Origin: an uncultured Bdellovibrionales bacterium | Lineage (GTDB): Bacteria; Patescibacteriota; Minisyncoccia; Moranbacterales; GWC2-37-73 | Direction: 5' to 3' | Assembly: GCA_964484505.1 (NCBI GenBank) | Contig: CAZAFB010000006.1 | Location: 14,337-78,336 of the forward strand | DNA: 64,000 nt | Shown: positions 1 through 64,000 of the stretch, piece after piece | How the letters are laid out: each line of letters starts with the position of its first letter | Numbering within the stretch: position 1 is the first letter of the stretch | Notes under the pieces: generated by a model | Databases searched by the model: none | Seen by the model: the letters and a program-made list of their open reading frames with translations, nothing else | What the model was told of the DNA's origin: nothing | Program-made: the position numbers and the translations under genes

Positions 1-39
1 AAAATCAAGAAAAGTCGAAAAATATATAAAAACCCCTGG

Positions 40-543
40 ATGGAGGTTTTTGAAGATGAAGTCATCAGACCCGATGAGAAAGATGGGATTTGCGGTATTG
101 TCAAAATATCAGACGGTGTTTGCATTCTCCCGATTGACGACAACGGTTACGTTTATTTGGTAGATCAATTTCGTTATGCCCTAGGAAAAAATGTTATTGA
201 AGTTGCAGGCGGCTCGCTTGAAAAAGGTGAAGAAACATTAGAGGCTGCCAAAAGGGAACTTCAGGAAGAAGTTGGCATATTGGCTGATGAATTCATTTCT
301 TTGGGCACAGTACGTCCGCTAACAACAATCATTAAGTCTTCATCCACTCTCTGTTTGGCTCGGAAATTGCATTTCGTCGAAGCCACTCCCGAAACAACAG
401 AAAAAATCAAAGTCCTGAAGGTTAAATTTGAAGAAGCAGTCGAAATGGTCATGGATGGCAGAATCAATCACGGACCAAGCTGCGTATTGATTTTAAAAGC
501 AAAAGAACATCTTCAATCACTCCCCCAACACATGCAACTCTGA
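40..543 (+). CDS. Nudix hydrolase (ADP-ribose pyrophosphatase-like)
   Basis: Canonical Nudix box GGSLEKGEETLEAAKRELQEEVGI in the 167-aa ORF. Confidence 0.8.
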   Translation: MEVFEDEVIRPDEKDGICGIVKISDGVCILPIDDNGYVYLVDQFRYALGKNVIEVAGGSLEKGEETLEAAKRELQEEVGILADEFISLGTVRPLTTIIKSSSTLCLARKLHFVEATPETTEKIKVLKVKFEEAVEMVMDGRINHGPSCVLILKAKEHLQSLPQHMQL

Positions 544-2316
544 AATCGCGCGGGTGAGGGCGACGTAGAGAAGGTCGCGATCAATGCGGGATTTTTCGCG
601 TGTCAGCTCATCGGCGAAATCAATATTTTCTTTGGCGCGCATCGCCGCAAAATCCATGCCCACCAAACACACCGCGTCAAACTCCACGCCTTGCGCTTCA
701 TGCATCGTCATCACATGTACTTTGTCGTTTACTGCAAAAGCTTCGCGCAATTTCAAAAGCTTGATTTCTTCCCTGGCCAACACGCCCACGCTGCCACCAT
801 CCAGATTATCAATGATTTTATTGATATAGGATATTTCTTCATCCAATGATTCACAACTCATCTCGGCAACTTCCTTGCCTTCCTTGATACCTTCCGGAAT
901 TTCAATCGCGTATCCCAAAGATTTGATATATTCCAAAATATTCTTGGTATTGCGATATACTTTTTGCAAAACTACTTTTCTTTCCCCTTCTATATTCTCA
1001 CCTATTTGTTGCCAATCACGAATCGTCCCCAGTCGCACCTGCTGCGCCGTGTCCCCAACATAGAGCATTGAGCGCGCTTTGCTGCTGATGCATGATTTAA
1101 TCAAGGAAAGTTGTTCCGGCAAATAGTTTTGAAACTCATCCATTACTGCCAAGGAATATTCCAGCGGCACAAAACCTCTCTTCTTTCTGATCAGTCCGTT
1201 TTTCATTTCAATATATTGATCTTTGATCACGCCAAGCGACTCATTGGTATTCAGATATGCTTTAAGCAAAATCACCAGATCGATGCGATCAAGTTTCTTT
1301 TCTTTCTTTTGCCTGGAAAACAATCTTTTTTGCTCCGGGCTGAAATATGGAAAATATATGTTTTCCAAAACCGCATAGGCGCTTCGCTTGGAAAACTCCC
1401 CGATTTTGGCGTGGCGCATGGCTTTGATTTTTTGAAATTCATAGGCATCTTTCTCTTTTTCGTCCGTGCCATATCTTATTGCATATTGCAAATCAAGGCT
1501 CAGGATTTGCAGCGCCCATTCGGAAAATGTGGTAATCAAAACATCGTCAATGCCAAGCTCCGGAAGTAGCTGCGAAAAATATTCTTTTGTGCCATTATCT
1601 TGTACAAACACAATAATCGAATCGCTGGCATAGATATTTGCCAAATCCGGAGATTGCACCAAATAGGCGACGCGGTGCAACGCCAACGTTGTCTTGCCGC
1701 TTCCTGCCGGGCCGGAAATCAAAAATGATCCCACGTGATGCGCGCGAATCACCTGGTCTTGCGCCTTTTCCATCTGCGCCACGATTTCCGGCAGCACAAA
1801 ACCGGTCTTGCGATTGGAAAAATATTCTTGATAGATCAACTCGCGCGCCTTGCCAACTTCTTCCGTCGCCAAAAATTTCACTTTGCCATTAACAATCATA
1901 TATTGATCCTTGCGAAGCATTTGGGCTTTTTGCATTTTGCCGTCAGGTCTTTCATATTCCACTGCCCCGGGATTTTCAAAACGCATTTGAGAAGCAGGCG
2001 TTATCCAGGAATATATTTCCTCATCGCCGAAACCGAATTTACCAAAATAGATACTCTTGGTCTCCTTTTCACCATCCCACACCACATCGCAGCGCACGAA
2101 ATATGGCGACCCTTCCAAATGCGCCAACTCTCCCAAACGCTTTTCGTTATATTGCAAAATGCGATGTTCAACCACAACATCGGCGCTACGAACCGATTTT
2201 AAATCCTGTTTCGCTTTGGAAACAAGTTGAACCAGTTTCGTTTTTTCATTCATAATCCGCTCACACACTGAAGCGACGTGCTTTCTCGCACTCTCTAAGA
2301 TTTTTTCCTTTTCCAT
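517..2316 (-). CDS. UvrD/Rep/HelD-like SF1 DNA helicase
   Basis: Walker A ISGPAGSGKTTLALHRV. C-terminal UvrD-like motifs (VHVMTMHEAQGVEFD, LYVALTRA). An N-terminal ~200-aa extension resembles helicase IV/HelD. Start placed at MEKEK (2316) because a hairpin plus U-run terminator for the upstream gene lies at 2337-2375; the ORF track extends to 2424. Confidence 0.75.
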   Translation of the reverse strand: MEKEKILESARKHVASVCERIMNEKTKLVQLVSKAKQDLKSVRSADVVVEHRILQYNEKRLGELAHLEGSPYFVRCDVVWDGEKETKSIYFGKFGFGDEEIYSWITPASQMRFENPGAVEYERPDGKMQKAQMLRKDQYMIVNGKVKFLATEEVGKARELIYQEYFSNRKTGFVLPEIVAQMEKAQDQVIRAHHVGSFLISGPAGSGKTTLALHRVAYLVQSPDLANIYASDSIIVFVQDNGTKEYFSQLLPELGIDDVLITTFSEWALQILSLDLQYAIRYGTDEKEKDAYEFQKIKAMRHAKIGEFSKRSAYAVLENIYFPYFSPEQKRLFSRQKKEKKLDRIDLVILLKAYLNTNESLGVIKDQYIEMKNGLIRKKRGFVPLEYSLAVMDEFQNYLPEQLSLIKSCISSKARSMLYVGDTAQQVRLGTIRDWQQIGENIEGERKVVLQKVYRNTKNILEYIKSLGYAIEIPEGIKEGKEVAEMSCESLDEEISYINKIIDNLDGGSVGVLAREEIKLLKLREAFAVNDKVHVMTMHEAQGVEFDAVCLVGMDFAAMRAKENIDFADELTREKSRIDRDLLYVALTRAISELHVLGE

Positions 2317-2336
2317 ATATCTTATTTTCGGATTGC

Positions 2337-2375
2337 AAAAAATTAAAAATCGACCCGTTTCGGGTACAATCCGTC
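2337..2375 (-). terminator. intrinsic terminator (ACCCGAAACGGGU hairpin plus U-run) downstream of gene 2515-3264
   Basis: Minus-strand RNA ...ACCCGAAACGGGUCGAUUUUUAAUUUUUUG. Confidence 0.45.
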
Positions 2376-2483
2376 CCACCCGAAAAGAAGTCGATTTGAA
2401 GAAGAAAATGCGCCGAAGCGCCAAGATTTTATAACAAACCTATCATATCACATATTTTCACAATCTGTCAAGCACCCATTATT

Positions 2484-2510
2484 ACAACCCCAGTTTCTCC
2501 AAAAACCCTT
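2484..2510. repeat. 26-bp direct repeat copy 1 (aaccccagTttctccaaaaaccctt)
   Basis: Matches 4605-4631 at 24/25 positions plus 1 indel. Confidence 0.7.
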
Positions 2511-2514
2511 AATT

Positions 2515-3264
2515 TTACAATGCTTCAAATATAAGTGGCAGATATTCAGCACAAGGATTTGTTTTTTCAGCCAACCAAATTTCTTTGTCTTTCATATCTT
2601 TGGAAATATTTATAATCTTAGAAAGCTCCGGTTTTTCCCCTTTTTCCAAAAGACTTTTTTCGAAATCAACATAATGCTTCGTGAATTCGGAAATATTCAT
2701 AGGAATCTTTGCCCAATACACCACTCCTAAAAAGTCATGCGGGCCGCTTTCTACAATTACCCAAGGATAAAACTCGCTTATTTGATTGGAGCTGTTCACA
2801 GACAGTCCAACTTCTTCAGCCATCTCATTGGCCGCGTTCCTCTCAATATCTATAATTCGACCATCATCAAAAAGGTCTTCTCTGGTTATACCACCTCCAA
2901 TACATTGGATCCTGCCAGGCAACGCCGTACTTCCTCCCATCTCTCCAAATATTAATTCACCATCAGAAGTTTCTATCATTATTGAGGAATGCACAACTCT
3001 GCAGGCATGTTTTTCTTCAATAATTCCATTGATAGTCGCCAGATAATGAGCATAATCAGAAAGAGCTATTTCTATCAATATTTCACTTTCATTTTCCTCG
3101 ATTTTTGAAATCGTAAAAACATCGCCGCGCCTAAAGTTCTTCCCACTTTCAATCAACTCTTCCCAATATTTTTCAATTTTGAAAATCACCTCTTCCGGCA
3201 GATTAATCTTCTCACCGGAATATGATATTTTTGGTGTTTTTTTTAAGAGAGTGAGCTTGTTCAT
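2515..3264 (-). CDS. hypothetical protein with degenerate Nudix-like motif
   Basis: GGGITRED...ERNAANEMAEEVGL resembles Gx5E...REUxEExGU but has an insert and lacks the canonical R. Confidence 0.4.
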   Translation of the reverse strand: MNKLTLLKKTPKISYSGEKINLPEEVIFKIEKYWEELIESGKNFRRGDVFTISKIEENESEILIEIALSDYAHYLATINGIIEEKHACRVVHSSIMIETSDGELIFGEMGGSTALPGRIQCIGGGITREDLFDDGRIIDIERNAANEMAEEVGLSVNSSNQISEFYPWVIVESGPHDFLGVVYWAKIPMNISEFTKHYVDFEKSLLEKGEKPELSKIINISKDMKDKEIWLAEKTNPCAEYLPLIFEAL

Positions 3265-3278
3265 ATTTTTTCTATTTA

Positions 3279-4520
3279 TTATTTATTTAAAATTTTTTTA
3301 TATATCTCTTCAAATGCCTTCGTTGCAAATTCATTATAAACCAAATCGCATTTTTGGGGAGCCTCAAGAGGATACGCTTCAAATTTTCCTTTTTCATAAT
3401 AACCTTCCGGATCAATATAAACAACCACCAAACCTTTCTTGCGAGCTGCTTGATGAATTTTCCTCCTATCAGCATGCGAACCCACCACTATTAAAGACTT
3501 TGCGTTGTCGTGAAAATTAATTTTTGGAATAATATTTTCAGATTCATATTTTCTAACATAATACTCTTCAAGTCCCGCTTTTCTAATAAGACCGTCAAAA
3601 TTATTTGTTATAACAGGTCCAACTATCATTCCTTTTTTATGTAATTCTTTAATTATTTCGTGAAATTTAGTCGGTTCTGCCAGAAAACATTTCTTTTGCA
3701 TATTTGTCATTATTCTATAAGCCTCTTTCGGATTTTCAATTATATCAAATATCAAATGATCATCAGGATAACGAAAAATGGCTTTTTTCTTAATTTGATC
3801 TGTTACACAATACACTTCATGCAAATATTTCAAAGGTGGAACACCGGCCTCTATGGATGGTCCACATCCTAATTCTATTTGGGCGGGGAAAAGATCAATT
3901 ATTTTTTCTATAATATTTCCTGTAATCGGTTTTTGCTTTTTTAATTTCTGTCTAAAACCAGTTTTTAATATATACCAAGGTTTATTTTTAAAATCATCAT
4001 CAAGCGCAATCCACTCGGAGTAAACGGTTATATCCATTGAATTATATTCTTTAGGAAATAGTCTGCCTTCAGCCAAATCTGCTGGATGTTGTTTATAAAT
4101 TTTTACATCAATACGCAAATCTTCATTAACAAATTGAAGATGTTTTTTACAATTTATATTATCAACAAAATCAATCTTCCAACCATTTTGCGCACTTTCA
4201 AGCATGCAACTCTCGAGTTCATCTATCTCAGAAGAAAGTAGGCTTAAATTTATCCATAAATAACTCTCTTTAAGCACAAGATCGAATTTATGATGCTTAT
4301 TTTCTTGAATATCAAAGCAATGAAAATAATGTAACATTCTCCTCCTGCAGTCATTTGGATTTTTCCATCCGGATTCATCCTTGTTTTGTTTTTCTTGTGT
4401 TCTTCTCCAAATTCCCTCTTCCGTCCTAGGATTATGCGTTTCAGTTTCCGCATAAAAATTTTTCCACTTTTTCATTTGTTCTTCGGACAGATTCTCCAAC
4501 ACTACAAACGGAAATTTCAT
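3279..4520 (-). CDS. SIR2-like (DHS-like NAD-binding) domain protein with unknown ~200-aa N-terminal domain
   Basis: The C-terminal half carries LGCGPSIEAGVPPL (compare sirtuin GAGIS..GIPDFR), ITNNFDGLI (compare TQNIDxLH) and VVGSH...VVVYID (Rossmann end). There is no zinc-ribbon module, as in defensive prokaryotic SIR2 domains. Confidence 0.55.
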   Translation of the reverse strand: MKFPFVVLENLSEEQMKKWKNFYAETETHNPRTEEGIWRRTQEKQNKDESGWKNPNDCRRRMLHYFHCFDIQENKHHKFDLVLKESYLWINLSLLSSEIDELESCMLESAQNGWKIDFVDNINCKKHLQFVNEDLRIDVKIYKQHPADLAEGRLFPKEYNSMDITVYSEWIALDDDFKNKPWYILKTGFRQKLKKQKPITGNIIEKIIDLFPAQIELGCGPSIEAGVPPLKYLHEVYCVTDQIKKKAIFRYPDDHLIFDIIENPKEAYRIMTNMQKKCFLAEPTKFHEIIKELHKKGMIVGPVITNNFDGLIRKAGLEEYYVRKYESENIIPKINFHDNAKSLIVVGSHADRRKIHQAARKKGLVVVYIDPEGYYEKGKFEAYPLEAPQKCDLVYNEFATKAFEEIYKKILNK

Positions 4521-4598
4521 AGAAATAAACTCAAATTATAGAAAAATTATCCTTATAGCACATTACAAGCCATGTCAATATTGCTGTAAAAAAATTCG

Positions 4599-5402
4599 TT
4601 ATAATAACCCCAGCTTCTCCAAAAACCCCTTGAGTTCTCCGCCTTTGAGCGTGCGGTGTTGGCCGGGCTTGAGGCCGGCAAGTTTTATGTTCAAGATGCG
4701 TACGCGTTTGAGTGAAGTTACGCTGTAACCGAGCGCGTTACACATGCGGCGGATTTGGCGTTTTTTGCCTTCGTTCAAAATTATCGAAAAAGCGCTGGTG
4801 CGAATTTTGCGCGCTTCGCACGGACGTGTTTTATATCCGTCATCAAGCACCACACCTTTTTCCATTTTGTCGATAAATTTCTGCTCGACTTCCTTGTCGA
4901 CCGTGACCACATATTCCTTGTCATGATTGCGCTCCGGCTCCAGCAAACGACCAGTCACGCGTCCGTCATTGGTAAGCATAATCAGTCCTTCCGAATCTTT
5001 GTCTAGCCTCCCAACAGGAAACACTTTCGATTTATATTTCGAATTTGAATCTAAGTCTTTCCGCAAAGTTCCGCGTGAAGTCCGCGTAAGTCCGCGCGTA
5101 TGGGAATTTTTTAAATTCCCATACGACAATATGTCTTCAATGCTTTTTTCGTCGCCTTGCGGACTGTGCGTGATGATGCCGCGCGGCTTGTAATATGCCA
5201 AATATACAAGCTCGTTTTTTCTTTTTTGATCACCCACCACTTCCACCTTGTCATTTTCATTAACCATATCGCCCAACTTCGCTCTCTTGCCGTTAATCAA
5301 AACTTTGCCAGCCTCAAGAAGCCGGTCAGCCTCCCGCCGACTGCAAATCGCCTCATGCGCCAAATACTTATTGATTCTCGTCGGATATTTTTCTGAATTC
5401 AT
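4599..5402 (-). CDS. pseudouridine synthase, RluB/RsuA family (S4 domain plus catalytic domain)
   Basis: N-terminal S4 domain (INKYLAHEAICSRREADRLLEAGKVLING). Catalytic motif VFPVGRLDKDSEGLIMLTNDG. Confidence 0.8.
   Translation of the reverse strand: MNSEKYPTRINKYLAHEAICSRREADRLLEAGKVLINGKRAKLGDMVNENDKVEVVGDQKRKNELVYLAYYKPRGIITHSPQGDEKSIEDILSYGNLKNSHTRGLTRTSRGTLRKDLDSNSKYKSKVFPVGRLDKDSEGLIMLTNDGRVTGRLLEPERNHDKEYVVTVDKEVEQKFIDKMEKGVVLDDGYKTRPCEARKIRTSAFSIILNEGKKRQIRRMCNALGYSVTSLKRVRILNIKLAGLKPGQHRTLKGGELKGFLEKLGLL
4605..4631. repeat. 26-bp direct repeat copy 2 (overlaps the 3' end of the pseudouridine synthase gene)
   Basis: aaccccagCttctccaaaaacccctt. Confidence 0.7.
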
Positions 5403-5437
5403 AATGATATTTTTGTAAATTATCCACTAAGTGCAGC

Positions 5438-5917
5438 TTATTTTATGGAATTTAAAATAATTTCTGCCGTTTCTTTCGCAGCTTGGTTCGTATTGTCGAT
5501 GACAACCCCGAACGACGGGTTATTTATTCCGATCGAGTAGTGATATTCGATTCTCTGTTTCTCCCAATCATCCAGTTCGCGCTCTCCCCTGTTTTTTAGG
5601 ACTACTTCTTTTTCTGGATTCAACGTAAAGACAAATATATTATCATTTAGATCACCCAACTCGCCAATCATATAATCATAATTTTTCTGCGAAAACGGAT
5701 ATGGAACAATTACATTGAAACTTCTTTTAGAAAAGTTTCTGATCAACAAAATTGCATTTTCCAAATTGATCTGAATTTTCTCTTCAATAGAACTTCCTTT
5801 GATAAAATCCGAGAGGCTATCAATCTCAACGACCACCGGTCTTTCAATTTTTTCGGCCAATATTTTCGACACCGTACTCTTGCCTGAATTTATCGAACCA
5901 TTTATAAAAATTATCAT
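5438..5917 (-). CDS. P-loop NTPase/kinase (AAA_33-like)
   Basis: Walker A INGSINSGKST at the N-terminus; about 160 aa. Confidence 0.5.
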   Translation of the reverse strand: MIIFINGSINSGKSTVSKILAEKIERPVVVEIDSLSDFIKGSSIEEKIQINLENAILLIRNFSKRSFNVIVPYPFSQKNYDYMIGELGDLNDNIFVFTLNPEKEVVLKNRGERELDDWEKQRIEYHYSIGINNPSFGVVIDNTNQAAKETAEIILNSIK

Positions 5918-5940
5918 AACAACCCATGCTTATAAAAAAT

Positions 5941-6000
5941 TATTTCACTACTATATATGCTAGAATGGTAGTGGTCACAAAATCTAGTTAAACCTTTTCC
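5941..6000. repeat. ~55-bp intergenic repeat copy 1 containing CTACCAT-N10-ATGGTAG palindrome (promoter/operator-like)
   Basis: cactactatatatgctagaatggtagtggtcacaaaatctagttaaacc; near-identical copy at 6478-6535. Confidence 0.6.
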
Positions 6001-6389
6001 AGCATCAAAATTCTTTTTCGAAAACCACCTCTTTTGCTTGCTTTTTCTTTTTGAATCTTTCGAACAGTTTCAGCATCAAGGTTATTGAATTCCAGAATTG
6101 CATCAATCAATTCCAAAACATCTGCCACTTCCTCAGCTACATGTTCTTTTCCTTCTGCGGCTGCCAATTCGCGAGCTTCTTCCTCAACTTTTTTCATAAG
6201 GAACTTTGAATATTCGTTGTCATCCTCCAAAATTCTTGTTTTTACCTCCTTGCCAGTAAGCTTTCCCACAACTTCAGGAATATTATCCCTAACTAATTTA
6301 GGATACTCATTTTCCTTTTCCAAATTTGTTTCAAAATGTTGAAACCCTATTTCTTTTTCCATATACTTTTTATCAAAAAAATAAATCAA
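5988..6389 (-). CDS. MazG-like nucleotide pyrophosphohydrolase
   Basis: EExxE/EEVADVLELIDA motif typical of the MazG/HisE all-alpha NTP-PPase family. Confidence 0.6.
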   Translation of the reverse strand: MIYFFDKKYMEKEIGFQHFETNLEKENEYPKLVRDNIPEVVGKLTGKEVKTRILEDDNEYSKFLMKKVEEEARELAAAEGKEHVAEEVADVLELIDAILEFNNLDAETVRKIQKEKASKRGGFRKRILMLEKV

Positions 6390-6477
6390 TTTACGACTTC
6401 TAGCGGATAAATATCGAAAGCGACTTCTTCATATGGATGCACCGCTTTCATTTTTTCAACAACATTTTTCAAAATTG

Positions 6478-6535
6478 TCCACTACCATATATGCTAGAAT
6501 GGTAGTAGTCACAAAGCCTAGTTAAACTTTTTCCA
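6478..6535. repeat. ~55-bp intergenic repeat copy 2 (promoter/operator-like)
   Basis: cactaccatatatgctagaatggtagtagtcacaaagcctagttaaac. Confidence 0.6.
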
Positions 6536-6557
6536 CACACCTTCAGGAAGTCACTAC

Positions 6558-6593
6558 ACTTCCATATATTAAAATATTAATATATGGAAGTGA
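6558..6593. other. perfect 16-bp stem / 4-nt loop AT-rich hairpin downstream of fic
   Basis: cacttccatatattaa-aata-ttaatatatggaagtg. Confidence 0.5.
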
Positions 6594-6645
6594 GTCAAGA
6601 TAAAATATTTTATGAACAAAAAAAATATATACTGAGAACAATAAT

Positions 6646-7701
6646 TTATTTTAATATGTATGACGTGGCAGGACCTTTCCCAATTTGCTTTATCGTACCG
6701 ATTTTTTTCAATCTTTGCAGATGAAATTGAGCCGTTCGCTTAGGACAACCCAAAATATCGACGACATCCGAAACCGTTATCTTACCCATCTTATCCGCAA
6801 AATCCAGAATCTTCATTTGATCGGCTTCCATATATATTTGCGAATTGATATCATCATTAACCTTCACTGTAGATAAAGACATGACCTTGTTTTTAACGCT
6901 TTCAATTTCTTCCTTGAATCCCAAGATGAAATATTTGAGCCACGGAGTAAAATCTACTTTTCTCTGTTCATATGTTTTTCCAATATTTATAGCCTTATAA
7001 TAATTCGGGCGATTTTTATTGTAGTAATCCTCAAGCGCAAATAGTCTGCGAAAATCATACCCTCGCTTATAAAGAATAAGTGTAGCCATTGCTCTGGCAG
7101 TACGTCCATTACCATCAGCAAAAGGGTGGATTGCGGCTATTTCTTGATGAACAACACCGGCAACAATTACGGGGTTAATCTCTTCTTTTTCACTTTTTCC
7201 GATCCACTCAATAAGTTCCGCACATAGAGCGGGAACTTTTTTTGCATCCGGACCTGCATACATAACTTCACTTGGAAAACCAAGCCTGCGCCTGACGACG
7301 TAGACAGGACCCTTACGATATTTTCCCGACTGTTCCTTTGGTAGTGTGTTATCGGTAACCAAACTATGAATCTTCAGCAATATTTTTTCATTAATGGGCT
7401 TTTCTTTTCGAACAACTTCATCAATATATTTCAGTGCTTTTATGTAATTTTGCACTTCAAAAATATCGCGCTGCGGCGCATCTACCTTTCTGTGTCTAAG
7501 CAAAGCATCAACTTCAAAAGTATTAAGTTGATTTCCTTCTATTGCTGTCGAGCTGTGTGACATGCGTACCAATGCCTGACGACGCAGTTTCAGCTCATTT
7601 TTAGGAAACATTCGTGCACGCTCAATAACGACCTTTATTTCCGCTATTTCGGTCAACATCTTTACAATTTTGTCGGTTAACCTATATTTTGGCTTAAACA
7701 T
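6646..7701 (-). CDS. fic: Fic/Doc family protein (Fido domain)
   Basis: HPFADGNGRTARA motif. C-terminal winged-helix-like tail. Confidence 0.85.
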   Translation of the reverse strand: MFKPKYRLTDKIVKMLTEIAEIKVVIERARMFPKNELKLRRQALVRMSHSSTAIEGNQLNTFEVDALLRHRKVDAPQRDIFEVQNYIKALKYIDEVVRKEKPINEKILLKIHSLVTDNTLPKEQSGKYRKGPVYVVRRRLGFPSEVMYAGPDAKKVPALCAELIEWIGKSEKEEINPVIVAGVVHQEIAAIHPFADGNGRTARAMATLILYKRGYDFRRLFALEDYYNKNRPNYYKAINIGKTYEQRKVDFTPWLKYFILGFKEEIESVKNKVMSLSTVKVNDDINSQIYMEADQMKILDFADKMGKITVSDVVDILGCPKRTAQFHLQRLKKIGTIKQIGKGPATSYILK

Positions 7702-7750
7702 ATGCGTTTTTCATCTTATTACTACATTGGCAGTATAACATAAAAAAGAT

Positions 7751-7784
7751 AATCGCGCAATAATCGCGCAAGATATCGCGCAAG
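7751..7784. promoter_or_regulatory. three tandem ATCGCGCAA (TTGCGCGAT on the gene strand) repeats upstream of fic
   Basis: aatcgcgcaa taatcgcgcaa gatatcgcgcaa; followed by three tataagatt tandem units. Confidence 0.4.
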
Positions 7785-7870
7785 AGTTTTCGCTTGCCGA
7801 AAGCGCCATAACCATAATGATATTACATAACTATATAAGATTGTATAAGATTATATAAGAAAAGCCGACA

Positions 7871-9256
7871 CTACTTCAAATTCTCTTCGAAATATTTTTC
7901 AAGCTGATCGATGGCGATTCTTTCTTGTTTCATCGTGTCACGATCGCGGACAGTGACAGCGCCGTCTTCAAGCGATTCAAAATCTACCGTCACGCAATAT
8001 GGCGTGCCGATTTCATCTTGCCGGCGATAACGCTTGCCCACATTGCCATTGTCATCAAACTCGCACATATATTTCTGTTTGAGCGTGTCATATATTTCGC
8101 GAGCTTTGGCGACCAACTCCGGCTTGTTCTTGAGCAGCGGAAAAACCGCAACTTTAACAGGCGCTAATTTCTTAGGTAATTTAAGAACTGTGCGTACGTC
8201 GTTTTCTCCAACTTTTTCTTCGACATACGCTTCCGTGAGTACCGCCAAGAATGTACGATCCAAACCGACCGATGTTTCCACAATCCATGGCACATATTTC
8301 TCATTAGTCTGCGGATCGCGATATGACAAATCGACGCCGGAAAATTTGGAATGCTGAGTGAGATCATAGTCGCTGCGATTGTGAATGCCTTCCAGCTCTT
8401 TGAATCCGAATGGGAATTTATATTCAATATCCCAAGCGGCCTTGGCATAAAAAACCAAATTCTCATGCTCGTGCCATTTCAGATTTTCCTCTTTGATTCC
8501 GAGATCAAGATAATATTGCCAACGCTTCACCCGCCATTGTTCATAGGTCTCCGCGGCCTGATCGGGATGCACGAAATATTGCATTTCCATCTGTTCAAAT
8601 TCACGCTTTCTGAAAATGAATTGGCGCGCCGTGATTTCATTGCGAAATGCTTTGCCGATTTGTGCGATGCCAAACGGAATTTTCACCCGCGTCGAATCAA
8701 GTACATTTTTGTAATTCACATATATTCCTTGGCATGTTTCCCCGCGAAGATATGTCGGCTCTTTCGTCCAATCACTCGTAAAGTTCCCCAAATTGGATTG
8801 CACCAGCAAATTGAATTTTTTTGCTTCGGAAAAATTTCTCTTACCACATTTCGGACATGCTATTTTGTCCCTGTTTTCAATCATCAACTGGTTGATTTGT
8901 TCTTCCGTCATTTTTTCATCCGCAAAAACTCCGATTTCTTCAAGCAAGTGATCGACGCGCGCGCGAAAGTGACATTCTTTGCATTCAGCAAGTGGATCGG
9001 AAAATCCACTGACATGCCCTGATGCTTCCCAGACTTTCGGATGCATGAAAATCGCACTGTCCAACCCGACGATATTCTCATGGTCTTGCACCATCGCTTT
9101 CCACCAAGCATCGCGGATGTTTTTTGCAAGCTCCACGCCATATGGCCCGAAATCATATACCGCTGCAAACCCGCCATAAATCTCCGATGACGGGAACACA
9201 AACCCCCTGCGCTTTGCAAGTGATACCAATTTATCCATTGTAATTTGTTCTGCCAT
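7871..9256 (-). CDS. glyQS: glycyl-tRNA synthetase (dimeric class II, GlyQS type)
   Basis: N-terminus MAEQITMDKLVSLAKRRGFVFPSSEIYGG...; class II aaRS motifs; 461 aa. Confidence 0.9.
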   Translation of the reverse strand: MAEQITMDKLVSLAKRRGFVFPSSEIYGGFAAVYDFGPYGVELAKNIRDAWWKAMVQDHENIVGLDSAIFMHPKVWEASGHVSGFSDPLAECKECHFRARVDHLLEEIGVFADEKMTEEQINQLMIENRDKIACPKCGKRNFSEAKKFNLLVQSNLGNFTSDWTKEPTYLRGETCQGIYVNYKNVLDSTRVKIPFGIAQIGKAFRNEITARQFIFRKREFEQMEMQYFVHPDQAAETYEQWRVKRWQYYLDLGIKEENLKWHEHENLVFYAKAAWDIEYKFPFGFKELEGIHNRSDYDLTQHSKFSGVDLSYRDPQTNEKYVPWIVETSVGLDRTFLAVLTEAYVEEKVGENDVRTVLKLPKKLAPVKVAVFPLLKNKPELVAKAREIYDTLKQKYMCEFDDNGNVGKRYRRQDEIGTPYCVTVDFESLEDGAVTVRDRDTMKQERIAIDQLEKYFEENLK

Positions 9257-9406
9257 ATGTTTTTGCTTATTTTATGCCTTATTTACTCACTTAATGGTAT
9301 CTCATTGACAAGATAAGTCAAATGAATTTGCTTATACCCTGTACACATGCAAGGCAATAAAGATAAACGGATTTTGTAATAAATTATGACCTTTAGCTAA
9401 GCTAAT

Positions 9407-10327
9407 ATGGGCATCAAAAAGAACAAAAACAGTCCAATTAAACTCACCGCCAAAGAAAAGAGGAACATAGCCATAATCGGCAGTGGCGTAGTTGGCAAAG
9501 CCACAGGCAAAGGCTTTATGGACATGGGTCACGATGTTGTTTTTGCCGACATCAACACAATCCTAGTCAATCAGCTTTCCAAAGAAAAACTGACTGCCTA
9601 TGAAATGGGTAACAACCACTTATTCGATGAAGATATTTATATAGTAAGCGTCCTAACACCTTTCATGAACGACTCTATTGAACTTCGCTTTATTGAATCA
9701 GCTGCCGCAAGTCTGGGAAATATTTTGAAGCAAAATAAAAAATGGCCGGTAATAATAATCCGCAGTACCGTCCCCCCGGGAACGATTGAAGAAATAATAA
9801 TACCTTTGATTGAACATTTTTCCGGAAAAAAAGTTGACGAAGACTTCGGCGTAGTCATGAATCCCGAATTTCTCAGAGAAGTAAGCGCAGAAAAAGATTT
9901 TCTCAATCCCTGGGTAGTCGTAATCGGCAGCAACAACTATCGGGCAACCAAAGTTATTGAATCCCTTTACAAACCCTTCGGGGCGCCCATATTCGCCATG
10001 AGCCTCAAGGAAGCAGAAATGCTTAAATATGTACACAATTTGTATAACGCCAACAAAATTTCTTTTTTCAATGAAATGCGTATGGTTGCGGAGTCCATAG
10101 GGGTCGATGCTGACAAAATTTTCTCGGCCGTGACCAAGAGCGCTGAAGGAATATGGAATCCAACATATGGAACCAGAAATTTCGGTCCCTTTGGCGGCAC
10201 CTGTCTACCCAAAGACACCAAAGTATTTTTGAACTGGACCCATGACAAACTGAAAAAGAAACTGCCCTTACTTCACGCCACTATAAAAGTAAACGAGGAA
10301 CTTAAAGAAAAAGAATACCTGGAATAA
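9407..10327 (+). CDS. UDP-glucose/GDP-mannose dehydrogenase family protein, apparently lacking the C-terminal UDP-sugar-binding domain
   Basis: N-terminal Rossmann IAIIGSGVVGKATG. Catalytic GGTCLPKD motif. The ORF stops about 40 aa after it, 2 nt before the next gene. Confidence 0.7.
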   Translation: MGIKKNKNSPIKLTAKEKRNIAIIGSGVVGKATGKGFMDMGHDVVFADINTILVNQLSKEKLTAYEMGNNHLFDEDIYIVSVLTPFMNDSIELRFIESAAASLGNILKQNKKWPVIIIRSTVPPGTIEEIIIPLIEHFSGKKVDEDFGVVMNPEFLREVSAEKDFLNPWVVVIGSNNYRATKVIESLYKPFGAPIFAMSLKEAEMLKYVHNLYNANKISFFNEMRMVAESIGVDADKIFSAVTKSAEGIWNPTYGTRNFGPFGGTCLPKDTKVFLNWTHDKLKKKLPLLHATIKVNEELKEKEYLE

Positions 10328-10328
10328 T

Positions 10329-13148
10329 ATGGAAAACTTTTGGACAAATATTTATACTCAACTGTCAACATCAGCATCCTTGATCGCTTTTTATGTTCCT
10401 TTGGGAATAATCGGCATCTGGCGCTGGAGCGTTTGGCTGATCAGAAAAATCGTTTCCCTCTTCTATCAAACGCCTATTGGCAACTTTTCCGGCACGCTTG
10501 CAATAATCACACCGGTATACAACGAAGATCCTTTATTTTTTAAAAAAGCGCTTCAATCATGGGCTCAAAACAAGCCGGATGAAATAATTGCCATTATCGA
10601 CTATTCGGATGAAACTTCTCTGGAAATATTCAGCAATTTTTCGCAAAAACACCCTGAGGCAAAACTCATTGTAACAAAAAAACCAGGAAAAAGACCCGCC
10701 TTGGCAGACGGCATCAGAGCCGCAAAAAGTGAAATTGTTGCCTTGGTGGACAGCGATACGGTTTGGGATAAGAACATCAAAAATCATCTCCTTGGGCCTT
10801 TTTCGGAAAGTTTAGTTGGTGGAATAACTATGCGACAAGATGTCCTCGAAACCGACACCTTGAGCAGAAAAATATTCAAATTTCATCTGGATAACCGCTA
10901 TCTGATTGAATATCCCTTTCTGGCAACAGTCAGTGACGCCCTGGCCTGCCTTTCCGGCAGAACAGCCCTGTATCGAAAATCGGCAATTATTAACTCACTT
11001 GATGATCTTGTAAATGAAACTTTTTTGGGTAAAAAAGTTATCAGCGGCGATGACAAATCACTGACCCATTTGATGCAGAAAAATGGTTGGAAAAGTAAAT
11101 ATTTGAGAGATGCGATCGTTCGCACCCCTGGATCGCCAAACATGCTGTTACTTTTCAAACAACAGCTTCGCTGGGCCAGAAATGCTTCCCGATCGGATAC
11201 TAAATTGATTTTTCAAAAGTGGCTCTGGAAAGAACACAAGGCCCTGGCGCTCTATCTGCTAGATAAATTCATCCAACCGTTTACCCTTCTCATAAGCGTC
11301 GCCTATTTCTTTTCTTCACTATTTTATGGAATTTGGCAAGCAGCCCTGTTAATATTCGCTTGGTGGATGATAAGTCGCGCCATCAAGATGTACCCCCACC
11401 TCAAAGAGAAGCCGTCGGATATCCTAATTCTCCCCTTATACATACCAATAACCTTTCTTACCGCACTGATACGGATATATGCTTTCATTTCCATGGACGA
11501 ACAAGGATGGATTACCAGATGGGATAAGACCAGGCTTGCAAGATTGCAATTAAAACACATGCTCAGTTCCCTTGCAGCAACTGCGGCAATCATCACAGGA
11601 ATATTTTTTGCCGTTGGAGCCTATAGGGAAGTCAAACTTACCGAACCAATTAAAAGAAACTTACCGGGCTACGAAAAAGTAACCGGCAAAGAAAAATCAA
11701 ATATTTTCACACCGCAACTGGCTCGTGCCGACAATCAGGAACTTTCCCAAAAGAAAGAACTTCTCCTGGAAAAGGCGAACCCCGATCCTTTCGGTTATTA
11801 TGTCATAAAAAGCGGCGATACCTATGAGAGTTTGTCGAAAAAATTCAACCTGGATCAAACGGCCAATTTGCTTGATCCCAAAAATAAGAATCCTCTGCCC
11901 AAAAATATTTTTTTGCAACAAGGTCAAAAAATAGCCGTCAAAACATCGGATTTACGCACTCCGATAAACACCACCATATTGACAACTAACCGATTTGCCA
12001 AACCTCCTCGCATAACCTATGACAAAACAAGCAATACCATATTCGTCATGGAAGGCGGGAGCGTAGCTAATCTTACCATCATAAGTAATGGCCTGCGTTT
12101 TATTAATCCAAATCTGCTTACTCAATCAAAAAAAGGCGAGTGGATTTTACGTGCCAATCTTTATGTCGGAAAAAATGTGACACTCGTACTTTCTGCAAAT
12201 GAAATATCCCTGCTCAAAATGAAGAGTGACCCTTCCGGCTTTATTTGGCTACTCAGCGAATCAGGCAATGTTTTGATATCTGGAATCAAAATATCATCAT
12301 GGAATGAGGAAATAAAAGCTCCAGATGAAGACATAAATGATGGAAGGAGCTACATAACAGCCAAGGACAGTGGTCGAATGGATGTGGTTAGATCAGACAT
12401 TGGATATCTTGGATATCCTGGTGCACCAAACAGGGGAGGTCCTTTCGGTGGCTCCTATGGCATTTCTTGGAAAATAAATAGCGGCGGCTTTGGAGATAAT
12501 TTACTTACTGGCGTTGTCCGAGAAAGCAGCTTTCACAATAATTATTTCGGCCTGTACACATTTGGCGCCACAGGAATGCTTATTGATAGCAATAAATTTT
12601 TCAAAAACATCGAATATGGACTTGATCCCCACGACGATTCCAATAACCTCCTGATTGTAAACAACATATCATACAACAATGGTAATCACGGTATTATCCT
12701 TTCCAAGCGGTGCTTCAATAACGTGATTGCGGAAAATATTTCCCATGATAACAGACTGCATGGCATAATGTTGGATCGTTCTTCAAACAATAACCTGGTC
12801 AGTGATAACATAATATACAATAATACCGATGGCATAGTACTATATGATTCTCATAGCAATGTAGTGTACAACAACAAGATTTATAACAACACCAAAGGCA
12901 TAAGAGCTAACGCCGGATCTTCTGAAAATTTCTTTGAAAATAATGAGATTAGCACCAACAACGTTGGCATATATTTATACGAAGGCGCGAAAATAAATAC
13001 CTTTTTAAATAATGACGTACGCGAAAATGAAGTTGGGATTGTTTTGAAAGATGCGGACAATAATATCTTGTTTGATAATCTGAAACCACTTGATAACAAA
13101 AAAGACGGACAAGTTACCGAAGATTCTCAAGACAACAATATCCAATAA
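10329..13148 (+). CDS. multidomain glycosyltransferase family 2 (membrane) - LysM - right-handed parallel beta-helix (PbH1 repeats) protein
   Basis: GT2 signatures (ITPVYNED, DSDT, QQLRWARN). LysM motif YYVIKSGDTYESLSKKFNL. C-terminal repeats NNISYNNGNHGIILS / NIIYNNTDGIVLYDS / NKIYNNTKGIRAN typical of pectate-lyase / AlgG-type beta-helices. Confidence 0.7.
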   Translation: MENFWTNIYTQLSTSASLIAFYVPLGIIGIWRWSVWLIRKIVSLFYQTPIGNFSGTLAIITPVYNEDPLFFKKALQSWAQNKPDEIIAIIDYSDETSLEIFSNFSQKHPEAKLIVTKKPGKRPALADGIRAAKSEIVALVDSDTVWDKNIKNHLLGPFSESLVGGITMRQDVLETDTLSRKIFKFHLDNRYLIEYPFLATVSDALACLSGRTALYRKSAIINSLDDLVNETFLGKKVISGDDKSLTHLMQKNGWKSKYLRDAIVRTPGSPNMLLLFKQQLRWARNASRSDTKLIFQKWLWKEHKALALYLLDKFIQPFTLLISVAYFFSSLFYGIWQAALLIFAWWMISRAIKMYPHLKEKPSDILILPLYIPITFLTALIRIYAFISMDEQGWITRWDKTRLARLQLKHMLSSLAATAAIITGIFFAVGAYREVKLTEPIKRNLPGYEKVTGKEKSNIFTPQLARADNQELSQKKELLLEKANPDPFGYYVIKSGDTYESLSKKFNLDQTANLLDPKNKNPLPKNIFLQQGQKIAVKTSDLRTPINTTILTTNRFAKPPRITYDKTSNTIFVMEGGSVANLTIISNGLRFINPNLLTQSKKGEWILRANLYVGKNVTLVLSANEISLLKMKSDPSGFIWLLSESGNVLISGIKISSWNEEIKAPDEDINDGRSYITAKDSGRMDVVRSDIGYLGYPGAPNRGGPFGGSYGISWKINSGGFGDNLLTGVVRESSFHNNYFGLYTFGATGMLIDSNKFFKNIEYGLDPHDDSNNLLIVNNISYNNGNHGIILSKRCFNNVIAENISHDNRLHGIMLDRSSNNNLVSDNIIYNNTDGIVLYDSHSNVVYNNKIYNNTKGIRANAGSSENFFENNEISTNNVGIYLYEGAKINTFLNNDVRENEVGIVLKDADNNILFDNLKPLDNKKDGQVTEDSQDNNIQ

Positions 13149-13155
13149 AATATGT

Positions 13156-13995
13156 ATGAAAAGTAAGATAGTAAATCTGTTGTTCATTGGCACCTATTTG
13201 ACTGCCATAGTTGCAGTGATCTTTTTCGCGACGCGTTCCGTTATCCAAAAAGAATCTTCACCAAAAGAAAAAGCTGAGCAAATAACCATTCCTGAAATCG
13301 CCGAATCCCCGTCTCCCTCCCAAGTCATAGCCCTCAGTTGCTGGAGTCTGACATTGCCCATCGAAGACATAAAAGACAGCAATCTTCCACTGACCGTACG
13401 ACAACCGGAGCTTGGAAATTTTTCATTTAGCCCATGGTTTGAAACAAACAAGGAATCGGACGGCGTGATCTTCAGGGCTCCAGTCAATGCCCCGACCACC
13501 AAAAATTCAGATTATCCCCGTAGTGAGCTACGAGAGACTGAATGCGGAGAAAATAAAAATAAATTTTGGTCATCCACAAACGGCACTCACTCACTCTATC
13601 TCGATCAAGCCATAACTGCCACTCCTAAAAATAAACCGGATGTAGTCGCTGGGCAAATACACGGCGATGACGATGATATTGTAACTATCAGATTGGAAGA
13701 TAAAAAATTATATGTGGCAAGAAACAAAAGCGATCTATGCGTCCTCGATGATAATTATTCTTTGGGGAAAAGATTCGGCGTGAAATTCGTCATAAAGGAT
13801 GGGCTTATCAGCATATATTATAACGACAATCCGCAATTCTCCTGTTCTTTAGAAAAAAAAGTTTCCAAAGCATATTTTAAAGCTGGAGCATATACCCAAT
13901 CTAATTGCAAAACTGAAGGGAAGCCAGAACTTTGCACTTCCAAAAATTACGGTGAGGTTGTGATATACGAAATCTCAATAACTCATTCTCATTAG
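13156..13995 (+). CDS. polysaccharide lyase family 7 (alginate-lyase-like) protein with N-terminal membrane anchor
   Basis: PL7 signature blocks RSELRE, QIHGDDDD and YFKAGAYTQSN. N-terminal TM helix. An alternative upstream start at 13090 overlaps the previous gene. Confidence 0.6.
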   Translation: MKSKIVNLLFIGTYLTAIVAVIFFATRSVIQKESSPKEKAEQITIPEIAESPSPSQVIALSCWSLTLPIEDIKDSNLPLTVRQPELGNFSFSPWFETNKESDGVIFRAPVNAPTTKNSDYPRSELRETECGENKNKFWSSTNGTHSLYLDQAITATPKNKPDVVAGQIHGDDDDIVTIRLEDKKLYVARNKSDLCVLDDNYSLGKRFGVKFVIKDGLISIYYNDNPQFSCSLEKKVSKAYFKAGAYTQSNCKTEGKPELCTSKNYGEVVIYEISITHSH

Positions 13996-14102
13996 AAAAA
14001 ACAACAACTCAATTCATACAACAAAAAGGCAAGGAAAAACCATTAACCGCTTCATCGCGCTCATTTTTTTCATTTGATCAATCTCATGTTTGTGTTCATT
14101 TT

Positions 14103-14462
14103 TTAGCCCATCCTTGGATGGCCATGCCCCATTGTAGATGATGCCGTGCCCGCCCAAATGGCTGCTATTACCAAAATTGCACCGACAACAAAACTATTCA
14201 AAAGAACTTTCGAGGTCATTGCAGCAAACACAAACGGGGACACAATTAGCCATACGCCCAAAAGACCGCTAACCCAGTTAATCCACATTGACGATCTCAC
14301 CGAGGAAATTTCAATGATTGAAAACAGGGTTATCAATACCCCCACAAAAAACATGCTACTCATAAACCCCGCGCTCATAAAAAGTGCGGAAAGTATCAAC
14401 CAAACCCCGGCGAACAAGCCAATCCAGCCAACTGTCAAAATTTTGTCCGATTTGCTCATCAT
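14103..14462 (-). CDS. small integral membrane protein (4 TM), His-rich C-terminus
   Basis: Hydrophobic segments throughout. Strong SD GAAGGAGGUG 7 nt upstream of the AUG. Confidence 0.5.
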   Translation of the reverse strand: MMSKSDKILTVGWIGLFAGVWLILSALFMSAGFMSSMFFVGVLITLFSIIEISSVRSSMWINWVSGLLGVWLIVSPFVFAAMTSKVLLNSFVVGAILVIAAIWAGTASSTMGHGHPRMG

Positions 14463-14550
14463 AAGCTTTTCACCTCCTTCTAATTTTATATGCTTTCAAA
14501 GTGTAATACACTCTTATTTTGCTTATATTCGGGACAAAAAGAAGTCGCAT

Positions 14551-14592
14551 GAAAAAAGTGGGATTCGCTCTTGCGAAAACCCACTTGAAAAT
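14551..14592 (-). terminator. intrinsic terminator on minus strand (AAGUGGG...CCCACUU hairpin plus UUUUUU)
   Basis: Minus-strand RNA AAGUGGGUUUUCGCAAGAGCGAAUCCCACUUUUUUCAUG. Confidence 0.55.
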
Positions 14593-14603
14593 TAAGAGGG
14601 GTC

Positions 14604-14886
14604 TGAGATTGCTTTAGCCTTGGATGGAATTAACGCGACATCTTTGCTTTTCGACTGTCTAAGTCTTAACACAAGAATTCCGCGAAATCCACCCTGATTC
14701 TCGTCAAAGACGATACTTGGGAATTTCCCTAGGCTGTCACTCGGCATCAAATAGAACTTGGGTTGCCCTGATTTGCCATGACGGGAGTCCCACAACCCTC
14801 GGGCAAACTTCGCCCAAGTTTGGGCTTTTCCCCTTTTCAGGGAATCACGTTTGTTTTGTTGCGCCCCCAAACCCCTCTTTATTTAA
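14604..14886 (-). ncRNA. candidate GC-rich structured RNA / riboswitch-like leader (~280 nt) closed by an 8-bp terminal helix
   Basis: About 50% GC in a 37% GC genome. 5' AGAGGGGU pairs with 3' ACCCCUCU. Many internal helices. Followed by a terminator, then a 95-nt spacer and an SD, then the membrane-protein gene on the same strand. Confidence 0.45.
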
Positions 14887-14935
14887 ATATAGCAATCAAT
14901 AATTATTTATCAACAAAGTTATCCACAAGCAACAC

Positions 14936-15880
14936 TTATACCTGGAGAAAATATCCTGAAAAACCTTGTTTTTTTCCAGCTGTTATTTCACCAACACCAA
15001 ACCATAATTTTGAATGAGAAAGAACATCTTCTCCGCAAACCAAAAGATTGCTAGCATCTTTAAACAATTCATAGTCAAGCTTAGTTTCCATTGAATATAT
15101 TCTTGGGATACTATCTTTATGAGATCTTGCGATATCAAAAACAAGACACTTGTTTCCTTTTTCGCTCAAAATTAAAAAACTGTGATTGCTTGGAAATTCA
15201 TCCGGATCTTCAATGTCATTCAAAATAATACCACTCATGTAGCTTGCCTCAATTCCAATTTTTCTGAGCACGTATTGACCCATGGCGGCCCTTTCAGCAC
15301 ATGCCGTTTTTCCAACCAAATCCGAGAGCTTTGGAATATTTTCATTGCTAAACAATTTAGATCTTTCGAAAGATTTTTCACCAGAATATTCTTCCACTCC
15401 AAGAATAACTTCAACTTTTCTTTGCACCTCCAATAAAGCATAAAATAAATACGGATCAAGATCACATTTTAACTTTTGTAAATATTCAACTACTTTTTCT
15501 TCCCATATCTCCATAAACGCTTCTTTCAATCGTGTTTCATTGGCCAGTTCCAGTTCTTTTTCAAAAGCATCGAAATCCAATTCCAAATACAATTCAAGCT
15601 CCTTTCTAAAAATAGACCCTCCTATTGGCAGCTTGTCCCCTGTTTTTAGCTCATCAGCCCAAATTCCACGATAAATATTCTTGATCCGCGTGTCATTTTC
15701 TTTATTTTCTAAAGCAATCTCATCTTCTGTCCTCTCTTCAATTGCTATGGAACTTTTTTGCTCTTGTTTGGCCGTGATAGTTTTTATAATTTCAGTACCA
15801 TTTTTTTCTGACATAATTTTATACTCAGAGTTTCTTATACTTTTTATTATATCATTAATATTAACTTCGTTCTCCCCCAA
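14936..15880 (-). CDS. transglutaminase-like cysteine-protease superfamily protein
   Basis: C-terminal motif GKTACAERAAMGQYVLRKIGIEASYMSGI matches the TGase core G-x-C-x-(D/E)-x-A...R..GI.ARYVSG, followed by His (NHSFLIL) and Asp (FDIARS). Confidence 0.45.
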   Translation of the reverse strand: MGENEVNINDIIKSIRNSEYKIMSEKNGTEIIKTITAKQEQKSSIAIEERTEDEIALENKENDTRIKNIYRGIWADELKTGDKLPIGGSIFRKELELYLELDFDAFEKELELANETRLKEAFMEIWEEKVVEYLQKLKCDLDPYLFYALLEVQRKVEVILGVEEYSGEKSFERSKLFSNENIPKLSDLVGKTACAERAAMGQYVLRKIGIEASYMSGIILNDIEDPDEFPSNHSFLILSEKGNKCLVFDIARSHKDSIPRIYSMETKLDYELFKDASNLLVCGEDVLSHSKLWFGVGEITAGKKQGFSGYFLQV

Positions 15881-16022
15881 AATAAAAGGGAGATAAAGCC
15901 CCTTTTAGCCTAAATGAGTTAAGCAAATGACGTTAGAACTGTTTTTATGAAGAAAAATGAAATAATCTATATTTCAAGTATAACTATTACCGATCAGGTC
16001 TAGCCGATAAACCCACACAAAG

Positions 16023-16964
16023 TCAATATTTAATCAACTCATACTCTGGCTCTTCATTATTCTTCCATCCATTTATTATAAAAAAACCATCTGATTGCTT
16101 ATATAGAGACTGCTTACCATTTTCAACATTGATAATGTAAATATCTCCCTTCTCTGCATTGGGATCGCCGATGGCAGCGCCATAGACTAGTTTTTTTCCA
16201 TCTTCAGAAAGTTTTGCATCCCCAAACTGGTTATATTTTAATTTTACGTCAAATGTTTTTTTCACTTTTCCATCACGATTTAAAATTTTAATTTTTTTAT
16301 CATCATCCCCACTATTTGCAGTCATAACAAAGATAGCCTCGTCTTTAGACATATCTGTTATAAAGTTATTGACCAAAACAGCTCCATCATTAGTTTTAAT
16401 ATCAATTCCAATAATTTTTGCTATGCTATTTTCATTAAGTCTTAGTTTATAAAGAGCAACTGGACCTCCATATAAAATATATCCGCCTCTGCCAGCTATG
16501 GATATTCCAATATACAAATCGCATTCTGCTTGTTTAAATATTTCCGCATTAACCTCGTAATAGTTGCTAAAATTCTCATCCCCAACAACTTTATTATCTT
16601 TCTTGAAAACAATCCTTGTTCTTCCATTATAATAATCATATTCAAGATTGATTTTTTTGCCATTGCAAATTACTTCTTCAATTTTTGAATCATCAATCAT
16701 GGTTACGCCACCACCAGAACTATTGGCATTATCTGCTACTTGTTTATTTTCATCCTTTAATCCAATCTCGTCTTGATTTAAATAAAGTTGCTCCTCTGAT
16801 GGTTTTGGTGGCATATATTTGCTTGAAATTGTAGCCCTATCGACAGTATAAAGATAAATAAATCTAGCAGCAAAAATGGTGAGAATTAAAATAAATGTCA
16901 CAGAAAAAAATAATGTATATTTTTTAATTTTAGCCTTATCGTGATTTTCAAAAAAATCTATCAT
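16023..16964 (-). CDS. hypothetical membrane-anchored / secreted protein
   Basis: N-terminal TM helix, then a beta-rich sequence; no recognised motif. Confidence 0.4.
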   Translation of the reverse strand: MIDFFENHDKAKIKKYTLFFSVTFILILTIFAARFIYLYTVDRATISSKYMPPKPSEEQLYLNQDEIGLKDENKQVADNANSSGGGVTMIDDSKIEEVICNGKKINLEYDYYNGRTRIVFKKDNKVVGDENFSNYYEVNAEIFKQAECDLYIGISIAGRGGYILYGGPVALYKLRLNENSIAKIIGIDIKTNDGAVLVNNFITDMSKDEAIFVMTANSGDDDKKIKILNRDGKVKKTFDVKLKYNQFGDAKLSEDGKKLVYGAAIGDPNAEKGDIYIINVENGKQSLYKQSDGFFIINGWKNNEEPEYELIKY

Positions 16965-17027
16965 TTTTTAAATTTTATAAATTAATATCAATATTATAAC
17001 ATAGCCTAAACCCTCCACATTAATCAC

Positions 17028-17059
17028 AAAAAATAAGGCTACATAAAGCCTTATTTTAC
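17028..17059 (-). terminator. intrinsic terminator ending the tRNA/rpmG transcription unit
   Basis: Minus-strand RNA AAUAAGGCUUUAUGUAGCCUUAUUUUUUG. Confidence 0.55.
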
Positions 17060-17108
17060 TTGCACGGGGTGAGGGAATTTCCGCTTCCTTCGTCCGCCGT
17101 CGCGGACC
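17060..17108 (-). pseudogene. body-deleted pseudo-tRNA-Trp copy (3'-terminal 18 nt plus 5' flank only)
   Basis: tgcacggggtgagggaat is identical to 17274-17291 (tRNA-Trp 3' end), and is followed by ccttcgtccgccg..gcggac, which duplicates 17347-17368 upstream of the tRNA. The 49-nt tRNA body is missing. Confidence 0.5.
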
Positions 17109-17235
17109 CAGTTAATTGCCCTGGGCAGCGCCAAATGCTCGTCCGCATTTGTCGACGCTCACTGCGAAAATTCCCTGCTGAGAATTTTCTAGTTCGCTTC
17201 TGCCCATTCGATTCCCTTTTCACTTTCACACATAA
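17109..17235 (-). ncRNA. candidate GC-rich structured RNA 'segment 1' embedded in the tRNA operon
   Basis: Co-transcribed position. Paralogue of 17990-18176, with conserved hairpins (GAAAAUUC-UCAGCAGG-GAAUUUUC; CAAAUGC-N7-GCAUUUG) and partially compensatory changes between copies. Confidence 0.4.
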
Positions 17236-17271
17236 GCTAAAAACACACTCTGATTGGTGTGTTTTTAGCTT
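17236..17271. other. perfect 14-bp hairpin immediately 3' of tRNA-Trp
   Basis: agctaaaaacacac-tctgattg-gtgtgtttttagct. Confidence 0.5.
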
Positions 17272-17275
17272 AATG

Positions 17276-17346
17276 CACGGGGTGAGGGAATCGAACCCCC
17301 GCCAAAAGTTTTGGAGACTCTCGTTCTACCACTAAACTAACCCCGC
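17276..17346 (-). tRNA. tRNA-Trp (anticodon CCA), no encoded CCA end
   Basis: Folded by hand: acceptor GCGGGGU/ACCCCGU, anticodon loop CUCCAAA, T-loop GGUUCGAUUCC. Confidence 0.85.
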
Positions 17347-17417
17347 CTTCGTCCGCCGGAGCGGACTTCGGCGGGCAAGCCCGCATAGCCGCGAAGGCGG
17401 AATTTTCTATTTCAAAA

Positions 17418-17582
17418 TCACTTCATCTCCTTATGCAGCGTATGCTTTCTGCAGCGATTGCAGAATTTGTTCACTTCCAATTTTTCCTTGATTTTCTTCT
17501 TGTTGCGTGAAGTGTAATAATTAATTTCCTTGCATTCACTGCAACGAAGCTTCACCATATTTTCCTTAGTTTTAGTCGCCAT
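17418..17582 (-). CDS. rpmG: 50S ribosomal protein L33
   Basis: [29 protein letters not shown]...[14 protein letters not shown]; four-Cys zinc ribbon typical of L33. Confidence 0.8.
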
Positions 17583-17908
17583 GTTTGTCTGTGAGGTACG
17601 AGCAGCTACAAACATGAGCGTCCCGCACCAATTCTCTTATTAAAATCTAAATTATTTATTCACTAAGCCATAGGCGTTTCCGCGCGATAAAATGACAAAT
17701 ATCACTGACCAAATTCGGAATTTGGTGCGGGAGGCCATTCCTATTTTTTTTGTTGTCGGCTGGCAACTGCCAACAAACTTGGAGCCGCTTAGCGGGATTT
17801 CACGTCGTTATCACTCCTTGAAAACCCACGGTTTTCAAGACTTTCCTCCAACAGAAAACTCCCGTTTTCCGACCCTTTCCCTGTTCAATTCTTAACTCAA
17901 AAGAGTTG

Positions 17909-17981
17909 AGCCGTTGTGCGGGATTGAACCGCAGACCTCATCCTTACCATGGATGCGCTCTACCAACTGAGCTACAACGGC
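17909..17981 (-). tRNA. tRNA-Thr (anticodon GGU)
   Basis: GCCGUUGUAGCUCAGUUGGUAGAGCGCAUCCAUGGUAAGGAUGAGGUCUGCGGUUCAAUCCCGCACAACGGCU. Confidence 0.85.
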
Positions 17982-17989
17982 AACATATC

Positions 17990-18176
17990 AATTAACTTAT
18001 AAAAAACAGCCTCGATGGATTTCCGCGTCGCTCATTTGCCGTCGCAAACGCGCTCCTTGTCCTGGGTAGCGCCAAATCCTCGCTTGCTCGAATTTGTCGG
18101 CGTTCGCTGCGGAAATTTCCTGCTGAAAATTTTCTAGCTCACTGCCACCCGTTCGAATCCCCTTTCACTATTCATA
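17990..18176 (-). ncRNA. candidate GC-rich structured RNA 'segment 2' between tRNA-Tyr and tRNA-Thr
   Basis: About 75% identical to 17109-17235, with shared hairpins. It sits inside the polycistronic tRNA unit. Confidence 0.4.
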
Positions 18177-18221
18177 TCAATGTTTTAAATTAATGCCTTG
18201 AGAGGCATTAATTTAAAACAT
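18177..18221. other. perfect ~19-bp AT-rich hairpin immediately 3' of tRNA-Tyr
   Basis: atgttttaaattaatgcct-tgag-aggcattaatttaaaacat. Confidence 0.5.
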
Positions 18222-18225
18222 TATG

Positions 18226-18308
18226 TGGGCAGGGAGGGATTCGAACCCCCGAAGACCGAAGTCGGCTGATTTACAGTCAGCTGTAATAGACCACTCTACC
18301 ACCTACCC
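18226..18308 (-). tRNA. tRNA-Tyr (anticodon GUA), long variable arm
   Basis: GGGUAGGUGGUAGAGUGG...GCUGACUGUAAAUCAGC...GGGGGUUCGAAUCCCUCCCUGCCCA. Confidence 0.85.
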
Positions 18309-18319
18309 ATTTGGTTTAT

Positions 18320-18724
18320 TCATAAACAGCTTTCCAAGCTCTTGAAATCATCAGCTGAATGAATGTGCATTTTTTGCTTATTTTTACTAGGCTCTATTCT
18401 TAATTTAAATGTACTTCTATTAATTTCAGAAACAGGAATATAATAAATATCTCTCGTCTTCCCATTGTAAGCAGCAATAACATCTATCTCTTTATCGGAA
18501 TAGTGCAACACTGACCAATTATTACTGCTTCTGCAATTAACCTCCATCGCACCATTTTTTGGCGTGACATACTTAACTTGTATCCTGATAAATCTGCCAT
18601 CCACTTCTGCAACCAAATCATATCGATTGTTTTCCCCAATAGGCATCAACACCCTCCAACCATCCTCAATAAGACGTGCGACCACATACATTTCAGCAAT
18701 ATAGCCCTTTGTCTTTTTATTCAT
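18320..18724 (-). CDS. PD-(D/E)xK nuclease, Hjc/archaeal Holliday-junction-resolvase-like
   Basis: GYIAEMYVVARLIEDGW...YDLVAE...IRIQVKY follows the G..E(R)E...D..(E/Q)xK pattern of Hjc-like nucleases; 134 aa. Confidence 0.45.
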   Translation of the reverse strand: MNKKTKGYIAEMYVVARLIEDGWRVLMPIGENNRYDLVAEVDGRFIRIQVKYVTPKNGAMEVNCRSSNNWSVLHYSDKEIDVIAAYNGKTRDIYYIPVSEINRSTFKLRIEPSKNKQKMHIHSADDFKSLESCL

Positions 18725-18748
18725 TGTTTTATATTACCAATTTCCCTG

Positions 18749-18820
18749 AGCCGACGAAGGGATTTGAACCCATAACCTTCACTTTACAAAAGTGTTGCTC
18801 TACCGTTGAGCTACGTCGGC
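18749..18820 (-). tRNA. tRNA-Thr (anticodon UGU)
   Basis: GCCGACGUAGCUCAACGGUAGAGCAACACUUUUGUAAAGUGAAGGUUAUGGGUUCAAAUCCCUUCGUCGGCU. One U-U mismatch in the T-stem. Confidence 0.75.
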
Positions 18821-18835
18821 ACCTCCGTGACAAGC

Positions 18836-19507
18836 CTACCTCCTCGCCAACAACCTTTCCAGCTTGCGGATTTTCAATTTCACCTTGTGATGAGCCGGAC
18901 TCAGTTTCAAAACTTGCCTGTAACACTCCAAAGCATCTTTGGCATTTTCTCGATCAGAATAATAATCTCCCAATCTTTCGTACGCTTCGATATCGCGCGG
19001 ATTCATTGCAATCCTCTTTATTAAAACGTCTTCCAATTTTTCATCTACATCCACTGTTCGCTGCGGCATTGTTACTTCCTTGCGCACCATCGGCTCTATT
19101 TTGTTTTCCCGCGGCGTCCTGGAAAAAATTTCCCCTATTCTGTCTTCCTTCAGTGGTCTTGCTTGCATCACACCCTCAGCTTCCTCTTTTTCCGACATTT
19201 CAACTTCCTGACGCTCCGCCTTGGCCGCATCACGCTTAGCCCTAATAGAACGAACCCAGTCATTGCTCGTATTGTGAAAACGGAGTGACATCAGCTTAGC
19301 TCTGCGAATAATCCATTCGGCAATAGCCAGAAAAAAATGGCCAATAACCGAAAAAAACCTGCGGAATTTGCTTCCGTAAAAACTTTTCGCTTGGACGTTT
19401 TGTCCGATTGGCATTTCCCCGATCAAAGCCGCCTTGCGGAAAATGAACCAAATCAAGAGCGAAAGACTTACAACTATTATAATTGGTGGCACTATATAAT
19501 ATAACAT
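18836..19507 (-). CDS. membrane-anchored TPR-repeat protein
   Basis: N-terminal TM helices. C-terminal TPR-like AYERLGDYYSDRENAKDALECYRQVLKL. Confidence 0.45.
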   Translation of the reverse strand: MLYYIVPPIIIVVSLSLLIWFIFRKAALIGEMPIGQNVQAKSFYGSKFRRFFSVIGHFFLAIAEWIIRRAKLMSLRFHNTSNDWVRSIRAKRDAAKAERQEVEMSEKEEAEGVMQARPLKEDRIGEIFSRTPRENKIEPMVRKEVTMPQRTVDVDEKLEDVLIKRIAMNPRDIEAYERLGDYYSDRENAKDALECYRQVLKLSPAHHKVKLKIRKLERLLARR

Positions 19508-19526
19508 GTCGGCAAAAAAATTCTTT

Positions 19527-20303
19527 TCATTTCACATCCTGTTTCGAAAAAACAACATACTTTCCGTCTTCTAGCTTGACTTTGATTTCTTGAGTTATAG
19601 CATTCACTTCAATAACTTCGCCATTTCCTTCCGGCGTGCGCACAATAGAATGAGGTTCGGGCATTCCCTTGAGCATTTCCTTATATTGACATGACTCATA
19701 GGAAAGACAGCACATGAGCCTGCCGCAGAATCCGGAAATACGCTCACTGCCACGATGTGCCACTTGTTGGATACGAGCCATATCGATTGAAATACTTGGC
19801 AAATTACCAGCCAGACGCAAGCAACATAGATCTCTGCCACACACTCCGCAGCCACCGCATTTTCGCGCTTCATCGCGTGAACCGATTTGATGCATCCGCA
19901 CACTGCGATGAAAAATACGCGCTAAGTTTTTAACCAATTCTCGAAAATCAACACGTTCCTCGGCGGTAAACACGATGACCATGTTGCTACCATCCAAACT
20001 TACGCGCGCGTCGATCACTTTCATTTCCAAATTCAATCTTTTTGCTTCCATCCGTGAAAGCTGCAAAATCTCTTTTTTCTTTTCCTCATTCTTTTCAAAG
20101 TTCTCCTGCTCTTTTTCCGATGCCATGCGCAATATCTGCTGCACACATTCGTCGCCAGTATCAATCGAGCCACCCACGACTTCGCCTATTTCCAAAGAAG
20201 CATCATCCCTAATAATAACCTTATTACCTTTGAGATATTCTTCTTCTCCCTCACAGAGCCAAGGGCTTTCCCAATTATATACGCTCACCAAATATTTTGC
20301 CAT
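19527..20303 (-). CDS. PSP1 C-terminal domain protein (RicT/YaaT-like)
   Basis: Cys cluster CGGCGVCGRDLCCL...CGRLMCCLSY characteristic of the PSP1 domain. Confidence 0.7.
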   Translation of the reverse strand: MAKYLVSVYNWESPWLCEGEEEYLKGNKVIIRDDASLEIGEVVGGSIDTGDECVQQILRMASEKEQENFEKNEEKKKEILQLSRMEAKRLNLEMKVIDARVSLDGSNMVIVFTAEERVDFRELVKNLARIFHRSVRMHQIGSRDEARKCGGCGVCGRDLCCLRLAGNLPSISIDMARIQQVAHRGSERISGFCGRLMCCLSYESCQYKEMLKGMPEPHSIVRTPEGNGEVIEVNAITQEIKVKLEDGKYVVFSKQDVK

Positions 20304-20326
20304 AGCATTTCACGTAGCACGCATTA

Positions 20327-20905
20327 TTACAACTCAAAACGGACGAACTCACCTATCTGAATGTTTTCTCCAATTTTACTAATCTTTTCCGTAAGCAACT
20401 GTCCTATTGTCATTGAAGGATCTTTGACGAATGCCTGGGTTAGCAATGCGGCTTCCTCGCGAAATTTCTTTTCTTTTCCTTCCATGATTTTTGCAACCAT
20501 TTCCTTCGGCTTTCCTTCCTGCTCCAATTGCTTGGTCCAAATTTCCTTTTCCTTCTCCACCAGTTCAGCCAAAACATCTTCCGGCTTGACCACCAAAGGA
20601 CTCATCGCAGTTACATGCATTGCAACATCGCGGGCCAGCGCTTGGAATTCCTCATTGCGCGCAACGAAATCTGTCTCACAAAAAAGCTTCACCAATGCTC
20701 CGATCCTGTTATTTGAATGAATATAGGAAACCACAACGCCTTCTCTCGTTTCACGATCGGCACGCTTGAGAGCTTTGCCATGTCCTTGCTCGCGCAGAAT
20801 TTGGATAGCCTTTTCTTCATCACCTTTGGCTTCATCGAGAGCCTTTTTGATATTAACGACTCCCGCACCCGTTTTTTCACGTATTTTTTTGATAAGATCC
20901 AACAT
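20327..20905 (-). CDS. tsf: translation elongation factor Ts
   Basis: MLDLIKKIREKTGAGVVNIKKALDEAKGDEEKAIQILRE... (UBA-like N-terminus of EF-Ts). Start placed at MLDLIKK; the ORF track extends to 20947. Confidence 0.85.
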   Translation of the reverse strand: MLDLIKKIREKTGAGVVNIKKALDEAKGDEEKAIQILREQGHGKALKRADRETREGVVVSYIHSNNRIGALVKLFCETDFVARNEEFQALARDVAMHVTAMSPLVVKPEDVLAELVEKEKEIWTKQLEQEGKPKEMVAKIMEGKEKKFREEAALLTQAFVKDPSMTIGQLLTEKISKIGENIQIGEFVRFEL

Positions 20906-20991
20906 AATATAATTTACAGAAACACACAGAAGTTTACGGAACGACACAGAAAAAATTCCGTGTCTCTGTGTTATTCTGTTATATTTTGTGT

Positions 20992-21765
20992 TTATTCTTT
21001 TACTATAGCTTTACAAACATAACTCATGATGGTACGCAACGATGAAACAGCATCATCATTGGCAGGGATCACAAAATCAATTCCCGTCGGATCAACATTC
21101 GTATCCGCAATCGCTACAACAGGAACGCCAACTTTTTGAGCTTCTTTAATTGCTAAATTATCTTCTTTGATACTCATGGCAAATATCGCAGCCGGCAGTT
21201 CGATCATGTTTTTAATACCGCCCATGCGCTTTTCCATCTTTTCAAGCTCTTCAATTTTTTTCATCTGCTCAAACTTGGTATACTTCTTGAATTCACCCTT
21301 AGCAAACTTATCCTGCGAATCGACCAGATATCTGGCACGTTGGCGGATTATCTTGAAATTGGTAAATGTTCCTCCAAGCCATCTCTCACTAACAAAAAAC
21401 ATGTCCGAAAATTCAGCGGCATCGCGAGCCAACTCACGCGCCTGAGTCTTGGTTCCCACAAAAAGTACCTTTTTGCCAGAAGCCTTGATTTCAGCCAAAA
21501 AATCCATTGCTTCTTGAAGCTTTTCTGCAGTCTTTTGTAGATCAATTATATTAATTCCCTTGCGGGTGGTGAAGATGTATTTATCCATCTTCGGATTTCT
21601 GCGAGCCTTTTGGTGACCAAAATGCACGCCGTTTTTGAGCAAAGTTTCCAGAGTCAATTCCATTTTGCCCAAATCAACACTGGCGAAATAATTTTCCCCC
21701 TCTTCAGTCTTTTTTGAGACTTCCGCCTCCGACGCAGACACTACGCCATTCTTTTTCATTGTCAT
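20992..21765 (-). CDS. rpsB: 30S ribosomal protein S2
   Basis: LKNGVHFGHQKARRNPKM...; full-length S2 similarity. Confidence 0.9.
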   Translation of the reverse strand: MTMKKNGVVSASEAEVSKKTEEGENYFASVDLGKMELTLETLLKNGVHFGHQKARRNPKMDKYIFTTRKGINIIDLQKTAEKLQEAMDFLAEIKASGKKVLFVGTKTQARELARDAAEFSDMFFVSERWLGGTFTNFKIIRQRARYLVDSQDKFAKGEFKKYTKFEQMKKIEELEKMEKRMGGIKNMIELPAAIFAMSIKEDNLAIKEAQKVGVPVVAIADTNVDPTGIDFVIPANDDAVSSLRTIMSYVCKAIVKE

Positions 21766-22042
21766 TTGGATTATTCCTTAATGTGTTACATATCTGTCAA
21801 AGAGACAGACTGCTTGCCTACCAGGCAAGCGTAAAACCGCCTATCCAAGCCTTTTTTAACCAAAATCCCCACAAAAGGGACAGGATTGGCCAAGCTTTGG
21901 ATATATTGGATCGCGCCTAAAGAAAAGCCTTCTGGCACGTACATGGCTCAGTATAGCGAAAGACTCACCCCTTGTCAATTTCCCAACCCTATGTTACATT
22001 ATCCAAGCGCTATCAAATAATCATACAAATTTCAGAAATTCA

Positions 22043-22078
22043 ATTCGTACATTCGTACCGATTCGTATTTCGTAGAGG
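22043..22078 (+). promoter_or_regulatory. array of four TTCGTA hexamers upstream of rpmE
   Basis: aattcgtacattcgtaccgattcgtatttcgtag. Confidence 0.4.
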
Positions 22079-22083
22079 AATTC

Positions 22084-22353
22084 ATGAAGAAGAACATTCA
22101 CCCAGAATATCATGGAGATGCTAAGGTTATCTGCTCTTGCGGAGCAGTTTTGGAGACCGGTTCTACCGTGAAAGAAATGCATGTGGAAATTTGCTCCCAG
22201 TGTCATCCTTTCTATACTGGCAAGAAAAAAGTTATTGACACAACCGGACGCGTAGACCGCTTTAAGAAACTTGCCGAAAAAGCTGCCGCAGCGAAAAAAA
22301 CCGTTAAATCGAAAACTGAAAAAAAGGCCAAGAAGGCTGAGAAGAAAAAATAG
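22084..22353 (+). CDS. rpmE: 50S ribosomal protein L31
   Basis: [28 protein letters not shown]...[11 protein letters not shown]. Confidence 0.9.
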
Positions 22354-22369
22354 TTTTTTACAGAAATTG

Positions 22370-22402
22370 AAAACCCCGCGCCAAGCGGGGTTTTATTTTT
22401 GT
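22370..22402. terminator. bidirectional intrinsic terminator between rpmE and mscL
   Basis: aaaaccccgcgccaagcggggttttatttttg. Confidence 0.7.
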
Positions 22403-22410
22403 ACAAGAAA

Positions 22411-22794
22411 TTATTTCTTGATGTTATCCCTTATCTCGCGAAGCAACAAAACTTCCTCTGTCGGCTTTGCCGGTTCTTTTTCCTCCTGTTTCTTTATTTT
22501 TTCCAATTGTTTGATCACCAAAAAAATTGAAAAAGCAATGATCAGAAAATCAATCACGGTGTTTATAAACAGACCATAATTTATCGTAACAGCCGCAGCG
22601 CTTCCGGAAGCTTTTTTTAGCGTAAAAACCAAATTGGAAAAATCCACACCGCCTGTGAGCATCCCGATTGGCGGCATGATTATGTCGGAAACAAATGACG
22701 AAACGATTTTACCGAACGCGCCACCGATAACGACACCGACAGCCAAGTCCACCACATTGCCTTTCATGGCAAACTTTTTGAATTCTTGCAGCAT
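22411..22794 (-). CDS. mscL: large-conductance mechanosensitive channel
   Basis: [44 protein letters not shown]. Confidence 0.85.
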
Positions 22795-22823
22795 ACTCTT
22801 ATTACCCCCTGCTTTTAATAATT

Positions 22824-23222
22824 TTACTCCGTAGTTGTTCCCTCAAATTCCGCTTCATTCGCCGCAGCTTCTTCTTTGGTTGCACGCACAATTTGGTCTT
22901 TGTGATGCGCTGGTGAATAAATCGTATATAACTTCAATTCTTCCGAGTCGGATACATTGATAATATTGTGCTCAGCGCCCGCAGGAACCAAAATGGCCAC
23001 ACCATCCCCAACTTCATATTCATTTCCGTCAATAATGCATTTTCCCTCACCTTTTTCAAAGCGAAAAAACTGGTCATTGTCGAGATGGACTTCCATGCCA
23101 ATTTCTTCGCCCGGACGAAGACTCATCAAAACCAATTGGGAATGCTTGCCTGTGTAGAGTACTTTGCGAAAATTCCCATTTTCCAAAGTGTCTTTTTCGA
23201 TGTCTCCTCGATAACCTTTCAT
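22824..23222 (-). CDS. cupin domain protein
   Basis: Two-His/Glu cupin motifs ([12 protein letters not shown]...[12 protein letters not shown]). Confidence 0.6.
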
Positions 23223-23347
23223 ATGTTTTTGATTAAAAAATTATATTACTTATTTTTATACAGATTCCAAATGTGATTTATTCCAATTATACCACAAACG
23301 CCATACGCCTTTACAAAAACCCTAAAAATTCTTACAATAAACGAGCT

Positions 23348-24415
23348 ATGGAATCACGTTTAAACAATATTAAAACAGAATATCAGCAAATTACCGACCA
23401 ACTCAGCTCCCCTGAGATTCTTTCCGATTCCCGCAAAATGGCCGAGCTTGGCAAAAAACAATCCGAGCTTTCGGAAATCATCGGCAAAATCGACCGTCTC
23501 GACCAAGTTGAGCATGAAATGAAGGGTAATGCCCAAATCGTCAACACTGAAGAAGATGCTGAAATGAAGCAGATGGCTTTGGATGAAAACGTCAAACTAT
23601 CCCAAGAAAAAGAGGCGCTGGAAAAGGAAATTGAAATGATGCTGCTGCCCAAAGATCCCAATGACTCCAAAAATGTCATCGTTGAAATCCGTGCCGGTGC
23701 CGGCGGCGACGAATCGGCACTTTTTGCCGCTTCACTTTTTCGCATGTATATAAAATATGCCGAAAGCAACGGCTGGCAAACAGGGGTATTAAACTCAAAT
23801 CAAACGGAACTTGGGGGCTTCAAAGAAATAGTTTTTGAAATGAACGGACAAGGCGTATATGGCAAGATGAAATATGAGTCCGGGGTACACCGCGTGCAGC
23901 GCGTGCCGGAAACTGAAAAAATGGGTCGTGTGCACACTTCAACAGCCACAGTCGCCGTTTTGCCGGAAGCTGAAGAAGTGGAACTCGTCATTAATGAAAA
24001 AGATTTACGTATAGATACTTTTGCGTCATCAGGTCCAGGCGGACAATCCGTCAACACGACCATGAGCGCCGTACGCATCACTCACCTTCCGACCGGCACG
24101 GTAGTTTCCTGCCAGGATGAAAAATCCCAGCACAAGAACAAAGACAAAGCGATGAAAGTTTTGCGCTCACGTTTGGCACAACTGGAAGAAGAAGCGCGCG
24201 CCAAAGAATTAGGAGATGCCAGAAAGAGCCAAATCGGCACAGGGGATCGAAGCGAGAAAATCAGAACTTACAACTTTCCACAGGATCGCATCACTGACCA
24301 CCGCATCAAGCAAAACTGGAGCAACATTGAAGGCATCCTCGCCGGCAACCTTGAATCAATCATCACTGCCCTTCAAGAAGAAGACATCAAACTTAAGATG
24401 TCGAAAACGTCTTAA
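23348..24415 (+). CDS. prfA: peptide chain release factor 1
   Basis: GGQ motif [12 protein letters not shown]. PxT-type tripeptide VPETE. Start placed at MESRL. Confidence 0.9.
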
Positions 24416-24543
24416 GCGATTCAAAAGGTTCAACCTTTTGAGGAGTTTATGCTTAGCCAAAGGTTGAACCTTGGGCAATGCAAAGGTTTTCAAATTTGCT
24501 AATTGGATTTTGATTAGAAATTAGGGATTAGAAATTCTGGAAT

Positions 24544-25062
24544 TTATTTCACCACCCACTCCGGATAAGCTTTGATATAAGAAAGAATGTGACCAAAATC
24601 AAAATAAACCAAAAGTGCAATTAGAAGGCTATACCCACAGGCAATCAAAATATCCCATTTCAAGCTCAAAATGAGCTTTTTTTCATATTGCGGAAGCTTT
24701 TTCTCGTAATTAACTATGTTGCCCGCGCCAATGCGCAATAGTGCCATTCCTGCAACATTAGTCAACCAATATCCGATCAGAAACAACAACATAAAAAGCA
24801 AGACACTCACCTCTGTCATATATGAAATTATTCTTCCTACTGAATAAGCAAACATGTATGCCAAGGGAACGTTTATTACCAAATCATTCCACCATGAAAA
24901 AGGCGAGAGCGAAAACCCTGCCGTCGCAATCAGCCCGTGTTTGGTCCTGTGAAATATTTTTTGTAAATCCATATCCTTATGTACAAATATTACACATATG
25001 GATATGAGTATACCACAAAAGATTGGGGGTATCGAGACATTGTCTCGATACCCCCACATCAC
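24544..25062 (-). CDS. hypothetical integral membrane protein
   Basis: Multiple TM helices; no recognised motif. Confidence 0.4.
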   Translation of the reverse strand: MMWGYRDNVSIPPIFCGILISICVIFVHKDMDLQKIFHRTKHGLIATAGFSLSPFSWWNDLVINVPLAYMFAYSVGRIISYMTEVSVLLFMLLFLIGYWLTNVAGMALLRIGAGNIVNYEKKLPQYEKKLILSLKWDILIACGYSLLIALLVYFDFGHILSYIKAYPEWVVK

Positions 25063-25065
25063 CTA

Positions 25066-26196
25066 TCAGAAGGCACCAATTTTGCGGGCACAATCCAATA
25101 CATTTTCGCCTACCTTTAAGCCCATAAATGCCTTGGGATTATTGACCCAAGCATGTCTGTTTCTGCCGGAATTTTTAGCCGCATAGAGAGCAACATCCGC
25201 GGCATCGATCATATTTTTGACGCCGCCTTCCGCACTATACAGTTCCTTTTCAAAAGGGCATATCCCCGCAGAAAACGTCAGTTTTCTCTCTATGTTATCA
25301 ATCTGTACAACATTAAGCCTCAGCTGCCCGATCAACTTCTCAAGCGATTCTTTTGAACCAGGCATGCACAATGCGAATTCCTCACCTCCCATACGTGCAA
25401 AAAATGATCCGGGATATATTTCCTGCATCTTTCGCAGATTCTGAGCGAAAAACACCAACACGGCATCGCCGGCCGCATGCCCATATTCATCGTTTATTTT
25501 TTTGAAATAATCAATGTCTATCATCGCAAAAAAATAATCTTCCAGAGGCTCCGGAAGTTTCCGGGTTTTCTCCTCCCAAGCCCTCCTGTTGGGCAACTGA
25601 GTGAGATCATCGATATATGCTCGCTCATCAAGAGGCTCGGGCTTGCTGTGCAGAATCATCATTTTAAGCAGGATCGTTTCTCTCAGCAAGCTACAGATCA
25701 TTTTCAGCTCATCTTCTCGAAACAAATAATTTCTTGCACTTTCCGTATCGTCAATTCCAATGAGATAATGACACGGACTTTTGCCATAGGGCACCAGGAA
25801 AGTAAAGGTAACATCGTTGCCGACACCATCTCGCGCAACCATCTCCAAGAAACCGTCAACTGGATCGCCGTTTGGGATATCATCCAGCTCATACACACCA
25901 GTCATCTTGAAAACGCCGGTGGAAGCTATGGATATCCATTGCTTTTGGCTCTCATTGTACCTGAGAAGAGATATGCGATTCGCGTTCAGGAGATCCGCCA
26001 CATCTTCCAGTATCATGTCTAAGAAGGCCTCGAATTGATAAGTATGAATGGCATTAAGCCAACGCCAAAACTCCTCACCGACAATCCTGATTCCAAACTG
26101 CTCCAATGCTTTTCTGAACATCTTTTGGTTCCTCCTTTTTTGGTTTTTATTCTGTTGGAAAATAACTTGCAAATAATGCAACAAAAAGACTACCAC
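25066..26196 (-). CDS. diguanylate cyclase (GGDEF domain) with N-terminal sensor (GAF-like) domain
   Basis: GGEEF active-site motif (ARMGGEEFALC) and RxxD-type context. Confidence 0.8.
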   Translation of the reverse strand: MVVFLLHYLQVIFQQNKNQKRRNQKMFRKALEQFGIRIVGEEFWRWLNAIHTYQFEAFLDMILEDVADLLNANRISLLRYNESQKQWISIASTGVFKMTGVYELDDIPNGDPVDGFLEMVARDGVGNDVTFTFLVPYGKSPCHYLIGIDDTESARNYLFREDELKMICSLLRETILLKMMILHSKPEPLDERAYIDDLTQLPNRRAWEEKTRKLPEPLEDYFFAMIDIDYFKKINDEYGHAAGDAVLVFFAQNLRKMQEIYPGSFFARMGGEEFALCMPGSKESLEKLIGQLRLNVVQIDNIERKLTFSAGICPFEKELYSAEGGVKNMIDAADVALYAAKNSGRNRHAWVNNPKAFMGLKVGENVLDCARKIGAF

Positions 26197-26272
26197 ATGA
26201 AGTTATGCAAATCAAGTCTTTACATGGCATCTATACTTCCCTATAATTCTACACATCCATAATATCCCTCGG

Positions 26273-27190
26273 ATGAAGGAAATATTTCAAAAAAACATAG
26301 ATTCTATTATGAATAAAAATAAGGGCAAACTGGATACATTTGAAATTCAGCTGCTTTGCGCTGAAGCGATTGGAAAATCGCGCGAGTTCGTCATGGCACA
26401 CCCGGAATATACAATGAGCAGTAGACAATGCTCAATATTCAATAGATTTATCGAAAGAAGACTTAAAGGAGAGCCGCTTGCTTATATCTTAGGACAAAAG
26501 GAATTTTATGGTTTAGATTTTGTCGTCAACAAACATACGCTCGTGCCGCGACCGGAAACGGAACTGCTCGTCGATTTAACATTGGGAGAATTAAGCCACA
26601 TGTTACGTAACAAGCTACGCAGCACTACGATCATCGATATTGGAACGGGCAGCGGAAATATTATTATTTCAATCGCTAAAGTGATTGAAAGTTTCAAGTT
26701 TCAAGTTTCAAGTTTCAAATTCATTGGAATTGACGTATCAAAAGAAGCTCTGGCTGTCGCAAAGAAAAACGCGAAGATACACGGTATCAATAAAAAAATA
26801 AAATTCCTCCAAGGTGATTTGTTCTCTCCCGTTTTGGAGAAAAAATATTGTTCATTGTTCACTGATCATTGTTCTCTGATTATAACTGCCAATCTTCCAT
26901 ATCTTTCCAAAGAAATTTACGAAAGCGCTCCGCGTGATGTCAAGAACTTCGAACCCAAGTCCGCCCTCTATTCCCCCTCCGCCGGCCTTGGACATTACAA
27001 AAAACTTTTATCTCAAATTAATAATTCCTTGTTCATTGATCATTGTTCATTGATCATTTTTCTAGAAATCAGTCCCGAACAAAAACCCCTACTTTCACCA
27101 ATCATCAAAAAAATATTCCCCGAAGTAAAAATCAAATTTCATAAAGATCTGGCTGGCAAATGGAGGGCATGTGAAATAAAATCGCAATAG
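26273..27190 (+). CDS. prmC: release-factor glutamine N5-methyltransferase (PrmC/HemK) carrying in-frame repeat insertions
   Basis: PRPETELLVD. SAM motif DIGTGSGNIII. NPPY-variant ANLPY. The gene is about 25 aa longer than typical because of inserted repeat-derived segments. Confidence 0.75.
   Translation: MKEIFQKNIDSIMNKNKGKLDTFEIQLLCAEAIGKSREFVMAHPEYTMSSRQCSIFNRFIERRLKGEPLAYILGQKEFYGLDFVVNKHTLVPRPETELLVDLTLGELSHMLRNKLRSTTIIDIGTGSGNIIISIAKVIESFKFQVSSFKFIGIDVSKEALAVAKKNAKIHGINKKIKFLQGDLFSPVLEKKYCSLFTDHCSLIITANLPYLSKEIYESAPRDVKNFEPKSALYSPSAGLGHYKKLLSQINNSLFIDHCSLIIFLEISPEQKPLLSPIIKKIFPEVKIKFHKDLAGKWRACEIKSQ
26700..26727 (+). repeat. (AGTTTCA)x4 heptanucleotide tandem repeat inside prmC
   Basis: agtttcaagtttcaagtttcaagtttca; 28 bp. 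Confidence 0.8.
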
Positions 27191-27295
27191 CATCCTTGAT
27201 TTGCTGTGCCCGCTTCTGGAGAGTTTATGGATCTAGCTGCGCAAAACTAGCCACTGAAATAAATCAGCATGACATCATTACAATGTAATACGCAA

Positions 27296-27322
27296 AAACC
27301 CGCATTGAGCGGGTTTTTGCTA
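27296..27322. terminator. bidirectional intrinsic terminator
   Basis: aaaaacccgcattgagcgggtttttgc. Confidence 0.7.
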
Positions 27323-27379
27323 TGTTTTCTTTCTTTCGATGAAGAAAGGAAACACTAAAGAAGATATAATCAAATAAGA

Positions 27380-27538
27380 CTATTTCTTTTTCTTTTTAGC
27401 AACTTTCTTTTTCTTAGGAGCTGCTTTTTTGACTGCTTTCTTCACAGTCTTGGTAGCCTTCTTTACAGCCTTCTTAGCAACTTTCTTTTTCTTAGGAGCT
27501 GCTTTTTTGGTAGCCTTCTTAGCTTTTTTAACTGCCAT
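27380..27538 (-). CDS. small lysine/alanine-rich histone H1/Hc1-like basic protein (52 aa)
   Basis: Manual translation gives MAVKKAKKATKKAAPKKKKVAKKAVKKATKTVKKAVKKAAPKKKKVAKKKKK. Strong SD AAGGAGGUGAG 5 nt upstream. Not in the ORF track because it is under 60 aa. Confidence 0.5.
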   Translation of the reverse strand: MAVKKAKKATKKAAPKKKKVAKKAVKKATKTVKKAVKKAAPKKKKVAKKKKK

Positions 27539-27765
27539 GTGGACTCACCTCCTTCTATACATCTTGTCTATTTCATATTCGCGCTGGACATTCCAGTCCC
27601 GCGTCTTCTCCTCTAATGTCCTTGCATCATCAGGAAAGATACGAGACCGAAAACATCAAGCGAAAGATTTTTTTGACAAAGATATTTTTATTTTTTTATT
27701 TCTTGCGAGAAGTTTCTCTCACAACTTAATTATAGAATATAATTCCTAAAATGCAACAAGAAAAA

Positions 27766-27806
27766 GTTATCCACAGTGTAAAAATGTTCCACATCCACAC
27801 TGCAAG
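27766..27806. promoter_or_regulatory. DnaA-box-like cluster in a long AT-rich intergenic region
   Basis: Perfect TTATCCACA at 27766-27774, followed by tgTTCCACAtCCACA. Confidence 0.35.
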
Positions 27807-28376
27807 CAGTTTTAAAAATCAAAATACAAAAATCAAAATACAAAATGCGTCGATGAATGCTAGCTAAAAACTTACAACAAACAACTAGCAATTTATAACT
27901 TTTAAATTAACCGAGCCTTGCACATTTCCGCGTTCTTCCGCGTGGAGTCTGCGTTAGTCTGCGCGTATAGAAATTTTTAGAATTTCTATACGATAAAAAA
28001 TGATACAACATTATATGTTACATAAAAAATAAAAAATAATTTCAAGTTTAGCATTTTTATATTTTTCAACTTTTTTGTTTTGAATTTCATCCGCCAGCTG
28101 GCGAATCGTATTTCAGATTTGCATATCTCACATCTCAAATCTCCTATCACCATCCTCATCTTGCTTATTATTCACTGTTCTTTTCTCACTAATCATTGTT
28201 CATTGATTAGAAATTATGCCAAAAATGGCAGATTTGTCCAGTTGACGCTATAAAACCCCCTAGGTAAAATAGAAAGACGAAGGAGATGCGCTCTGACCCA
28301 ATCAGAGACTGCTTCAACGGAAGCGTCCTTTACCAAAAAAATAAATTTTAATCTAGAAAGGAAGGTGACATGAATT

Positions 28377-29042
28377 ATGATGGAAGAATACACACCAGGT
28401 TCCGAATCTGAAGAATCACAGCCAAGCCAACTCAAGCAATGGCTTCAAGACAATCTTCGAATCATCGTCAGTATCTTTATCGTAGTCGTGATCGCAGGAG
28501 GAATTTATTCTTATTCCAAACGCGGCAACACTCCGGTAAGCGAAGAAGAATCTGTTGCCACTGAAGAACAGGCGACTGAGGAAGGTGCTGTGCAAATAGC
28601 AGACAACTCACAGCAAGATCAGCAAAAAGAAGAGCCTACCAAACCGACTCAGAATGAGGAAGTTAAGCCAGCTCCAAAAGAGGAGGCTAAACCAGCAGTA
28701 GAAGCTCCAAAGGAAGAAGTTTCTTCTGCAGCAGCAAGCAAGGAAACCACAGGTTCGTTTGTGGAAACAGCCGTTAAGGGAAACGGAACAACCCATCTTG
28801 CCCGCAGAGCTCTCGCGGATTATCTCGAAAAGAATCCTGACAGCGCCCTTACCAAGGAGCACAAGATTTACATCGAGGATTACCTGCGCAAGAATATAGG
28901 GCGCCATGGAAATGTTGCAGTGGGAACACAGATCGAATTCAGCAAGGACCTTATTCAGAGAAGTATCGAGCAATCGAAGAAGCTGAGCGACAATCAACTC
29001 AAGAATCTTCAGAAATATTCCGCTCGCGTATCGACACTGTGA
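28377..29042 (+). CDS. hypothetical membrane-anchored protein with acidic low-complexity linker
   Basis: Single TM after an acidic N-terminus; no motif. Confidence 0.45.
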   Translation: MMEEYTPGSESEESQPSQLKQWLQDNLRIIVSIFIVVVIAGGIYSYSKRGNTPVSEEESVATEEQATEEGAVQIADNSQQDQQKEEPTKPTQNEEVKPAPKEEAKPAVEAPKEEVSSAAASKETTGSFVETAVKGNGTTHLARRALADYLEKNPDSALTKEHKIYIEDYLRKNIGRHGNVAVGTQIEFSKDLIQRSIEQSKKLSDNQLKNLQKYSARVSTL

Positions 29043-29093
29043 AAATAGAATGTGATGTAAATCGCTCTTTTGTGAAAATTATTTCTTTTTATA

Positions 29094-29125
29094 ACAAAAA
29101 CCCCGCAACTGCGGGGTTTTTGTTA
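29094..29125. terminator. bidirectional intrinsic terminator
   Basis: acaaaaaccccgcaactgcggggtttttgtta. Confidence 0.7.
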
Positions 29126-29593
29126 TTCAATATCAAGTTTATTCCCTTCTTTTAAGTCGTATTTTTTCGCCATGCCGGCATTAAGTTCAAGCACCATGTC
29201 CGCATCACTATTCGGCAAAAATGTTCTCTGATCATAAGCTGAAATATCGCGCTCCACTTGTATCACCTCCCTGTTTCTAAGCCAGATAACATCAAGCGGA
29301 AATTCCATACCTTTCATCCAGAAAGCATGCTTTCCAGGAGAAGTGAAGACGAAGAGCATACCACAATTTGCACACAGACTCCGACGTTCGGAAAGTCCCT
29401 TGCGCATCTTTTTGTCGCTTATAACAACTTCTGCGCGCAAAACTCCAACGCCCGTCCTTATTTTCTTGATCCAATTTCCTTCAACTGAAATCACATTTGT
29501 TTTCAAATACATCCACGCCACGCCGCCAAAAGCAGCAACAAGCATCACAACTAAAATAGTTTTTATGATCTTTCCTGCTTTTCCATTTTTCAT
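29123..29593 (-). CDS. DUF192 family protein
   Basis: FWMKGMEFPLDVIW motif typical of DUF192 (COG1430). Confidence 0.65.
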   Translation of the reverse strand: MKNGKAGKIIKTILVVMLVAAFGGVAWMYLKTNVISVEGNWIKKIRTGVGVLRAEVVISDKKMRKGLSERRSLCANCGMLFVFTSPGKHAFWMKGMEFPLDVIWLRNREVIQVERDISAYDQRTFLPNSDADMVLELNAGMAKKYDLKEGNKLDIE

Positions 29594-30633
29594 AATACTT
29601 GCTTTTTATCTTTCTTGAGAACAATGACTCTCAAATAAAAAAAGGCTGCGATTATTAACGCAAAAGACAGCAAGAGGGCCAACGCCTTACCCATGGCATG
29701 CGTGCCTAATGCTGCAATTCCAACAATCATCGTAGTGATGCAAAAGAAAATAGTTATCTTACGCTGACTCCAACCAAACTCCAAAAGTCGATGATGAATA
29801 TGCCTTCCGTCCGGATTGAAAATTGATTCCCTCGCTTTAATTCTCTCCAAAATCACCCATAGGGCATCAATAACCGGTATAGCAACGACTAATAAGGTGG
29901 TAGCTATTTTAGCACCCGCAATAATACTCAACATAGCCAAAATGAAACCAAAAAACATCGCTCCGCTGGTTCCGGCGAATATCTTTGCGGGATAAAAATT
30001 AAACAATAGAAAGCCCATAATAGCTCCCGCTAATACCACAGCAATAATAGCTATCGGAGGCTGGTTCACTTCTGGTTTAAGGGATAACAAAAAAATGGCC
30101 AGCACAGCAATTAATGTTATGTTACCGCTCAAGCCGTCTATGCCATCTATCCAATTCATCGCATTCGTCATCAAGAGTATCCAAATAACAACAAAAATTG
30201 CAGCAAACACCTTCAGAAAAACATTGCTATCAAGATAAATAATTCCACCGAAAGGATTGGAAATGTACGTGAGACCAAAACCGAAAAAAAACATCGAGCC
30301 CACCGTGATTACCTGCAAAAAAAGTTGGGTTTTCCAACCCAATTCGCGCAAATCATCCCAGACACCAATTGCCACTATGACCAAACTCGCAAATATCAGG
30401 CCCGCTATTTGCGATGTAATTATCAAATGCCTATCTAATAAAATAGCCAAAATAAAAGCCATGATCACGGCAACACCCCCAAAACGGGAAATGTTTTTAT
30501 TGTGAATATGCCTTGTTTGCTTGCGATTATCAGTAATGTTTTTTTTGCGAAAGAAATATATAAAAACAGCACAAGACATAGCTGAAACAACAAAAGCAAG
30601 AAAAAATGGAAGTATATATAAATCGTAACGCAT
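29590..30633 (-). CDS. polyprenyl-phosphate N-acetylhexosamine-1-phosphate transferase, MraY/WecA (GT4-superfamily)
   Basis: NAMNWIDGIDGLSG motif. About 10 TM helices. Confidence 0.75.
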   Translation of the reverse strand: MRYDLYILPFFLAFVVSAMSCAVFIYFFRKKNITDNRKQTRHIHNKNISRFGGVAVIMAFILAILLDRHLIITSQIAGLIFASLVIVAIGVWDDLRELGWKTQLFLQVITVGSMFFFGFGLTYISNPFGGIIYLDSNVFLKVFAAIFVVIWILLMTNAMNWIDGIDGLSGNITLIAVLAIFLLSLKPEVNQPPIAIIAVVLAGAIMGFLLFNFYPAKIFAGTSGAMFFGFILAMLSIIAGAKIATTLLVVAIPVIDALWVILERIKARESIFNPDGRHIHHRLLEFGWSQRKITIFFCITTMIVGIAALGTHAMGKALALLLSFALIIAAFFYLRVIVLKKDKKQVL

Positions 30634-30709
30634 TGATTTTATAATACATTCATAACGTTATAAAGTTATAACGTTAAAAACCAGCTGCTTTGCATCCGCA
30701 TTAAAATAA

Positions 30710-32401
30710 CTACTTTCTCATCTTTTCCGTAACCCAGAATTCCCCAAAATATTTTTTGATCAAAATACGCGTCTGAGAATCGATTGCCGGCAGCGCGCCC
30801 AAAGTCGGCGCAATTAGCGGCGTCAAAAACCACTGCAGAAACATATAGATGTAACGTTTGCGGGAATATTTGGCCGGACGTGGCGGAAGCAGCATAAAAC
30901 TCAAAAACATAGATGCCACAAGACCGCCCATAGCAAGCATCATGAGATAGCGAGTCACAAAAGGCAAATTATGGGCCAAAACGCTTTCATTGAAAGCAGG
31001 ACCCCCGATGAGCAACGGTAACCATCCAAGCAACGCCAGGATCAAGGCTGAAGTAGCCCAAGAATGATGTCCTTCCAGCATTTCAAAAGCGACTCCCAAT
31101 TTCTTACGCAGAGACACCTTTTTATCAGGCCAAATGGCACGCATAATTATCGGAAAATTTTCCACCCCATACGCCCAGCGCCTCTTTTGTTTATATTGAT
31201 TTTTGATAGTTTTCCAATAAGTCGGCGCCAATACCGCATCCAGAGAAATCGGCAAATAGATCGGCTTTACTTGGTAATCTCCATGATAATATGCAAAACA
31301 TTTCCAATAGATGATAGAATCTTCACTTATCATGTTCACCGGCCAGAAATTTACATTCACCAAGGTATCGAAAGGCTCGCTATGCGAAGAGAAAGTGACC
31401 ATTTCGCTGCGAGTACTTTGATACATGTGCCAAAAAGAAGAGCTGGTCACGATTACGCGCACAAAAGCGTTCGTGTCCCAAAGATTATTGTGATACATTG
31501 GCAGCGGCTGGTAGGAACGCTGCAGACGCTTTGGATCTGTTATATAAGCATAGGTAAGCGCCGCGAAATATTGGGAGTGGCAAACACTATCGCAATCAAA
31601 ATTAGAAAAAATAACCCTATCGTAAGCTATGTTCCTTTCATCCAAATATATCATCAATTTTTTGGCAGCATACGTAGCATTGGAGGCTTTACATTTCATT
31701 TCCCCTGTAGCCACCTCATGCGTAGTTACCAAAAAATCGCGAAACATGCCATGGAATTTATTTTTAAGATAATTCACTTTTTCCAAACGTTGATCTTCTG
31801 GTTCCCTTTCTTCAGTAGCGAGCAATATAATAATCTGTTGATTAGGAAAGTTGCAATCCGCAATAGCCTGAATTGCCGGCTCAATCACGTCAGCAGGTTC
31901 ATTGGCAGTTGGCAACATCACCACATGAACGATGCTACGCCAATCCCAAATTTGATCCTTTATCTTTTCCAATTTTTCAACCTCACGAGAATAGACACGC
32001 ATTTTGGAAAACTCCTTGTGAATTTTGCGCCGCTCCGAAATAGAAAGTCTCTCCGAAAGCATCTCCCTCATCGACACCATACGCTCACGCAAAATATTAC
32101 GATACACCGTCGGATTACTGATGTTCTGACAACGATCCCACCAATCGATTTTTTTTCCCTCCTGAAACTTGCGGTAAGCTGAAACTGAATAATAGGTAAT
32201 AAAAATTGTGCGACAAATCCAATAAACATCGAAAGCTATAATAAATACAGCTACCCAAATGGGCACTAAGAAGGAAAAAACAAACATGCCAATCAAAGTA
32301 CTCCAGGTCAAAATACCCGGAATCACCTCCAAGCGACGTTGGATAAGATACTGCCTAGGATCTTTGGTTTTCGGATTTGGAAAACTGAATGTCTTGTTCA
32401 T
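30710..32401 (-). CDS. membrane glycosyltransferase, GT2-like
   Basis: N- and C-terminal TM bundles. Central VMLPTANEP...DCDSV region resembles GT2 DxD/QxxRW-type synthases (low confidence). Confidence 0.45.
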   Translation of the reverse strand: MNKTFSFPNPKTKDPRQYLIQRRLEVIPGILTWSTLIGMFVFSFLVPIWVAVFIIAFDVYWICRTIFITYYSVSAYRKFQEGKKIDWWDRCQNISNPTVYRNILRERMVSMREMLSERLSISERRKIHKEFSKMRVYSREVEKLEKIKDQIWDWRSIVHVVMLPTANEPADVIEPAIQAIADCNFPNQQIIILLATEEREPEDQRLEKVNYLKNKFHGMFRDFLVTTHEVATGEMKCKASNATYAAKKLMIYLDERNIAYDRVIFSNFDCDSVCHSQYFAALTYAYITDPKRLQRSYQPLPMYHNNLWDTNAFVRVIVTSSSFWHMYQSTRSEMVTFSSHSEPFDTLVNVNFWPVNMISEDSIIYWKCFAYYHGDYQVKPIYLPISLDAVLAPTYWKTIKNQYKQKRRWAYGVENFPIIMRAIWPDKKVSLRKKLGVAFEMLEGHHSWATSALILALLGWLPLLIGGPAFNESVLAHNLPFVTRYLMMLAMGGLVASMFLSFMLLPPRPAKYSRKRYIYMFLQWFLTPLIAPTLGALPAIDSQTRILIKKYFGEFWVTEKMRK

Positions 32402-32477
32402 ATAATATGATTTCTCTACAAATCCACAAATGACTTCATTCGTACATTACGTATTAAATTCGTATTCGCAGAGAAAA

Positions 32478-32837
32478 TCAGTAGTTGATAAGTATCAATC
32501 CTGCCACAGCTATCGCCAACAACACTTGGGCCATGCAAGTCGCCAAAAGCAACAAATGGGATATTATCCTCTCCTTTTGACCATAAAAAACCATGCCTAA
32601 CAGGGTATTGGCCACCAAGATACAGACTCCTATTGCCGGCAGTGCTTGAACCTGCCACCAATCACCAATCATATCTACCCCGAAATAAGCATTATAATGC
32701 AAAACTATGGAAAAATCAACTGGCCTTATGAAATAGGCCAGCGCCCCCCACATTGCAGCGTTAATAATCATTGCGCCAATGAGCGCCCAATGAACCACGC
32801 TTGAACGAAAAAATTCTTGAGAGAAAAAACGTTGCAT
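32478..32837 (-). CDS. small hypothetical membrane protein
   Basis: Three to four TM helices. Confidence 0.4.
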   Translation of the reverse strand: MQRFFSQEFFRSSVVHWALIGAMIINAAMWGALAYFIRPVDFSIVLHYNAYFGVDMIGDWWQVQALPAIGVCILVANTLLGMVFYGQKERIISHLLLLATCMAQVLLAIAVAGLILINY

Positions 32838-32847
32838 GCTACCGCTA

Positions 32848-33453
32848 TCAATATTTCCTCAAATTACTTACGAGCCTCTTCAAACCGGGCACCTTGTTAA
32901 TCACCTCTTCATGTGGGGCTTCCAGAAATTCCAGCAAGAAGCGATCCAGCATGTCCATACGATATTTGAACTCCTCAGAATTCATAAGCACAAAACTTAT
33001 TTCCTTGCCTATTTCCGCTTCCAGACTATTCATCAGAGAACGCAATTTGCCACGACTGACATTATTGGCCACCAAAACCATATCCGCTTTACTCTTGGGA
33101 TAATTTAAGAAAAGTCCACTGACTAAAAGCAGCTTCACATCGCCAATGGCCCTGACTTTGCTCAAAGATTTACATTGTGGTGCCGCATTTGATTTAGCAA
33201 TCAAATTCTTCAGTTCAGGGTAATAGTGAAAATCAGCGTTAAGCGAATAGAAGCGCGCTTTTTTTCTGACCTTTACTGTAATGAATTTTATTTTTACCAG
33301 ATCGGCAAGCTCCTTTCGCACTTGTGCTAAAGCCAGCATGTTGCGCTTAGCTACCTCGGCAGTGGAAAATTCCCTTTCTTGGTTAAGCAAGAAAAAACGC
33401 AAAATTCTGGTGCGAGAGCGGGATCCAAAAAGAACTTCGAGTGAATCTGACAT
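32848..33453 (-). CDS. hypothetical protein with putative N-terminal winged-helix domain
   Basis: SRSRTRILRFFLLNQEREFSTAEVAK resembles a wHTH. Confidence 0.35.
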   Translation of the reverse strand: MSDSLEVLFGSRSRTRILRFFLLNQEREFSTAEVAKRNMLALAQVRKELADLVKIKFITVKVRKKARFYSLNADFHYYPELKNLIAKSNAAPQCKSLSKVRAIGDVKLLLVSGLFLNYPKSKADMVLVANNVSRGKLRSLMNSLEAEIGKEISFVLMNSEEFKYRMDMLDRFLLEFLEAPHEEVINKVPGLKRLVSNLRKY

Positions 33454-33595
33454 AACAGTAAATATTATTATCGTTTATAGCCGCGTCAAAAGCGCGTTTT
33501 TTAAACCCCCTTTAACCCAAGTATATATCACTATGAGTCCGTCGTAAACCCCGCCCGGAACAACGATGCCGAAAAGAGACAAGACATAGACAAAT

Positions 33596-36055
33596 GTGCT
33601 ATGCTATAATAAAGCAAAGAAATACTCTCAAAGGAACATGGAAAAAATCATTGGCACGCCGAGAGAATTAGAAAGGCAATATACGCCTATAATGGCTCTT
33701 GGCAACGCTTCTCGCAAACCATATATAGAACATTTCTACCATGAACCTGAAAACATTGTTCAGCAACCACTGGGCACGCTTTTCGGTTATTTTGAAGTAC
33801 GTGAATATAGCGAAGAATCGGCTTATGTCGTCAACTTCCTTAATTCCGTACTTAAAAAAGAGTACTTCATCAATCCCAAAAGAACACTCAGCGAAAGCTT
33901 GGATGCGGCACTGCATAAAGTAAACGTGGCACTTTCAGAAATAGCCAAACACGGAAATATCAATTGGCTGGGACACCTAGATGCTGCAATTTGCGTTCTA
34001 GAAAAGAACAATTTGCATTTTTCCGTATCCGGACAAGCCAACATAATTCTTTCACGAAAGGAAACTTTCAATATAATAAGTGACGGCCTCTCCGCGGAAA
34101 CACCCGATCCTCATCCGCTAAAAACATTCCTAAATGTCGCCAGTGGTCGCTTGGAAGCGGAGGATCGTTTGATTATTACTTCCCGGGAGGTTTTTTCCTT
34201 ATTTACCATTGAACAATTAAAGAAAAACAATAACCGTCTGGATAATGAAAAATTTGTGCAATTTCTAAAAACCGCCCTGATCAACCAAGCACAATTAGCC
34301 CATGTTGGAATTGTAATCATTTCAGAGAAGCCATTGCCAAAGAAAACTAAAAGAGCCAAAAACGGAATATCGGTAGAAAAAATGACCAACGTTTTCAGCC
34401 AACAAGCCTTTTCTCCCAAGAGTGGCCGAAAAGAAACCACTATCTCAGAAGAAGAAGTTTCCCTTTCAGAGGAATCTGAATATACCGACTCCAAAACAGG
34501 ACACATCTACGTGCAAGGTCAACAAGAATCTCTGGAGAAAGAAAGCCCGCTCAAAGAAAAAATCTCCATAATTTTGGAAGGTCTGTCTGACTATTTCAGT
34601 CATGCTAAAAACAAGCTCAGACGCAAATTTAAATCATCCTCCAAAAATTTTTACAAATCCACTGTTCCAAGTGAAATAACACCCACTGAAATGCCATCTA
34701 TGCCGACCACCGAAACACCTGACGTTATTTCGGAGAACCCTGCCGTCAAAACCGAAAAAAAACCCAGCCCAAGACAACAAAAAATCACAACGGATATCAA
34801 AGCGACGCAAGAACCAGCAATAGCATCGCCAAAAAAAGAGCTTCTTTCAATGAGCGGGGAGTCTTCCATGGAAAATAGCCAGGACAAGCTGGAGAGGTTC
34901 ATGACTAAGAAAAAACCAGTTTCCCAAGAAAATGCCGGACAAAAATTAGCCAGAACGGCTTTAGACAGAGCGAAAAACGCCCTTAGATTAAGTCTGCATT
35001 CTTCCAAAAAAGCTTTCGATTCGACTCTTGCTGCCAGCAAAAACACTCTTGAGAAAAGCAAAGCCCTAGGCATGAAACGGCCACGAATCAAAATATCCCT
35101 CCTGCCAAGCATATTGAAAATAAAAAATGCTTTCATGGGCCTGACTTCCAAGCAAAGAATGATCAGTCTGATAGCACTAGCAGCTATAATCATTATGCCT
35201 GCAATCTTTTTAAACATTTCCAAGAAAGAACCAGCCCCTCAACAAACACAAACTATTGAAAAGTCTGATCCGAAAGAAATTTTAGCAAATGAAAAAAACA
35301 TCTCTTTTTCACCTTCCCTTTCGGAAATAACCTCCCAACAAAACACCCTTGTTGTATTGCCGACTGAAAATGGAATAGTATTTGTCGCCAAAAACAATCT
35401 GGTCATCAATGGAGAACAACAAACACAACTGTCCATACCAACATCCACTGAAATAACCCATGCAGCTTACATGAAAGATTTGTCTTTGGTTTTTTTGCTT
35501 ACTTCTGACAACAAAATTTTATCTTTCAGCCCCATTACTAAGCAATTCAAGGAAAACAACATTGAATTTCCTTCCGGATTCAAATCAAAAGGTATTGCCA
35601 CCTATTTAACTTACCTATACGCAGCTGATGCCAATAGCAACCAGATATACCGCTATCCGCGCGCTGAAGGAGGCTTTGGCGCCAAAATTGATTGGCTCAA
35701 GGATTCAACCGATTTAAATTCAGTCACCAGTATGACCCTTGACGATAGCGTATTCCTTGCTTTCTCAGACAAACTGCTCAAATTTTTCAAAGGCAAAAAA
35801 GATAGCTTGAGTCTTGAACAATCCTCCACACCCATAGTATTTTCAACTATTTATACCGATACCAAACAATCCGGAATTTATGTTTTGGATAAACAAAATT
35901 CGCGCGTGATCGTTTTTGACAAGACTAGCGGCCAGATCCGCAAACAATATTACGATGAAAATTTTGCTTCCGCTACTTCCCTTGCCGCCAGTGAACAAAA
36001 CAAACAAATATACATTGCCTCTCCTTCAAAAGTTAACTCAATAGCTATTGAATAA
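33596..36055 (+). CDS. large hypothetical protein (819 aa) with central TM segment
   Basis: No confidently recognised motif. The C-terminal region is beta-rich. Confidence 0.4.
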   Translation: MLCYNKAKKYSQRNMEKIIGTPRELERQYTPIMALGNASRKPYIEHFYHEPENIVQQPLGTLFGYFEVREYSEESAYVVNFLNSVLKKEYFINPKRTLSESLDAALHKVNVALSEIAKHGNINWLGHLDAAICVLEKNNLHFSVSGQANIILSRKETFNIISDGLSAETPDPHPLKTFLNVASGRLEAEDRLIITSREVFSLFTIEQLKKNNNRLDNEKFVQFLKTALINQAQLAHVGIVIISEKPLPKKTKRAKNGISVEKMTNVFSQQAFSPKSGRKETTISEEEVSLSEESEYTDSKTGHIYVQGQQESLEKESPLKEKISIILEGLSDYFSHAKNKLRRKFKSSSKNFYKSTVPSEITPTEMPSMPTTETPDVISENPAVKTEKKPSPRQQKITTDIKATQEPAIASPKKELLSMSGESSMENSQDKLERFMTKKKPVSQENAGQKLARTALDRAKNALRLSLHSSKKAFDSTLAASKNTLEKSKALGMKRPRIKISLLPSILKIKNAFMGLTSKQRMISLIALAAIIIMPAIFLNISKKEPAPQQTQTIEKSDPKEILANEKNISFSPSLSEITSQQNTLVVLPTENGIVFVAKNNLVINGEQQTQLSIPTSTEITHAAYMKDLSLVFLLTSDNKILSFSPITKQFKENNIEFPSGFKSKGIATYLTYLYAADANSNQIYRYPRAEGGFGAKIDWLKDSTDLNSVTSMTLDDSVFLAFSDKLLKFFKGKKDSLSLEQSSTPIVFSTIYTDTKQSGIYVLDKQNSRVIVFDKTSGQIRKQYYDENFASATSLAASEQNKQIYIASPSKVNSIAIE

Positions 36056-36070
36056 AAAAGTTCTTTTCAT

Positions 36071-36103
36071 AAAAATACCGGCCTCAGGACCGGTATTTTT
36101 TAA
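36071..36103. terminator. bidirectional intrinsic terminator
   Basis: aaaaataccggcctcaggaccggtattttttaa. Confidence 0.65.
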
Positions 36104-36158
36104 ATTCATATAAAATTAACTTGATTGTTTTTTGGAGATCGAGCCTCCTTTGGACACG

Positions 36159-37880
36159 CTACCATCCTCCACCTCCACCTCCACCTCCACCTCCGCCAGC
36201 TCCCCCTCCACCTCCAGATCCTGAAGGAGCAGAAGTGTTGGCTGCAATCGCCGATGACAAACTTTCCATGGAGGAAGAAAAATTGTCCGCATCGAATGTC
36301 CCGGCACTGCTCACGTACCAAACAGGGGCATGCGTTGCTAAATATTCCTCACCATAAATTTCCCGCATCCGTTTAATCCAAATACCAGTAATACCGAAAA
36401 TAATTGCATAAGGCAGAAACTTTTCAAAGATATTTTCTTTTTCATAAAAAGGCGCTCTGTCTTTATCCACAGTTTCCATGAACAACTTGAACCCTTTGGC
36501 ATCAACATTGAGTTTGGCACCCCTATTTGTCCTCTTAGGCATAATGAAACTGAACACAAGCACAATCAAGGCGGATAATAGGAAACAAAAACCCCAAATA
36601 GGTTCCTTGCTGAATCCCAAAAAGGCAAGCCAAATACCAACAAAACCGACTATCCTCATCACATTTCCAATATGCATGCCTGATGGCACAATCAAATCTT
36701 TGTCCTTCAGAAGCTTTTCGCCCACCTTCTTTATTTGAGGCAATTTTTTGTAGAAAGAATTTTTTAGTTCCGACAACTTCTTTTTTGAGCTTCCTTCAAA
36801 GACCCCTTGCCAGATCTCTTGCTGCACCTTATTTAATTTGGTTTCTTCGTCCAGCTTGCCCATTTTTTCCAATTCATAATCTTTGGTGTCAAAAAAGAGA
36901 ATCTTTTCATGAGTTTCTCTTATTTTAATCAATCCTTTCGTTGCGAAATTTACTATTTCTGCCGTAACCAATTTGTTGTCAAAAGACCCGTTTTTCATAA
37001 GCATTCCCAACTCCGTAGGAGAAAGATTTTCCGGCGAGCCATATTCGGCAATTATCGTATCTCTAACTTCCGGATCTTTGCCAAAACGGTTCCAGAGATA
37101 AAAACAGGCCACAAAGACAGCTAGCGGCACAAATAAGGAAAAATATTTTCCGTAAGCTTCCCAGAATCCCGGTTTATATTCAATGAAAACACCCTTAGGA
37201 AAAGTTACAGAAACTGTTATGCCTTGTCCCTTAGCCAACATACCTTCAGATTCAATTTCCAACACATTTGATTTGCTCCAGTAATATTTTGCCAGCTCTT
37301 TTCCTTTGTTTCCCAAATCGCCGGCATAGTATTCCACCACACTGTTTTCTTTATTCATTTCCTCTGGAAATAAAATTCGAGCATGGAAATGATCCGTTTC
37401 CAATTCCCAAAAATTGCCGTTGAGATTCCAATACAACTCATCAAATTGCGCATCAGAAAAACGGATCGCGTTTTGCACGACGTAATTTATTTTATATACA
37501 TTTACCCCTTGCGCCATAATATCCGGATCACCTATTTTCCAAGTAACAGTACCGGCATTTTTCGTTTCGCTGAACTTTATCGGATTACCCTTGGCATCAC
37601 TGATACCTAGCAAGCTGACCGGCGTCGCCACTTTCTTGCCAGAAATATTCACCTTTTCCGGCAGAATGCGGAAAATACCATGTTTGCCGACCGCATTGCC
37701 GCAATCAGCAGTGATCGTTTCGGTAATGTTCAGGGAAGAATCTTTGTTTACAGTAATTACACTTTCAAAATCCTTAATATACCAATCGGTCACATTTTCC
37801 CTTGCTCGCACTTTGCCCAACGGCAAAAGCATATTGACCAAGATTACCGCAATGACAATTTTAGTTTTCATAAGATTCAA
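36159..37880 (-). CDS. DUF2207 family membrane protein with C-terminal poly-Gly tail
   Basis: Signal/TM N-terminus, then a beta-rich ectodomain, then TM helices and a tail GSGGGGGAGGGGGGGGGGGW encoded by a (CCACCT)n repeat. Confidence 0.6.
   Translation of the reverse strand: MNLMKTKIVIAVILVNMLLPLGKVRARENVTDWYIKDFESVITVNKDSSLNITETITADCGNAVGKHGIFRILPEKVNISGKKVATPVSLLGISDAKGNPIKFSETKNAGTVTWKIGDPDIMAQGVNVYKINYVVQNAIRFSDAQFDELYWNLNGNFWELETDHFHARILFPEEMNKENSVVEYYAGDLGNKGKELAKYYWSKSNVLEIESEGMLAKGQGITVSVTFPKGVFIEYKPGFWEAYGKYFSLFVPLAVFVACFYLWNRFGKDPEVRDTIIAEYGSPENLSPTELGMLMKNGSFDNKLVTAEIVNFATKGLIKIRETHEKILFFDTKDYELEKMGKLDEETKLNKVQQEIWQGVFEGSSKKKLSELKNSFYKKLPQIKKVGEKLLKDKDLIVPSGMHIGNVMRIVGFVGIWLAFLGFSKEPIWGFCFLLSALIVLVFSFIMPKRTNRGAKLNVDAKGFKLFMETVDKDRAPFYEKENIFEKFLPYAIIFGITGIWIKRMREIYGEEYLATHAPVWYVSSAGTFDADNFSSSMESLSSAIAANTSAPSGSGGGGGAGGGGGGGGGGGW
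36165..36222. repeat. (CCACCT/CCTCCA)n simple-sequence repeat encoding the poly-Gly tail
   Basis: ccacctccacctccacctccacctccgccagctccccctccacctcc. Confidence 0.8.
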
Positions 37881-37953
37881 AAGATATTTAAATTATTCAG
37901 GAATTATGGGCCTGGAATTTATGCAAATGTGCAACTCCTGTTACTATCAAAAA

Positions 37954-38712
37954 TCAATACCTTCCGTTGAAAATTATCTTGCTGCGGAATTTTTCTATTC
38001 CGGCAAATTCTTTTTCAAAAATTTTATTCATCTCCTCAATATCCTTGATAAGTCCGTTGATTTTCATTATCCACACTATTTCCCCGCTGCCGATAATCCC
38101 CTTGATATTTTCCAAGCTCCTCTTGACGGTAAGTGCGGAATAATAAGCGATAGAGGCGGAAACTATGGAGTCGGGGCGGCTAAATTTATATTTCTCCCTC
38201 CCCTCTTCAACAATGGAATGAAGCGCTCTCGTGGTCTTCACATAAATCATGGGGCTATAGAAAGAAATTTCTTCCACTTCCCTCTGCACGGAATTGATAA
38301 GGCAAGAAATTCCTGGAAGCATGACTGAAAAGTTTTGCAGTAAATCATGTAATCCTTCCGAAGTTTTGCATGCTTTTTTATATAAAGGGTGCTTTTTGGT
38401 AAATTTGTCTTTGATTTTTTCCTGCACATCATATTCCTCTGTGTCTTCGAAGTCTATCTCGATTCCTTTTTCTTTCAGGTTCTTTTCGATCATCTGCATC
38501 GTTTGCGCCATTATTTCTCCGACATGTTCAAAAACGATCTCCATATCATTGGAGTCCTTGCCTTCCATCATGCACCGCAATTTGAATTGCCTGTCGTCTT
38601 GATATATTTTGCAATCATCCCTCATCTGCTCGCATCTCTCACAGTTCCGATCGCAGAAATTGAAAGGTAACCACTTCATGAAGAATTTTCGATTCGCTTG
38701 GCTTATTTTCAT
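37954..38712 (-). CDS. hypothetical protein with N-terminal Cys cluster
   Basis: CDRNCERCEQ...C; no recognised family. Confidence 0.4.
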   Translation of the reverse strand: MKISQANRKFFMKWLPFNFCDRNCERCEQMRDDCKIYQDDRQFKLRCMMEGKDSNDMEIVFEHVGEIMAQTMQMIEKNLKEKGIEIDFEDTEEYDVQEKIKDKFTKKHPLYKKACKTSEGLHDLLQNFSVMLPGISCLINSVQREVEEISFYSPMIYVKTTRALHSIVEEGREKYKFSRPDSIVSASIAYYSALTVKRSLENIKGIIGSGEIVWIMKINGLIKDIEEMNKIFEKEFAGIEKFRSKIIFNGRY

Positions 38713-38867
38713 ATCCTGATTTTCCAGTTAAAACTTTAAATAAATGCCTTAAATAACCCTGATAGTATTTTCCCATTTTTTACACGCCCGCGCAAACATG
38801 AAAAATCGCCAGCTCATACGGCCAGCGATTCATTTCAATTCTTGTTTGAAATCCCTTGAGTTTTTTA

Positions 38868-41381
38868 CTAAAACTTCTCAGCTAGTTTGACTCGCTCCAT
38901 GATTTCCCGGTTTACAATACGCGCATCGCGACCATAGGTCAAGCGCGACAATTCCTTGAGATACACCGCCAGCTTTTCGTCTCCCGGTGTTGGCGGATAT
39001 GTCTTCATACTGAACGGCTTGGAAAGTTCATTGTTAAGTAGAACTCTGGCAAAACAATTATAATTATCCACATTGACGATATCTTGCGCGCTGAAAACCG
39101 GAGAAAATTGCTTTTCCAAAAATTCCGCATCTTCCGGACCAACCCGGAATGAACACATTGAGCCGACGTTTCCAAAAACCGCTTTGGAAATTTCCTCACT
39201 GAGTTGACCAATGAACTGATGCGCAATCGTGAGAGACAAGCGATATTTGCGCGCCTCGGAAAGAATTTGCGAAATGGAATCCGTGGTCACATTCTGGAAT
39301 TCGTCGATGTAAAGATAAAAATCTTTTCGCTCATCTTCAGACATATCCACCCTTGAAAGTGCCGCCATCAAAATTTTGCCTACGATCACTAAACCGAGCA
39401 AATGGCTGTTTATCTCACCAATTTTTCCTTTGGACAAATTTACAATCAGGATCTTACCTTCATCCATGATCTTACGAAAATCAAGCGTGCTCTTTTGCTG
39501 CGCGATAATCGGGCGCATCATGTCATTGGAAATGAAAGTGGTAAGCTTGGAGGTGATATATGGAACCATGTTGGCCAAAGCCGCTTCCCCCCCAGCTTTT
39601 TCCGCTTCTTTGATCCAAAAGTCGCGCACCACCGGATTTTGACATTTGGTCAGTTTCATGCGGCGGAAATCCTCGTCCGCCAATACCTTGGAAATTTCCA
39701 TCAGCGTCGAACCTGATTCTGGGTCTTCCATAATAAGAAGCATGGCGTTACGCACATACTGCTCAAACATCGGCCCACCGGTTGCCTTGAGATCATAAAG
39801 GCGGTCGAAGATGTTGATCATTTCATTAATCACGAAAGTTTTTTCTTCTGGCCGTGAATATTCCAACATGTTCAATCCAAAAGGACGCTCCATGTCTGAA
39901 GGATCAAAATAAATCACGTCTTCGGCGCGCTCTTTGGGCACTGCCGCTAAAACATCCGTGGCAAAATCACCATGCGGATCAATCACGCAAACACCCTTAC
40001 CATTTCGCACATCTTGCTTGGCCATTTCCTTGAGCAGCACAGACTTACCCACACCGGTCTGACCAATCACATACATGTGTCTTCTTCTATCGCCATCCGT
40101 AAGTTTAATGTCAGTCTTAGTACCTCGATAATCATTATGTCCCAGTAAGATACCTTGCTGTGGAATATTAAGTGGTGGCGGAGCGGCACCTGCCTTGAGC
40201 CATTTTATCTTAGGGGTTTCAGTGGTTGAAATAGGAAAATGATAGAGACTGGAAATTTCTTCTGCATTTAAAATCATTGCGTGCTCCTCGTCAAAAGTAC
40301 GGAATATATAATCAAAAGATATCTTTTTTTCCTTGATACGTTTGGCTACTTTGAAATGGTTGGATTGAGCATATTCGAACTGAGCAAACGCATTCTCCAG
40401 ATGGGCTAAAATCTCATCGGCACGATGTTGATTCGCCGCTGAAGCAAGCAACCTTATGTTGACTGAAAAACCGGCCTTGTTCGTCTTACCTTCAATCGCT
40501 TTCACCAATTCTTGCTCTTCGGGCGTAAGTTGGACAGTTTGCGGCGCAAGAGGCTGGTGTTGCTGTCCACCCGATGAGCTTGTCAGAACTTTGAAAGATT
40601 CCTTAGCAATTTCCTTGGTCAGAGAATTGGTGTGCGCATCTTTGAGGCGTTTTCCCTGCTGCATGCGATGCGCAATCATCCTGCCGGAATTGCGCCATTC
40701 CGTCCCTGCCGGACGCAAAATAAGTTGCACGGCAGCTCCCTCCTCCACGGTTTCCAGTTTACTCAAAGCGTTGGAGAGCTCATTGAGCGGATCAATATCC
40801 ATACGCTCGTACGTCTGAATCGGCAGAGCATATTTTTCCTTAAGTTCCAACATTGCCGCAGATGTATACCCTCCTGGGGTAAAGATCGTATAATCGGAAA
40901 CTTTTTCCACCACCGCATGAGGGAAATAGCTGTGCACTTGTTTTTCAACACTTTCACGAAATTTGCGCGGCACGATCAGATAAAAGGAAATTTCTTCACT
41001 ATTGGAAGGATTGGCGATTTCCAAAGCTACGTGCGGATTGTCATAGAGAAAATAGCTGAAAATCGATTTTTTTTCTTTAATATTCGCCAAAGTGGTTAGT
41101 AGTTGTTCCATCGCGCCGATTTCATCCTTCCATGCTTGCGCATTTTGGGTCTGCTGGGAATGATCGCGATTTATTTTTGTCACCTTGACCACTTCGATGT
41201 CCATGTTGAGCGAACGATTTATCTGCGCTCGATAATGGAAAAAACTTCTCAGCACCAAAAGCACACCACTGATTATGGTTATAAATATTGTAGCGCCAGT
41301 AACCGGAACAAGAAATAAATTTAAATCAAACGTTTCCATTTTTGTTTTTCTTAAAAAGCGACTCCAACTTACCAATAGCAC
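38868..41381 (-). CDS. VirB4/TraC-like type IV secretion-family ATPase (AAA_10) with N-terminal TM
   Basis: Walker A VIGQTGVGKS at about residue 450 of 837, followed by VCVIDPHGDF. Walker B LYIDEFQN. Motif RKYRLSLTIAHQ. Confidence 0.55.
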   Translation of the reverse strand: MLLVSWSRFLRKTKMETFDLNLFLVPVTGATIFITIISGVLLVLRSFFHYRAQINRSLNMDIEVVKVTKINRDHSQQTQNAQAWKDEIGAMEQLLTTLANIKEKKSIFSYFLYDNPHVALEIANPSNSEEISFYLIVPRKFRESVEKQVHSYFPHAVVEKVSDYTIFTPGGYTSAAMLELKEKYALPIQTYERMDIDPLNELSNALSKLETVEEGAAVQLILRPAGTEWRNSGRMIAHRMQQGKRLKDAHTNSLTKEIAKESFKVLTSSSGGQQHQPLAPQTVQLTPEEQELVKAIEGKTNKAGFSVNIRLLASAANQHRADEILAHLENAFAQFEYAQSNHFKVAKRIKEKKISFDYIFRTFDEEHAMILNAEEISSLYHFPISTTETPKIKWLKAGAAPPPLNIPQQGILLGHNDYRGTKTDIKLTDGDRRRHMYVIGQTGVGKSVLLKEMAKQDVRNGKGVCVIDPHGDFATDVLAAVPKERAEDVIYFDPSDMERPFGLNMLEYSRPEEKTFVINEMINIFDRLYDLKATGGPMFEQYVRNAMLLIMEDPESGSTLMEISKVLADEDFRRMKLTKCQNPVVRDFWIKEAEKAGGEAALANMVPYITSKLTTFISNDMMRPIIAQQKSTLDFRKIMDEGKILIVNLSKGKIGEINSHLLGLVIVGKILMAALSRVDMSEDERKDFYLYIDEFQNVTTDSISQILSEARKYRLSLTIAHQFIGQLSEEISKAVFGNVGSMCSFRVGPEDAEFLEKQFSPVFSAQDIVNVDNYNCFARVLLNNELSKPFSMKTYPPTPGDEKLAVYLKELSRLTYGRDARIVNREIMERVKLAEKF

Positions 41382-41436
41382 CCAAATGACCCGAATATAA
41401 AACGCCCGATAAGCGCACTAGCCCCTTTTTATTAAT

Positions 41437-41566
41437 CCAGGACTTATGCGTTTGAATTTTCAAAATTTCAGCAAATATTGTTTTTTGCGCACTGCCGGCC
41501 GACCCGAGAGGGAAAGGCAAGCAAAAAATATATATTTGCTTGAAATTTATGCAAACGCATAACTCC
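41437..41566. mobile_element. ~130-bp MITE-like element copy 1 with 11-bp terminal inverted repeats (TTATGCGTTTG...CAAACGCATAA)
   Basis: Over 90% identical to 42508-42637. GC-rich core gcgcactgccggccgacccgagagggaaaggcaagc. Confidence 0.5.
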
Positions 41567-41586
41567 CGTGATCATTGTTCGTTGTT

Positions 41587-42030
41587 TTAGATTTCTTTCA
41601 ACATGCCTTTTTTGACCAGGGCATCATGAAGCTCGTCCGCCATCATCTTGTCATGAAAAGCATCCAGCACATAATTGCTTTCCAAGTGTTTGGCCACATT
41701 TACCGCGTGTGTAATCCCTTTATTTATGGCTATATCCACCAAATGCTGCACTTGCGCCTCGGCGTCTGTTTTGTTCGCAACCTCGTCAGCATCTTGTTTT
41801 ACAGCGGCCACACCCAATGATTGCTGCTGAGTTTGAATTTTGGAAAGAATATTATTATAAGCACCGTCATGTTCAGCCGCCACAGTTTCTTGAGGCGCTT
41901 CTTTTTCCACTGCCACGGGCATTTGTTCAGTCTCATTGCCAGAACTTAAAACATTATCTTTTTTGAGATGCTTTTCCAAATTCAAATCATCTTCACTGAT
42001 CGGCTCTAGATTAGATTTAACTGGTTCCAT
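41587..42030 (-). CDS. hypothetical protein
   Basis: ORF only. Confidence 0.35.
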   Translation of the reverse strand: MEPVKSNLEPISEDDLNLEKHLKKDNVLSSGNETEQMPVAVEKEAPQETVAAEHDGAYNNILSKIQTQQQSLGVAAVKQDADEVANKTDAEAQVQHLVDIAINKGITHAVNVAKHLESNYVLDAFHDKMMADELHDALVKKGMLKEI

Positions 42031-42042
42031 AATATTTTCTAC

Positions 42043-42120
42043 GAATTACGAACAAATACGAATGTACGAAAAAATTCTAATATTGAACTTCGTACTTTCG
42101 CAAAATTCTTACTTCGTAGA
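42043..42120 (-). promoter_or_regulatory. TTCGTA hexamer array upstream of gene 41587-42030
   Basis: Plus strand tacgaattacgaacaaatacgaatgtacgaaaaa...cttcgtactttcg...cttcgtagag. Confidence 0.4.
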
Positions 42121-42154
42121 GATTAACGGTATTATTCGCGTATTAGTATAACAC

Positions 42155-42472
42155 TCATGCCTTAGCCTCCATCATTTCCTTCTTAAATTCATCGATTGTC
42201 TGTTGAATCATGTCTTCATAGTTGGGAATGCGCTGTTTGAAAAATTCCTGCGCTTCTTTCGGATCTATATTATCATTTTCCAGAAATTTTTCATACTCCG
42301 CGCGTCCTTCTTCGCCCAACTTCTCCATAGTTTCCACAAAAATACGTTTTAAGAGAACTTCGGTCATTTTGATGAGCAGCTCATTACGCTTGTCTTCCGG
42401 CAAAGTATCGATACCCATCTCCTTAACCAATTGATCCAAAGCTTGAGCTTGATCCGGCGTTATCTGATTCAT
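42155..42472 (-). CDS. hypothetical protein
   Basis: ORF only. Confidence 0.35.
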   Translation of the reverse strand: MNQITPDQAQALDQLVKEMGIDTLPEDKRNELLIKMTEVLLKRIFVETMEKLGEEGRAEYEKFLENDNIDPKEAQEFFKQRIPNYEDMIQQTIDEFKKEMMEAKA

Positions 42473-42507
42473 AAATTTGTTTTGACTATAAATTATTTTT
42501 TATAAAT

Positions 42508-42637
42508 TTAGGACTTACGCGTTTGAATTTTTTAAATTTCAGCAAATATTATTTTTTGCGCACTGCCGGCCGACCCGAGAGGGAAAGGCAAGCAAAAAAT
42601 ATATATTTGCTTGGAATTTAGGCAAACGTGTGACTCT
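42508..42637. mobile_element. ~130-bp MITE-like element copy 2
   Basis: See copy 1. Located upstream of gene 42155-42472. Confidence 0.5.
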
Positions 42638-42712
42638 TAATTTGTAAAAGATTCACCCACCTTGACTCGCAAGATGACTTATTCATCGATGCAAGGCGGG
42701 TAATTAGTTTAA

Positions 42713-45259
42713 TTATTTACCCCTCTCCGCTGCTATCTTGGAAAGGCGCGCTATATAGTGGCCCATTTTTTCGCTGCCGCCTCCCTGCGGCTTGATAGCC
42801 TCCTTACCCAAAAGATTCTCGAATTTGCCCAACAATTTAGTCATGCGCGTTTTCATACCATATTGATTGATAGTATCTTTATATGAAGCATCCTTGATGG
42901 CTTGCCATTTGCCAAAATCACCTTTAGCAAGTTCTTTTGCCGAGGATTTGGTAATGTCATGAAAGGTATTACTCTTGGCTCCAATTTGCTCCAAAAATCT
43001 GGCATGCATTTCACGATCCGCCGCCAACACTGCAACACGATCAGCATCAGGCCCATGCAAATCAATGACTTGCTTGGGACCGAAATTTTCATCATGCAAA
43101 AACGTACCCCCTGGCGGCGCCACATGTCTGGACGCAGCTTCTTCCACGGCTCTGCCGGCAGCAGCCAAATCGCTCTTTGCCACCTCCATTTCTCCCGCAT
43201 ATGGATTGGCAGCATTAACTTCGTTCTCAAAATAACTGTCGTTAATGGCTTCCAGATTAACTGATGATACGCCAGATTGCGCATGCTCCACGCCTCCCGC
43301 ATGCGCGTGATGCACAATGCCCTTGAAGTCCAATTTATCAATCCTATATAATCCTTTATCGTCAACTGAAATATCAAAATTAGCAGATTTGATATGATTT
43401 AATTTATCAAAATCAATCTTGTTTTCCTCAGCATATTTCAACACCATCTTGTGAGCTTCCGCACCTGGATTTTTTATACCCAATTCTTTTAACTTACCGA
43501 TCAACGACCCTTCGATACTTTTGCCACTTTCCGCCGCCACTTCCAAATGTGTTCCCGCAGCTTTTGCAGCTTCAATAGTCGGCCCACTAACGACCTGCTT
43601 GGCAATTTCTCCTTGATGGGCAAGTTCATTCAGGCCAGCGTTGGCAACTGTTGGTCCTTGAGTTGGCAAATGCTCTGCAAAAGGCGACGGTACCGATTGT
43701 GGTTTAATAAATGAATTCGTAAGCGGAGTTTCCAACTTCGACTCACCAGGACCGAATATTTTTCCAATAAGTTGTCCCTTGGGAATTGCCATCTTTTCGC
43801 CTAAACAATCTGCAGCTGCTGCAGTAGCAGAACATCCCAATATCATTCCGCTGACCATGGCTATGCATTTATTTATATTCGATCTTCTTGTGTGCCTTCT
43901 ATATTTTTCATCAATTTCATCAATCTTGTCGTTCAATTTATCTTGAAGTTTTTCAAAATCAACAGAATTATTTTCTTCCACAGCACCGAAGGCAAATTCG
44001 TTCTTTTCCTTGTAATTTTTCGCTTGATCAAACATATGCGCAATTTTATCTATATGCGCACCACCAACAGAGGCCATCATGAAGGCTCCCCAAATTCTTC
44101 TTGCAGCGATTAAGGCCGTAGCTCCTGTAGCAAATACCGTTCCGGCTATGCCCAACTTTACTTGCCAAGGAAGTTTATTATATTTCTCAGCAATCACTGC
44201 GGATCCGAGTTTGAAACTATCCCAAATATATTTTCCCTTACTTTTTCCTTCTTTCTCTGCAAGGTATGCCATTTTCGCTTCCGTGCGAGCATCATACAAA
44301 CTTAAAAACTCTTTACAATTTACTGTGGTATAAAGCTCCGCAATAGCATCTTTAAGCTCCAATCCATTTTTGCCGCTTTCTTCAAGTTTTTTAACCTCTG
44401 AATTTATATATTCTTTTAAAGAAGTCTTATACGCTGAACGAGCTTCTCCAACCTCCGGACTTTCTTTGTCGCTTCCTAGACTAAAGAACTTTTTTATAGG
44501 TCCCCAGCTTTGTCTGTTCCTAAATTCCAGATCGGCAAAGTCATTTCTGTTCTCTTCAACTTTCTCCAAAAGCGGATTCTTCTTTTTCTCTTCCTTATTA
44601 TCAGCCCCAACAATCTCAGCTTTTTCCTTATTTTTTTCAAATTCTTCGCGATCACGCTTGGTCTGTTCATCCACAGATACTTCTTCAGCATCTACGATGC
44701 CATTTTCCTCCTCCTTCTCCCTATCATCATATTTCTTATATTCCTTATTCCACTCACGCATTGCTGCCAAAATTGCGTCGTTGGATTTCTGCCTATATTC
44801 TTCAACTTGCTCTTTTTCCTCGACAGAAAGGCTATTTATAATTTCCCTCACTTTATCGTTACCAAGCCCCAAGGTTACATCAATGTCAATAAGCGGACCA
44901 CCAGCAGTAAAAGGGCGGGCATTTATTCCTTTAATTATCTCATCTGCAAGATTTGTAAATGGATTTTCCTTTTTCTCAGCTTTCTCTTCTTTAGCAGAAT
45001 CAACCAAACTAATCTCGGGTTCATCTTTTTGAGATAATTCAACTACAGCTTCGGGCGAATTTCCCAAACCGCTATTTCCACCAAAATTCTGCAACGATAA
45101 ACTATCTACCCCATCAACAGACGACGAAACAACCGCAGGTTCATCCGGTTTATTTTCAGAAGCCTTCAGCGCGGCCAATGCGGACTCTCTTCGCGCAGCC
45201 ATCTTTTTTTTAGTTTCCTCCCTTAAAGGAATTTCGCTTATATTGTCAGTCATTTTCAA
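42713..45259 (-). CDS. large hypothetical protein (848 aa) with acidic coiled-coil N-terminus and central TM segments
   Basis: ORF only. Confidence 0.4.
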   Translation of the reverse strand: MKMTDNISEIPLREETKKKMAARRESALAALKASENKPDEPAVVSSSVDGVDSLSLQNFGGNSGLGNSPEAVVELSQKDEPEISLVDSAKEEKAEKKENPFTNLADEIIKGINARPFTAGGPLIDIDVTLGLGNDKVREIINSLSVEEKEQVEEYRQKSNDAILAAMREWNKEYKKYDDREKEEENGIVDAEEVSVDEQTKRDREEFEKNKEKAEIVGADNKEEKKKNPLLEKVEENRNDFADLEFRNRQSWGPIKKFFSLGSDKESPEVGEARSAYKTSLKEYINSEVKKLEESGKNGLELKDAIAELYTTVNCKEFLSLYDARTEAKMAYLAEKEGKSKGKYIWDSFKLGSAVIAEKYNKLPWQVKLGIAGTVFATGATALIAARRIWGAFMMASVGGAHIDKIAHMFDQAKNYKEKNEFAFGAVEENNSVDFEKLQDKLNDKIDEIDEKYRRHTRRSNINKCIAMVSGMILGCSATAAAADCLGEKMAIPKGQLIGKIFGPGESKLETPLTNSFIKPQSVPSPFAEHLPTQGPTVANAGLNELAHQGEIAKQVVSGPTIEAAKAAGTHLEVAAESGKSIEGSLIGKLKELGIKNPGAEAHKMVLKYAEENKIDFDKLNHIKSANFDISVDDKGLYRIDKLDFKGIVHHAHAGGVEHAQSGVSSVNLEAINDSYFENEVNAANPYAGEMEVAKSDLAAAGRAVEEAASRHVAPPGGTFLHDENFGPKQVIDLHGPDADRVAVLAADREMHARFLEQIGAKSNTFHDITKSSAKELAKGDFGKWQAIKDASYKDTINQYGMKTRMTKLLGKFENLLGKEAIKPQGGGSEKMGHYIARLSKIAAERGK

Positions 45260-45287
45260 AATTTACATTTTTCATTTCAAAACATGC

Positions 45288-46577
45288 TCACTTAGCGCCA
45301 ACATTTTTTTCTGCTATAATCTTTTTCAATATTCTCTTAGTCCCTTTTTCAGCAAAAGCGTCGATTGAAACAGTTTGCTCACCCAAAGCAATCTCCTGCG
45401 CTTTATTTGCATAATATTCCCTAATCAGCATAAACGCCTCCGCCCTCATCAACCCGATAATCACTTGCTTTCGAGGAAATTCGAAAGGATATTTTTCCCT
45501 AAGTCCTTCATCATTTTCAAGATCCTCTCTGATTCCTTTGATATAATCCATAAGAAAATTCTCTTGTTCGGCACTCATTTCAAAAATATTTTCCAGGTCA
45601 TTTTCCTGATTTTTTGGCACTATATACGTTTCACCTTCTACGACGACCAATTTATCGAGATTTTTTTCATCATTAACGTTTTCAGCACTGGTAAAAACCT
45701 GATTGTAGTAATCTTCTTCTTCATTAGAAGATTTATCATCATGCTCTTGCTCCAAATATTTAATACAATATTCAAAAAGATCTCTGTAATCAAAAGCATA
45801 ATCAGACTTGCCCACTTCTCCTTTCTTATTAGTGTGTTCTCCTATAACTCCATATGCTTTTTCAAATTGTTCAACGGTCATCTCTTCAATTCCACTTATG
45901 GCCTTTTCTAAAACAAGTCTATTTCCTTCCAAAGCAACGTCTCCATTTGCAGCCGCCTTTTCAATATTGCTATTTTTGTATTCAGAAAATTTTTTATTCA
46001 CTATTCTTTGGATATTTTCCTTATCAGCTTCAGCAAGATCAACCTCGATTCCATCAATCGTGATTTTTTCGCATAAATTCTTCAATAAATTAACACCATA
46101 TTCACCTCCATATTGCTTGACTTCCTGAAGATAATTATCCGCCAAAATCTCTCTGCCGCTCTCGGGCCATTTATCATTTTCACCACTATCAGCAATAGCC
46201 TGGTCAATAGCGATCCTTATTTCCGCAAGAACCTTCCTTTCGGCAAGCTCAAATACTTCTTTCATGCCCATTCCTTCTTTGCCTCCATCAACTTCGACAC
46301 TGCTAGCATCTTCCAATTTTCCATCAACAATTTTACCTTTTTCAATAGATTCTCCAATCGCATCCAGAACTTTTCCTAATTTATTTTCCTCTTTTGGCAC
46401 ATCAAAATCAGCCCCAGCGGCACCCAAACTTTTTGACTTATCTATCTCATATTCTTCATCGGCGTTTTTTCTCATTCTGCTTTTGCCAGTATTTTTTTTA
46501 GTTTTTTCTTTTTTACCTCTCTTTCCTTCAACCGCCCATCTTCCCTCATTACTAAGTTGTGATTTTGCTTTTGCCAT
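45288..46577 (-). CDS. acidic hypothetical protein (429 aa)
   Basis: ORF only. Confidence 0.4.
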   Translation of the reverse strand: MAKAKSQLSNEGRWAVEGKRGKKEKTKKNTGKSRMRKNADEEYEIDKSKSLGAAGADFDVPKEENKLGKVLDAIGESIEKGKIVDGKLEDASSVEVDGGKEGMGMKEVFELAERKVLAEIRIAIDQAIADSGENDKWPESGREILADNYLQEVKQYGGEYGVNLLKNLCEKITIDGIEVDLAEADKENIQRIVNKKFSEYKNSNIEKAAANGDVALEGNRLVLEKAISGIEEMTVEQFEKAYGVIGEHTNKKGEVGKSDYAFDYRDLFEYCIKYLEQEHDDKSSNEEEDYYNQVFTSAENVNDEKNLDKLVVVEGETYIVPKNQENDLENIFEMSAEQENFLMDYIKGIREDLENDEGLREKYPFEFPRKQVIIGLMRAEAFMLIREYYANKAQEIALGEQTVSIDAFAEKGTKRILKKIIAEKNVGAK

Positions 46578-46604
46578 ATAAATTTATTATTCAAACACCA
46601 AATA

Positions 46605-46650
46605 AACCTACTTCGATTCAAAATTTCGTAGATTCATATCGCATTCGTAG
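46605..46650 (+). promoter_or_regulatory. TTCGTA hexamer array in the divergent promoter region
   Basis: tttcgtagattcatatcgcattcgtagtttcgtatcgg. A second array lies at 46793-46832 (attcgtatacttgtatatattcgtaatttgtag). Confidence 0.4.
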
Positions 46651-46843
46651 TTTCGTATCGGCTTGCAATAATTATACCATAAAAAAATTCCATCCGCACA
46701 AAATTTATCCTTGTGCATAACCCCGCCCTTGTGGAATATTGCACAAAAATATGGTAATATCAAAGTATAAAGAAATTACCTGGCATTACGATTTATATAT
46801 TCGTATACTTGTATATATTCGTAATTTGTAGGGAAAAACAAAA

Positions 46844-48460
46844 ATGGAAAACCTAAAAAAAATTGCGCCTTGGATCCTTGCCCTCCTGATCTTTGGTGCT
46901 GCGCTCTTTTTGAGAGCATATGACATCGACAATATCCCTGCCGGACTATATCCTGACGAAGCAGTCAACGGCATCGACGCCCTCAAAGCAAATGCCACCG
47001 AGGATTACAAACTTTTTTATGAAAACAATTACGGCCGTGAGGGATTATTCATAAACCTGCAAGCATTCACCATCAAGATTTTCGGTAACACCATCTTCGG
47101 ACTAAAATTCTGGTCGATTCTTTTCGGCGCTTTGACCGCTTTCGGCGTGTTTCTGCTTGCCAAAGAACTGTTCAAAAGCACCCGTGCCGGACTTATCGCT
47201 TCCTATTTCACTGCCTTCTCATATTGGGCGATCAATTTTTCCCGCATAGGCTTCCGCGCCAACATGGTTCCGTTAATTTTGACTTTCACTTTCTATTTTC
47301 TTTTTAGGGGTTTGCGTACCAAAAAATATAGCGATTTCATTTTCTCCGGTCTCATTTTCGGTCTGGGTGTGCATACCTACATCGCTTTCCGCGTTTCACC
47401 TTTGGTCATGGTAACGCTTTTAGCAGCATTGATCATATCATATGAAAATTTCTTGAAGACCTATTGGCGACACATCCTTGTCTTTACCATAGCAATGATG
47501 ATTACTGCGGCGCCTATGCTTTTAGACTTTTTCTATTTCCATCCGGAACACTATGCTTCCCGTACTGGCGGCATAAGCGTGCTTAATCCCGACGTAAACA
47601 AGGGAAACCTCTTGGGAACTTTGGTTAAAACTTTCGGACTTTCTCTAGCCAAATACAACTTCTGGGGAGACCAGAATTGGCGTCACAACTATCCACCCTA
47701 TCCAATTTTGAACCCACTGGTCGGCATCTCCTTCCTGATCGGACTTATTTATATTATCGTGAAGATTGTACGCCTATTCTGGCTCAGGTTTGTTGAAAAA
47801 ATCCGCGATGAAAAACTCGCCATCTACATTTTCTTGCTTGCCTGGCTAATCGTTTTGCTCATCCCGGAATTTCTAGCCTACGAAGGCAATCCGCACGCCC
47901 TGCGCGCCATCGGCACAATACCTGTTGTATTCATTATTGCCACTATCCCTGTGCTTTGGATTTTGGCCAGGACCAAGGAATACGGCATGGGCTTCAAATC
48001 TTTTGCTGTTGCAATTTTATTGGGATCCTTCATTTTTGTCGGCCTTTTTGATCCTATCAAATATTTTGTCTTTTTCGGCAATAATCCCAACCATTATGCA
48101 TCATTCGAATCAAAGTTCACTTACATGGCAAAGTATCTGATAGCTCTTCCGCCGGAAACGAAAAAATATGTCATTGCCAACGCGGGAGGTAAGGAAATGA
48201 ATGATGAATTACCAGTAACAGCAGAACCGATCAAATATCTTACTGCAGGAAAAGTTCAAAACATCTCTTTTTTGGTGAAAGGAATCGATTCCAGCTGCAA
48301 TTTCCTACCTGAACTAAAAAATCCTTCAGAAGTGATCCTGATGAAATATGACCAAGCAATTGTAAACCAACTGAAATTAAACTATCCGAATTCCTCTGTT
48401 GAAAGAATAGACTATGCGCCCGGCAAGCAATCCGATTTCATCGTAATCCATATTAAGTAA
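46844..48460 (+). CDS. GT-C fold glycosyltransferase, family 39/83-like (ArnT/PMT type)
   Basis: N-terminal TM helix, then YDIDNIPAGLYPDEA (the DE motif of GT-C enzymes), then 10-12 TM helices. Confidence 0.7.
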   Translation: MENLKKIAPWILALLIFGAALFLRAYDIDNIPAGLYPDEAVNGIDALKANATEDYKLFYENNYGREGLFINLQAFTIKIFGNTIFGLKFWSILFGALTAFGVFLLAKELFKSTRAGLIASYFTAFSYWAINFSRIGFRANMVPLILTFTFYFLFRGLRTKKYSDFIFSGLIFGLGVHTYIAFRVSPLVMVTLLAALIISYENFLKTYWRHILVFTIAMMITAAPMLLDFFYFHPEHYASRTGGISVLNPDVNKGNLLGTLVKTFGLSLAKYNFWGDQNWRHNYPPYPILNPLVGISFLIGLIYIIVKIVRLFWLRFVEKIRDEKLAIYIFLLAWLIVLLIPEFLAYEGNPHALRAIGTIPVVFIIATIPVLWILARTKEYGMGFKSFAVAILLGSFIFVGLFDPIKYFVFFGNNPNHYASFESKFTYMAKYLIALPPETKKYVIANAGGKEMNDELPVTAEPIKYLTAGKVQNISFLVKGIDSSCNFLPELKNPSEVILMKYDQAIVNQLKLNYPNSSVERIDYAPGKQSDFIVIHIK

Positions 48461-48482
48461 TAAAATAATTAACAATAAAAAA

Positions 48483-50312
48483 ATGCAAAGAATCAAGAAA
48501 TTCGCGCCGTATATTGTAGGTGCAATCCTGACGGCCTTTATTGCCATTTCCCTGGTTGTATCCCGTCAAGAATCGACGACCATGGATGAACAAGCACACA
48601 TCCCCTCGGGATATAGCTACGTCAAATATCACGACATGCGACTTAACCCAGAACACCCGCCATTGCTAAAAGACTTGGCAGGAATACCCTTGCAATTTCT
48701 CGACGTTAATTTCCCGACAGACGATCCTCAATGGACCGAAGGCGTGAATGCCCAATGGTATATGGGCAACACCTTCCTGCACACCAATGACGCAGATGCA
48801 ATCACTTTTTGGTCTCGTTTCCCAATAATCCTCGTCGGTGCACTGCTTGGTTTCTTTATGTTCCGCTGGACCCGCGAAATGGCCGGAACAGCAGCAGGTC
48901 TGATAGCTCTCACTCTTTATGCTTTCAATCCAAACATTCTGGGTCACAGTCATTATGTGACCACAGACATTGGAATCGCAGCCTTTATTTTCATTTCGTT
49001 CTATTATTTCGTCCACTTCGTCAAGCGCCCTTCTTGGAAAAACACCCTTCTTGCTGGAATCTTTTTGGGAATTGCCCAGTTGACAAAATTTTCGGCAGTC
49101 ATGCTATTTCCAATGTTCGGCTTGATAATCACTATCTATGCTTTCGCCCAGAAAAAACCGGACAATGACCCGACTCCGCAATGGAAATATTCCCTAAAGA
49201 AATTTTTTGAATATGTCTTGAAATATGCCGTAGCTGTCGTTATCTGTTTCATCTTAATTTGGGTGCTGTATGTATACAACACCATTTCCATGCCACCTGA
49301 GAAACTTCACGACATTTCCAATTACGTCTTCAGTGATAAGGGAGCTGGAAAATATGCCAAAGCTTTCGTGATCTATACCAGCAACATCCCCGTACTCAAA
49401 CCGCTTAGCGAATATTTCCTGGGAGTGTTCATGGTCTTCATCCGCGTCACCGGAGGAAACACCTTCTACTTCCTTGGGGAAGTTTCCAATCACGCCTCAA
49501 AGGCATATTTCCCTGTCGTTTATCTGATCAAGGAAACTTTGCCAATGCTTTTGCTTTTGCTTTCGGGACTACTCATCACAATTTGGCAATTCGCAAAACA
49601 CGTAGCTGCAGCTCAAGGAAATATCCTGAAAAAAGTATGGTCGGTAATTCTCAACTATCTGAGAACTGGCGTGGCTCAATATTCCATGATCGGTTTCGTC
49701 TTGCTATATGCCTACGTAAGCATTACCGGCAATCTGAATATCGGTTTCAGACATCTTTTCCCAATTTTGCCATTCTTATACCTCCTCTCTGCTAAAAAAA
49801 TATTTGAGTTCCTGCGTTCCCTTTCAACTCCAACCAAAAAAGTAGCCTACGCCGCTTTCGGCGTCATCATGGTATGGGTGATCCTTGAACCTATCATCTT
49901 CTTTCCAAGTTACATGTCTTATTTCAATGAACTTGTAGGTGGTCCCAAAAACGGCTACCAATACGTCACAGATTCAAATGCCGACTGGGGACAAGATCTT
50001 AAGAGACTGCGCAATTGGGTTGCCCAATACGATTCGGAACATCCGGATGCCCCTATTGATAAAATTCGTGTCGATTATTTTGGAGGCTCCAACCCCCAAT
50101 ACTATTTCGGAGACAGATATGTTTCCTGGCATGCCGACCTCGCGCCGGAAGCTGGCTGGTATGCAATCTCCGTCGGATTCCTGCAAGAAAGCACCCACAA
50201 GCAAAAGAATCCGGGTGACATGAGTTATGACTGGATCCTCAATTACACTCCGGTTACCAGAGTCGGTGATTCCATCTTCGTCTACTACATCCCTGAAACT
50301 CCGCAGTTGTAA
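48483..50312 (+). CDS. GT-C fold glycosyltransferase, ArnT/PMT-like (paralogue)
   Basis: TTMDEQAHIPSGYSY...NPEHPPL motif in the first loop. Multi-TM protein. Confidence 0.65.
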   Translation: MQRIKKFAPYIVGAILTAFIAISLVVSRQESTTMDEQAHIPSGYSYVKYHDMRLNPEHPPLLKDLAGIPLQFLDVNFPTDDPQWTEGVNAQWYMGNTFLHTNDADAITFWSRFPIILVGALLGFFMFRWTREMAGTAAGLIALTLYAFNPNILGHSHYVTTDIGIAAFIFISFYYFVHFVKRPSWKNTLLAGIFLGIAQLTKFSAVMLFPMFGLIITIYAFAQKKPDNDPTPQWKYSLKKFFEYVLKYAVAVVICFILIWVLYVYNTISMPPEKLHDISNYVFSDKGAGKYAKAFVIYTSNIPVLKPLSEYFLGVFMVFIRVTGGNTFYFLGEVSNHASKAYFPVVYLIKETLPMLLLLLSGLLITIWQFAKHVAAAQGNILKKVWSVILNYLRTGVAQYSMIGFVLLYAYVSITGNLNIGFRHLFPILPFLYLLSAKKIFEFLRSLSTPTKKVAYAAFGVIMVWVILEPIIFFPSYMSYFNELVGGPKNGYQYVTDSNADWGQDLKRLRNWVAQYDSEHPDAPIDKIRVDYFGGSNPQYYFGDRYVSWHADLAPEAGWYAISVGFLQESTHKQKNPGDMSYDWILNYTPVTRVGDSIFVYYIPETPQL

Positions 50313-50327
50313 CATTCTGCGAAATAA

Positions 50328-50362
50328 AAACAGGCTATCGCAAGATTGCCTGTTTTTTATTA
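50328..50362 (+). terminator. intrinsic terminator
   Basis: aaaaacaggctatcgcaagattgcctgttttttatt. Confidence 0.7.
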
Positions 50363-50425
50363 ATTATCAAACTTATGCTCAAATGACGACCATCATGAAA
50401 TCATAAGTTTTAAATTAGAGCTAGG

Positions 50426-50514
50426 CTATTTTCTTTTTAGGCCGTTTTAGCGAGAGCTAATCTGAGCACTTGTCCATAGTTTTTCGGACAAGTGTGTGCC
50501 TAAAAAGAAAATAG
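50426..50514. mobile_element. 89-bp element with perfect 17-bp terminal inverted repeats (MITE-like, or a large hairpin terminator)
   Basis: ctattttctttttaggc ... gcctaaaaagaaaatag, with a nested 9-bp palindrome cacttgtcc/ggacaagtg. Confidence 0.45.
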
Positions 50515-50529
50515 ATTCAGTTGAACTCA

Positions 50530-51513
50530 TTATTGTTTCTTCTTATTCGCTTTTTCCGTCTTCTGTTTATTTTCCTCTGTTTCTTGCTTTGACGTCTCCT
50601 CTCCTGCAACCATAGATTCACTATCTCCTTGCTCTTCCGGATTTTCACCCTTCAACTTATAGTAGACACGATTTTCAAAACGAAGATCCAAATATTCCAA
50701 TTGCGCTTTAGCGTCAGCACTAAGTTCTTTTTTCATGAATAAAGCCAATGTTTTCATGGTTTCTTCAAGTGGCAACGTCATGGACAATGAAATATTGACT
50801 CCGTCTTTCGTTTTGCAGGAAACTTCTTCTGCCAAAGCCGAAGGTGTGAAGCATTCTCCGGACATATCAAAGGATTGCTCGCCCAAGAGCTTGTGACGAG
50901 CGTTAATAATAAAATCAATGTATTCAGACTTGAGCACTTGCTCGCCCAAATCCACAGGCTTGGCACCAACATTTGTAACCACGATCAGATTGTTCTGAGC
51001 GATTTCCGGTGATTCAAAATCGGCTCCCGTATAAGCATAGCCGTTTTCATCTATGATATAGCAAGGACCTCCGCTGCACCAAACCAAAAGGGAATCCCTC
51101 TCTTTGAGTTTTATCCGCGCCCCGTTGGGAAAAATGCGCTCCACATTGATTTCACTTATTTTGCGGAAATTTTGTTTCAAGATAGTTTCCATTTTTCTTT
51201 CAGGAAAAAGCAATAAATTATTTTTCGGCAAAAAACCGAAATATTTCCCTTCATATATGCCCTTAGAGGAAGATAATATATCTTCACCGGACAAAGTTTC
51301 CACTCCTTCCAAGGAAATACTATTCACTTGCATGTAGGGAGAAAAAAACATCACCCATCCGCAGGCCACAAAAAAAATAGTCACAACAAAAATAAAAACG
51401 ACCCGTGACAAAAGACGAACAGGAATATCTTTTTTTCTGCTTTCCAACCGCACCACCTGACAACCTTCAGGCACTTTCCTTTTTTGTTTTTTCTTTTTTA
51501 TAAACATTTGCAT
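50530..51513 (-). CDS. ftsQ: cell division protein FtsQ/DivIB-like (POTRA domain)
   Basis: Single TM helix, then a POTRA-like segment VNSISLEGVETLSGEDI. Confidence 0.6.
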   Translation of the reverse strand: MQMFIKKKKQKRKVPEGCQVVRLESRKKDIPVRLLSRVVFIFVVTIFFVACGWVMFFSPYMQVNSISLEGVETLSGEDILSSSKGIYEGKYFGFLPKNNLLLFPERKMETILKQNFRKISEINVERIFPNGARIKLKERDSLLVWCSGGPCYIIDENGYAYTGADFESPEIAQNNLIVVTNVGAKPVDLGEQVLKSEYIDFIINARHKLLGEQSFDMSGECFTPSALAEEVSCKTKDGVNISLSMTLPLEETMKTLALFMKKELSADAKAQLEYLDLRFENRVYYKLKGENPEEQGDSESMVAGEETSKQETEENKQKTEKANKKKQ

Positions 51514-51611
51514 ATAAATGCGACTCTAATACGCTAATTTGTCACTCTAATGACCCCAATATTCAAGTCATTCGAGTGTTTATTGGTAAATTGGAGTCGC
51601 CATCGCAGGAT

Positions 51612-52487
51612 TTATAGCCCAAGTAAAAGATTTTCTATCGCCAACCTTGAATTGGCGTTGGTCTTTTCCAATATTTCAATGCAATTAGATATCGCTCCCA
51701 CCTTTTTATTAAATATAGCCACATAAGACCTATCCGCAGAATTGTTAATTTCCTTTTCTGCTATCCAAAGCCAAAGTTGCAAGACAGCTACTGCGCCCGC
51801 CGTGTCTTTAGCTATCTTTTCAGCATAAGCAAGCTTATCACTGATATTCATATTGCCAATCTTTCGGAAAAAAACTTCGCCTTCCTGCATTTTTTCGCAC
51901 AATTCAGTGTCTTCTCCCAATAATTTAGCCATTCCTGGTCTACCCATTGCCAGATTGGCCGTTTCGCTAACTATAATTTCATCATCTCCCGCCAACGAAA
52001 ACTTGACGCTACGCATACGCGAATGCAAAGTTGGCAATATTCTCCCCGGCTGATGTGTCACTAAAATCAATACTGAAGAAGAATTTGGCTCTTCCATAGT
52101 CTTAAGGAGAGCATTCTGCGCTCCGGTCGTCAAACGATGCGCATCTTCGATAATTAGTACTTTTTTCTTGCCCCCATAAGGGTATTGCGCCAAAAGTTCC
52201 TGGGCCTCACGAACTTTTTCCACTGAAATATCCCTTGTTTTTATTATTCCCTTCTTCTCTTCACGCTCTGGTTCAACCAAAACCAAATCCATCGCACATG
52301 TCCCACTGTTTTTCAAAGAGAAATCAAGATTATCTATCCCGCTTATCAAAGAAAGTGCGAAAACCTCAGCCAAAGTTTTTTTGCCCACATGCTCTGGTCC
52401 GGAAAAAAGATAAGCTTGTGCAACATTACCTTCTTGCAAACTCCGCCCCAGAAGATCAACTATTTTTTTATTACCGATAAAAATCAT
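51612..52487 (-). CDS. holB: DNA polymerase III delta' subunit
   Basis: AYLFSGPEHVGKKTLA, LIIEDAHRLT, SRMRSVKF. Confidence 0.8.
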   Translation of the reverse strand: MIFIGNKKIVDLLGRSLQEGNVAQAYLFSGPEHVGKKTLAEVFALSLISGIDNLDFSLKNSGTCAMDLVLVEPEREEKKGIIKTRDISVEKVREAQELLAQYPYGGKKKVLIIEDAHRLTTGAQNALLKTMEEPNSSSVLILVTHQPGRILPTLHSRMRSVKFSLAGDDEIIVSETANLAMGRPGMAKLLGEDTELCEKMQEGEVFFRKIGNMNISDKLAYAEKIAKDTAGAVAVLQLWLWIAEKEINNSADRSYVAIFNKKVGAISNCIEILEKTNANSRLAIENLLLGL

Positions 52488-52614
52488 AAATTCAGAACCA
52501 CTGATTAATACTGATTTTCCTGATTACACATGATTAAGGAATATCAGTGAAATCACTTTAATCATGCCTGCCCCGCTGAAAGTGAAGCTTTTTTGCGGGG
52601 TGATAATCAGTGGT

Positions 52615-53739
52615 TCATACTATTTTTTCAATATATTCACTGATCTCCTTCTCAAACCTTCCTCCCCCAAACTCCCCCGCTCTATTTTTGATAACCTCCC
52701 TATCGTATTTCGATTCTTTCTCCAAAAACCTCCGCACGCCATCTGCCAATACTTCAGGCGTTTGAGCATCGAAAAATTCTCCCGTAACTCCTTCAAGTAC
52801 AGTTTCACAAACACCACCGCCACGATAGGCAATTACCGGCACACCGTGCATCATCGCCTCCACGGGCGTAATGCCAAAATCATCTTCGGCGGGAAAAACA
52901 AACGCGCGAGCATTTGCATACAATTCAGACAGCTCATCATCCTTTTTCCAGCCAAGTATTTTAATATTCTGTTTGGCAATTTTTTGCAGATACTCAAATT
53001 GCTCCCCTTCTCCGACAACAACCAACGGCAATCCCAACTTATTAAACGCCTCCACTACAATATCGATGCGCTTATACGGCGATAACCTGGAAGCCACCAA
53101 AAAATAGTTACCGCCCGACGATTTAATATTTGTTACCTGTTGCATGTTGCCTGTTGTTTTTTGTATAACAGGTGGATAAATTACTCGACTGTCTCGCCTG
53201 TAATATTTTTCAATACGCCTTTGTGTGTATTCCGAATTGGCAATTAAGAAATCAGGACGATCAGCAGCCAAACGATCCCAAACCCGCACATAACTAAGTG
53301 CGATTCTTGCCAAAAAGGAAAGCCTCTTTTGCTTGATCTCCTTTGCATATTTGTCGTTATAGTCCCACACGAAGCGCATTGGGGAATGTAAATATGCAAC
53401 ATGGATCGTGTCCAGCTTGGTCACGATTCCCTTGGTCCAAGCTCCGGAAGAAGAAATAACCACATCAAAGTCACGAAGATCAAATGCCTCCGGCGCAACC
53501 ATAAAAAATGGCAAGAGCCATCTGTGGCGCCTTCGCAAGAAACCGGGAAATTTTTGCAAATAGGAAACCCTCACCCGCTTTGGATCAATCAGGCCACGCA
53601 TTTTTTCCTTGTCGTATAACAACGTATAAATCGGGGCTTCCGGATACATTTCTGAAAGCACCTTCAAAACCCTTTCCGCCCCACCATATTGGCTCAGAAA
53701 ATCATGCACCAAAGCAACTTTTAACTCCTTGTTTTTCAT
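52615..53739 (-). CDS. glycosyltransferase family 4 (GT-B, group 1)
   Basis: C-terminal EDDFGITPVEAMMHGVPVIA motif (the E-X7-E region). Confidence 0.8.
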   Translation of the reverse strand: MKNKELKVALVHDFLSQYGGAERVLKVLSEMYPEAPIYTLLYDKEKMRGLIDPKRVRVSYLQKFPGFLRRRHRWLLPFFMVAPEAFDLRDFDVVISSSGAWTKGIVTKLDTIHVAYLHSPMRFVWDYNDKYAKEIKQKRLSFLARIALSYVRVWDRLAADRPDFLIANSEYTQRRIEKYYRRDSRVIYPPVIQKTTGNMQQVTNIKSSGGNYFLVASRLSPYKRIDIVVEAFNKLGLPLVVVGEGEQFEYLQKIAKQNIKILGWKKDDELSELYANARAFVFPAEDDFGITPVEAMMHGVPVIAYRGGGVCETVLEGVTGEFFDAQTPEVLADGVRRFLEKESKYDREVIKNRAGEFGGGRFEKEISEYIEKIV

Positions 53740-53745
53740 ATATTA

Positions 53746-54606
53746 TTATTCCAACGGACTTTTGATATTTTTCAGATTATTACTTGTGACTTTCGTGTAT
53801 ATTTGGGTCGTTTCCAGCTTTGCATGCCCCAAAAGCTCCTGGATATATCGTATATTAGTACCAGCTTCCAGTAAATGGGTGGCAAAAGAATGACGAAGCG
53901 TATGGCAAGAAACCTTTTTCATTATTTCAGCTTCTTCGGCAGCTTTCTTCACAATCTTCTCGGCACTTTCAGAAGTCAGATGTCCATTGCCTTGCGCCCC
54001 GGTGAACAAATAGTCCGCAGGTTTCTTTAGCAGCATCTGTCTTTTCAAAATAGGTATTAATTTTTCAGATAAAAGCGTGCAGCGATCTTTCTGTCCTTTC
54101 CCGCATCGCACCAGAATAAGGCCTCTATCCAAATCAAAATCACGCATTCGTATCTTGATAACCTCACTCACACGAAGTCCGGCCGAATACATTAGCGAAA
54201 TCAAAAAATGATGCTTGGGATTTGTCGTCACCGCAAGCATTCTTTGGATTTCCTCCTTACTAAGAACGGTCGGTAAATAGTTGGTCTTTTTGGCACATTT
54301 TATGTCAAAAAAGAACTTCCTATTGAGCACTTCCCGATAATAGAATTTCAAGGCATTAAGCGCAACATTTAACGTGGAACTTGCGCAACCTCTGTCTATT
54401 ATCGATTCCAAATATTTTCGAATATCATCATTCGTTACCTCCTTTGGGCTCTTTTTTATAAACTCCAAAAAAAGCCTATTGTAAAGCAAATATGATTCAG
54501 TTGTTCTTCTGCTAAAACCGCGAATCTTTAATTCCCTCTCCAAATTATATACATATTCTCTTTCTTCTGTGGTTTTTCTGCTATTTTTATGATAATATGT
54601 ATTCAT
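53746..54606 (-). CDS. tyrosine site-specific recombinase, XerC/XerD-like
   Basis: R..KGxKDR..HTLRHSFATHLL..GHAKLETTQIYTKV (catalytic Y). There is no IntI-specific insertion. Confidence 0.85.
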   Translation of the reverse strand: MNTYYHKNSRKTTEEREYVYNLERELKIRGFSRRTTESYLLYNRLFLEFIKKSPKEVTNDDIRKYLESIIDRGCASSTLNVALNALKFYYREVLNRKFFFDIKCAKKTNYLPTVLSKEEIQRMLAVTTNPKHHFLISLMYSAGLRVSEVIKIRMRDFDLDRGLILVRCGKGQKDRCTLLSEKLIPILKRQMLLKKPADYLFTGAQGNGHLTSESAEKIVKKAAEEAEIMKKVSCHTLRHSFATHLLEAGTNIRYIQELLGHAKLETTQIYTKVTSNNLKNIKSPLE

Positions 54607-54717
54607 AAGGCGTTATGATTACATCAAAATTATACCATGACACCCAATCTAAGCCAACAATTTAACTAGTAAGCATAAAAGGAGTTATGTGAAATTAATT
54701 TTTCCGCCCAAAAATAC

Positions 54718-55323
54718 ATGAAAGAAGAATTTAAAAAAATTTGGGAAATAGCCCTCCCTTATCAAGACAAACGAGACGATAAAGGTCATGCCAGAATTGT
54801 AACTGAATATGCTATTAAACTATGCGAGACTGAGAGCGTTAACGACATGATTATTGTTCCGGCTGCCATTTTACATGATATAGGCTGGAGTCAGCTTCCC
54901 AAGGAAGATTGGCAAGTTATTTTTGACCCAAACAAAACGCCGGAAATGGAATATGCGGTACGTATAAAGCACCAAGACGAGGGTGTGAAGTTAGCAGAAA
55001 AAATACTTAACGAAGCAGGCTATTCCCCAAATTTTTTTAAACCCATATTGGAAATTATCTCTCAGCACGACACCAGAAAAAAATTTTTTTCAGATGAAGA
55101 CGGTGCTATGCGTGATGCAGACAAGTTGTGGCGTTACTCCAAGACAGGTTTTGAAGCCGACCTTAAGCGAAATAATTTCACGTTCGATTTTCTTTATGAC
55201 AAAATGATGAAGCGGATTGATGAAAAAAATTTTTTCTTCTTCGAGTCAGCCAAGGATATTGCCAAGAACGAGCTTAATGATAGAAAGGAAGAATTTTTGG
55301 GCGGAAAAATTAACATCACATAA
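54718..55323 (+). CDS. HD-domain phosphohydrolase
   Basis: H...HDIG...D motif (AAILHDIGWSQL). Confidence 0.7.
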   Translation: MKEEFKKIWEIALPYQDKRDDKGHARIVTEYAIKLCETESVNDMIIVPAAILHDIGWSQLPKEDWQVIFDPNKTPEMEYAVRIKHQDEGVKLAEKILNEAGYSPNFFKPILEIISQHDTRKKFFSDEDGAMRDADKLWRYSKTGFEADLKRNNFTFDFLYDKMMKRIDEKNFFFFESAKDIAKNELNDRKEEFLGGKINIT

Positions 55324-55383
55324 CGGCTCGTATCAGGTTCCAGAAATTTGCTCAATTATATTTCAAGGAGTACAAATTTCTTC

Positions 55384-55637
55384 CACCCAAATTTTTGCCT
55401 CTCTTTTTCTTTTATATTACACTAAGGAAGAGGGCCAAAAACTTCTGATACAAGCGAACGTTCAGCGCCATCGCTCGCTTCGCTCACTCTGGCACTGAAC
55501 GGGCGCAGCTTGACAGCCTCATTCGTCACTGCCGCATCGCTCCGCTCGCGACAGCGCCGAACTCGGCTTATGCGAAATAATTGTCACCACGCTAAGGCGT
55601 GGCTCCAATTACATCGCATACGCCGCGCCCGTTATGT
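55384..55637 (+). repeat. GC-rich structured intergenic repeat, copy A (~250 bp)
   Basis: The core cgttcagcgccatcgctcgcttcgctcactctggcactgaacgggcgcagc...gcgtggctccaattacatcgcatacgccgcgcccgttat is nearly identical to copies at 60862-61096 and 63213-63466. Confidence 0.85.
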
Positions 55638-55818
55638 GAAATAAAATTCTTTTTCTTTTTTAAATTTGCTTTTTTATAATAAGGAAAAATAAGTTTTTTT
55701 ATCTTTTATAGAGGGGTATAAGGTGTCTTTTTTGCTCCTGGAATCGCAAAAAAGACGATTTTATTTTTATTATAAAATACGCTATAATATATGCAGTTAA
55801 ATCTGCTATTATTAAATT

Positions 55819-57483
55819 ATGCCAAAGCTTAAAGATATCCCAAAATTTGATCGCCCCAGAGAGAAATTTCTGGAAAAAGGGCCTGATGCGCTAACTGATA
55901 GCGAGCTTTTGGCTATTTTGCTTGGTAGCGGAATCAAGGGGACGAATGTAAAGGTATTGTCACAAAAGATTTTAAGGAAATTTGGTGATAATTTGTTAAA
56001 TGTCTCGGTCGATGACTTAATGCAAGTTTCGGGAATCGGACAGGCGAAAGCATTGCAAATTTCATCGGCACTTGCTTTGACGAGAAGGATTTTTAACAAG
56101 CAAAACTCCCTGGATAATTTGATTTTATCTGCGCAAGACGCTGTCGCTCTTGTTTCGGATTTGAAGGATAAAAAGCAAGAACATCTGATTTGCCTTTATC
56201 TCAATGCTCGCAATGCCTTGATAAAAAAAGAGACAATTTCAATTGGCACCCTTGATAAAAGCATTATTCATCCAAGAGAAATTTTCGCCCCAGGACTGGA
56301 AATGCACGCCGCAGGAGTGATACTTGTCCATAATCATCCTTCCGGTGATTCAAGTCCAAGCGAGCAAGATAAACAAGTTGCAAAAAGAATTATTGAAGCA
56401 GGTCAATTGATGGGCGTAAATGTTGTTGATTTTCTGATTGTAGCAAAAAACGGAGTACATAGCATACTTGGTGATCTAAAAAATACCGAGCTGACGAACA
56501 CGGAATATGTCGCAGAAGGATCTCAAGCTTCTCTGTTCGATTTATTGGTAGATGCAAATCAATCATATTTTTATAACAAAAACTCAATGATACAAAAGAA
56601 AAACAATAAATTGAAATTCATAGATTTATTTGCGGGAATTGGCGGTTTTCATATAGCATTTCACAATGCTGGAGCAGAATGTGTCTTCGTGTCCGAGTGG
56701 GACGGACCTGCTCAAAAAACATACAGACACAATCTTTACAAGGTTTCTCCCGAAATGTTTGATTCCGGAAATTTTATCGGAGATATTACGAAAGTTAAAC
56801 CTAAAGATATCCCTGATTTTGATATTTTGACTGCGGGATTTCCTTGTCAGCCATTTTCTCAGGCCGGTTTTAAAAAAGGGTTTAGCGAAACTCGCGGAAC
56901 TTTGTTTTTTGATATTGTAAATATTATAAAAGAAAAAAAACCAAAGGCTTTTTTTCTGGAAAATGTACGTGGCTTATTGAGTCATGACGATGGAAAGACA
57001 TTTAAAACCATAGAAAGAATTATCAAGGAGGAGTTGGGATATTCTTTTTTCCCTCAAGTAGTTAAGGCTTCCGATTTTGGCTTGCCGCAACATCGCCCAC
57101 GTCTTTTTATGGTTGGATTCAAAGATAAAACGATACATTTCAAGTTTCCCGAGCCAGTGAAAGAACTAAAATACACCTTGTCGGATATATTCAACGGAAA
57201 ATGCGATAAAGACATTGGATTTACTTTGCGTGTTGGTGGGCGCGGAAGCAAAATAACCGATCGTAGAAATTGGGATGCTTATCGAGTTAATGGAAAAATT
57301 GTTCAGCTTGGACCGAAAGAAGGATTAAAAATGCAGGGCTTTCCCGATTGGTACGAATTTCCACCGAACTTCTCAAGAGTTCAAGCCATGAAACAACTTG
57401 GCAATTCTGTTGCCGTCCCTGCAATTCAAGCGGTGGCCGAGGAAATTGTTAAAACATTAAAAAAACATGGAAAAAGGAAATAA
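55819..57483 (+). CDS. RadC-like JAB/MPN domain fused to C5-cytosine DNA methyltransferase
   Basis: N-terminus: DSELLAILLGSG...HNHPSG (RadC/UPF0758). C-terminus: FAGIGGF (motif I), GFPCQPFSQAG (motif IV), ENVRGL (motif VI). Confidence 0.8.
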   Translation: MPKLKDIPKFDRPREKFLEKGPDALTDSELLAILLGSGIKGTNVKVLSQKILRKFGDNLLNVSVDDLMQVSGIGQAKALQISSALALTRRIFNKQNSLDNLILSAQDAVALVSDLKDKKQEHLICLYLNARNALIKKETISIGTLDKSIIHPREIFAPGLEMHAAGVILVHNHPSGDSSPSEQDKQVAKRIIEAGQLMGVNVVDFLIVAKNGVHSILGDLKNTELTNTEYVAEGSQASLFDLLVDANQSYFYNKNSMIQKKNNKLKFIDLFAGIGGFHIAFHNAGAECVFVSEWDGPAQKTYRHNLYKVSPEMFDSGNFIGDITKVKPKDIPDFDILTAGFPCQPFSQAGFKKGFSETRGTLFFDIVNIIKEKKPKAFFLENVRGLLSHDDGKTFKTIERIIKEELGYSFFPQVVKASDFGLPQHRPRLFMVGFKDKTIHFKFPEPVKELKYTLSDIFNGKCDKDIGFTLRVGGRGSKITDRRNWDAYRVNGKIVQLGPKEGLKMQGFPDWYEFPPNFSRVQAMKQLGNSVAVPAIQAVAEEIVKTLKKHGKRK

Positions 57484-58555
57484 TAAAGGAGAATGGTCGG
57501 AATTTTACGCTTTCCTAAAAATATTAGATGAAAGAAAAATTTTTGCCGCTGATAAAAATCTCGAAATAATTGACGGGAAATTTTTTGTTTTTCATAAAAT
57601 TATCAGGGAGGAAAAAGATGAATCGACTAAAATTTACGATATTTCCCAGTCGGCAACTCAAGTCTTGATAACCGATGAGGATGGTAGGCTATTGAAAGAG
57701 TTTAAAACCGATTCACTCAAGGAAAAAACTTTAAAAATATTTGAAAGAATAAAAAACGAAAAAAGTCGTTCTTTCAATATTCCCGAAGCGCAAGAGTTGA
57801 TGAAAGAATTGCTTTGCACAAAAGTCAAAGCCAGCAATGCAAAAAAAGCCGATTTAGTGGCGATTATTTACGATAGAATTTCAAAAACAATGCCAATGCT
57901 CGGTTTTTCCATAAAGTCCATGGTCGGTGGTGCCTCCACATTGTTGAATCCCGGGCAAACAACAAATTTCATTTATGAAATTAAAGGATTCAGTGGGAAT
58001 GTTTCAGAAGTTAATGCAATTCAAACAAAAGCTCAAATTCGCGACCGTGTAAGAAAAATTGCGGAGCAAGGCGGAACTTTTGAATACATGGGTGTTTCAA
58101 ATGAACAATTTGGATTCAATATGAAAATGATTGACACAGTGTTGCCTGAATTTATAGCCCAAATGCTTTTGGACTTTTTTTCAAACTCACACAGAACGGT
58201 TGCTGATTTGACAAAAGAGCTGTCCGAGAATGAGAATATCAATAAAAAATTTGGTTTATCGCTGACAAATTATGAATACAAAATTAAAAACTTTCTGGAT
58301 GCGGTTGCGCTCGGAATGGTGCCAAGTAAACCATGGGACGGATTTTCAAAGGCACACGGAGGTTATATTGTGGTAAAAGAAAACGGCGATGTTGTTTGCT
58401 ATCACTTGTATAACAGAGATGAGTTTCGTTCCTATTTATATGAAAATACCAGATTTGATGCACCAAGCACGACCAGGTATGGCTATGGTGAATTATATGA
58501 AGAAAATGGCAAACTGTTTTTTAAATTGAATTTGCAAATCAGGTTTTTGAAATAA
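57467..58555 (+). CDS. type II restriction endonuclease (HpaII-like family, tentative)
   Basis: Position between the m5C MTase and vsr. N-terminus NKGEWSEFYAFLKIL resembles the HpaII REase family. Confidence 0.5.
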   Translation: MEKGNNKGEWSEFYAFLKILDERKIFAADKNLEIIDGKFFVFHKIIREEKDESTKIYDISQSATQVLITDEDGRLLKEFKTDSLKEKTLKIFERIKNEKSRSFNIPEAQELMKELLCTKVKASNAKKADLVAIIYDRISKTMPMLGFSIKSMVGGASTLLNPGQTTNFIYEIKGFSGNVSEVNAIQTKAQIRDRVRKIAEQGGTFEYMGVSNEQFGFNMKMIDTVLPEFIAQMLLDFFSNSHRTVADLTKELSENENINKKFGLSLTNYEYKIKNFLDAVALGMVPSKPWDGFSKAHGGYIVVKENGDVVCYHLYNRDEFRSYLYENTRFDAPSTTRYGYGELYEENGKLFFKLNLQIRFLK

Positions 58556-58562
58556 AACGGGT

Positions 58563-58967
58563 ATGGCTGATATTTTTTCCAAAAAGAAGCGCAGTGAGAT
58601 AATGTCAAAAGTTAGAAGTAAAGACAGTAAGATAGAAGTTGAATTTCGGAAAAAATTGTGGAAAGCGGGATTCCGTTATCGTAAAAACTCAACAAAATAT
58701 TTCGGCAAGCCTGACATTGTTTTGCCGAAATACAAAACCGTAATTTTCATAGATTCTTGTTTTTGGCACGGATGCAAAAAACACAGCTCAATACCCAAAA
58801 CTCGAAAAAAATTTTGGGAAACAAAAATTGAACGCAATAGAGAAAGGGACCAGGAGGTTAGTAAATATTACAAAAAACAGGGTTGGAATATATTTAGAAT
58901 TTGGGAACATAATTTGAAAAATGATTCAGAAAAGGTTTTGAATATAATTTTAGAAAAAATTATTTAG
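58563..58967 (+). CDS. vsr: very-short-patch-repair endonuclease
   Basis: FIDSCFWHGC motif. Confidence 0.85.
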   Translation: MADIFSKKKRSEIMSKVRSKDSKIEVEFRKKLWKAGFRYRKNSTKYFGKPDIVLPKYKTVIFIDSCFWHGCKKHSSIPKTRKKFWETKIERNRERDQEVSKYYKKQGWNIFRIWEHNLKNDSEKVLNIILEKII

Positions 58968-58968
58968 C

Positions 58969-60666
58969 ATGAAGCTTAAAAAAATTGTTATACAAAATTT
59001 TAAATCGATTATAAATGATGAGGTTATTTTTAATGACTTCACTTTTTTTGTTGGAAAAAATAATTATGGGAAGTCTAATTATTTAAGAGCGGTTGACCAT
59101 TTGCTTAGTTTTTCAAAAACATACGGAAATGTCAAAGAAATTCAAAATAATAAGGAAAACCCAATTGTTATTGACGGATGGTTTGAGGGTGTAGAAAAAT
59201 ATACGCCACAGCTGAAAGACAGTAAACACAAAGAGGCTGTTGAAAAATTAATTAACAGTGACAATTTAATTCAGTTGCGTTTAACTATAAACTTAGACGG
59301 TCAAGGCGAAACATCTCTTATTGATCCTTCAAATAGTGAAACCGTAAATCCGACTGGTTGGTCAACAAACTGTAAAAAGTTATTTCCAGAAACTATTTTT
59401 ATTCCTGCTACTGCAGACACTGCTGACGAACTGCAAGAAAAAGCTTCAACAGCATTATCAAAAATAAAAAAAGAAGTAATGCAACAGTTTTTTACTTCCT
59501 TATCGTCAAAGATTGATACAGCATTTGAGCCAATCGATAAATTTTTACATGGCGAAGAAAAAGACAGATCGGAAGATTTAAAAAATCTAGAAAATGATTT
59601 TGCTGAAGAAATGATGGGTGAATTTTCTACAACAAAGCCATCAATAAAATTCACTTTGCCAGACTCAAGTTTTATCGGCAAAGGAATGAAAATTAACCTT
59701 CATGATGGGTTTCACGATTGCGATATTGAGCAAAAAGGACATGGACTCCAGAGAACGGCTCTCTTTGCTTTAATTCGTCTTTTATCCAAGCACAATTCTT
59801 CAAGCCAAACAAAACCAGCACCAATATTTTTAATTGAAGAACTGGAAGCGTTTTTGCATCCATCTGCTCAAAAAAGATTAGCTGAAAGCATGGAAAAAAT
59901 GGCTGGAAAATATCAAACAATTGCAACAACCCATTCACCATTCGTTTTGACCGAAAAGCTTTTGGGCGGTTATAGAAAAATATTTCGTAATGATAAAGAA
60001 GGATCCAAGTGTTGCGGACCACAGAAAAATCATGATGAATTTAAAAAGAAAGACTATGATGTCGTTAAAAATTCTTTATCGCACACTGGAAATTTAATAA
60101 GTCTGTTTTCAGACATTGTGGTAGTTGTTGAAGGAAGGGAGGATAGCGGTTTTTATCCAACCGTATTGGAATTATTGAAAAAAGAAGAAAACGGACTAGT
60201 TTCCTTTGTCGAAACTGTTGGGGGAGGAAATAGTAATTTTCATGTATCGTATAACTTTTTCAAACTTATGGGATTCAAGAAAATTTTTGTTATCTGTGAT
60301 TTGGATTGTCTCTTTGATACAAATTTTAAGGAGTTGTTAAAAACTGTTTCTGTTGACTCTGATTTTATTGATGATTTTAGGAAAGATATCGGCTTTTCTG
60401 GTGCTGGACAGCCAGGAACGGAGTTTGTTTTATCAAATATTGAAAAAATTGATAATAAAAAAATAACAGATAAAATTTCTGAGTTGGCAAAAATAAATAT
60501 TTTTGTATTAAAAAATGGAACACCGGAAAATTATTATTCAGATGATTTCAAAAAGGACAATAGCGCAAGAAATGTTAAAAAAATATGGGAATATTTAACA
60601 AGCAAAGAAGATTTGAAAAACATAGAAGAGCTAGGTAGTATCATGAATCCGATTTTAAATTCATAA
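58969..60666 (+). CDS. OLD-family ATP-dependent nuclease (ABC-type ATPase plus Toprim)
   Basis: N-terminal IQNFKSI...FVGKNNYGKSNYLRAV (AAA_15/21). Q-loop and signature regions. C-terminal Toprim VVVEGREDSGF...FVICDLD. Confidence 0.7.
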   Translation: MKLKKIVIQNFKSIINDEVIFNDFTFFVGKNNYGKSNYLRAVDHLLSFSKTYGNVKEIQNNKENPIVIDGWFEGVEKYTPQLKDSKHKEAVEKLINSDNLIQLRLTINLDGQGETSLIDPSNSETVNPTGWSTNCKKLFPETIFIPATADTADELQEKASTALSKIKKEVMQQFFTSLSSKIDTAFEPIDKFLHGEEKDRSEDLKNLENDFAEEMMGEFSTTKPSIKFTLPDSSFIGKGMKINLHDGFHDCDIEQKGHGLQRTALFALIRLLSKHNSSSQTKPAPIFLIEELEAFLHPSAQKRLAESMEKMAGKYQTIATTHSPFVLTEKLLGGYRKIFRNDKEGSKCCGPQKNHDEFKKKDYDVVKNSLSHTGNLISLFSDIVVVVEGREDSGFYPTVLELLKKEENGLVSFVETVGGGNSNFHVSYNFFKLMGFKKIFVICDLDCLFDTNFKELLKTVSVDSDFIDDFRKDIGFSGAGQPGTEFVLSNIEKIDNKKITDKISELAKINIFVLKNGTPENYYSDDFKKDNSARNVKKIWEYLTSKEDLKNIEELGSIMNPILNS

Positions 60667-60861
60667 TACAATACTACAATAAGGAGTTTTTGTTTTTGGG
60701 CATTCACCCCTTACCCCTCTGCCCAAAATCAAAAACAAAAAAACTTATTTATCATTTAGAATAAAAGCAAATTTAAAAAAGAAAAAGAATTTTACATCAC
60801 ATAACAAGGCATATCCGGTTCAAAAATTTTGCACTTTATAATAAAATCAAGGAAAGCAAAA

Positions 60862-61096
60862 TTTTCTCTCCCAAATTTTTCTTCCGCTAAGCTACAGAAA
60901 AACTTCGGATATGCCTAACGTTCAGCGCCATCGCTCGCTTCGCTCACTCTGGCACTGAACGGGCGCAGCTTGACAGCCTCATTCGTCACTGCCGCATCGC
61001 TCCGCTCGCGACAGCGCCGAACTCGGCTTATGCGAAATAATTGTCACCACGCTAAGGCGTGGCTCCAATTACATCGCATACGCCGCGCCCGTTATG
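60862..61096 (+). repeat. GC-rich structured intergenic repeat, copy B
   Basis: See copy A. Its 5' AT-rich part is shorter. Confidence 0.85.
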
Positions 61097-61208
61097 CGCA
61101 ATCGCAAAAAACCTCTCTTTATTAATTCATTTAATAATTTTGGCGAAATGCGGATGCAGGTCGAGAATAACTCAAATGTAATAGATAATTAATTTAAGTA
61201 AAAAATTT

Positions 61209-61685
61209 ATGAGTGAAAAAATGATGGGGCTAGAACAAGTTGGCCCAAATAAAGAGCACTTGCAAAGAGCCACGGATTTTAAAAATGTAAGAGAAAATGC
61301 ATTAGAAGATAGGCGCGAAGCAAAGATAGAAACCTCAATTGAATTAAAGAAATTTAATCCCTGGCAAAAAGATACTGAACAATGGCAGCAATTTGAAGAT
61401 TTCTGCCACGAAGAACTTCCAAAATATGAAGCCTTTGTTAATGAGAATGCAAAAAAGATAATTGCAGAACTTCTCCATGCTGGCACGCAAGTCACAGAAA
61501 ATCCAGATTATGATGGCTATAAAAGTTTTGACATACTTGATCAGAGTGGTCTTGTGGCTCATTTTGATGGGGGATGGGTTGATGCTGGTGATTGGGATAA
61601 GGGATATGCATTTCATTTATCAGGCTTTACGCCGACTCAACAAACAGCAGCAGTAAAATGGATAGTAAAATTTGAAGAAAAATAA
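61209..61685 (+). CDS. hypothetical protein
   Basis: ORF only. Confidence 0.35.
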   Translation: MSEKMMGLEQVGPNKEHLQRATDFKNVRENALEDRREAKIETSIELKKFNPWQKDTEQWQQFEDFCHEELPKYEAFVNENAKKIIAELLHAGTQVTENPDYDGYKSFDILDQSGLVAHFDGGWVDAGDWDKGYAFHLSGFTPTQQTAAVKWIVKFEEK

Positions 61686-61821
61686 ATCGCCAAAATTATA
61701 AATGCAGAAATACAATTAAGGAATGAGGCTTTTCGCGACAGCGTATAACAGCCCATATCTGGCTACAGGAAATTTCAAAATCTATTTTAATCCTCTTTTA
61801 TTAAAGCAATTTTTCATAAAA

Positions 61822-62475
61822 ATGAATAAGGAACAAATCGTAAATCAAACTGCTGACTATATCAAAACTAAACTCACCGGCGAAGGTTCTGGTCATGACT
61901 GGTGGCATGTTTATCGTGTGTGGAAAAATGCTGTTCACATTGGCAAACATGAAAACGCAGATTTGTTCGTCGTTGAACTTGCTGCGTTATTACACGATAT
62001 TGCTGATTGGAAATTCAACGATGGCAATGACGATGTCGGTCCGCAGTTGGCAAGAGAGTGGCTAGAAAAATTAGAGGTTGATGAGGCGGTGATTTCTCAT
62101 GTTTGCCAAATCATCAAAGACGCTTCGTTCAAGGGAGCGGGCGTCATGACCGAGATGAAAACAATCGAGGGTATGGTTGTTCAAGACGCTGATCGATTAG
62201 ACGCGATTGGTGCTATTGGAATTGCTAGAACCTTCGCCTACGGTGGTGCGAAAGGACGAGAAATGTATAATCCCGAAATTAAACCTGAAAAACACGAATC
62301 TTTTGAGCAGTACAAAAACAATCAAAGTCACACAGTGAATCATTTTTATGAAAAATTGCTACTCTTGAAAGAATTGATGAATACTGAAACTGCGAAAAAA
62401 ATTGCCGAGAAGCGACATAAAGTGATGGAAGAATTTTTAGACGAATTCTTTCAAGAGTGGGAAGGAAAGGATTAA
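61822..62475 (+). CDS. HD-domain phosphohydrolase
   Basis: GHDWWHVYRV...LLHDIADWKF...DADRLDA. Confidence 0.65.
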   Translation: MNKEQIVNQTADYIKTKLTGEGSGHDWWHVYRVWKNAVHIGKHENADLFVVELAALLHDIADWKFNDGNDDVGPQLAREWLEKLEVDEAVISHVCQIIKDASFKGAGVMTEMKTIEGMVVQDADRLDAIGAIGIARTFAYGGAKGREMYNPEIKPEKHESFEQYKNNQSHTVNHFYEKLLLLKELMNTETAKKIAEKRHKVMEEFLDEFFQEWEGKD

Positions 62476-62485
62476 AACAAATTTT

Positions 62486-62560
62486 GAAAATTTTCCTCCG
62501 CTCAAATTTTCCTTCACTACGTTTCGGAAAACTTCAGATATGTACAAACGTTAGACAAAA
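62486..62560 (+). repeat. partial copy (5' part only) of the GC-rich repeat family
   Basis: ctcaaattttccttcactacgtttcggaaaacttcagatatgtacaaacgtt, then diverges. Confidence 0.5.
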
Positions 62561-62797
62561 TTTTGCCGATAATTGTTTTGTAAAAAATGTTTGTGCTGGT
62601 AAAAAAGTATTTTGAAATAATAAAATTTGATATATAAAATCGGCAAAACATCGTCTAACACTGTGTACCTGGTTTCATGAAAAGGAATTCAACAAATAAT
62701 CTTTACAATTTCAAATGCCATTTTTTGGGATTTTTTGGGAAAAGAAAACGGCCTTCAGTTTTGGCTGAAGACCGTCGTGTGCAAATTCTCGCACATT

Positions 62798-63058
62798 TTA
62801 TTCCGCGGTATTTTTGTCGGTTTTGCAGAATAAATTTACAAAGAACAGCTTGATTTTACTTGGCGGTGGCGGTGGCGGAAATGTAGTGGTTGCATCATGC
62901 TTTGATCTTCCACAACCCCCACAATACTTCGTGAATTTCCACAGTTCCGTACCACACCAGTTGCATGTTGTCATTGGCACCATTTCGCCACCACAGTTAT
63001 CACAGAATTTTCTATAACCTTGTCTTCCACACTGTGAACACATCTTGTTGGCCATAAT
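62798..63058 (-). CDS. small zinc-ribbon protein with poly-Pro tail
   Basis: Four CxxC pairs (CSQCG...CDNCG...CNWCG...CGGCG). Confidence 0.4.
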   Translation of the reverse strand: MMANKMCSQCGRQGYRKFCDNCGGEMVPMTTCNWCGTELWKFTKYCGGCGRSKHDATTTFPPPPPPSKIKLFFVNLFCKTDKNTAE

Positions 63059-63212
63059 AATGAACCTCCCTCGTGTTTTTTTGAACAATTTTACACAAAA
63101 TTAACTTCAAGCAAGTATAGCAGAAAATAATGATTATGTCAACTATTTTTCCCAAAAAATCCCAAAAAATGGCTCAAATTAAGGAAATTATTTGTTAAAT
63201 TCCTTTTCATTT

Positions 63213-63466
63213 CACCCAAATTTTTGCTTCTTTTCTCTTTATTGATATAATATGGGAAGCGAAGCAAAAACTTCAGATACACAGAAACGTTCAGCGCCAT
63301 CGCTCGCTTCGCTCACTCTGGCACTGAACGGGCGCAGCTTGACAGCCTCATTCGTCACTGCCGCATCGCTCCGCTCGCGACAGCGCCGAACTCGGCTTAT
63401 GCGAAATAATTGTCACCACGCTAAGGCGTGGCTCCAATTACATCGCATACGCCGCGCCCGTTATAC
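63213..63466 (+). repeat. GC-rich structured intergenic repeat, copy C
   Basis: See copy A. Confidence 0.85.
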
Positions 63467-63595
63467 GAAATTTTGTTCAAAAATATTTTTTTATTTTATA
63501 TTTGAGCCCTTTTGAAATTTTTTTGGAAAAGGAAAACGCGCCAGAGGTCCGAAGACATGACGCGTTGCATGACGAGAAAGCACTGTTCTCGCTTA

Positions 63596-63988
63596 TTAGT
63601 TGGCCGGAAACTCCTCGAAACACAGGGCGACGGTCTGCTCGTGTGCATTATAGAGCGCACGCATATCGAGCCATTGTGTGTCGCGTCCATCATCCGGCTG
63701 AAGGCCAACCGCATTGCCCTCAAAGAACAGCGTACCTTCGCCGAGCGTGATCTTCTGACCCACCTTTGGGGTCTTCGGGAACACGCCGTGGAAGAGGTCG
63801 CCGATATGCCGTGACTGTCTGGTTTCTTTCACGATAGCGATGAGGCGACCGCGCTTGCCAGCCTTCACCTGAACAAGGTGTATCGGCTCCTCGTTTTCGA
63901 GAGAAACGTACAGCATGACACTTCCGTAGCGATCAGATCTGCGCTCGGCTCCGTTCCAATTCAGAATACCTGTTCCTAGTTCCTGCAT
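63596..63988 (-). CDS. hypothetical protein in a GC-rich (~55% GC) segment
   Basis: Good SD GGAGGAAUAAAC upstream. Composition is very different from the rest of the window. Confidence 0.35.
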   Translation of the reverse strand: MQELGTGILNWNGAERRSDRYGSVMLYVSLENEEPIHLVQVKAGKRGRLIAIVKETRQSRHIGDLFHGVFPKTPKVGQKITLGEGTLFFEGNAVGLQPDDGRDTQWLDMRALYNAHEQTVALCFEEFPAN

Positions 63989-64000
63989 GTTTATTCCTCC

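Follow-up and report, generated by a model that had tools for sequence, protein, structure and literature searches.

The locus occupies positions 36159 to 46577 of a 64-kb stretch of DNA (the window), where the seven co-oriented minus-strand open reading frames listed by the first-pass annotation are all present and three independent metagenome contigs have the same genes called. Read along the minus strand, these are g429 (45288..46577; 429 aa, acidic as annotated, pI 4.81), g848 (42713..45259; 848 aa), g105 (42155..42472; 105 aa, carrying DUF5663), g147 (41587..42030; 147 aa, acidic and unnamed), an ATPase gene (38868..41339), g252 (37954..38712; 252 aa) and a gene for a DUF2207 membrane protein (36159..37880; 573 aa). 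The intergenic gaps measure 28, 240, 124, 247, 155 and 73 nt; the description of the genes as tightly packed is only partly right. The ATPase gene is followed 37 nt past its stop codon by a terminator-like hairpin (38803..38831, minus strand) with an 11-bp stem and then a T-run. This hairpin folds at -17.2 kcal/mol (z -2.28; 6 of 200 shuffles fold as well) and likely marks the 3' end of a five-gene module that is headed by g429. The ATPase is 58-92% identical among 80 Moraniibacteriota species-level genomes, the GC content of the module is that of its flanks, and dozens of species-level genomes share the arrangement holB-ftsQ-PMT-PMT on one side and g819p-g201-g563-GT4 on the other, which together indicate a chromosomal module that is vertically inherited in Candidatus Moraniibacteriota (Patescibacteria/CPR). 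The earlier remark that no pilin or relaxase is recognisable is borne out by Pfam across the whole window, where VirB4, VirB6 and VirB8 were likewise not found; the window contains no channel genes, and no integrase, relaxase or repeats flank the module.

The two genes behind the hairpin have features of their own. g252 has seven Cys residues, in line with its description as a Cys-cluster protein, and its alignment (A6) contains an invariant C20-x3-C24-x2-C27-x6-C34 motif together with C47. The DUF2207 protein matches its family over both the N-terminal and the C-terminal domain (DUF2207, 5e-18; DUF2207_C, 9e-29), as had been proposed. It has a signal-like N-terminus and three further TM segments, and its C-terminal tail is rich in Gly. 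Neither protein has a homologue in any of the 160 related loci that we compared for neighbour conservation. The ten homologues of g252 in a set of 5.8 billion proteins adjoin restriction-modification (RM) genes or ABC2/SecDF genes and never the module's ATPase gene or a DUF2207 gene, and the closest relative of the present locus (L001, ATPase 92% identical) has a 210-aa ORF where the DUF2207 gene stands here. Judged by this gene-content comparison, g252 and the DUF2207 gene are unrelated neighbours outside the five-gene module, the latter being a lineage-specific one.

In agreement with the first-pass annotation, the locus centers on an ATPase that is anchored in the membrane, belongs to the type IV secretion world and has conserved partners that are uncharacterised. 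Its reading frame is open to a GTG at 41381, which gives the 837 aa reported earlier, while public gene calls and all homologues start from the ATG (41339), for a length of 823 aa. The annotated N-terminal TM helix (hydrophobic core, residues 11-29; 41253..41309, minus strand) is confirmed by hydropathy (Kyte-Doolittle 2.19) and by the AF2 model, in which residues 7-44 form a long helix; because basic residues follow it (RSFFHYRAQINR), the rest of the protein is probably cytoplasmic. Next come a DUF8128 domain (residues 45-395; 40155..41207, minus strand), taken from the precomputed Pfam assignment PF26449, and a nucleotide-binding domain of coupling-protein type (residues 396-823; 38871..40154, minus strand). 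In the family alignment (30-48% identity), the Walker A motif GQTGVGKS (40041..40064, minus strand) with K432, the Walker B motif YLYIDEFQ (39294..39317, minus strand) with D679 and E680, and the other catalytic residues are invariant, showing at the level of sequence that the catalytic motifs are intact. The full-length AF2 model is of moderate quality (pLDDT 68.6, pTM 0.49), and an insertion predicted to be all-alpha (about residues 489-612) appears in it as poorly resolved helices, with pLDDT of just 49-72. Modeled alone, the DUF8128 domain reaches pLDDT 77.9 and pTM 0.77, and the top 14 Foldseek matches of that model in the PDB are all TrwK/VirB4 (E 1.1e-6 to 1.6e-5), with modest TMq values of 0.41-0.48, ahead of an unrelated next match at E 6.8e-3. 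This domain is therefore predicted to have a fold like that of the VirB4 N-terminal domain.

Beyond this fold, the likeness to VirB4 that the first-pass annotation had seen, in naming the protein a VirB4/TraC-like AAA_10 ATPase, is not borne out by sequence. The Pfam matches above cut-offs are DUF87 (3.4e-10), TrwB_AAD_bind (4e-8), T4SS-DNA_transf (1.7e-6) and TraG-D_C (3.4e-5), and neither AAA_10 nor CagE_TrbE_VirB matches at E<=0.1. Among NCBIfam models, TraD and the CD1115 VirD4-like family score highest and a VirB4-named match is weak and restricted to the Walker A region. In the PDB, sequence and profile searches retrieve only TrwB and DotL at E <0.001; Foldseek superimposes the ATPase model on TrwB with TM 0.62-0.64 (rmsd 5-7 A over ~420 columns). 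Full-length homologues are encoded on 590 plasmids by tblastn, and a whole-library search returned 6113 cluster representatives at E<=1e-30. On the B. subtilis plasmid NZ_CP032854, the gene for the homologue (WP_121549396) precedes those for a Replic_Relax relaxase, TcpC, TcpE and an AAA_10 VirB4 that is distinct from it: by hhalign, our family profile matches the relaxase-adjacent DUF87 protein at E 4.6e-56 over 662 columns, and the VirB4 of the same plasmid at E 0.013 with a probability of 3%. An identity as VirB4 AAA_10 was therefore rejected, and the sequence evidence places the ATPase among the type IV coupling proteins (T4CPs) of the TrwB/VirD4/TraD kind, as a DUF8128-DUF87 subtype.

The ATPase shares with known T4CPs (TrwB of R388, VirD4, TraD, DotL, Cag-beta) the N-terminal anchor and the FtsK/HerA-superfamily P-loop domain, and its helical insertion sits at the position of their all-alpha domain. 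It differs from them in having one TM helix instead of two, in the ~350-aa DUF8128 domain between anchor and ATPase domain, and in being chromosomal, vertically inherited and near-universal in its phylum, with no relaxase, VirB4 or channel genes nearby. Coupling ATPases of the DUF87 type that are encoded on conjugative plasmids in Gram-positives and archaea (WP_121549396; a split pair on Haloterrigena pHTS138) are homologous to it over the N-terminal and ATPase domains, with tblastn covering residues ~100-820; the Bacillus protein, however, is only ~24% identical and heads a conjugation operon, of which the CPR module has no component besides the ATPase. VirB4 proteins (TrwK/TraC/TrbE) resemble it in their two-domain proportions within ~800 aa and in the N-terminal fold (Foldseek E ~1e-6), and its membrane tether recalls VirB3-VirB4 fusions, but no VirB3, VirB6 or VirB8 is linked to the gene.

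The two small proteins encoded upstream of the ATPase are its steadiest companions. g147 is the most conserved partner, found at position -1 in 91 loci and detected by its HMM in 69 loci from genomes and 45 from metagenomes; its N-terminal LEPI-E-x-DL-x-L motif is joined by a variable acidic linker to a helical C-terminal domain in which D123 and H126 (LDxFHD) are invariant. A profile search found 459 homologues, none of them with a name or a Pfam assignment, and the PDB contains no relative. g105 matches DUF5663 at E 1.1e-11 (45.6 bits; cut-off 23.7), lacks a TM segment and is 89% identical to its counterpart in the closest relative; DUF5663 occurs in 53 of the 80 loci from genomes, and 47 loci have it at position -2; outside Moraniibacteriota its linkage is weak, the Pfam scores there being sub-threshold. 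Both proteins are acidic (pI 4.5 for g105, 4.8 for g147). Three loci (L093, L106, L154) are permuted, with the ATPase first, then a big protein, then a DUF5663-like and a g147-like ORF; the last ORF scores as g147-like in L106 only. The g147 and DUF5663 families are absent from the plasmid loci that we examined. Conservation of the neighbors thus extends to g147, DUF5663 and g848, and to g429 as a very diverged slot family, and stops short of g252 and DUF2207; at the sequence level, none of the partners gives a VirB6-, VirB8- or pilin-like signal.

The two large upstream genes are hypervariable. g848 encodes a fast-evolving membrane protein with a charged N-terminal half, central hydrophobic or amphipathic segments at ~365-400 and 465-483 and a variable C-terminal half; its family clusters to 55 members, occupies position -3 in 41 loci and has a mean identity of 17% in alignment A5. 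Of 51 family members, 27 carry a [WY]xx[RK][IVLM] motif in a C-terminal helix, against 42 of 502 background ORFs. Compared with the closest relative, g848 is 44% identical while flanking genes are 83-92% identical, and the slot of g429 (slot -4) is filled there by an unalignable 495-aa ORF. Across 50 genomes this slot holds 56 unclustered ORFs; g429 itself is soluble, lacks a signal peptide and TM segments, has no match in Pfam, NCBIfam, PHROG or PADLOC, and has a distant homologue in the slot of one related locus (L054; BLASTP E 2e-8, 29% over 199 aa). Few genes in the region evolve as slowly as the ATPase, which shows zero differences between the strain-level copies compared, whereas the upstream genes differ by 12-20 SNPs per kb between strains whose ATPase is identical, and a high proportion of these changes is nonsynonymous: 20 SNPs/kb in g848 (19 synonymous and 28 nonsynonymous changes, one indel) and 12 SNPs/kb in g429 (8 synonymous and 7 nonsynonymous codon changes). 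Two public contigs end within g848. Because the SNP-rich tract extends over the PMT538 glycosyltransferase and most of the changes there are synonymous, this hypervariability in part reflects a recombination tract and not selection on the module.

Altogether, we favor, with somewhat better than even confidence, a model whereby the module encodes a domesticated orphan motor of the coupling-protein kind that works with two small, acidic partners resembling adaptors and acts on the hypervariable large upstream proteins. On this reading, ancestors or cousins of the ATPase serve as relaxase-adjacent coupling proteins on conjugative plasmids in Gram-positives and archaea, while the Patescibacteria have fixed the gene in the chromosome without a relaxase. 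There it has acquired dedicated partners, namely a g147-type protein of ~145 aa encoded directly upstream, DUF5663, a g848-type membrane protein and the variable slot occupied here by g429. The ATPase may form a membrane-anchored hexameric motor that is also the substrate receptor. g147 and DUF5663 could be adaptors, chaperones or regulators, recalling by analogy IcmS/IcmW/LvgA for DotL or CagZ for Cag-beta, and the clients would be the fast-evolving large upstream proteins without signal peptides, that is, protein rather than DNA. The basis for these adaptor and client roles is adjacency, size, charge and evolutionary rate. Export might proceed via the Patescibacteria T4SS encoded elsewhere or via the g848-type membrane partner. 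In Southlakia epibionticum, a T4CP homologue, possibly of another subfamily, was reported to be non-essential while T4SS genes are essential (PMC12102498), which argues against an obligatory partnership with the T4SS.

Canonical T4CPs translocate ssDNA, and since the plasmid homologue adjoins a relaxase, DNA is still a plausible substrate of the ATPase. The protein might thus be a stand-alone DNA translocase of the FtsK/HerA or ComFA/CedB-like kind, pumping DNA across or at the membrane for uptake, nucleotide scavenging or chromosome segregation, with regulators as partners and the variable upstream genes as unrelated cargo of a recombination hot spot, an explanation that we regard as unlikely, though as the strongest competitor. 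It would accommodate the best single Pfam E-value, which is that of the DUF87/HerA central domain, a TM of ~0.5 to HerA, weak NCBIfam matches to the DNA-import ATPases CedD and CedB, and a second ATPase subfamily of ~920 aa in a housekeeping context after adk-map, the g147-linked subfamily of ~820 aa being represented here near ftsQ and holB. It would also fit the spread of VirD4-type homologues, of which 5713 are found in 2918 of 3035 Patescibacteria genomes (96%), just 148 of them near virB4, as compared with the 80% of genomes that carry VirB4 (PMC12102498). However, an FtsK_SpoIIIE Pfam match, a HerA HAS-barrel and a NurA partner are all absent, the acidic partners are unlikely DNA binders, and the tight co-orientation with hypervariable large proteins is left unexplained.

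More doubtful is the proposal of the first-pass annotation that the locus encodes a self-contained, divergent type-IV-like secretion, DNA-uptake or surface apparatus with a VirB4-like engine and neighbors that are diverged equivalents of VirB6, VirB8 or pilins. The predicted DUF8128 fold, the full-length Foldseek search, in which TrwK/VirB4 have the best E-values, the positional conservation of the membrane protein g848, and the divergence of Patescibacteria T4SS components past HMM detection (PMC12102498) would agree with it. Against these stand the lack of VirB4 Pfam signal, the end-to-end homology to a plasmid ATPase that coexists with a true AAA_10 VirB4, the roughly two hydrophobic segments of g848 where VirB6 is polytopic, the lack of a conserved small hydrophobic pilin-like ORF in the module, and downstream genes that do not share its conservation. 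Moreover, the T4SS described for Patescibacteria is another cluster, which contains VirB4, TrsD, VirB3 and VirB6 and frequently lies close to dnaA (Quinonero-Coronel et al. 2025, PMC12102498; Wang et al. 2023, PMC10633639).

It is very improbable that the ATPase is a leftover without host function in a decayed integrated conjugative or other mobile element, as might be read from its abundant plasmid homologues, a full-length match to phrog_5156 (E 1.3e-89), homologues of its C-terminal domain on IMG/VR viral contigs and the variable upstream gene content, given its fixed position and flanks in dozens of species-level genomes, its slow evolution with invariant catalytic residues, and the lack of element hallmarks or a GC shift at its borders. 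Equally remote is the view that all seven genes form one functional operon with g252 and the DUF2207 protein as downstream machine parts, which the shared orientation, contiguity and membrane nature of the latter might suggest, and which is contradicted by the intervening hairpin, the missing homologues in related loci, the unrelated contexts of g252 homologues and the different ORF in the closest relative.

A domesticated coupling-protein motor thus remains our preferred reading. The ATPase fits the description of the scattered VirD4-type homologues of Patescibacteria, which number about two per genome, are encoded at a distance from virB4 and for which exaptation was suggested earlier (PMC12102498); the two subfamilies of ~820 aa and ~920 aa match this copy number. 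The literature searched on Patescibacteria T4SS does not describe the g147, DUF5663 and g848 partners, the VirB4-like DUF8128 fold or the hypervariable upstream genes, and a full-text search for DUF8128 and DUF5663 found no papers. Relative to this literature, the existence of VirD4-type homologues apart from virB4 was already known, and what our analysis adds is that such an ATPase has conserved partners, a predicted VirB4-like fold in its DUF8128 domain and hypervariable genes upstream.

Taken together, our data describe a five-gene module around a probably domesticated coupling protein, followed by two unrelated genes. On the minus strand, a variable slot (here g429, a 429-aa protein), the 848-aa membrane protein g848, the DUF5663 protein g105, the unnamed 147-aa protein g147 and an ATPase of the type IV coupling protein (T4CP) family (38868–41339) follow one another, and downstream lie the gene for the Cys-motif protein g252 (37954–38712) and a DUF2207 gene (36159–37880). 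The first-pass annotation had proposed a seven-gene operon with a VirB4-like ATPase; the locus is real, but neither the seven-gene scope nor the ATPase label stands. All seven co-oriented ORFs are there, and the gene calls of three independent JGI metagenome contigs, whose ATPase is 100% identical to that of the window, include them too; the co-orientation holds, but the tight packing is not uniform, with gaps of 28, 240, 124, 247, 155 and 73 nt. The reading frame of the ATPase extends up to a GTG at 41381 (837 aa), and public gene calls and all database homologues start at the ATG at 41339 (823 aa). A promoter scan was uninformative, its 32 sites not exceeding the 24 ± 6 expected from shuffling. 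Homologue names, the tRNA set and the flanking rpsB, tsf, prfA-like and holB genes assign the sequence to ordinary chromosomal DNA of Candidatus Moraniibacteriota (Parcubacteria/Patescibacteria). Many records with a clearly Moraniibacteriota-type, syntenic locus are titled Bdellovibrionales, Pseudobdellovibrionaceae or Bathyarchaeia (the closest relative L001, L003, L012 and others; L070 is a "Bathyarchaeia archaeon"); the probable cause is mislabeled taxonomy or mis-binning at the source.

Judged by its sequence and by the position of a plasmid homologue, the ATPase belongs to the coupling-protein family and not to VirB4. Four Pfam profiles match above their gathering scores, namely DUF87 (3.4e-10), TrwB_AAD_bind (4e-8; 33.0 bits, cut-off 20.5), T4SS-DNA_transf (1.7e-6; 27.6 bits, cut-off 20.1) and TraG-D_C (3.4e-5; 24.2 bits, cut-off 22), the best NCBIfam matches are TraD and the CD1115 VirD4-like family, and the only PDB sequences below E 0.001 are TrwB (2.7e-6 with the family profile) and DotL (1.8e-4), the remaining matches being weak (E 0.1–0.7) and in the Walker A region. 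Against the full-length AlphaFold2 model (pLDDT 68.6), TrwB aligns with a TM score of 0.62–0.64 over ~420 columns, above HerA and Cag-beta at ~0.5. Walker A reads GQTGVGKS and Walker B YLYIDEFQ, residues K432, D679, E680, K698 and Q708 do not vary across an alignment of 34 sequences (30–48% identity), and the enzyme is presumably active. The N-terminal TM segment claimed earlier is borne out as one strong helix at residues 11–29, whereas canonical T4CPs usually have two. This ATPase family is very large: a whole-library search yields 6113 50%-cluster representatives at E ≤ 1e-30.

Searching 72,556 plasmids with the ATPase by tblastn recovered homologues spanning residues ~100–820 in 590 records, among them plasmids of Bacillus (303), Streptomyces (84), Staphylococcus, Clostridium, haloarchaea and Sulfolobus. 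The homologue on the B. subtilis plasmid NZ_CP032854 heads a conjugation operon and is followed directly by a Replic_Relax relaxase and, further downstream, by TcpC, TcpE and a separate AAA_10 VirB4 (E 3e-116); in hhalign, 662 columns of our family profile align with this neighbor of the relaxase (probability 100%, E 4.6e-56). On haloarchaeal plasmids the DUF8128-like N-terminal part and the ATPase part are encoded by two adjacent, overlapping ORFs; one such pair, on Haloterrigena plasmid pHTS138 (L187, 7758–12051), adjoins a pilin gene and a gene for a large conjugal transfer protein. No homologues of g147, DUF5663 or g848 occur in the plasmid loci examined. A DNA-translocating role, in uptake or segregation, is the main rival to protein export as the function of the ATPase, and it draws on this relaxase-linked ancestry and on a distribution wider than that of VirB4 (96% vs 80% of genomes). 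Unlike its plasmid homologues, the ATPase of the window is without linkage to relaxase or T4SS genes: profile searches of 57 larger ORFs across the 64 kb found no relaxase, VirB4, VirB6, VirB8 or pilin, in agreement with the earlier statement that no pilin or relaxase is recognizable, and none of these families turned up in the conserved flanks of related loci either.

The label of a VirB4/TraC-like AAA_10 ATPase is contradicted by Pfam, PDB matches and hhalign. Neither AAA_10 nor CagE_TrbE_VirB matches the whole ATPase at E ≤ 0.1 or its N-terminal half at E ≤ 10, T4CP profiles matching instead; hhalign of the family profile against the AAA_10 VirB4 of NZ_CP032854 gives a probability of 3.4% (E 0.013); and Pfam, NCBIfam and PDB sequence searches reveal no VirB3, VirB6 or VirB8 homologue near the ATPase. 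What VirB4 and the ATPase may share lies in the N-terminal part, where PF26449 (DUF8128) is annotated in homologues. With the full-length model, Foldseek gave its best E-values (5e-15, ~900 columns) for complete TrwK/VirB4 chains, and residues 45–395 were therefore modeled alone (pLDDT 77.9, pTM 0.77). In this comparison of a predicted with solved structures, the first 14 PDB matches without exception belong to TrwK/VirB4 (E 1.1e-6 to 1.6e-5, TMq 0.41–0.48) and the next is an unrelated fold (E 6.8e-3); DUF8128 thus bears a moderate resemblance to the fold of the VirB4 N-terminal domain. In prediction, then, the ATPase shares this fold with VirB4 but not the AAA_10 profile. The ATPase accordingly has three parts, namely a TM helix, a VirB4-NTD-like domain and an ATPase domain of T4CP type, into which a helical stretch (residues ~489–612) is predicted to be inserted; in the model this stretch is all-helical, lies between core strands and has a pLDDT of only 49–72, and the TrwB_AAD_bind alignment runs across it.

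Membership of the HerA/FtsK translocases fares less well. The central DUF87 match reflects the superfamily core shared with HerA and FtsK, and neither an FtsK_SpoIIIE match, as expected alongside a gamma domain, nor a NurA neighbor, the partner of HerA with its HAS-barrel, was found; HerA also scores below TrwB structurally. A phage origin was rejected: phrog_5156 matches the ATPase (38868–41339) over essentially its full length (E 1.3e-89) but has no assigned function, and of the 19 IMG/VR viral-contig matches all but L165 (residues 90–766) cover mainly the ATPase domain only. By its profile match, this phage/prophage-derived family contains the same architecture as the ATPase. A defense-system reading can be set aside, PADLOC having returned generic HerA and mad8 ATPase matches for the ATPase and none for its partners. 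Nor do fusions reveal a function, since the long low-complexity C-terminal extensions of homologues of 1400–2006 aa, Pro/Ala-rich or Ser/Gln-rich, are without any Pfam domain. In P0166, P0176, P0184, P0194 and P0168 (1422–2006 aa) these extensions reach 600–1200 aa; the Pro/Ala-rich ones of most members have recurring PPPIGAPPV(D/E)L, ITDITGG and (I/Y)HFVDP motifs, and that of P0168 is Ser/Gln-rich.

To delimit the module, we called and clustered ORFs in 80 genome loci (58–92% ATPase identity) and 80 metagenome loci (40–61%). In Moraniibacteriota the order is holB-ftsQ-PMT-PMT (divergent), then variable slot, g848 family, DUF5663, g147 family and ATPase, and past the ATPase 0–2 variable genes, then g819p (convergent), g201, g563 and GT4. 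The g147 family occupies position −1 from the ATPase in 91 loci (its HMM has matches in 69 genome loci and 45 metagenome loci), DUF5663 position −2 in 47 and the g848 family position −3 in 41. The assignment of g105 to DUF5663 (PF18908; 45.6 bits, cut-off 23.7, E 1.1e-11) concurs with precomputed annotation, and outside Moraniibacteriota this profile gives sub-threshold matches only. Both g105 and g147 are small acidic proteins (pI 4.5 and 4.8). Three loci (L093, L106 and L154) have the altered order ATPase, big protein, DUF5663-like protein, small ORF; their DUF5663 support in Pfam is sub-threshold, and the small last ORF is g147-like by HMM only in L106. A second ATPase subfamily of ~920 aa is without g147 and placed after adk-map, and the existence of two subfamilies fits the ~2 copies per genome in the literature. 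PDB sequence and profile searches with g147, the g848 family, g819p and g252 gave low-complexity noise only. The convergent neighbor g819p (33596–36055, plus strand; 819 aa, one TM segment, no family match) is conserved in 39 of the 80 genomes, and g563 (30710–32401, minus strand) is highly conserved (75–90% identity), matches no family and has four TM segments.

Gene-order conservation thus retains g147, DUF5663 and g848 in the proposed operon and excludes its last two genes. We place g252 and the DUF2207 gene outside the system because neither has a homologue in any of the 160 related loci, because the 10 homologues of g252 among 5.8 billion proteins lie beside RM genes or ABC2/SecDF genes, and because a terminator-like hairpin with a T-run (−17.2 kcal/mol, z = −2.3) lies 37 nt past the ATPase stop. 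The DUF2207 label itself is upheld by both its N- and C-terminal profiles (PF09972, 66.3 bits, cut-off 24.4; PF20990, 101.3 bits, cut-off 33), so that the protein is a genuine member of DUF2207, yet not linked to the module. Within the DUF2207 gene, 62 nt at the 3' end (36243–36304) are 84% identical to intergenic DNA of L001 (13440–13501), which is without this gene and where the stretch may be a deletion remnant. The N-terminus of g252 has an invariant PFNFCDRxCxRC...C...C motif whose Cx3Cx2C spacing is like that of a radical-SAM cluster, with no radical-SAM or other Pfam match, and members of its family occur in unrelated genomic contexts.

The genes upstream of g147 and g105 evolve fast. 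Identity to L001 is 92% for the ATPase, 89% for DUF5663, 82% for g147, 92% for PMT609 and 90% for g563; for g848 it is 44%, and opposite g429 there is an unalignable 495-aa ORF. Across 50 genomes the slot holds 56 unclustered ORFs. Because g429 resembles the slot protein of L054 (BLASTP E 2e-8, 29% over 199 aa), we take the slot to be a very rapidly diverging family, not random insertions. This pairwise match is the only link of g429 to slot proteins that holds: a jackhmmer search seeded with g429 recruited nothing, and a common C-terminal signal was rejected, the helix HMM joining clusters 33, 56, 116 and 119 but missing g429. In the g848 family, whose members have a conserved central region, a C-terminal [WY]xx[RK][IVLM] helix occurs in 27 of 51 members vs 42 of 502 background ORFs. 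A signal peptide is absent from g429 and from g848. The latter has about two hydrophobic segments, and two public contigs end within its gene. In several members of the g848 family (L001:6565–9015, L004, L010, L012, L014, L018), but not in g848 itself, the last residues read ...K(L/I)AA, similar to the terminal LAA of the ssrA degradation tag.

Strain-level comparison was possible with L182, which has an identical ATPase. Differences concentrate in a hot spot at 42155–48460 (11–20 SNPs/kb) comprising PMT538 (19 SNPs/kb; synonymous:nonsynonymous 25:3), g429 (12; 8:7), g848 (20; 19:28 and one indel) and g105 (13; 3:1), and its neighbors are identical or nearly so: the ATPase, DUF2207 and ftsQ have no changes (0 SNPs/kb), and g252 and PMT609 have only 1–2 SNPs/kb. 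Since the changes in PMT538 are almost all synonymous, this pattern suggests an imported recombination tract.

Other parts of the window also contain gene clusters. The segment 53746–62475 is a probable defense island or integrated element, with a XerC/D-type integrase (53746–54606), a RadC-JAB and C5 cytosine methylase fusion (55819–57483), a HpaII-type restriction endonuclease (57467–58555), an OLD-family AAA_15+TOPRIM nuclease (58969–60666) and HD-domain proteins; over 54–62 kb the GC content drops to 0.335–0.377 and the GC skew changes sign. A second defense or toxin islet could lie at 517–7701, where a pseudouridine synthase sits between minus-strand genes for a UvrD-like helicase (517–2424), a SIR2-domain protein (3279–4520) and a Fic/DOC protein (6646–7701). 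A polysaccharide cluster (9407–13995) encodes a UDP-glucose dehydrogenase, an alginate-lyase-2 family protein and a 939-aa GT2 glycosyltransferase fused to a beta-helix/NosD region.

The module thus brings together a T4CP-family ATPase that is catalytically intact, tethered to the membrane and vertically inherited, the two small acidic proteins conserved beside it, a membrane protein that is conserved yet evolves fast, and a slot of variable content. TrwB and VirD4 are established as hexameric motors and receptors, and by comparison the ATPase would act as both. IcmS/IcmW/LvgA act on DotL, and CagZ on Cag-beta (see also the title of entry 8dol), as adaptor, chaperone or regulator, and g147 and DUF5663 may by analogy do the same here. 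The clients would be the hypervariable upstream proteins, exported via a separately encoded Patescibacteria T4SS or via the g848 partner. In its boldest form, which we regard as a long shot, the module would represent a phylum-wide Patescibacteria pathway for relaxase-independent export, descended from a conjugative coupling protein and serving as a so far unrecognized effector-delivery route that underpins episymbiosis: the membrane-tethered ATPase, which retains a VirB4-like N-terminal domain, would have dedicated small acidic adaptors in the g147 family and DUF5663, recognize large, hypervariable proteins devoid of a signal peptide, perhaps by C-terminal helices, and push them out of the cell or into the membrane of the host cell.

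The existence of such VirD4-type genes is already known. One survey counted 5713 VirD4-type homologues, spread over 2918 of 3035 Patescibacteria genomes and with no more than 148 located near virB4; its authors noted that the copy of S. epibionticum is non-essential and suggested exaptation (Quinonero-Coronel et al. 2025, PMC12102498), while the T4SS of Southlakia is without a recognizable coupling protein or relaxase (Wang et al. 2023, PMC10633639). In the searchable literature DUF8128 and DUF5663 are mentioned nowhere, and the conserved partner set, the VirB4-like DUF8128 fold, the relaxase-adjacent plasmid homology and the hypervariable companions are not described. Our analysis adds that one paralogue has a fixed partner set, that the predicted structure of its DUF8128 resembles the VirB4 N-terminal domain, that its plasmid cousins hold the coupling-protein position and that its companion genes rank with the fastest-evolving ones of the region. 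The joining of a VirB4-like N-terminal domain to a T4CP-like ATPase domain bears on the divergence of VirB4 and VirD4. Much of bacterial diversity belongs to the Patescibacteria, which depend on host cells, and together these four additions yield a testable hypothesis in which a domesticated coupling protein would operate with adaptors and variable clients.

Follow-up and report, generated by a model that had tools for sequence, protein, structure and literature searches.

The stretch of DNA analysed here (64,000 nt, hereafter the window) carries what is probably an integron-like platform for gene cassettes in the chromosome of a Moranbacteria-like CPR bacterium (Patescibacteria). From sequence comparison, the locus would be best filed as an integron variant of an I2-less, Xer-like kind. 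The array extends from 54687 to a window-equivalent position of ~67900, with conserved chromosomal genes on both sides, and comprises 8 cassette-end sites; on the public contig it continues ~4 kb beyond the window, up to a glycosyltransferase gene and mreB. The first-pass annotation had called the genes correctly (recombinase, HD, restriction-modification block and the genes following it), and its proposal of an integron-like array with a non-canonical Xer/XerA-like recombinase is supported. The features are listed below.

53746–54606, minus strand: tyrosine recombinase, 286 aa, IntI/XerA-like (Pfam PF00589 and PF13495)
54668–54695, plus strand: attI-like site of 11-6-11 layout, AGTAAGCATAA / AAGGAG / TTATGTGAAAT; strain breakpoint
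54685–55462, plus strand: cassette 1, HD-domain gene (54718–55323) and attC-like site (55313–55462; R'' 55313–55324, L'' 55327–55336, L' 55445–55454, spacer CGAACG, GTT 55460–55462)
55463–55633, plus strand: GC-rich core copy A, cargo-less and GTT-bounded
55634–60922, plus strand: cassette 2, RadC-M.HpaII fusion, R.HpaII, Vsr and Old-family nuclease (genes 55819–60666), attC-like site with R'' 60794–60805 and GTT 60920–60922
60923–61093, plus strand: core copy B, 100 % identical to copy A
61094–62552, plus strand: cassette 3, gene for a 158-aa protein and gene for a second HD protein (both within 61209–62475), attC-like site with R'' 61738–61749 and GTT 62550–62552
62553–63291, plus strand: cassette 4, R'' 62648–62659 and GTT 63289–63291
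62798–63088, minus strand: zinc-ribbon gene, within the variable loop of the cassette 4 site
63292–63462, plus strand: core copy C, 100 % identical to copies A and B
63463–64000, plus strand: start of cassette 5, 50–55 % GC (segment from ~63530), extending beyond the window
63596–63988, minus strand: gene for a 130-aa protein in cassette 5

The cassettes are promoter-to-terminator units without mobility or replication genes, with many defence and stress genes (RM, Old, Fic, NUDIX, MazG, HD) among their cargo. The start of cassette 1 is linked to its own R'' by a 41-nt inverted repeat (54675–54715/55293–55333), and cassette 2 is closed by a 69-nt terminal inverted repeat (55631–55699/60737–60805). 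The start of cassette 3, GTT followed by ATGC, pairs with its R'' (GTAT-AAC) via a G-T wobble. The HD gene of cassette 3 (61723–62475) sits within the variable loop of that cassette's site, and the zinc-ribbon gene of cassette 4 is flanked by inverted repeats (62677–62743 and 63147–63210). Two genes within supposed site loops, and one 5.3-kb cassette with four genes, are unusual for integrons.

The insertion site is marked by strain differences. An identical recombinase is present on 17 public contigs, whose agreement ends at ...AAAAGGAG↓TT (between 54684 and 54685; the arrow marks the junction here and below), with unrelated cassettes thereafter. The sequence shared on the attI side stops after ...AAAAGGAGTT; beyond ...GGAGTT the contigs continue with ATGTGAAAT, GTACGCC, GTGCGAAAT, CGGGGAAAT, AGGCGAAAT or the start of the GC-rich core, CAGCGCC. 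The crossover is thus placed at G↓TT, or within GTT. Junctions of the form ...A GTT↓nnnnGAAAT also occur in other species and in more distant relatives. The two arms of the attI-like site agree at 6–7 of 11 positions and the spacing fits 11-6-11, the right arm being swapped with each insertion. Cassettes proximal to attI differ between strains, and distal ones are common to loci L002 and L011. Breakpoints inside the array likewise fall at GTT, both between L002 and L011 and in L013, which at the equivalent junction has another neighbouring cassette and is missing the core. Gene-content variation, which the first-pass annotation had asked of the array, is thus found in strains whose recombinases are identical. 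These comparisons draw on assemblies, many of them metagenomic, that may be chimeric where repeats are joined, although the attI breakpoints fall within unique sequence.

At the end of each cassette is an AT-rich attC-like site of ~90–160 nt, ordered R'' (ACATCnnnnAAC), L'', variable loop, AACTT-L'-nnAAC and GTT. A cassette unit accordingly reads TT nnnn GAAAT..., cargo, ACATC nnnn AAC, L'', loop, AACTT-L', nnAAC, G. The R'' consensus is ACATC-GYAT-AAC, and many R boxes have the integron consensus (GTTAGGC/GCCTAAC and GTTAGAC/GTCTAAC). R boxes are 11–12 bp and L boxes 8–11 bp, with spacers of 1–2 nt and 4–6 nt, and the R box keeps a fixed 2-nt mismatch (GAAAT versus ACATC). Extrahelical bases, a hallmark of attC, were found as a one-base bulge in L' at sites T1, T3 and T7 and at no other site. 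AAC and GTT are invariant across 21 curated sites; AAC is also invariant in 51 metagenome sites, where GTT was preset by the search pattern.

Covariation was assessed in the 21 curated sites, from five arrays of two species. The L''/L' and R''/R' segments covary, with 85.5 % of cells paired versus 71.1 % in shuffles and 59 compensatory cells versus 15.6 ± 3.0 (none of 500 shuffles reaches 59), in an alignment whose L-box segments were picked with complementarity in mind and whose R-box columns were not. Both sides have changed in 12 of 21 pairs. The tetranucleotide of R'' is perfectly complementary to the start of its own cassette at 13 of the 21 sites (mean 3.52 of 4; 13 is reached in none of 10000 shuffles), and to the start of the next cassette at only two (mean 1.90 of 4). 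This complementarity to a cassette's own first bases, by R'' nnnn and by longer flanks, implies that, once a cassette is circular, its two ends make up a single site. As single-stranded DNA, the bottom strand has the lower minimum free energy at all 17 sites compared (mean difference 3.3 kcal/mol). In silico, the sites are thus predicted to fold as attC does, into an R box, unpaired spacer, L box and variable loop, with structure kept over sequence and the bottom strand preferred. Because the recombinase lacks the I2-helix domain, it is covariation and strand asymmetry that suggest the use of single-stranded DNA.

The GC-rich copies beside the divergent recombinase gene, first noticed from the sequence, are real: three direct copies of 179 nt are 100 % identical (55457–55635, 60917–61095 and 63286–63464), and a 47-nt core probe gives three matches with none expected by chance. 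The 171 nt between GTT junctions are 60.8 % GC, against 40 % for the whole window. The folds contain the pairings named in the first-pass annotation: acgttcagcgcc with ggcactgaacg, aacgggcgc with gcgcccgtt, and the ccacgc-taag-gcgtgg hairpin. Its view of the repeat as the attC-like site ending each cassette does not hold, as that part is taken by the AT-rich elements just upstream, which had been regarded as flank. This also accounts for its partial repeat D (62528–62552, the end of the cassette 3 site): the upstream flank AAAACTTCAGATAn6AACGTT is shared, and the sequence then diverges and has no core. Similarly, the GCCTAAC noted at copy B is present (60911–60917), but as the 3' end of the L' box plus spacer rather than an inverse core starting the repeat.

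By its boundaries, the repeat is a separate, optional, cargo-less cassette-like module that appears to use the same GTT crossover as the cassettes. Hairpin 1 of the core is built R'-21 nt-R'' (R', GTT followed by CAGCGCC; R'', GGCACTGAAC), and directly after it a GC-type L box (GGGCGC...GCGCCC) encloses two more hairpins of R'/R'' type. No ORF is found in the core. It is missing at two junctions of this array, abuts attI directly in L010, and occurs only within arrays in the window and all fetched loci. Truncated cores are fused to other cassettes at internal TT↓nnnnGAAAT points, and a diverged copy has covarying hairpins that keep the structure as the sequence changes. Locus L221 has an analogous GC-rich, ORF-less module directly at attI, with the same GGGCGCGG/CCGCGCCC L box. 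The minimum free energy of the core as single-stranded DNA is −53.7 kcal/mol for the bottom strand versus −40.6 kcal/mol for the top, and z-scores of core folds range from −4.5 to −10.7. The perfect identity of the three copies is consistent with the recombinase having copied the core recently. The core may be a selfish mini-cassette, or may have a function such as recombinase loading or insulation.

The recombinase is nearest VchIntIA and XerA and is without the ~44-aa insert specific to IntI. Its best NCBIfam model is NF040815 (238.6, above the cut-off of 220), a XerA model with the product name 'site-specific tyrosine recombinase/integron integrase'. The integron integrase model TIGR02249 scores 230.6 bits, under its cut-off of 265, in a match split into two stretches. 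VchIntIA (2a3v) is the best PDB sequence match and heads the Foldseek matches of the AlphaFold2 model, followed by XerA. In the VchIntIA alignment, IntI residues 186–239 are unmatched, with recombinase residues 195–208 in their place; canonical IntIs from GTDB loci are longer by 43–46 aa at the insert point, compared with ~0 for this recombinase and its CPR relatives. A helix at residues 194–211 is absent from the AlphaFold2 model. The additional IntI-specific domain, the I2 alpha-helix of ~35–45 aa near patch III, is regarded as the innovation letting integron integrases recombine folded single strands (PMC4792948, PMC7790495).

The system is not confined to this genome. A second Moranbacteria species has it, with a recombinase of 75 % identity, and it occurs at other chromosomal positions in genomes whose recombinases are 78 %, 74 % and 64 % identical. 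The same site pattern adjoins CPR recombinases of 45–48 % identity in metagenomes. The full pattern is obeyed by 51 matches in 44 of 120 metagenome loci, with ~1 expected by chance. Additionally, GTTnnnnGA[AC]AT lies 60–85 nt upstream of related recombinases in Peregrinibacteria, Gracilibacteria and one Woesearchaeota MAG. A literature search found no report of integrons in CPR bacteria.

In the mechanism proposed, a compact IntI/XerA-like recombinase, its gene transcribed away from an attI-like site ...AAAAGGAG↓TTnnnnGAAAT, would bind double-stranded attI as two 11-nt arms with a 6-nt spacer. It would also bind the folded bottom strand of a cassette site, in which an 11-bp R box and an 8–11-bp L box, with an asymmetric bubble between them, would mimic the attI core. 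One strand would be exchanged at G↓TT, with replication then resolving the junction, which is how integrons and the XerCD-mediated integration of CTX phage work; excision between two sites would free circular cassettes. The fuller proposal is tentative and falls a little short of an even chance: a Xer/XerA-like, I2-less integron of ancestral type, capturing and shuffling cassettes via sites that, as folded single strands, resemble an 11-6-11 dif core. It would be widespread among Moranbacteria and further CPR lineages and might extend to DPANN archaea.

A different account of the same locus makes the recombinase the housekeeping chromosome-dimer resolvase (a single XerA-like Xer), the adjacent site its dif, and the cassettes IMEX-like elements that exploit Xer, piling up as CTX/TLC/RS1 do in Vibrio cholerae, some of them integrating as folded single strands. 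It partly overlaps the integron-like explanation because the chemistry would be the same. The recombinase itself may primarily be a housekeeping Xer, since the family is very conserved (70–90 % identity across Moranbacteria) and scores above the XerA equivalog cut-off; neither the 64 kb nor relatives' flanks show a paralogue. Single-recombinase Xer systems with dif beside the gene are known (XerS/difSL and XerH/difH) and favour the dif account, as do the binding of stem-loops by PaXerA and the motif upstream of the Peregrinibacteria, Gracilibacteria and Woesearchaeota recombinases. The spacing of the site also fits the 11-6-11 of dif, and its crossover falls at one end of the spacer (dif definition, PMC8371274). 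However, its left arm is only weakly symmetric to the right, and GC skew stays at ~−0.2 on either chromosomal side of the array, both here and in L096, with no switch seen for the second species, so that the site does not lie at the replication terminus or origin. The locus lies in differing chromosomal neighbourhoods among Moranbacteria, and the cargo is made up of gene cassettes that, as noted above, lack mobility and replication genes. The first-pass annotation had itself raised a XerC/D housekeeping enzyme with a dif elsewhere: in the 64-kb window no better palindromic dif-like site is found beyond chance (18 matches versus 13 expected). Taken together, dimer resolution with stacked elements is an unlikely account of the region.

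The remaining explanations concern the GC-rich repeat. That it is a structured ncRNA gene, a transcription terminator or an insulator between operons, apart from recombination, would suit its three perfectly conserved copies, its very stable RNA fold (notably of the minus strand, −109 kcal/mol, z −8.0; plus strand, z −4.5) and the retention of structure in the diverged copy. The ncRNA or terminator reading, offered as the second option in the first-pass annotation, nevertheless gained no positive support: across the entire window Rfam 15 gives four tRNAs and nothing else above the gathering threshold, copy A has no credible match at E up to 10, and T-run terminators and promoter enrichment are absent at every copy. 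A core that is bounded by the cassettes' GTT crossover, lies directly at attI in one strain, is missing from the same junction in another, joins cassettes as truncated pieces at internal points, follows the R'/R'' pattern in its hairpins and is confined to arrays makes such a role improbable. Less probable still is a miniature transposable or REP-like element, with strain differences arising by homologous recombination or assembly chimeras instead of site-specific recombination. Copies 100 % identical inside an AT-rich genome, and contigs that often break at the core (L010, L094), speak in its favour. Against it, in the window and every fetched locus all copies lie within arrays, and no terminal inverted repeats or target duplications are seen besides the shared GTT. 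Moreover, strain breakpoints fall at one nucleotide in unique sequence beside the recombinase, with unrelated DNA after, and the match of R'' to its own cassette start is unexpected from homologous recombination or transposition.

The integron-like platform shares with sedentary chromosomal integrons a recombinase gene divergent from the array with the insertion site between them, cassettes in one orientation of which the attI-proximal ones vary by strain, and a G↓TT crossover in a GTTRRRY-like box, many boxes being GTTAGGC/GCCTAAC. Likewise, its sites are conserved in structure over sequence and fold better on the bottom strand, R'' complements the cassette's own first bases, ORF-less cassettes exist and the cargo is of defence and stress type. 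It differs from integrons in a recombinase that lacks the I2 helix and falls below the TIGR02249 cut-off, in an R box of 11–12 bp with GAAAT/ACATC arms and a fixed 2-nt mismatch, in an L box of 8–11 bp, and in AACTT and ...AAC conserved beside L'. Long (15–69 nt) cassette-specific terminal inverted repeats, some genes within site loops and a CPR host are further differences.

With Xer/dif systems and IMEX the locus shares a small Xer-like recombinase without accessory domain and a target of 11-6-11 spacing. As in CTX-phage integration via a folded single-stranded attP, a folded hairpin would rebuild the core site, single-strand exchange with replicative resolution is plausible, and elements stack in tandem at one site. 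Unlike in those systems, the site is off the GC-skew switch, the cassettes have no phage or plasmid functions, dozens of different cassettes have one common site pattern, and the complementarity of R'' to its own cassette start indicates that cassettes are excised in circular form. Archaeal XerA (P. abyssi 4a8e, T. acidophilum 5hxy) represents the best-scoring curated family and is among the closest solved structures, and the SAM-like N-terminal plus catalytic domain is shared with XerA and the 'Cand' Xer-related subgroup of candidate phyla (Smyshlyaev et al. 2021, PMC8138268). However, XerA is described as a dimer resolvase on a single dif, and in the literature found no cassette array or folded-site family is attached to XerA or the 'Cand' group. 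In Acinetobacter plasmids, pdif modules have inverted XerC/D sites on both sides of their genes; they too are discrete gene modules between inverted Xer-type sites, moved by the host Xer. In contrast to the array here, pdif sites are plain 28-bp duplex, and pdif has no folded L box or loop, no fixed platform beside a recombinase gene and no single-orientation array.

Integron integrases are believed to stem from Xer-like enzymes acting on double-stranded DNA, by gain of the I2 helix. A cassette stack beside a recombinase without this supposedly essential domain may thus bear on the evolution of integrons from Xer. Sites of attC architecture and dif-like 11-6-11 geometry, used by an I2-less recombinase, would either challenge the requirement for I2 or be the intermediate so far missing, and in both cases experiments could address how integrons arose. 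Such arrays would escape detection tools that depend on finding the IntI domain. Mobile elements of CPR bacteria are poorly known, and the locus would reveal a major, hitherto unannotated mechanism of CPR gene flow that moves cassettes of restriction-modification, Old, Fic, NUDIX and HD genes. If the I2-less integron reading is true, the system would be a living intermediate between Xer/dif and integrons, its gene-less GC-rich hairpin cassettes would be its own parasites or helpers, and it would be a main route of defence-gene turnover in tiny CPR genomes.

The GC-rich repeat singled out in the first-pass annotation is real: three direct copies share 179 identical nt (55457–55635, 60917–61095 and 63286–63464), and a 47 nt core probe has exactly three matches in the window, with none expected by chance. 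Taken as the 171 nt that separate its two bordering GTT triplets, the core has a GC content of 60.8 %, compared with 40 % for the window. It folds far more stably than shuffled controls, and more stably on the minus than on the plus strand, both as ssDNA (−80.2 vs −66.6 kcal/mol) and as RNA (−109 vs −76.9 kcal/mol); the self-complementary pairings previously named for it are recovered in these folds. Searched against Rfam, the whole window and copy A gave no match for the core, only four tRNAs and chance-level matches; the tRNA genes (Trp, Thr, Tyr, Thr; 17275–18820, minus strand) are the sole Rfam/ARAGORN matches in the window. A scan for promoters and terminators revealed no enrichment, and neither kind of signal at the cores. 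A peptide-coding role was ruled out by ORFs that are inconsistent across copies, and no core was found outside the arrays in the window and the fetched loci.

The genes originally called around the repeat are correct, and the locus is laid out as follows.

Features of the cassette array in the window
53746–54606, minus strand: tyrosine recombinase, 286 aa
54668–54695: attI-like site, crossover G/TT at 54684/54685
In the array: HD protein; inverted repeat I2 (41 nt) around the gene
55463–55633: core copy A
Restriction block, from 55819: RadC–M.HpaII fusion, R.HpaII, Vsr, Old-family nuclease; inverted repeat I1 (69 nt) around the block
60923–61093: core copy B
Up to 62475: 158-aa protein and second HD protein (61723–62475)
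62798–63088, strand opposite to the second HD gene: zinc-ribbon protein; inverted repeats I3 and I5 (67 nt) around the gene
63292–63462: core copy C

The array has eight cassette ends, each running in the order R'' (consensus ACATC-nnnn-AAC), a gap of 1–5 nt, L'' (8–11 nt), a variable-length loop, AACTT, L' (complementary to L''), a short stretch that closes with AAC, and finally GTT; the following cassette opens with nnnn-GAAAT. In the window species the loop usually carries CCCAAATTTTTG and two covarying hairpins. The AT-rich ‘left flank’ originally assigned to the repeat is this cassette-end site. Partial copy D is therefore a flank without a core: it shares the upstream sequence AAAACTTCAGATAn6AACGTT, yet the core is absent and the sequences part afterwards. 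The core is likewise missing at the junctions between cassettes 3 and 4 and between cassettes 6 and 7, which refutes the proposal that it is the attC of the gene cassettes. The inverted repeats bracketing the gene blocks lengthen the pairing of a cassette start with its own R'', so that both ends of a circular cassette would make one long stem running into the L box, the logic of an integron attC. Many R boxes are the literal integron consensus (GCCTAAC/GTTAGGC, GTCTAAC/GTTAGAC).

Several features of the cargo were also observed. The restriction block forms one 5.3 kb cassette, in which an HpaII-like cytosine-5 methyltransferase with an N-terminal RadC/JAB fusion (55819–57483; UPF0758_N and RadC, then DNA_methylase) is followed by R.HpaII, Vsr and the Old-family ATPase-nuclease. 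The second HD gene and the zinc-ribbon gene lie inside the variable loop of cassette-end sites, bracketed by inverted repeats (61770–61794 with 62468–62492, and 62677–62743 with 63147–63210, respectively); these could be nested insertions or unusually large loops. Both HD coding sequences contain near-perfect inverted repeats, of 24 nt in the first (I6, 54730–54753 with 55018–55041) and 21 nt in the second (I12, 61805–61825 with 62340–62360). Cassette 5 (63530–64000, continuing in locus L011) is 50–55 % GC with a 130-aa gene on the strand opposite the array; neither this protein nor an adjacent 63-aa ORF had a family match. The motif AGAGGGGTATAAGGTG, with its complement CACCCCTnACCCCTCT, is set in by about 75–95 nt from the ends of several cassettes whose cargo is unrelated (HpaII and HinfI restriction-modification systems, Fic, methyltransferase). 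It is found in the window (55710–55725 and 60705–60720) and in the L005, L006, L096 and L098 arrays, in two species, and is confined to arrays except for one loose reverse-strand match (L011). A terminal inverted-repeat ‘chassis’ about 90 nt long seems to be common to different cargos.

Covariation was assessed in a curated set of 21 sites from five arrays and two species. For each site, 12 nt of R'' and 9 nt each of L'' and L' were aligned together with the 12 nt that open the same cassette, read at its upstream junction kilobases distant. The L-box windows were picked partly by complementarity, whereas the R-box columns were set by position only and give the same covariation signal. Across the 21 sites 85.5 % of cells are paired, compared with 71.1 % in shuffles. 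Compensatory double changes number 59 cells (15.6 ± 3.0 expected; attained by 0 of 500 shuffles), with both sides changed in 12 of 21 pairs, and two mismatch positions are conserved where GAAAT stands opposite ACATC. At 13 of the 21 sites the variable tetranucleotide in R'' complements its own cassette start perfectly (mean 3.52 of 4), a count attained by none of 10000 shuffles, but it complements the next cassette's start perfectly at only 2 (mean 1.90 of 4). Down the array of the second species the own-start pairs read GTGC/GCAC, AGGC/GCCT, AGCT/AGCT, GTGC/GCAC, ATCG/CGAT and ATCG/CGAT. Folding with DNA parameters favours the bottom strand over the top at all 17 sites, on average by 3.3 kcal/mol, because top-strand C-A mismatches turn into G-T pairs there.

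The exact recombinase protein is present on 17 public contigs. On one side its neighbours are constant (glycosyltransferase, holB-like and PMT genes), while its other side varies, carrying the window's HD gene and HpaII system, small ORFs with Fic, a HinfI system, a 219-aa ORF with NUDIX, or the GC-rich core itself. Read in window orientation, these contigs share the same sequence through ...GCATAAAAGGAGTT (window 54686) and continue as ATGTGAAAT..., GTACGCC..., GTGCGAAAT..., CGGGGAAAT..., AGGCGAAAT... or CAGCGCC..., with which the core opens. This divergence point beside the recombinase gene is a site-specific insertion point, attI-like in character. The array goes with variation in gene content, as cassettes past attI differ among contigs with an identical recombinase. 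In the public contig matching the window the variable block begins at the attI point and extends about 13 kb, as far as a glycosyltransferase and mreB; its distal cassettes recur in a second strain, which differs in the proximal ones, with homology restarting exactly at a GTT. The attI-like site, AGTAAGCATAA-AAGGAG-TTATGTGAAAT, fits the 11-6-11 spacing of dif, and its crossover falls at one end of the spacer.

Two further observations concern this junction. In the window strain the spacer AAGGAG is a perfect Shine-Dalgarno sequence followed by an ATG TGA start-stop pair made across the attI junction (54679–54692 in all); AAGGAG is not conserved, the spacer of the other species being AACCAG. 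Additionally, the same first cassette starts CGGG-GAAAT in loci L006 and L008 and AGGC-GAAAT in L009; its own R'' (GCCT) is matched by AGGC only, and CGGG is the start that follows the second site in the same array. The difference between these starts hints that the exchanged segment may include the four bases after GTT.

The core lies between ...AAC GTT and GTT nnnnGAAAT and is thus delimited on both sides by the crossover triplet. In another sample cassette 5 abuts another cassette end (...AAC GTT/ATACGAAAT) with no core in between, and in one strain the core is the first unit at attI. It opens with R' (GTT/CAGCGCC), a 21 nt loop and R'' (GGCACTGAAC), which directly abuts a GC-type L box (GGGCGC...GCGCCC) surrounding two more hairpins of the form TT-nnnn-...-nnnn-AA; one inner hairpin is CTT/ATGC-GAAAT-AATTG...CAATT-ACATC-GCAT-A. 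Shortened cores, 44 nt and 122 nt long, connect with other cassettes exactly at internal hairpin points, and a 79 %-diverged copy keeps its hairpins through compensatory changes, e.g. GTT-CGGG-GAAAT with ATTTC-CCCG-AAC. The first 330 nt after attI in L221, from a genome with a 64 %-identical recombinase, are an unrelated GC-rich, ORF-less, strongly structured module whose GGGCGCGG/CCGCGCCC L box is that of the window core. A different module of this kind occupies a cassette junction in L098, from another Moranbacteria species (array coordinates ~3020–3213). Interpretation of the core as an ncRNA, terminator, transposon or assembly artefact is contradicted by its GTT-delimited presence or absence and by its internal R'/R'' pattern. 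Being GTT-bounded, optional, site-patterned inside, confined to arrays and found in variants joined at the same points, the core is read as a probable cargo-less cassette; recent copying by the recombinase would best account for the perfect identity of its three copies.

Pfam identifies a catalytic domain and a SAM_4 N-terminal domain in the recombinase. The best NCBIfam model is XerA (‘site-specific tyrosine recombinase/integron integrase’; 238.6 bits, cut-off 220), followed by the integron-integrase model (230.6 bits, under its cut-off of 265, with the match split in two); XerD and XerC models score lower than both. Among solved structures its sequence matches the Vibrio integron integrase 2a3v best (E 4.9e-49) and XerA next, and Foldseek with an AlphaFold2 model (pLDDT 75.9) ranks the two likewise. 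IntI residues 186–239 in 2a3v are without counterpart, the model having only a short connection at residues 194–211. In a panel of relatives (the GTDB matches listed, all ≤47 % identical to the recombinase), canonical IntIs carry 43–46 additional aa at this point, compared with about 0 in the recombinase and its CPR relatives. On model scores, structure matches and the missing insert, the enzyme is IntI/XerA-like and lacks the domain that defines integron integrases. That domain has been presented as the step enabling single-strand recombination (PMC4792948, PMC7790495), and archaeal IntIs retain it.

The main rival reading, itself compatible with an integron-like one, makes this enzyme the cell's Xer and the attI-like site its dif. 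Xer-related recombinases of candidate phyla, the ‘Cand’ group, have been assumed to do Xer's job (PMC8138268), and strong conservation of the family, the XerA score and an apparently single-copy gene favour such a role here. However, the chromosome has a GC skew of about −0.2 on either side of the array, with no switch in the second species either, and the locus changes chromosomal position among genomes, arrays lying elsewhere in those with 78, 74 and 64 % identical enzymes. A search for a second palindromic 11-6-11 dif-like site in the window gave chance-level counts, with one-mismatch matches only within the three cores.

By source names, the recombinase family occurs in Patescibacteria, mostly Moranbacteria, with 70–91 % identity across many MAGs. 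GCA_000989885.1 (75 %-identical enzyme) has the same synteny, a 9.4 kb array with the same site pattern and the attI junction ...AAAACCAGTT/GTGCGAAAT; within this species distal cassettes vary between assemblies. A metagenome scan with AACTTCN{10,14}ACGTTNNNNGAAAT matched at least 120 loci, although chance matches are expected for a pattern of 16 fixed bases. In 44 of the 120 loci listed, 51 matches also have nnnnAAC and an L'' complementary to L', where about one would be expected by chance. These 51 sites have a median length of about 107 nt, typically an 11 bp L box, and spacers of 1–2 nt on the 5′ side and 4–6 nt on the 3′ side. Four of the loci listed encode insert-less recombinases of 37–48 % identity, and in both of those inspected the attI junction is present and the own-start rule holds. 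Among the matches listed, a GTTnnnnGA[AC]AT site lies 60–85 nt upstream of 42–45 % identical enzymes from Peregrinibacteria, Gracilibacteria, other Patescibacteria and one Woesearchaeota MAG. In L033, a Woesearchaeota (DPANN) MAG locus with 42 % identity, ...GGCATAATAGGTGTT/ATACGCAAT, resembling the attI-like junction, lies 181 nt upstream of the recombinase, where the contig ends. A strict site-pattern scan beside insert-less relatives in Bacteroidota, Proteobacteria and Firmicutes found no arrays among the matches listed, with a background of 0–3 matches.

An integron/CTX-phage mechanism is inferred as the most economical. The folded cassette site, in which an asymmetric bubble is flanked by an R box of 11 bp and an L box no longer than 11 bp, would be a hairpin mimic of the 11-6-11 core. 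The recombinase would bind duplex attI and the folded bottom strand of a cassette site, a single strand exchange would take place at G/TT, and the junction would be resolved by replication. A literature search on integrons in CPR/Patescibacteria or on integrases without the additional domain returned nothing relevant; in this partial coverage we found no description of such a system. The integron-like cassette array proposed in the first-pass annotation stands, with the flagged repeat reinterpreted as a gene-less cassette and not the attC of the others. On evidence that is computational throughout, this CPR bacterium has an integron-like cassette platform served by a non-canonical, insert-less recombinase.

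Follow-up and report, generated by a model that had tools for sequence, protein, structure and literature searches.

A probable integron-like cassette array with a defence cassette beside an I2-less tyrosine recombinase

Positions 54684-64000 of the 64,000-nucleotide stretch of DNA analysed here (the window), together with ~3.5 kb past its end, probably form an integron-like array of the adjacent tyrosine recombinase, in which a block of restriction-modification (R-M), Vsr and Old genes would be a single four-gene cassette. An initial annotation had regarded this block as a defence island with a pair of GC-rich direct repeats for its ends. The real boundaries, however, are AAC·G|TT crossover points (bars mark crossover points and junctions) in AT-rich structured sites beside a dedicated recombinase. 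The array matters because this recombinase is devoid of a domain that is regarded as essential for integron recombination.

Results

Anatomy and polymorphism of the array

The array extends over roughly 13 kb and comprises ~9 co-oriented cassettes, which follow the divergently transcribed recombinase gene. Each cassette begins with G|TT-N4-GAAAT, contains zero to four genes and ends with an attC-like site of ~80-200 nt, and its initial GTT-N5 pairs with its own N5-AAC in the R'' box of that site. The inverted ends of the cassettes extend 28-88 nt. Most cassettes hold one small gene each, with no replication or phage functions among them, and short gene-less cassettes are common in sister arrays.

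Cassette 1 (54684-55459, plus strand) consists of an HD-domain gene (54718-55323) and an attC-like site (55311-55462, minus strand; 120 bits and E 2.6e-32 with our site model R1). Its start GTTATGTG pairs with its own R'' CACATAAC (55317-55324), and its inverted ends measure 41 nt (85 %). The site is composed of R'', the L stem, stem 2, stem 3 with an extension, and finally xAAC·GTT; the modelled strand is the bottom one. Cassette 2, the defence block, is treated below. Cassette 3 (61091-62549, plus strand) carries a 158-aa gene (61209-61685) and an HD gene (61723-62475), the latter enclosed between the halves of a split site (61739-61762 and 62535-62552, located with a half-site regular expression), at which R1 matches weakly (31.9 and 18.2 bits); its start GTTATGCG pairs with R'' CGTATAAC. 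Similarly, cassette 4 (62550-63288, plus strand), whose start GTTAGAC pairs with R'' GTCTAAC (62653-62659), has a split site (62649-62672 and 63274-63291) around a 96-aa Cys-rich ORF (62798-63088, minus strand) with 67-nt inverted repeats on both sides. The GC-rich cassette 5 starts at 63460 (plus strand) and continues to the window end at 64000, with a 130-aa gene on the minus strand (63596-63988); its attC-like site lies 126-279 nt past the window end.

The pairing of a cassette start with its own site is evident throughout: the nucleotides that follow GTT agree with the R'' of the next site at 51 of 68 positions, where permutation expects 29.9 (p < 1e-5), but with the R'' of the same site at only 36 of 84. 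The R' of each site is a hybrid, its part beyond G|TT being contributed by the next cassette, as in integrons. Within the window, the six correctly placed units show matches at 26 of 30 N5 positions (5, 4, 5, 4, 4 and 4), a count that leaves out unit c7, placed off by 3 nt. Promoter-like signals were not enriched in the array, so that no Pc is shown.

Comparison of the locus with a related genome, as proposed in the initial annotation, revealed syntenic flanks around unrelated arrays: synteny breaks off at the attI-like GTT and is restored after 13 kb (L006). Another locus (L004) diverges exactly at the attI GTT. Finally, a contig from another sample (L003) possesses both junctions of the 130-aa cassette with different neighbours.

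Structured attC-like sites

The attC sites of integrons are imperfect palindromes with R'' (RYYYAAC) and R' (GTTRRRY) boxes and an L box, which are conserved in structure; recombination takes place on the folded bottom strand, the extrahelical bases of which are docked by the I2 helix of the integrase. The sites of the present array read, 5' to 3' on the top strand, ACATC-N4-AAC (R'', complementary to the start of the own cassette), an 11-bp L stem closing two hairpins, and xAAC·G|TT. The resulting fold is a three-way junction of ~80-200 nt, its structure conserved with covariation and accompanied by extra conserved sequence motifs. Among 11 sites aligned with MAFFT, 91 % are paired and double changes occur in 16 of 30 pairs, which was reached by none of 500 shuffles. 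In 141 distinct, independently retrieved sites the corresponding values are 97 % paired and compensatory changes in 27 of 30 pairs, with slid controls at 28-55 %. The sites favour G·U/G·T pairs on the bottom strand, one such G·U pair being invariant in 140 of the 141, and the bottom strand is more stable than the top strand in 12 of 15 sites. Further features are a conserved mismatch (GAAAT vs GATGT), a 4-nt xAAC bulge and, in 3 of 11 sites, a single bulged base. AAC and GTT of the R boxes are invariant; many R boxes are canonical (GCCTAAC/GTTAGGC, GTCTAAC/GTTAGAC) and about half deviate at one position. Approximately a quarter of the sites enclose a gene within a hairpin.

In the 64-kb window, R1 matches the array only, and on one strand. 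Over 1.03 Mb around unrelated recombinases it matched a single Peregrinibacteria locus, with the same geometry. In the opposite search direction, 9 of 80 loci found by the site alone contain the recombinase, and in all nine the sites lie upstream of its 5' end, on its coding strand. The association between site and recombinase holds in both directions, and the sites were found only beside this recombinase family, in Moranbacteria/Parcubacteria and Peregrinibacteria.

The direct repeats and the GC-rich unit

Self-comparison of the window confirmed the ~240-bp direct repeats that had been annotated around the defence block (55381-55642 and 60841-61102); they are 100 % identical over 179 nt (55457-55635 and 60917-61095), while shuffled sequence yields an expectation of 0 matches. 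Each repeat is a composite of ~75 nt belonging to an AT-rich site, in which the copies share 60-80 % identity and differ by an indel, and a GC-rich unit of 171 nt (61 % GC, in surroundings of 34-40 %) within the 179-nt identical block. Three full, identical copies are present in the window, listed without strand: copy A at 55457-55635 (unit 55460-55630, with GTT on each side), copy B at 60917-61095 (unit 60920-61090) and copy C at 63286-63464 (unit 63289-63459). Two decayed copies follow 0.3 and 2.8 kb past the window end. All copies occupy AAC·G|TT junctions, where an AT-rich attC-like site with three stems has its 3' end, and they are optional there: in contig L003 the junction of copy C reads ...GAGTAAC|GTTATACGAAAT, the element being absent. 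The order of the blocks between the identical copies derives from short-read assemblies.

Folding of the repeats is predicted to be strong (z -5 to -8), with -124.8 kcal/mol (z -8) for the bottom strand of copy A, and for the unit -53.7 kcal/mol on the bottom vs -40.6 kcal/mol on the top strand. Rfam 15 at gathering score recovered only four tRNAs in the window and left the unit unmatched, and at E <= 10 gave nothing but chance-level matches over copy A.

We suggest that the unit is a 171-nt gene-less mini-cassette, inserted at at least five junctions of the array, so that two of its copies would merely happen to bracket the defence cassette. Its layout, namely a start GTTCAGCGCCA, a 19-nt body, R'' TGGCACTGAAC, a GC-rich L stem closing two hairpins and then GTT, mirrors that of a cassette, and like ORF-less integron cassettes it is a short unit without genes. 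The junctions xAAC-GTT-CAGC... and ...GCGCCC-GTT-ATGTG limit the exchange to CGTT. The same recombinase might also mobilise it, in which case excision would leave a circle junction ...GCGCCC|GTTCAGCGCC. This mobilisation is the weakest step of our reading, since R1 fails to recognise the unit, which is devoid of the ACATC/GAAAT motifs and of the xAAC bulge; its site belongs to a structural family different from that of the host array's sites.

Alternatively, though we hold this to be rather unlikely, the unit could be a small non-autonomous transposon that targets the attC-like junction with a transposase encoded elsewhere, for example an IS200/IS605-type palindrome-associated element lying 3' of CGTT or the remnant of an attC-targeting IS or intron. 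Its several identical copies, foreign GC content, invariant insertion point adjoining CGTT and failure to be recognised by R1 would agree with such an origin, as would the hairpins at both ends, which share CGTT and show no terminal inverted repeats. A short unit in several copies at cassette junctions also recalls IS1111-attC elements and group IIC-attC introns; unlike these, however, it encodes nothing and has no terminal inverted repeats, and to our knowledge 171 nt is far below the size of any IS or intron. The complementarity between its start and an internal N5-AAC, followed by a stem closing two hairpins and GTT, is cassette-like, and gene-less short cassettes are no rarity in sister arrays. 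Moreover, no transposase was seen within the array, and exact 22-24-mers of the unit were absent from all three collections scanned.

The recombinase and the attI-like boundary

The recombinase gene (53746-54606, minus strand) encodes a 286-aa IntI/XerA-like protein of the 'Cand' type (Pfam Phage_integrase and SAM_4), which scores 238.6 bits against NCBIfam XerA_Arch (above cutoff) and 230.6 bits, in two stretches, against the integron integrase model TIGR02249 (below cutoff). Its best PDB match is IntI4 (2A3V), of which residues 186-239 (54 residues) are replaced by 12 aa, whereas its alignment to XerA (4A8E and 5HXY) is unbroken. By these alignments, the protein has no integron-specific I2 insertion (an alpha-helix near patch III), and none was found in members of its family or in relatives at 42-46 %. 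Published work describes the I2 helix as indispensable to recombination at attC (PMC7790495, PMC9668308, PMC8138268), so that the reaction here may differ from that of integrons. The recombinase is uniform in length and highly conserved across the lineage; in the window, in six further genomes retrieved by protein and in all nine of the site-retrieved loci that contain it, the gene lies next to and divergent from a co-oriented array.

Between the recombinase gene and the first cassette, which starts at 54684, is an attI-like region (54607-54686, no strand assigned) with the boundary ...GTAAGCATAAAAGGA|GTT; it includes a promoter-like site of the recombinase (54657 to 54629, minus strand; TTGGCT-17-TATAAT with TG). 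A boundary of the form ...GTACG-N-ATAAAA-NN-A|GTT recurs at six loci ~80 nt from the recombinase start codon, and the sequence downstream of its GTT turns cassette-specific in these loci, which suggests an attI-like insertion site.

By analogy with integrons, we infer that the recombinase is catalytically active and recombines a single-stranded substrate, the folded bottom strand. It would excise cassettes as circles when two sites recombine at G|TT and insert these at the attI-like ...ATAAAAGGA|GTT or at other sites; a circular cassette junction would read, for example, ...CGGATATGCCTAAC|GTTATGTGAAATAAAATTC.

There is also a small chance that the enzyme is the cell's Xer (the chromosome-dimer resolvase) and that the array consists of Xer-exploiting, IMEX-like elements piled up at dif by double-stranded recombination. 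The XerA architecture without I2, the high conservation and the uniform length would fit, 'Cand' recombinases have been treated as Xer substitutes (PMC8138268), and CTX phage is a precedent for Xer action on folded single strands (PMC7790495). Xer-exploiting elements (IMEX such as CTX phage; pdif modules of Acinetobacter plasmids) share with the array a simple Xer-type recombinase, without I2 or an arm-binding domain, and modules bounded by recombination sites. By inspection, however, no 28-bp dif-like site (~11-bp inverted arms, 6-bp centre) is visible at the junctions or at attI; AACGTT is palindromic, and the arms are without dyad symmetry or dif-type conservation. In contrast to dif, the sites are long structured hairpins, whose covariation in three stems and wobble pairs on the bottom strand point to a folded substrate, and the modules, most of them a single small gene with no replication or phage function, are arranged in order and in one orientation beside the recombinase gene, with integron-style hybrid sites. 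The two readings overlap, and the enzyme could have a dual role as Xer and in cassette recombination.

The defence cassette

Cassette 2 (55631-60919, plus strand) contains the four co-oriented genes named in the initial annotation, all borne out by Pfam and PADLOC: RadC-JAB::Dcm (55819-57483), an HpaII-family restriction endonuclease (57467-58555), Vsr (58563-58967) and a full-length Old ATPase-Toprim (58969-60666), followed by its own attC-like site (60792-60922, minus strand; R1 133.6 bits, E 2.9e-36). Four genes in 5.3 kb are atypical of a cassette. The true ends of the block are inverted repeats of 43-88 nt, beginning at 55631 and ending at 60805 (55631-55718 vs 60718-60805; 41 of the first 43 nt and 62 of 88 overall match), and a unitig from an independent assembly (L012) covers exactly 55631-60922. 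The HD genes annotated on either side do flank the block, but as neighbouring cassettes and not as unrelated chromosome. Likewise, the notion of a mobile cassette stands as regards a discrete, site-specifically bounded block in a hypervariable region, but not as regards the GC-rich repeats as ends or recombination sites, for these are separate 171-nt units, optional and present in at least five copies between many cassettes.

A composite element with the GC-rich repeats as functional ends, mobilised by homologous or in-repeat site recombination, is hence quite improbable. It predicts a deletion junction ...GCGCCC|GTTATGCGCAATCGC with a single GC copy, the identical 179-nt copies would offer enough homology for RecA-mediated deletion, and assemblies break at the GC copies. 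However, the third identical and two decayed copies lie at junctions of unrelated cassettes, L003 keeps the same junctions without the unit, and the block carries inverted ends of its own and, inside the repeats, an attC-like site of its own; RecA-type deletion between the two copies could occur, but nothing seen requires it. That the repeats and/or AT-rich sites are RNA elements (small RNAs, terminators or insulators between genes) is scarcely credible: strong predicted folding and covariation would suit RNA too, but no Rfam family matched, pairing is better on the strand antisense to the cassette genes, the sites lie nowhere but in the array next to the recombinase, and own-cassette complementarity, hybrid R' sites and junction polymorphism are recombination signatures that an RNA role leaves unexplained.

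Comparison with known systems

The integron-like array shares numerous features with sedentary chromosomal integrons (such as the Vibrio cholerae superintegron with its VCR-type attC): a tyrosine recombinase divergent from a co-oriented array, a conserved array-proximal insertion boundary, cassettes bounded at G|TT with starts complementary to their own R'', sites conserved in structure beyond sequence with a better-folding bottom strand, and miscellaneous and defence cargo with gene-less cassettes in a hypervariable array between conserved flanks. It differs from these in the recombinase (12 aa in place of 54, without I2), in longer sites (~80-200 nt) with a three-way junction and extra motifs (ACATC, GAAAT, ATATCYGG, CCCAAATTT and xAAC abutting GTT), in the quarter of sites that enclose a gene, in cassette inverted ends of 20-90 nt, and in its patescibacterial host. 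Archaeal integrons (Ghaly et al. 2022, PMC9668308) provide another case of integron architecture outside the classical proteobacterial hosts, likewise found in MAGs; their integrases are reported to possess the IntI-specific additional domain and their attC sites to fit the canonical model, neither of which applies here.

We found no prior description of such an I2-less, integron-like platform. Whether Patescibacteria (CPR) possess a lineage-wide integron-like gene capture, in which a 'Cand' recombinase related to Xer and devoid of I2 acts on long hairpin sites with a three-way junction, appears to us evenly balanced. If so, cassette recombination at structured sites would occur in nature without the I2 helix, as a surviving pre-I2 stage of integron evolution or as an independent solution, and the platform would be a principal way in which these reduced genomes acquire genes, including those for defence. 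In integrons, anti-phage systems accumulate as cassettes (bioRxiv 10.1101/2024.07.02.601719; PMC12614218), and the present array similarly holds anti-phage genes in a recombination platform; its defence cassette stands apart in uniting four genes in 5.3 kb (type II R-M, Vsr and Old) on a non-canonical platform, and the same R-M trio also occurs outside arrays, in other CPR genomes without these sites.

Organization of the cassette array

Judged from its sequence, the locus appears to be an integron-like cassette array of non-canonical type, combining a recombinase devoid of the insertion helix specific to integron integrases (I2) with long, putative three-way-junction sites; the mobility of its cassettes and the activity of the enzyme are computational predictions. 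The array starts at 54684 and runs on for roughly 3.5 kb beyond the window, up to a glycosyltransferase/mreB/murA block. The initial annotation had suggested a mobile cassette of four defence genes between two GC-rich direct repeats. A repeat search of the window confirmed that the repeats around this block are real, but the family comprises three direct copies, A, B and C (55381-55642, 60841-61102 and 63210-63471), and while the block is indeed bounded site-specifically, these repeats are bystanders at the junctions rather than its ends. The gene inventory was correct for the four defence genes, but omitted a 286-aa tyrosine recombinase encoded on the opposite strand (53746-54606), which is separated from copy A by a single short gene.

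Structure of the attC-like sites

To the left of each GC-rich unit lies a structured AT-rich site, which recurs at every gene-block boundary. The aligned left parts read ACATC-N4-AAC, an 11-bp stem, two further hairpins and then xAAC·GTT, and the arms of the 11-bp stem covary (GGCATATCCG/CGGATATGCC, ACTCATATCTG/CAGATATGAGT, GCTCGTATCAG/CTGATACAAGC). In a MAFFT alignment not fitted to any model (11 sites, three genomes), 91 % of the cells are paired and 16 of the 30 pairs show changes on both sides, a covariation equalled in none of 500 shuffles, with slid controls at 25-53 %. A covariance model built from these 11 sites (R1) gave matches in the 64 kb of the window exclusively within 55311-63291, always on the minus strand, and found two more sites in the 10-kb extension beyond the window, which brings the array to eight sites and about nine cassettes. 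Among 141 distinct sites retrieved from metagenomes with a DNA pattern, 97 % of the cells are paired and 27/30 pairs show compensatory changes, in an alignment that was fitted to R1 and is thus biased towards the structure. One G·U pair is present on the bottom strand in 140 of the 141 sites, its top-strand equivalent being C·A, and under DNA folding parameters the bottom strand is the more stable one in 12 of 15 sites.

Several sites of two related arrays, L006 (9428-9615, 6958-7150, 2066-2144) and L009 (7495-7626), carry an extra base without a pairing partner in the L' arm (CAGAT-G-ATGCCG vs CGGCATATCTG on the top strand), which resembles an extrahelical base. About a quarter of the sites in the window, L006 and L009 arrays are split, with a whole gene replacing the loop of stem 2. 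In the window, split site 3 (61739-62552) encloses the HD250 gene (61723-62475) and split site 4 (62649-63291) a 96-aa Cys-rich ORF (62798-63088), for which the sequence predicts a strong promoter at 63142->63114 and termination at 62776->62747; each gene enclosed in this manner is flanked by its own inverted repeats of 25-67 nt. An optional extension of stem 3 in sites A and C was considered as an RNA promoter, but the consensus scan did not flag it, and a hairpin extension is the better explanation. The promoter scan showed no enrichment of promoter-like sites and no Pc-type promoter, and the junctions do not qualify as 11-6-11 dif-like sites, since dyad arms are missing on inspection.

Complementarity of cassette ends

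The bases behind each junction GTT show complementarity to the N-AAC of the following site downstream, which is part of the same cassette, and not to that of the site they adjoin. Of 68 variable positions compared within cassettes, 51 match, where permutation predicts 29.9 (p < 1e-5), while pairs taken from the same site match at 36/84; the former count is conservative because the GC units of the window had not yet been counted as separate units. When they are, the six window units that are correctly placed show 5, 4, 5, 4, 4 and 4 matches out of 5 positions. The inverted ends extend over 41 nt at 85 % in cassette 1, comprise 41 of the first 43 nt (62/88 overall) in the defence cassette, and show 21-31 matches over 28-41 nt in cassettes 3, 4 and 5. 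Every cassette additionally possesses a conserved non-complementary motif pair, GTT-N4-GAAAT at the start and GTT-N4-GATGT opposite. By analogy with integron cassettes, which likewise exist as circles closed at G|TT, this complementarity is the presumptive signature of units existing as circles closed at G|TT.

The cassette at 63460-64000, which continues to 125 nt past the window end, has a GC content of 47 %, its 130-aa gene reaching ~52 % compared with 34-40 % in the genome; this gene lies on the strand opposite to all other cassette genes and has no family match in NCBIfam or PADLOC. At the end of the Fic cassette, a 341-nt segment (7024-7363 of the extended source contig, 0.3-3 kb past the window end) is 96.5 % identical to window positions 60702-61040 and comprises the right inverted end of the defence (R-M) cassette, the site and two-thirds of a GC unit, while at their starts the Fic and R-M cassettes do not match. 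This recurrence suggests chimeric cassettes or a segmental duplication. The order of the blocks between identical GC copies derives from short-read assemblies, which agree in the window, JGI Ga0248168_1000601 and contig L002; the assembly of sample 3300022664 is broken at every GC-unit copy.

The recombinase

Among proteins of solved structure, the recombinase is closest to IntI4, a Vibrio integron integrase (2A3V, E 5e-49), followed by archaeal XerA (4A8E, E 1e-42) and XerD. The alignment with IntI4 is interrupted at the insertion of the latter (residues 186-239), in place of which the window recombinase has only 12 residues. In NCBIfam it exceeds the cutoff of the XerA_Arch model ("site-specific tyrosine recombinase/integron integrase") and scores below that of the integron-integrase model. 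Relatives with 42-46 % identity that adjoin matching sites also lack the insertion. This insertion, the I2 helix, docks extrahelical attC bases and is essential for integron function (PMC7790495; PMC8138268), as is also stated in a passage of PMC9668308 citing Messier & Roy 2001. Recombinases from candidate phyla have been placed in a Xer-related subgroup ("Cand") and are presumed to be Xer stand-ins (PMC8138268). Many IntI/XerA-like recombinases without the insertion (33-47 % identity, matched length ~260-270 aa) were present among the matches listed (L016-L095), from DPANN archaea, Saccharibacteria, Gracilibacteria, Bacteroidota and Alphaproteobacteria.

Conservation in Patescibacteria

The array is conserved across lineages of the Patescibacteria (CPR). 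Homologues of the recombinase, 55-91 % identical and of uniform length, occur in Moranbacteria and Parcubacteria, and every locus examined has a run of small miscellaneous genes on the divergent side of the recombinase. These runs, whose genes include PQ-loop, HAD, N6-MTase, NUDIX, MazG, cupin, kinase and Fic, are punctuated by matching sites in unchanged orientation. The array-proximal boundary is conserved as ...GTACG-N-ATAAAA-NN-A|GTT, ~80 nt from the start codon, and the sequence becomes locus-specific directly after its GTT. Synteny with the Moranbacteria reference L006 holds up to the boundary GTT and resumes at the far glycosyltransferase, while the 13.1-kb array of the window and the 9.4-kb array of L006 share no content.

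The association between sites and recombinase holds in both search directions. As a specificity control, R1 was run over 1.03 Mb around 80 distant relatives of the recombinase (33-47 % identity) from many phyla among the matches listed, and matched a single locus, in a Peregrinibacteria MAG whose recombinase is 45 % identical and whose array has the same geometry. Conversely, metagenome contigs matching a strict DNA pattern derived from the sites number at least 120, and the viral collection has no match. In 80 of the loci thus retrieved, R1 finds 181 sites, on one strand per locus and with up to 8-9 sites per array; nine of these 80 loci include the recombinase, each of them with its sites upstream of the 5' end of the recombinase gene and on the coding strand of that gene.

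The defence cassette

The four genes reported between copies A and B were recovered as a RadC-JAB::C5-methyltransferase, an HpaII-family endonuclease, Vsr and a full-length Old ATPase-Toprim nuclease (PADLOC: type II MTase, type II REase, Vsr and Old), with HD-domain genes on either side of the block. The cassette begins at 55631 (GTTATGTGAAAT...) and ends at 60805 (...ACATCACATAAC), its own site following at 60792-60922 (134 bits), and an assembler unitig from another sample spans exactly 55631-60922. Close relatives of the REase (87-94 % protein identity) are common in several CPR lineages, and the RadC-Dcm/HpaII/Vsr trio recurs in three long contigs (L216, L217, L218) with 77-82 % identical DNA. 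When the R-M cassette was sought in other arrays, the trio was encountered only outside of arrays, in these three contigs, without Old and without sites, so that the R-M module has here been packaged as a cassette. Several CPR lineages share the trio (window 55819-58967) as a conserved module, with varying fourth genes, sometimes an HTH controller, and varying chromosomal neighbours.

If excised, the R-M cassette would close at the predicted junction AGAAAAACTTCGGATATGCCTAAC|GTTATGTGAAATAAAATTC, and if joined straight to site 1, without a GC unit, would read ...CTGATACAAGCGAAC|GTTATGTGAAAT. Homologous deletion between the GC copies, for which these bystander repeats offer identical sequence, would instead leave a single copy, reading ...GCGCCC|GTTATGCGCAATCGC.

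The GC-rich unit

A block of 179 nt is 100 % identical in the three copies (55457-55635, 60917-61095 and 63286-63464; 0 matches expected from shuffled controls), and two decayed copies follow in the extension, one retaining the first hairpin only and the other truncated within the last hairpin. The unit itself measures 171 nt, with 61 % GC in surroundings of 34-40 % and GTT at each edge. In L003, a contig from another sample whose downstream gene matches that of the window, the junction reads ...GAGTAAC|GTTATACGAAATTTTGTTC... without a GC unit, compared with ...AGAAAC|GTT[CAGCGCC...GCGCCCGTT]ATACGAAATTTTGTTC... in the window, where the unit is present; the next junction of L003 likewise has none, and the upstream gene of this contig is a different one. 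The GC unit is thus an optional insertion at a fixed junction, and the comparison of two occupied junctions with an empty one confines the exchange to the shared CGTT.

The best reading, and in our judgement a somewhat probable one, is that of a gene-less mini-cassette propagated within this array. The layout of the unit, G|TTCAGCGCCA, a 19-nt body, TGGCACTGAAC, GGGCGCAGC, two hairpins, GCCGCGCCC and G|TT, parallels that of a cassette consisting of little but a site: TGGCACTGAAC and the unit start are complementary at 10 of 11 positions, and the remaining one forms a G·T on the bottom strand. Folded as RNA, the bottom strand reaches -124.8 kcal/mol vs -88.9 for the other strand. The main rival explanation, a non-autonomous transposon targeting the attC-like junction, would account for the failure of R1 to recognise the unit, which has neither the ACATC/GAAAT motifs nor the xAAC bulge; against it stand this near-bare-site layout and the short gene-less cassettes that are common in sister arrays. 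As a mini-cassette, the unit would yield a circle with the predicted junction ...CATACGCCGCGCCC|GTTCAGCGCCATCGC. Rfam holds no family for it at gathering or permissive thresholds, and exact words from the unit had 0 matches in metagenome, viral and genome collections, although the first metagenome word spanned the single position variable in copy E and the source samples are seemingly not part of the metagenome collection scanned. Within L009, a 300-nt segment, a gene-less cassette or site, is duplicated at 99 % (6925-7224 and 8205-8504), analogous to the multiplied GC unit of the window.

Implications for integron origin and CPR genomics

The literature searched yielded no account of integrons or cassette arrays in Patescibacteria/CPR, and hence no prior description of an integron-like CPR cassette array. 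Published work holds that it was the I2 helix that enabled attC recombination, and notes a lack of natural enzymes intermediate between the Xer-like type and IntI (PMC7790495). With its defined enzyme, attI and sites, a widespread array that combines integron logic with an I2-less recombinase opens the question of integron origin to testing. It would also represent a dedicated gene-acquisition locus in CPR bacteria, a group in which the means of horizontal gene gain and of defence are little understood. Because CPR assemblies break at arrays, CPR MAGs probably recover too little of the accessory and defence content, and the site model can be used for mining cassettes from metagenomes. A very large number of contigs with recombinase or cassettes measure just 1-6 kb and stop at the boundary of a site or GC unit (e.g. 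L002, L012, L015). Elsewhere in the window, and unrelated to the array, four clustered tRNA genes (Trp-CCA, Thr-GGT, Tyr-GTA and Thr-TGT) are located on the minus strand at 17275-18820.
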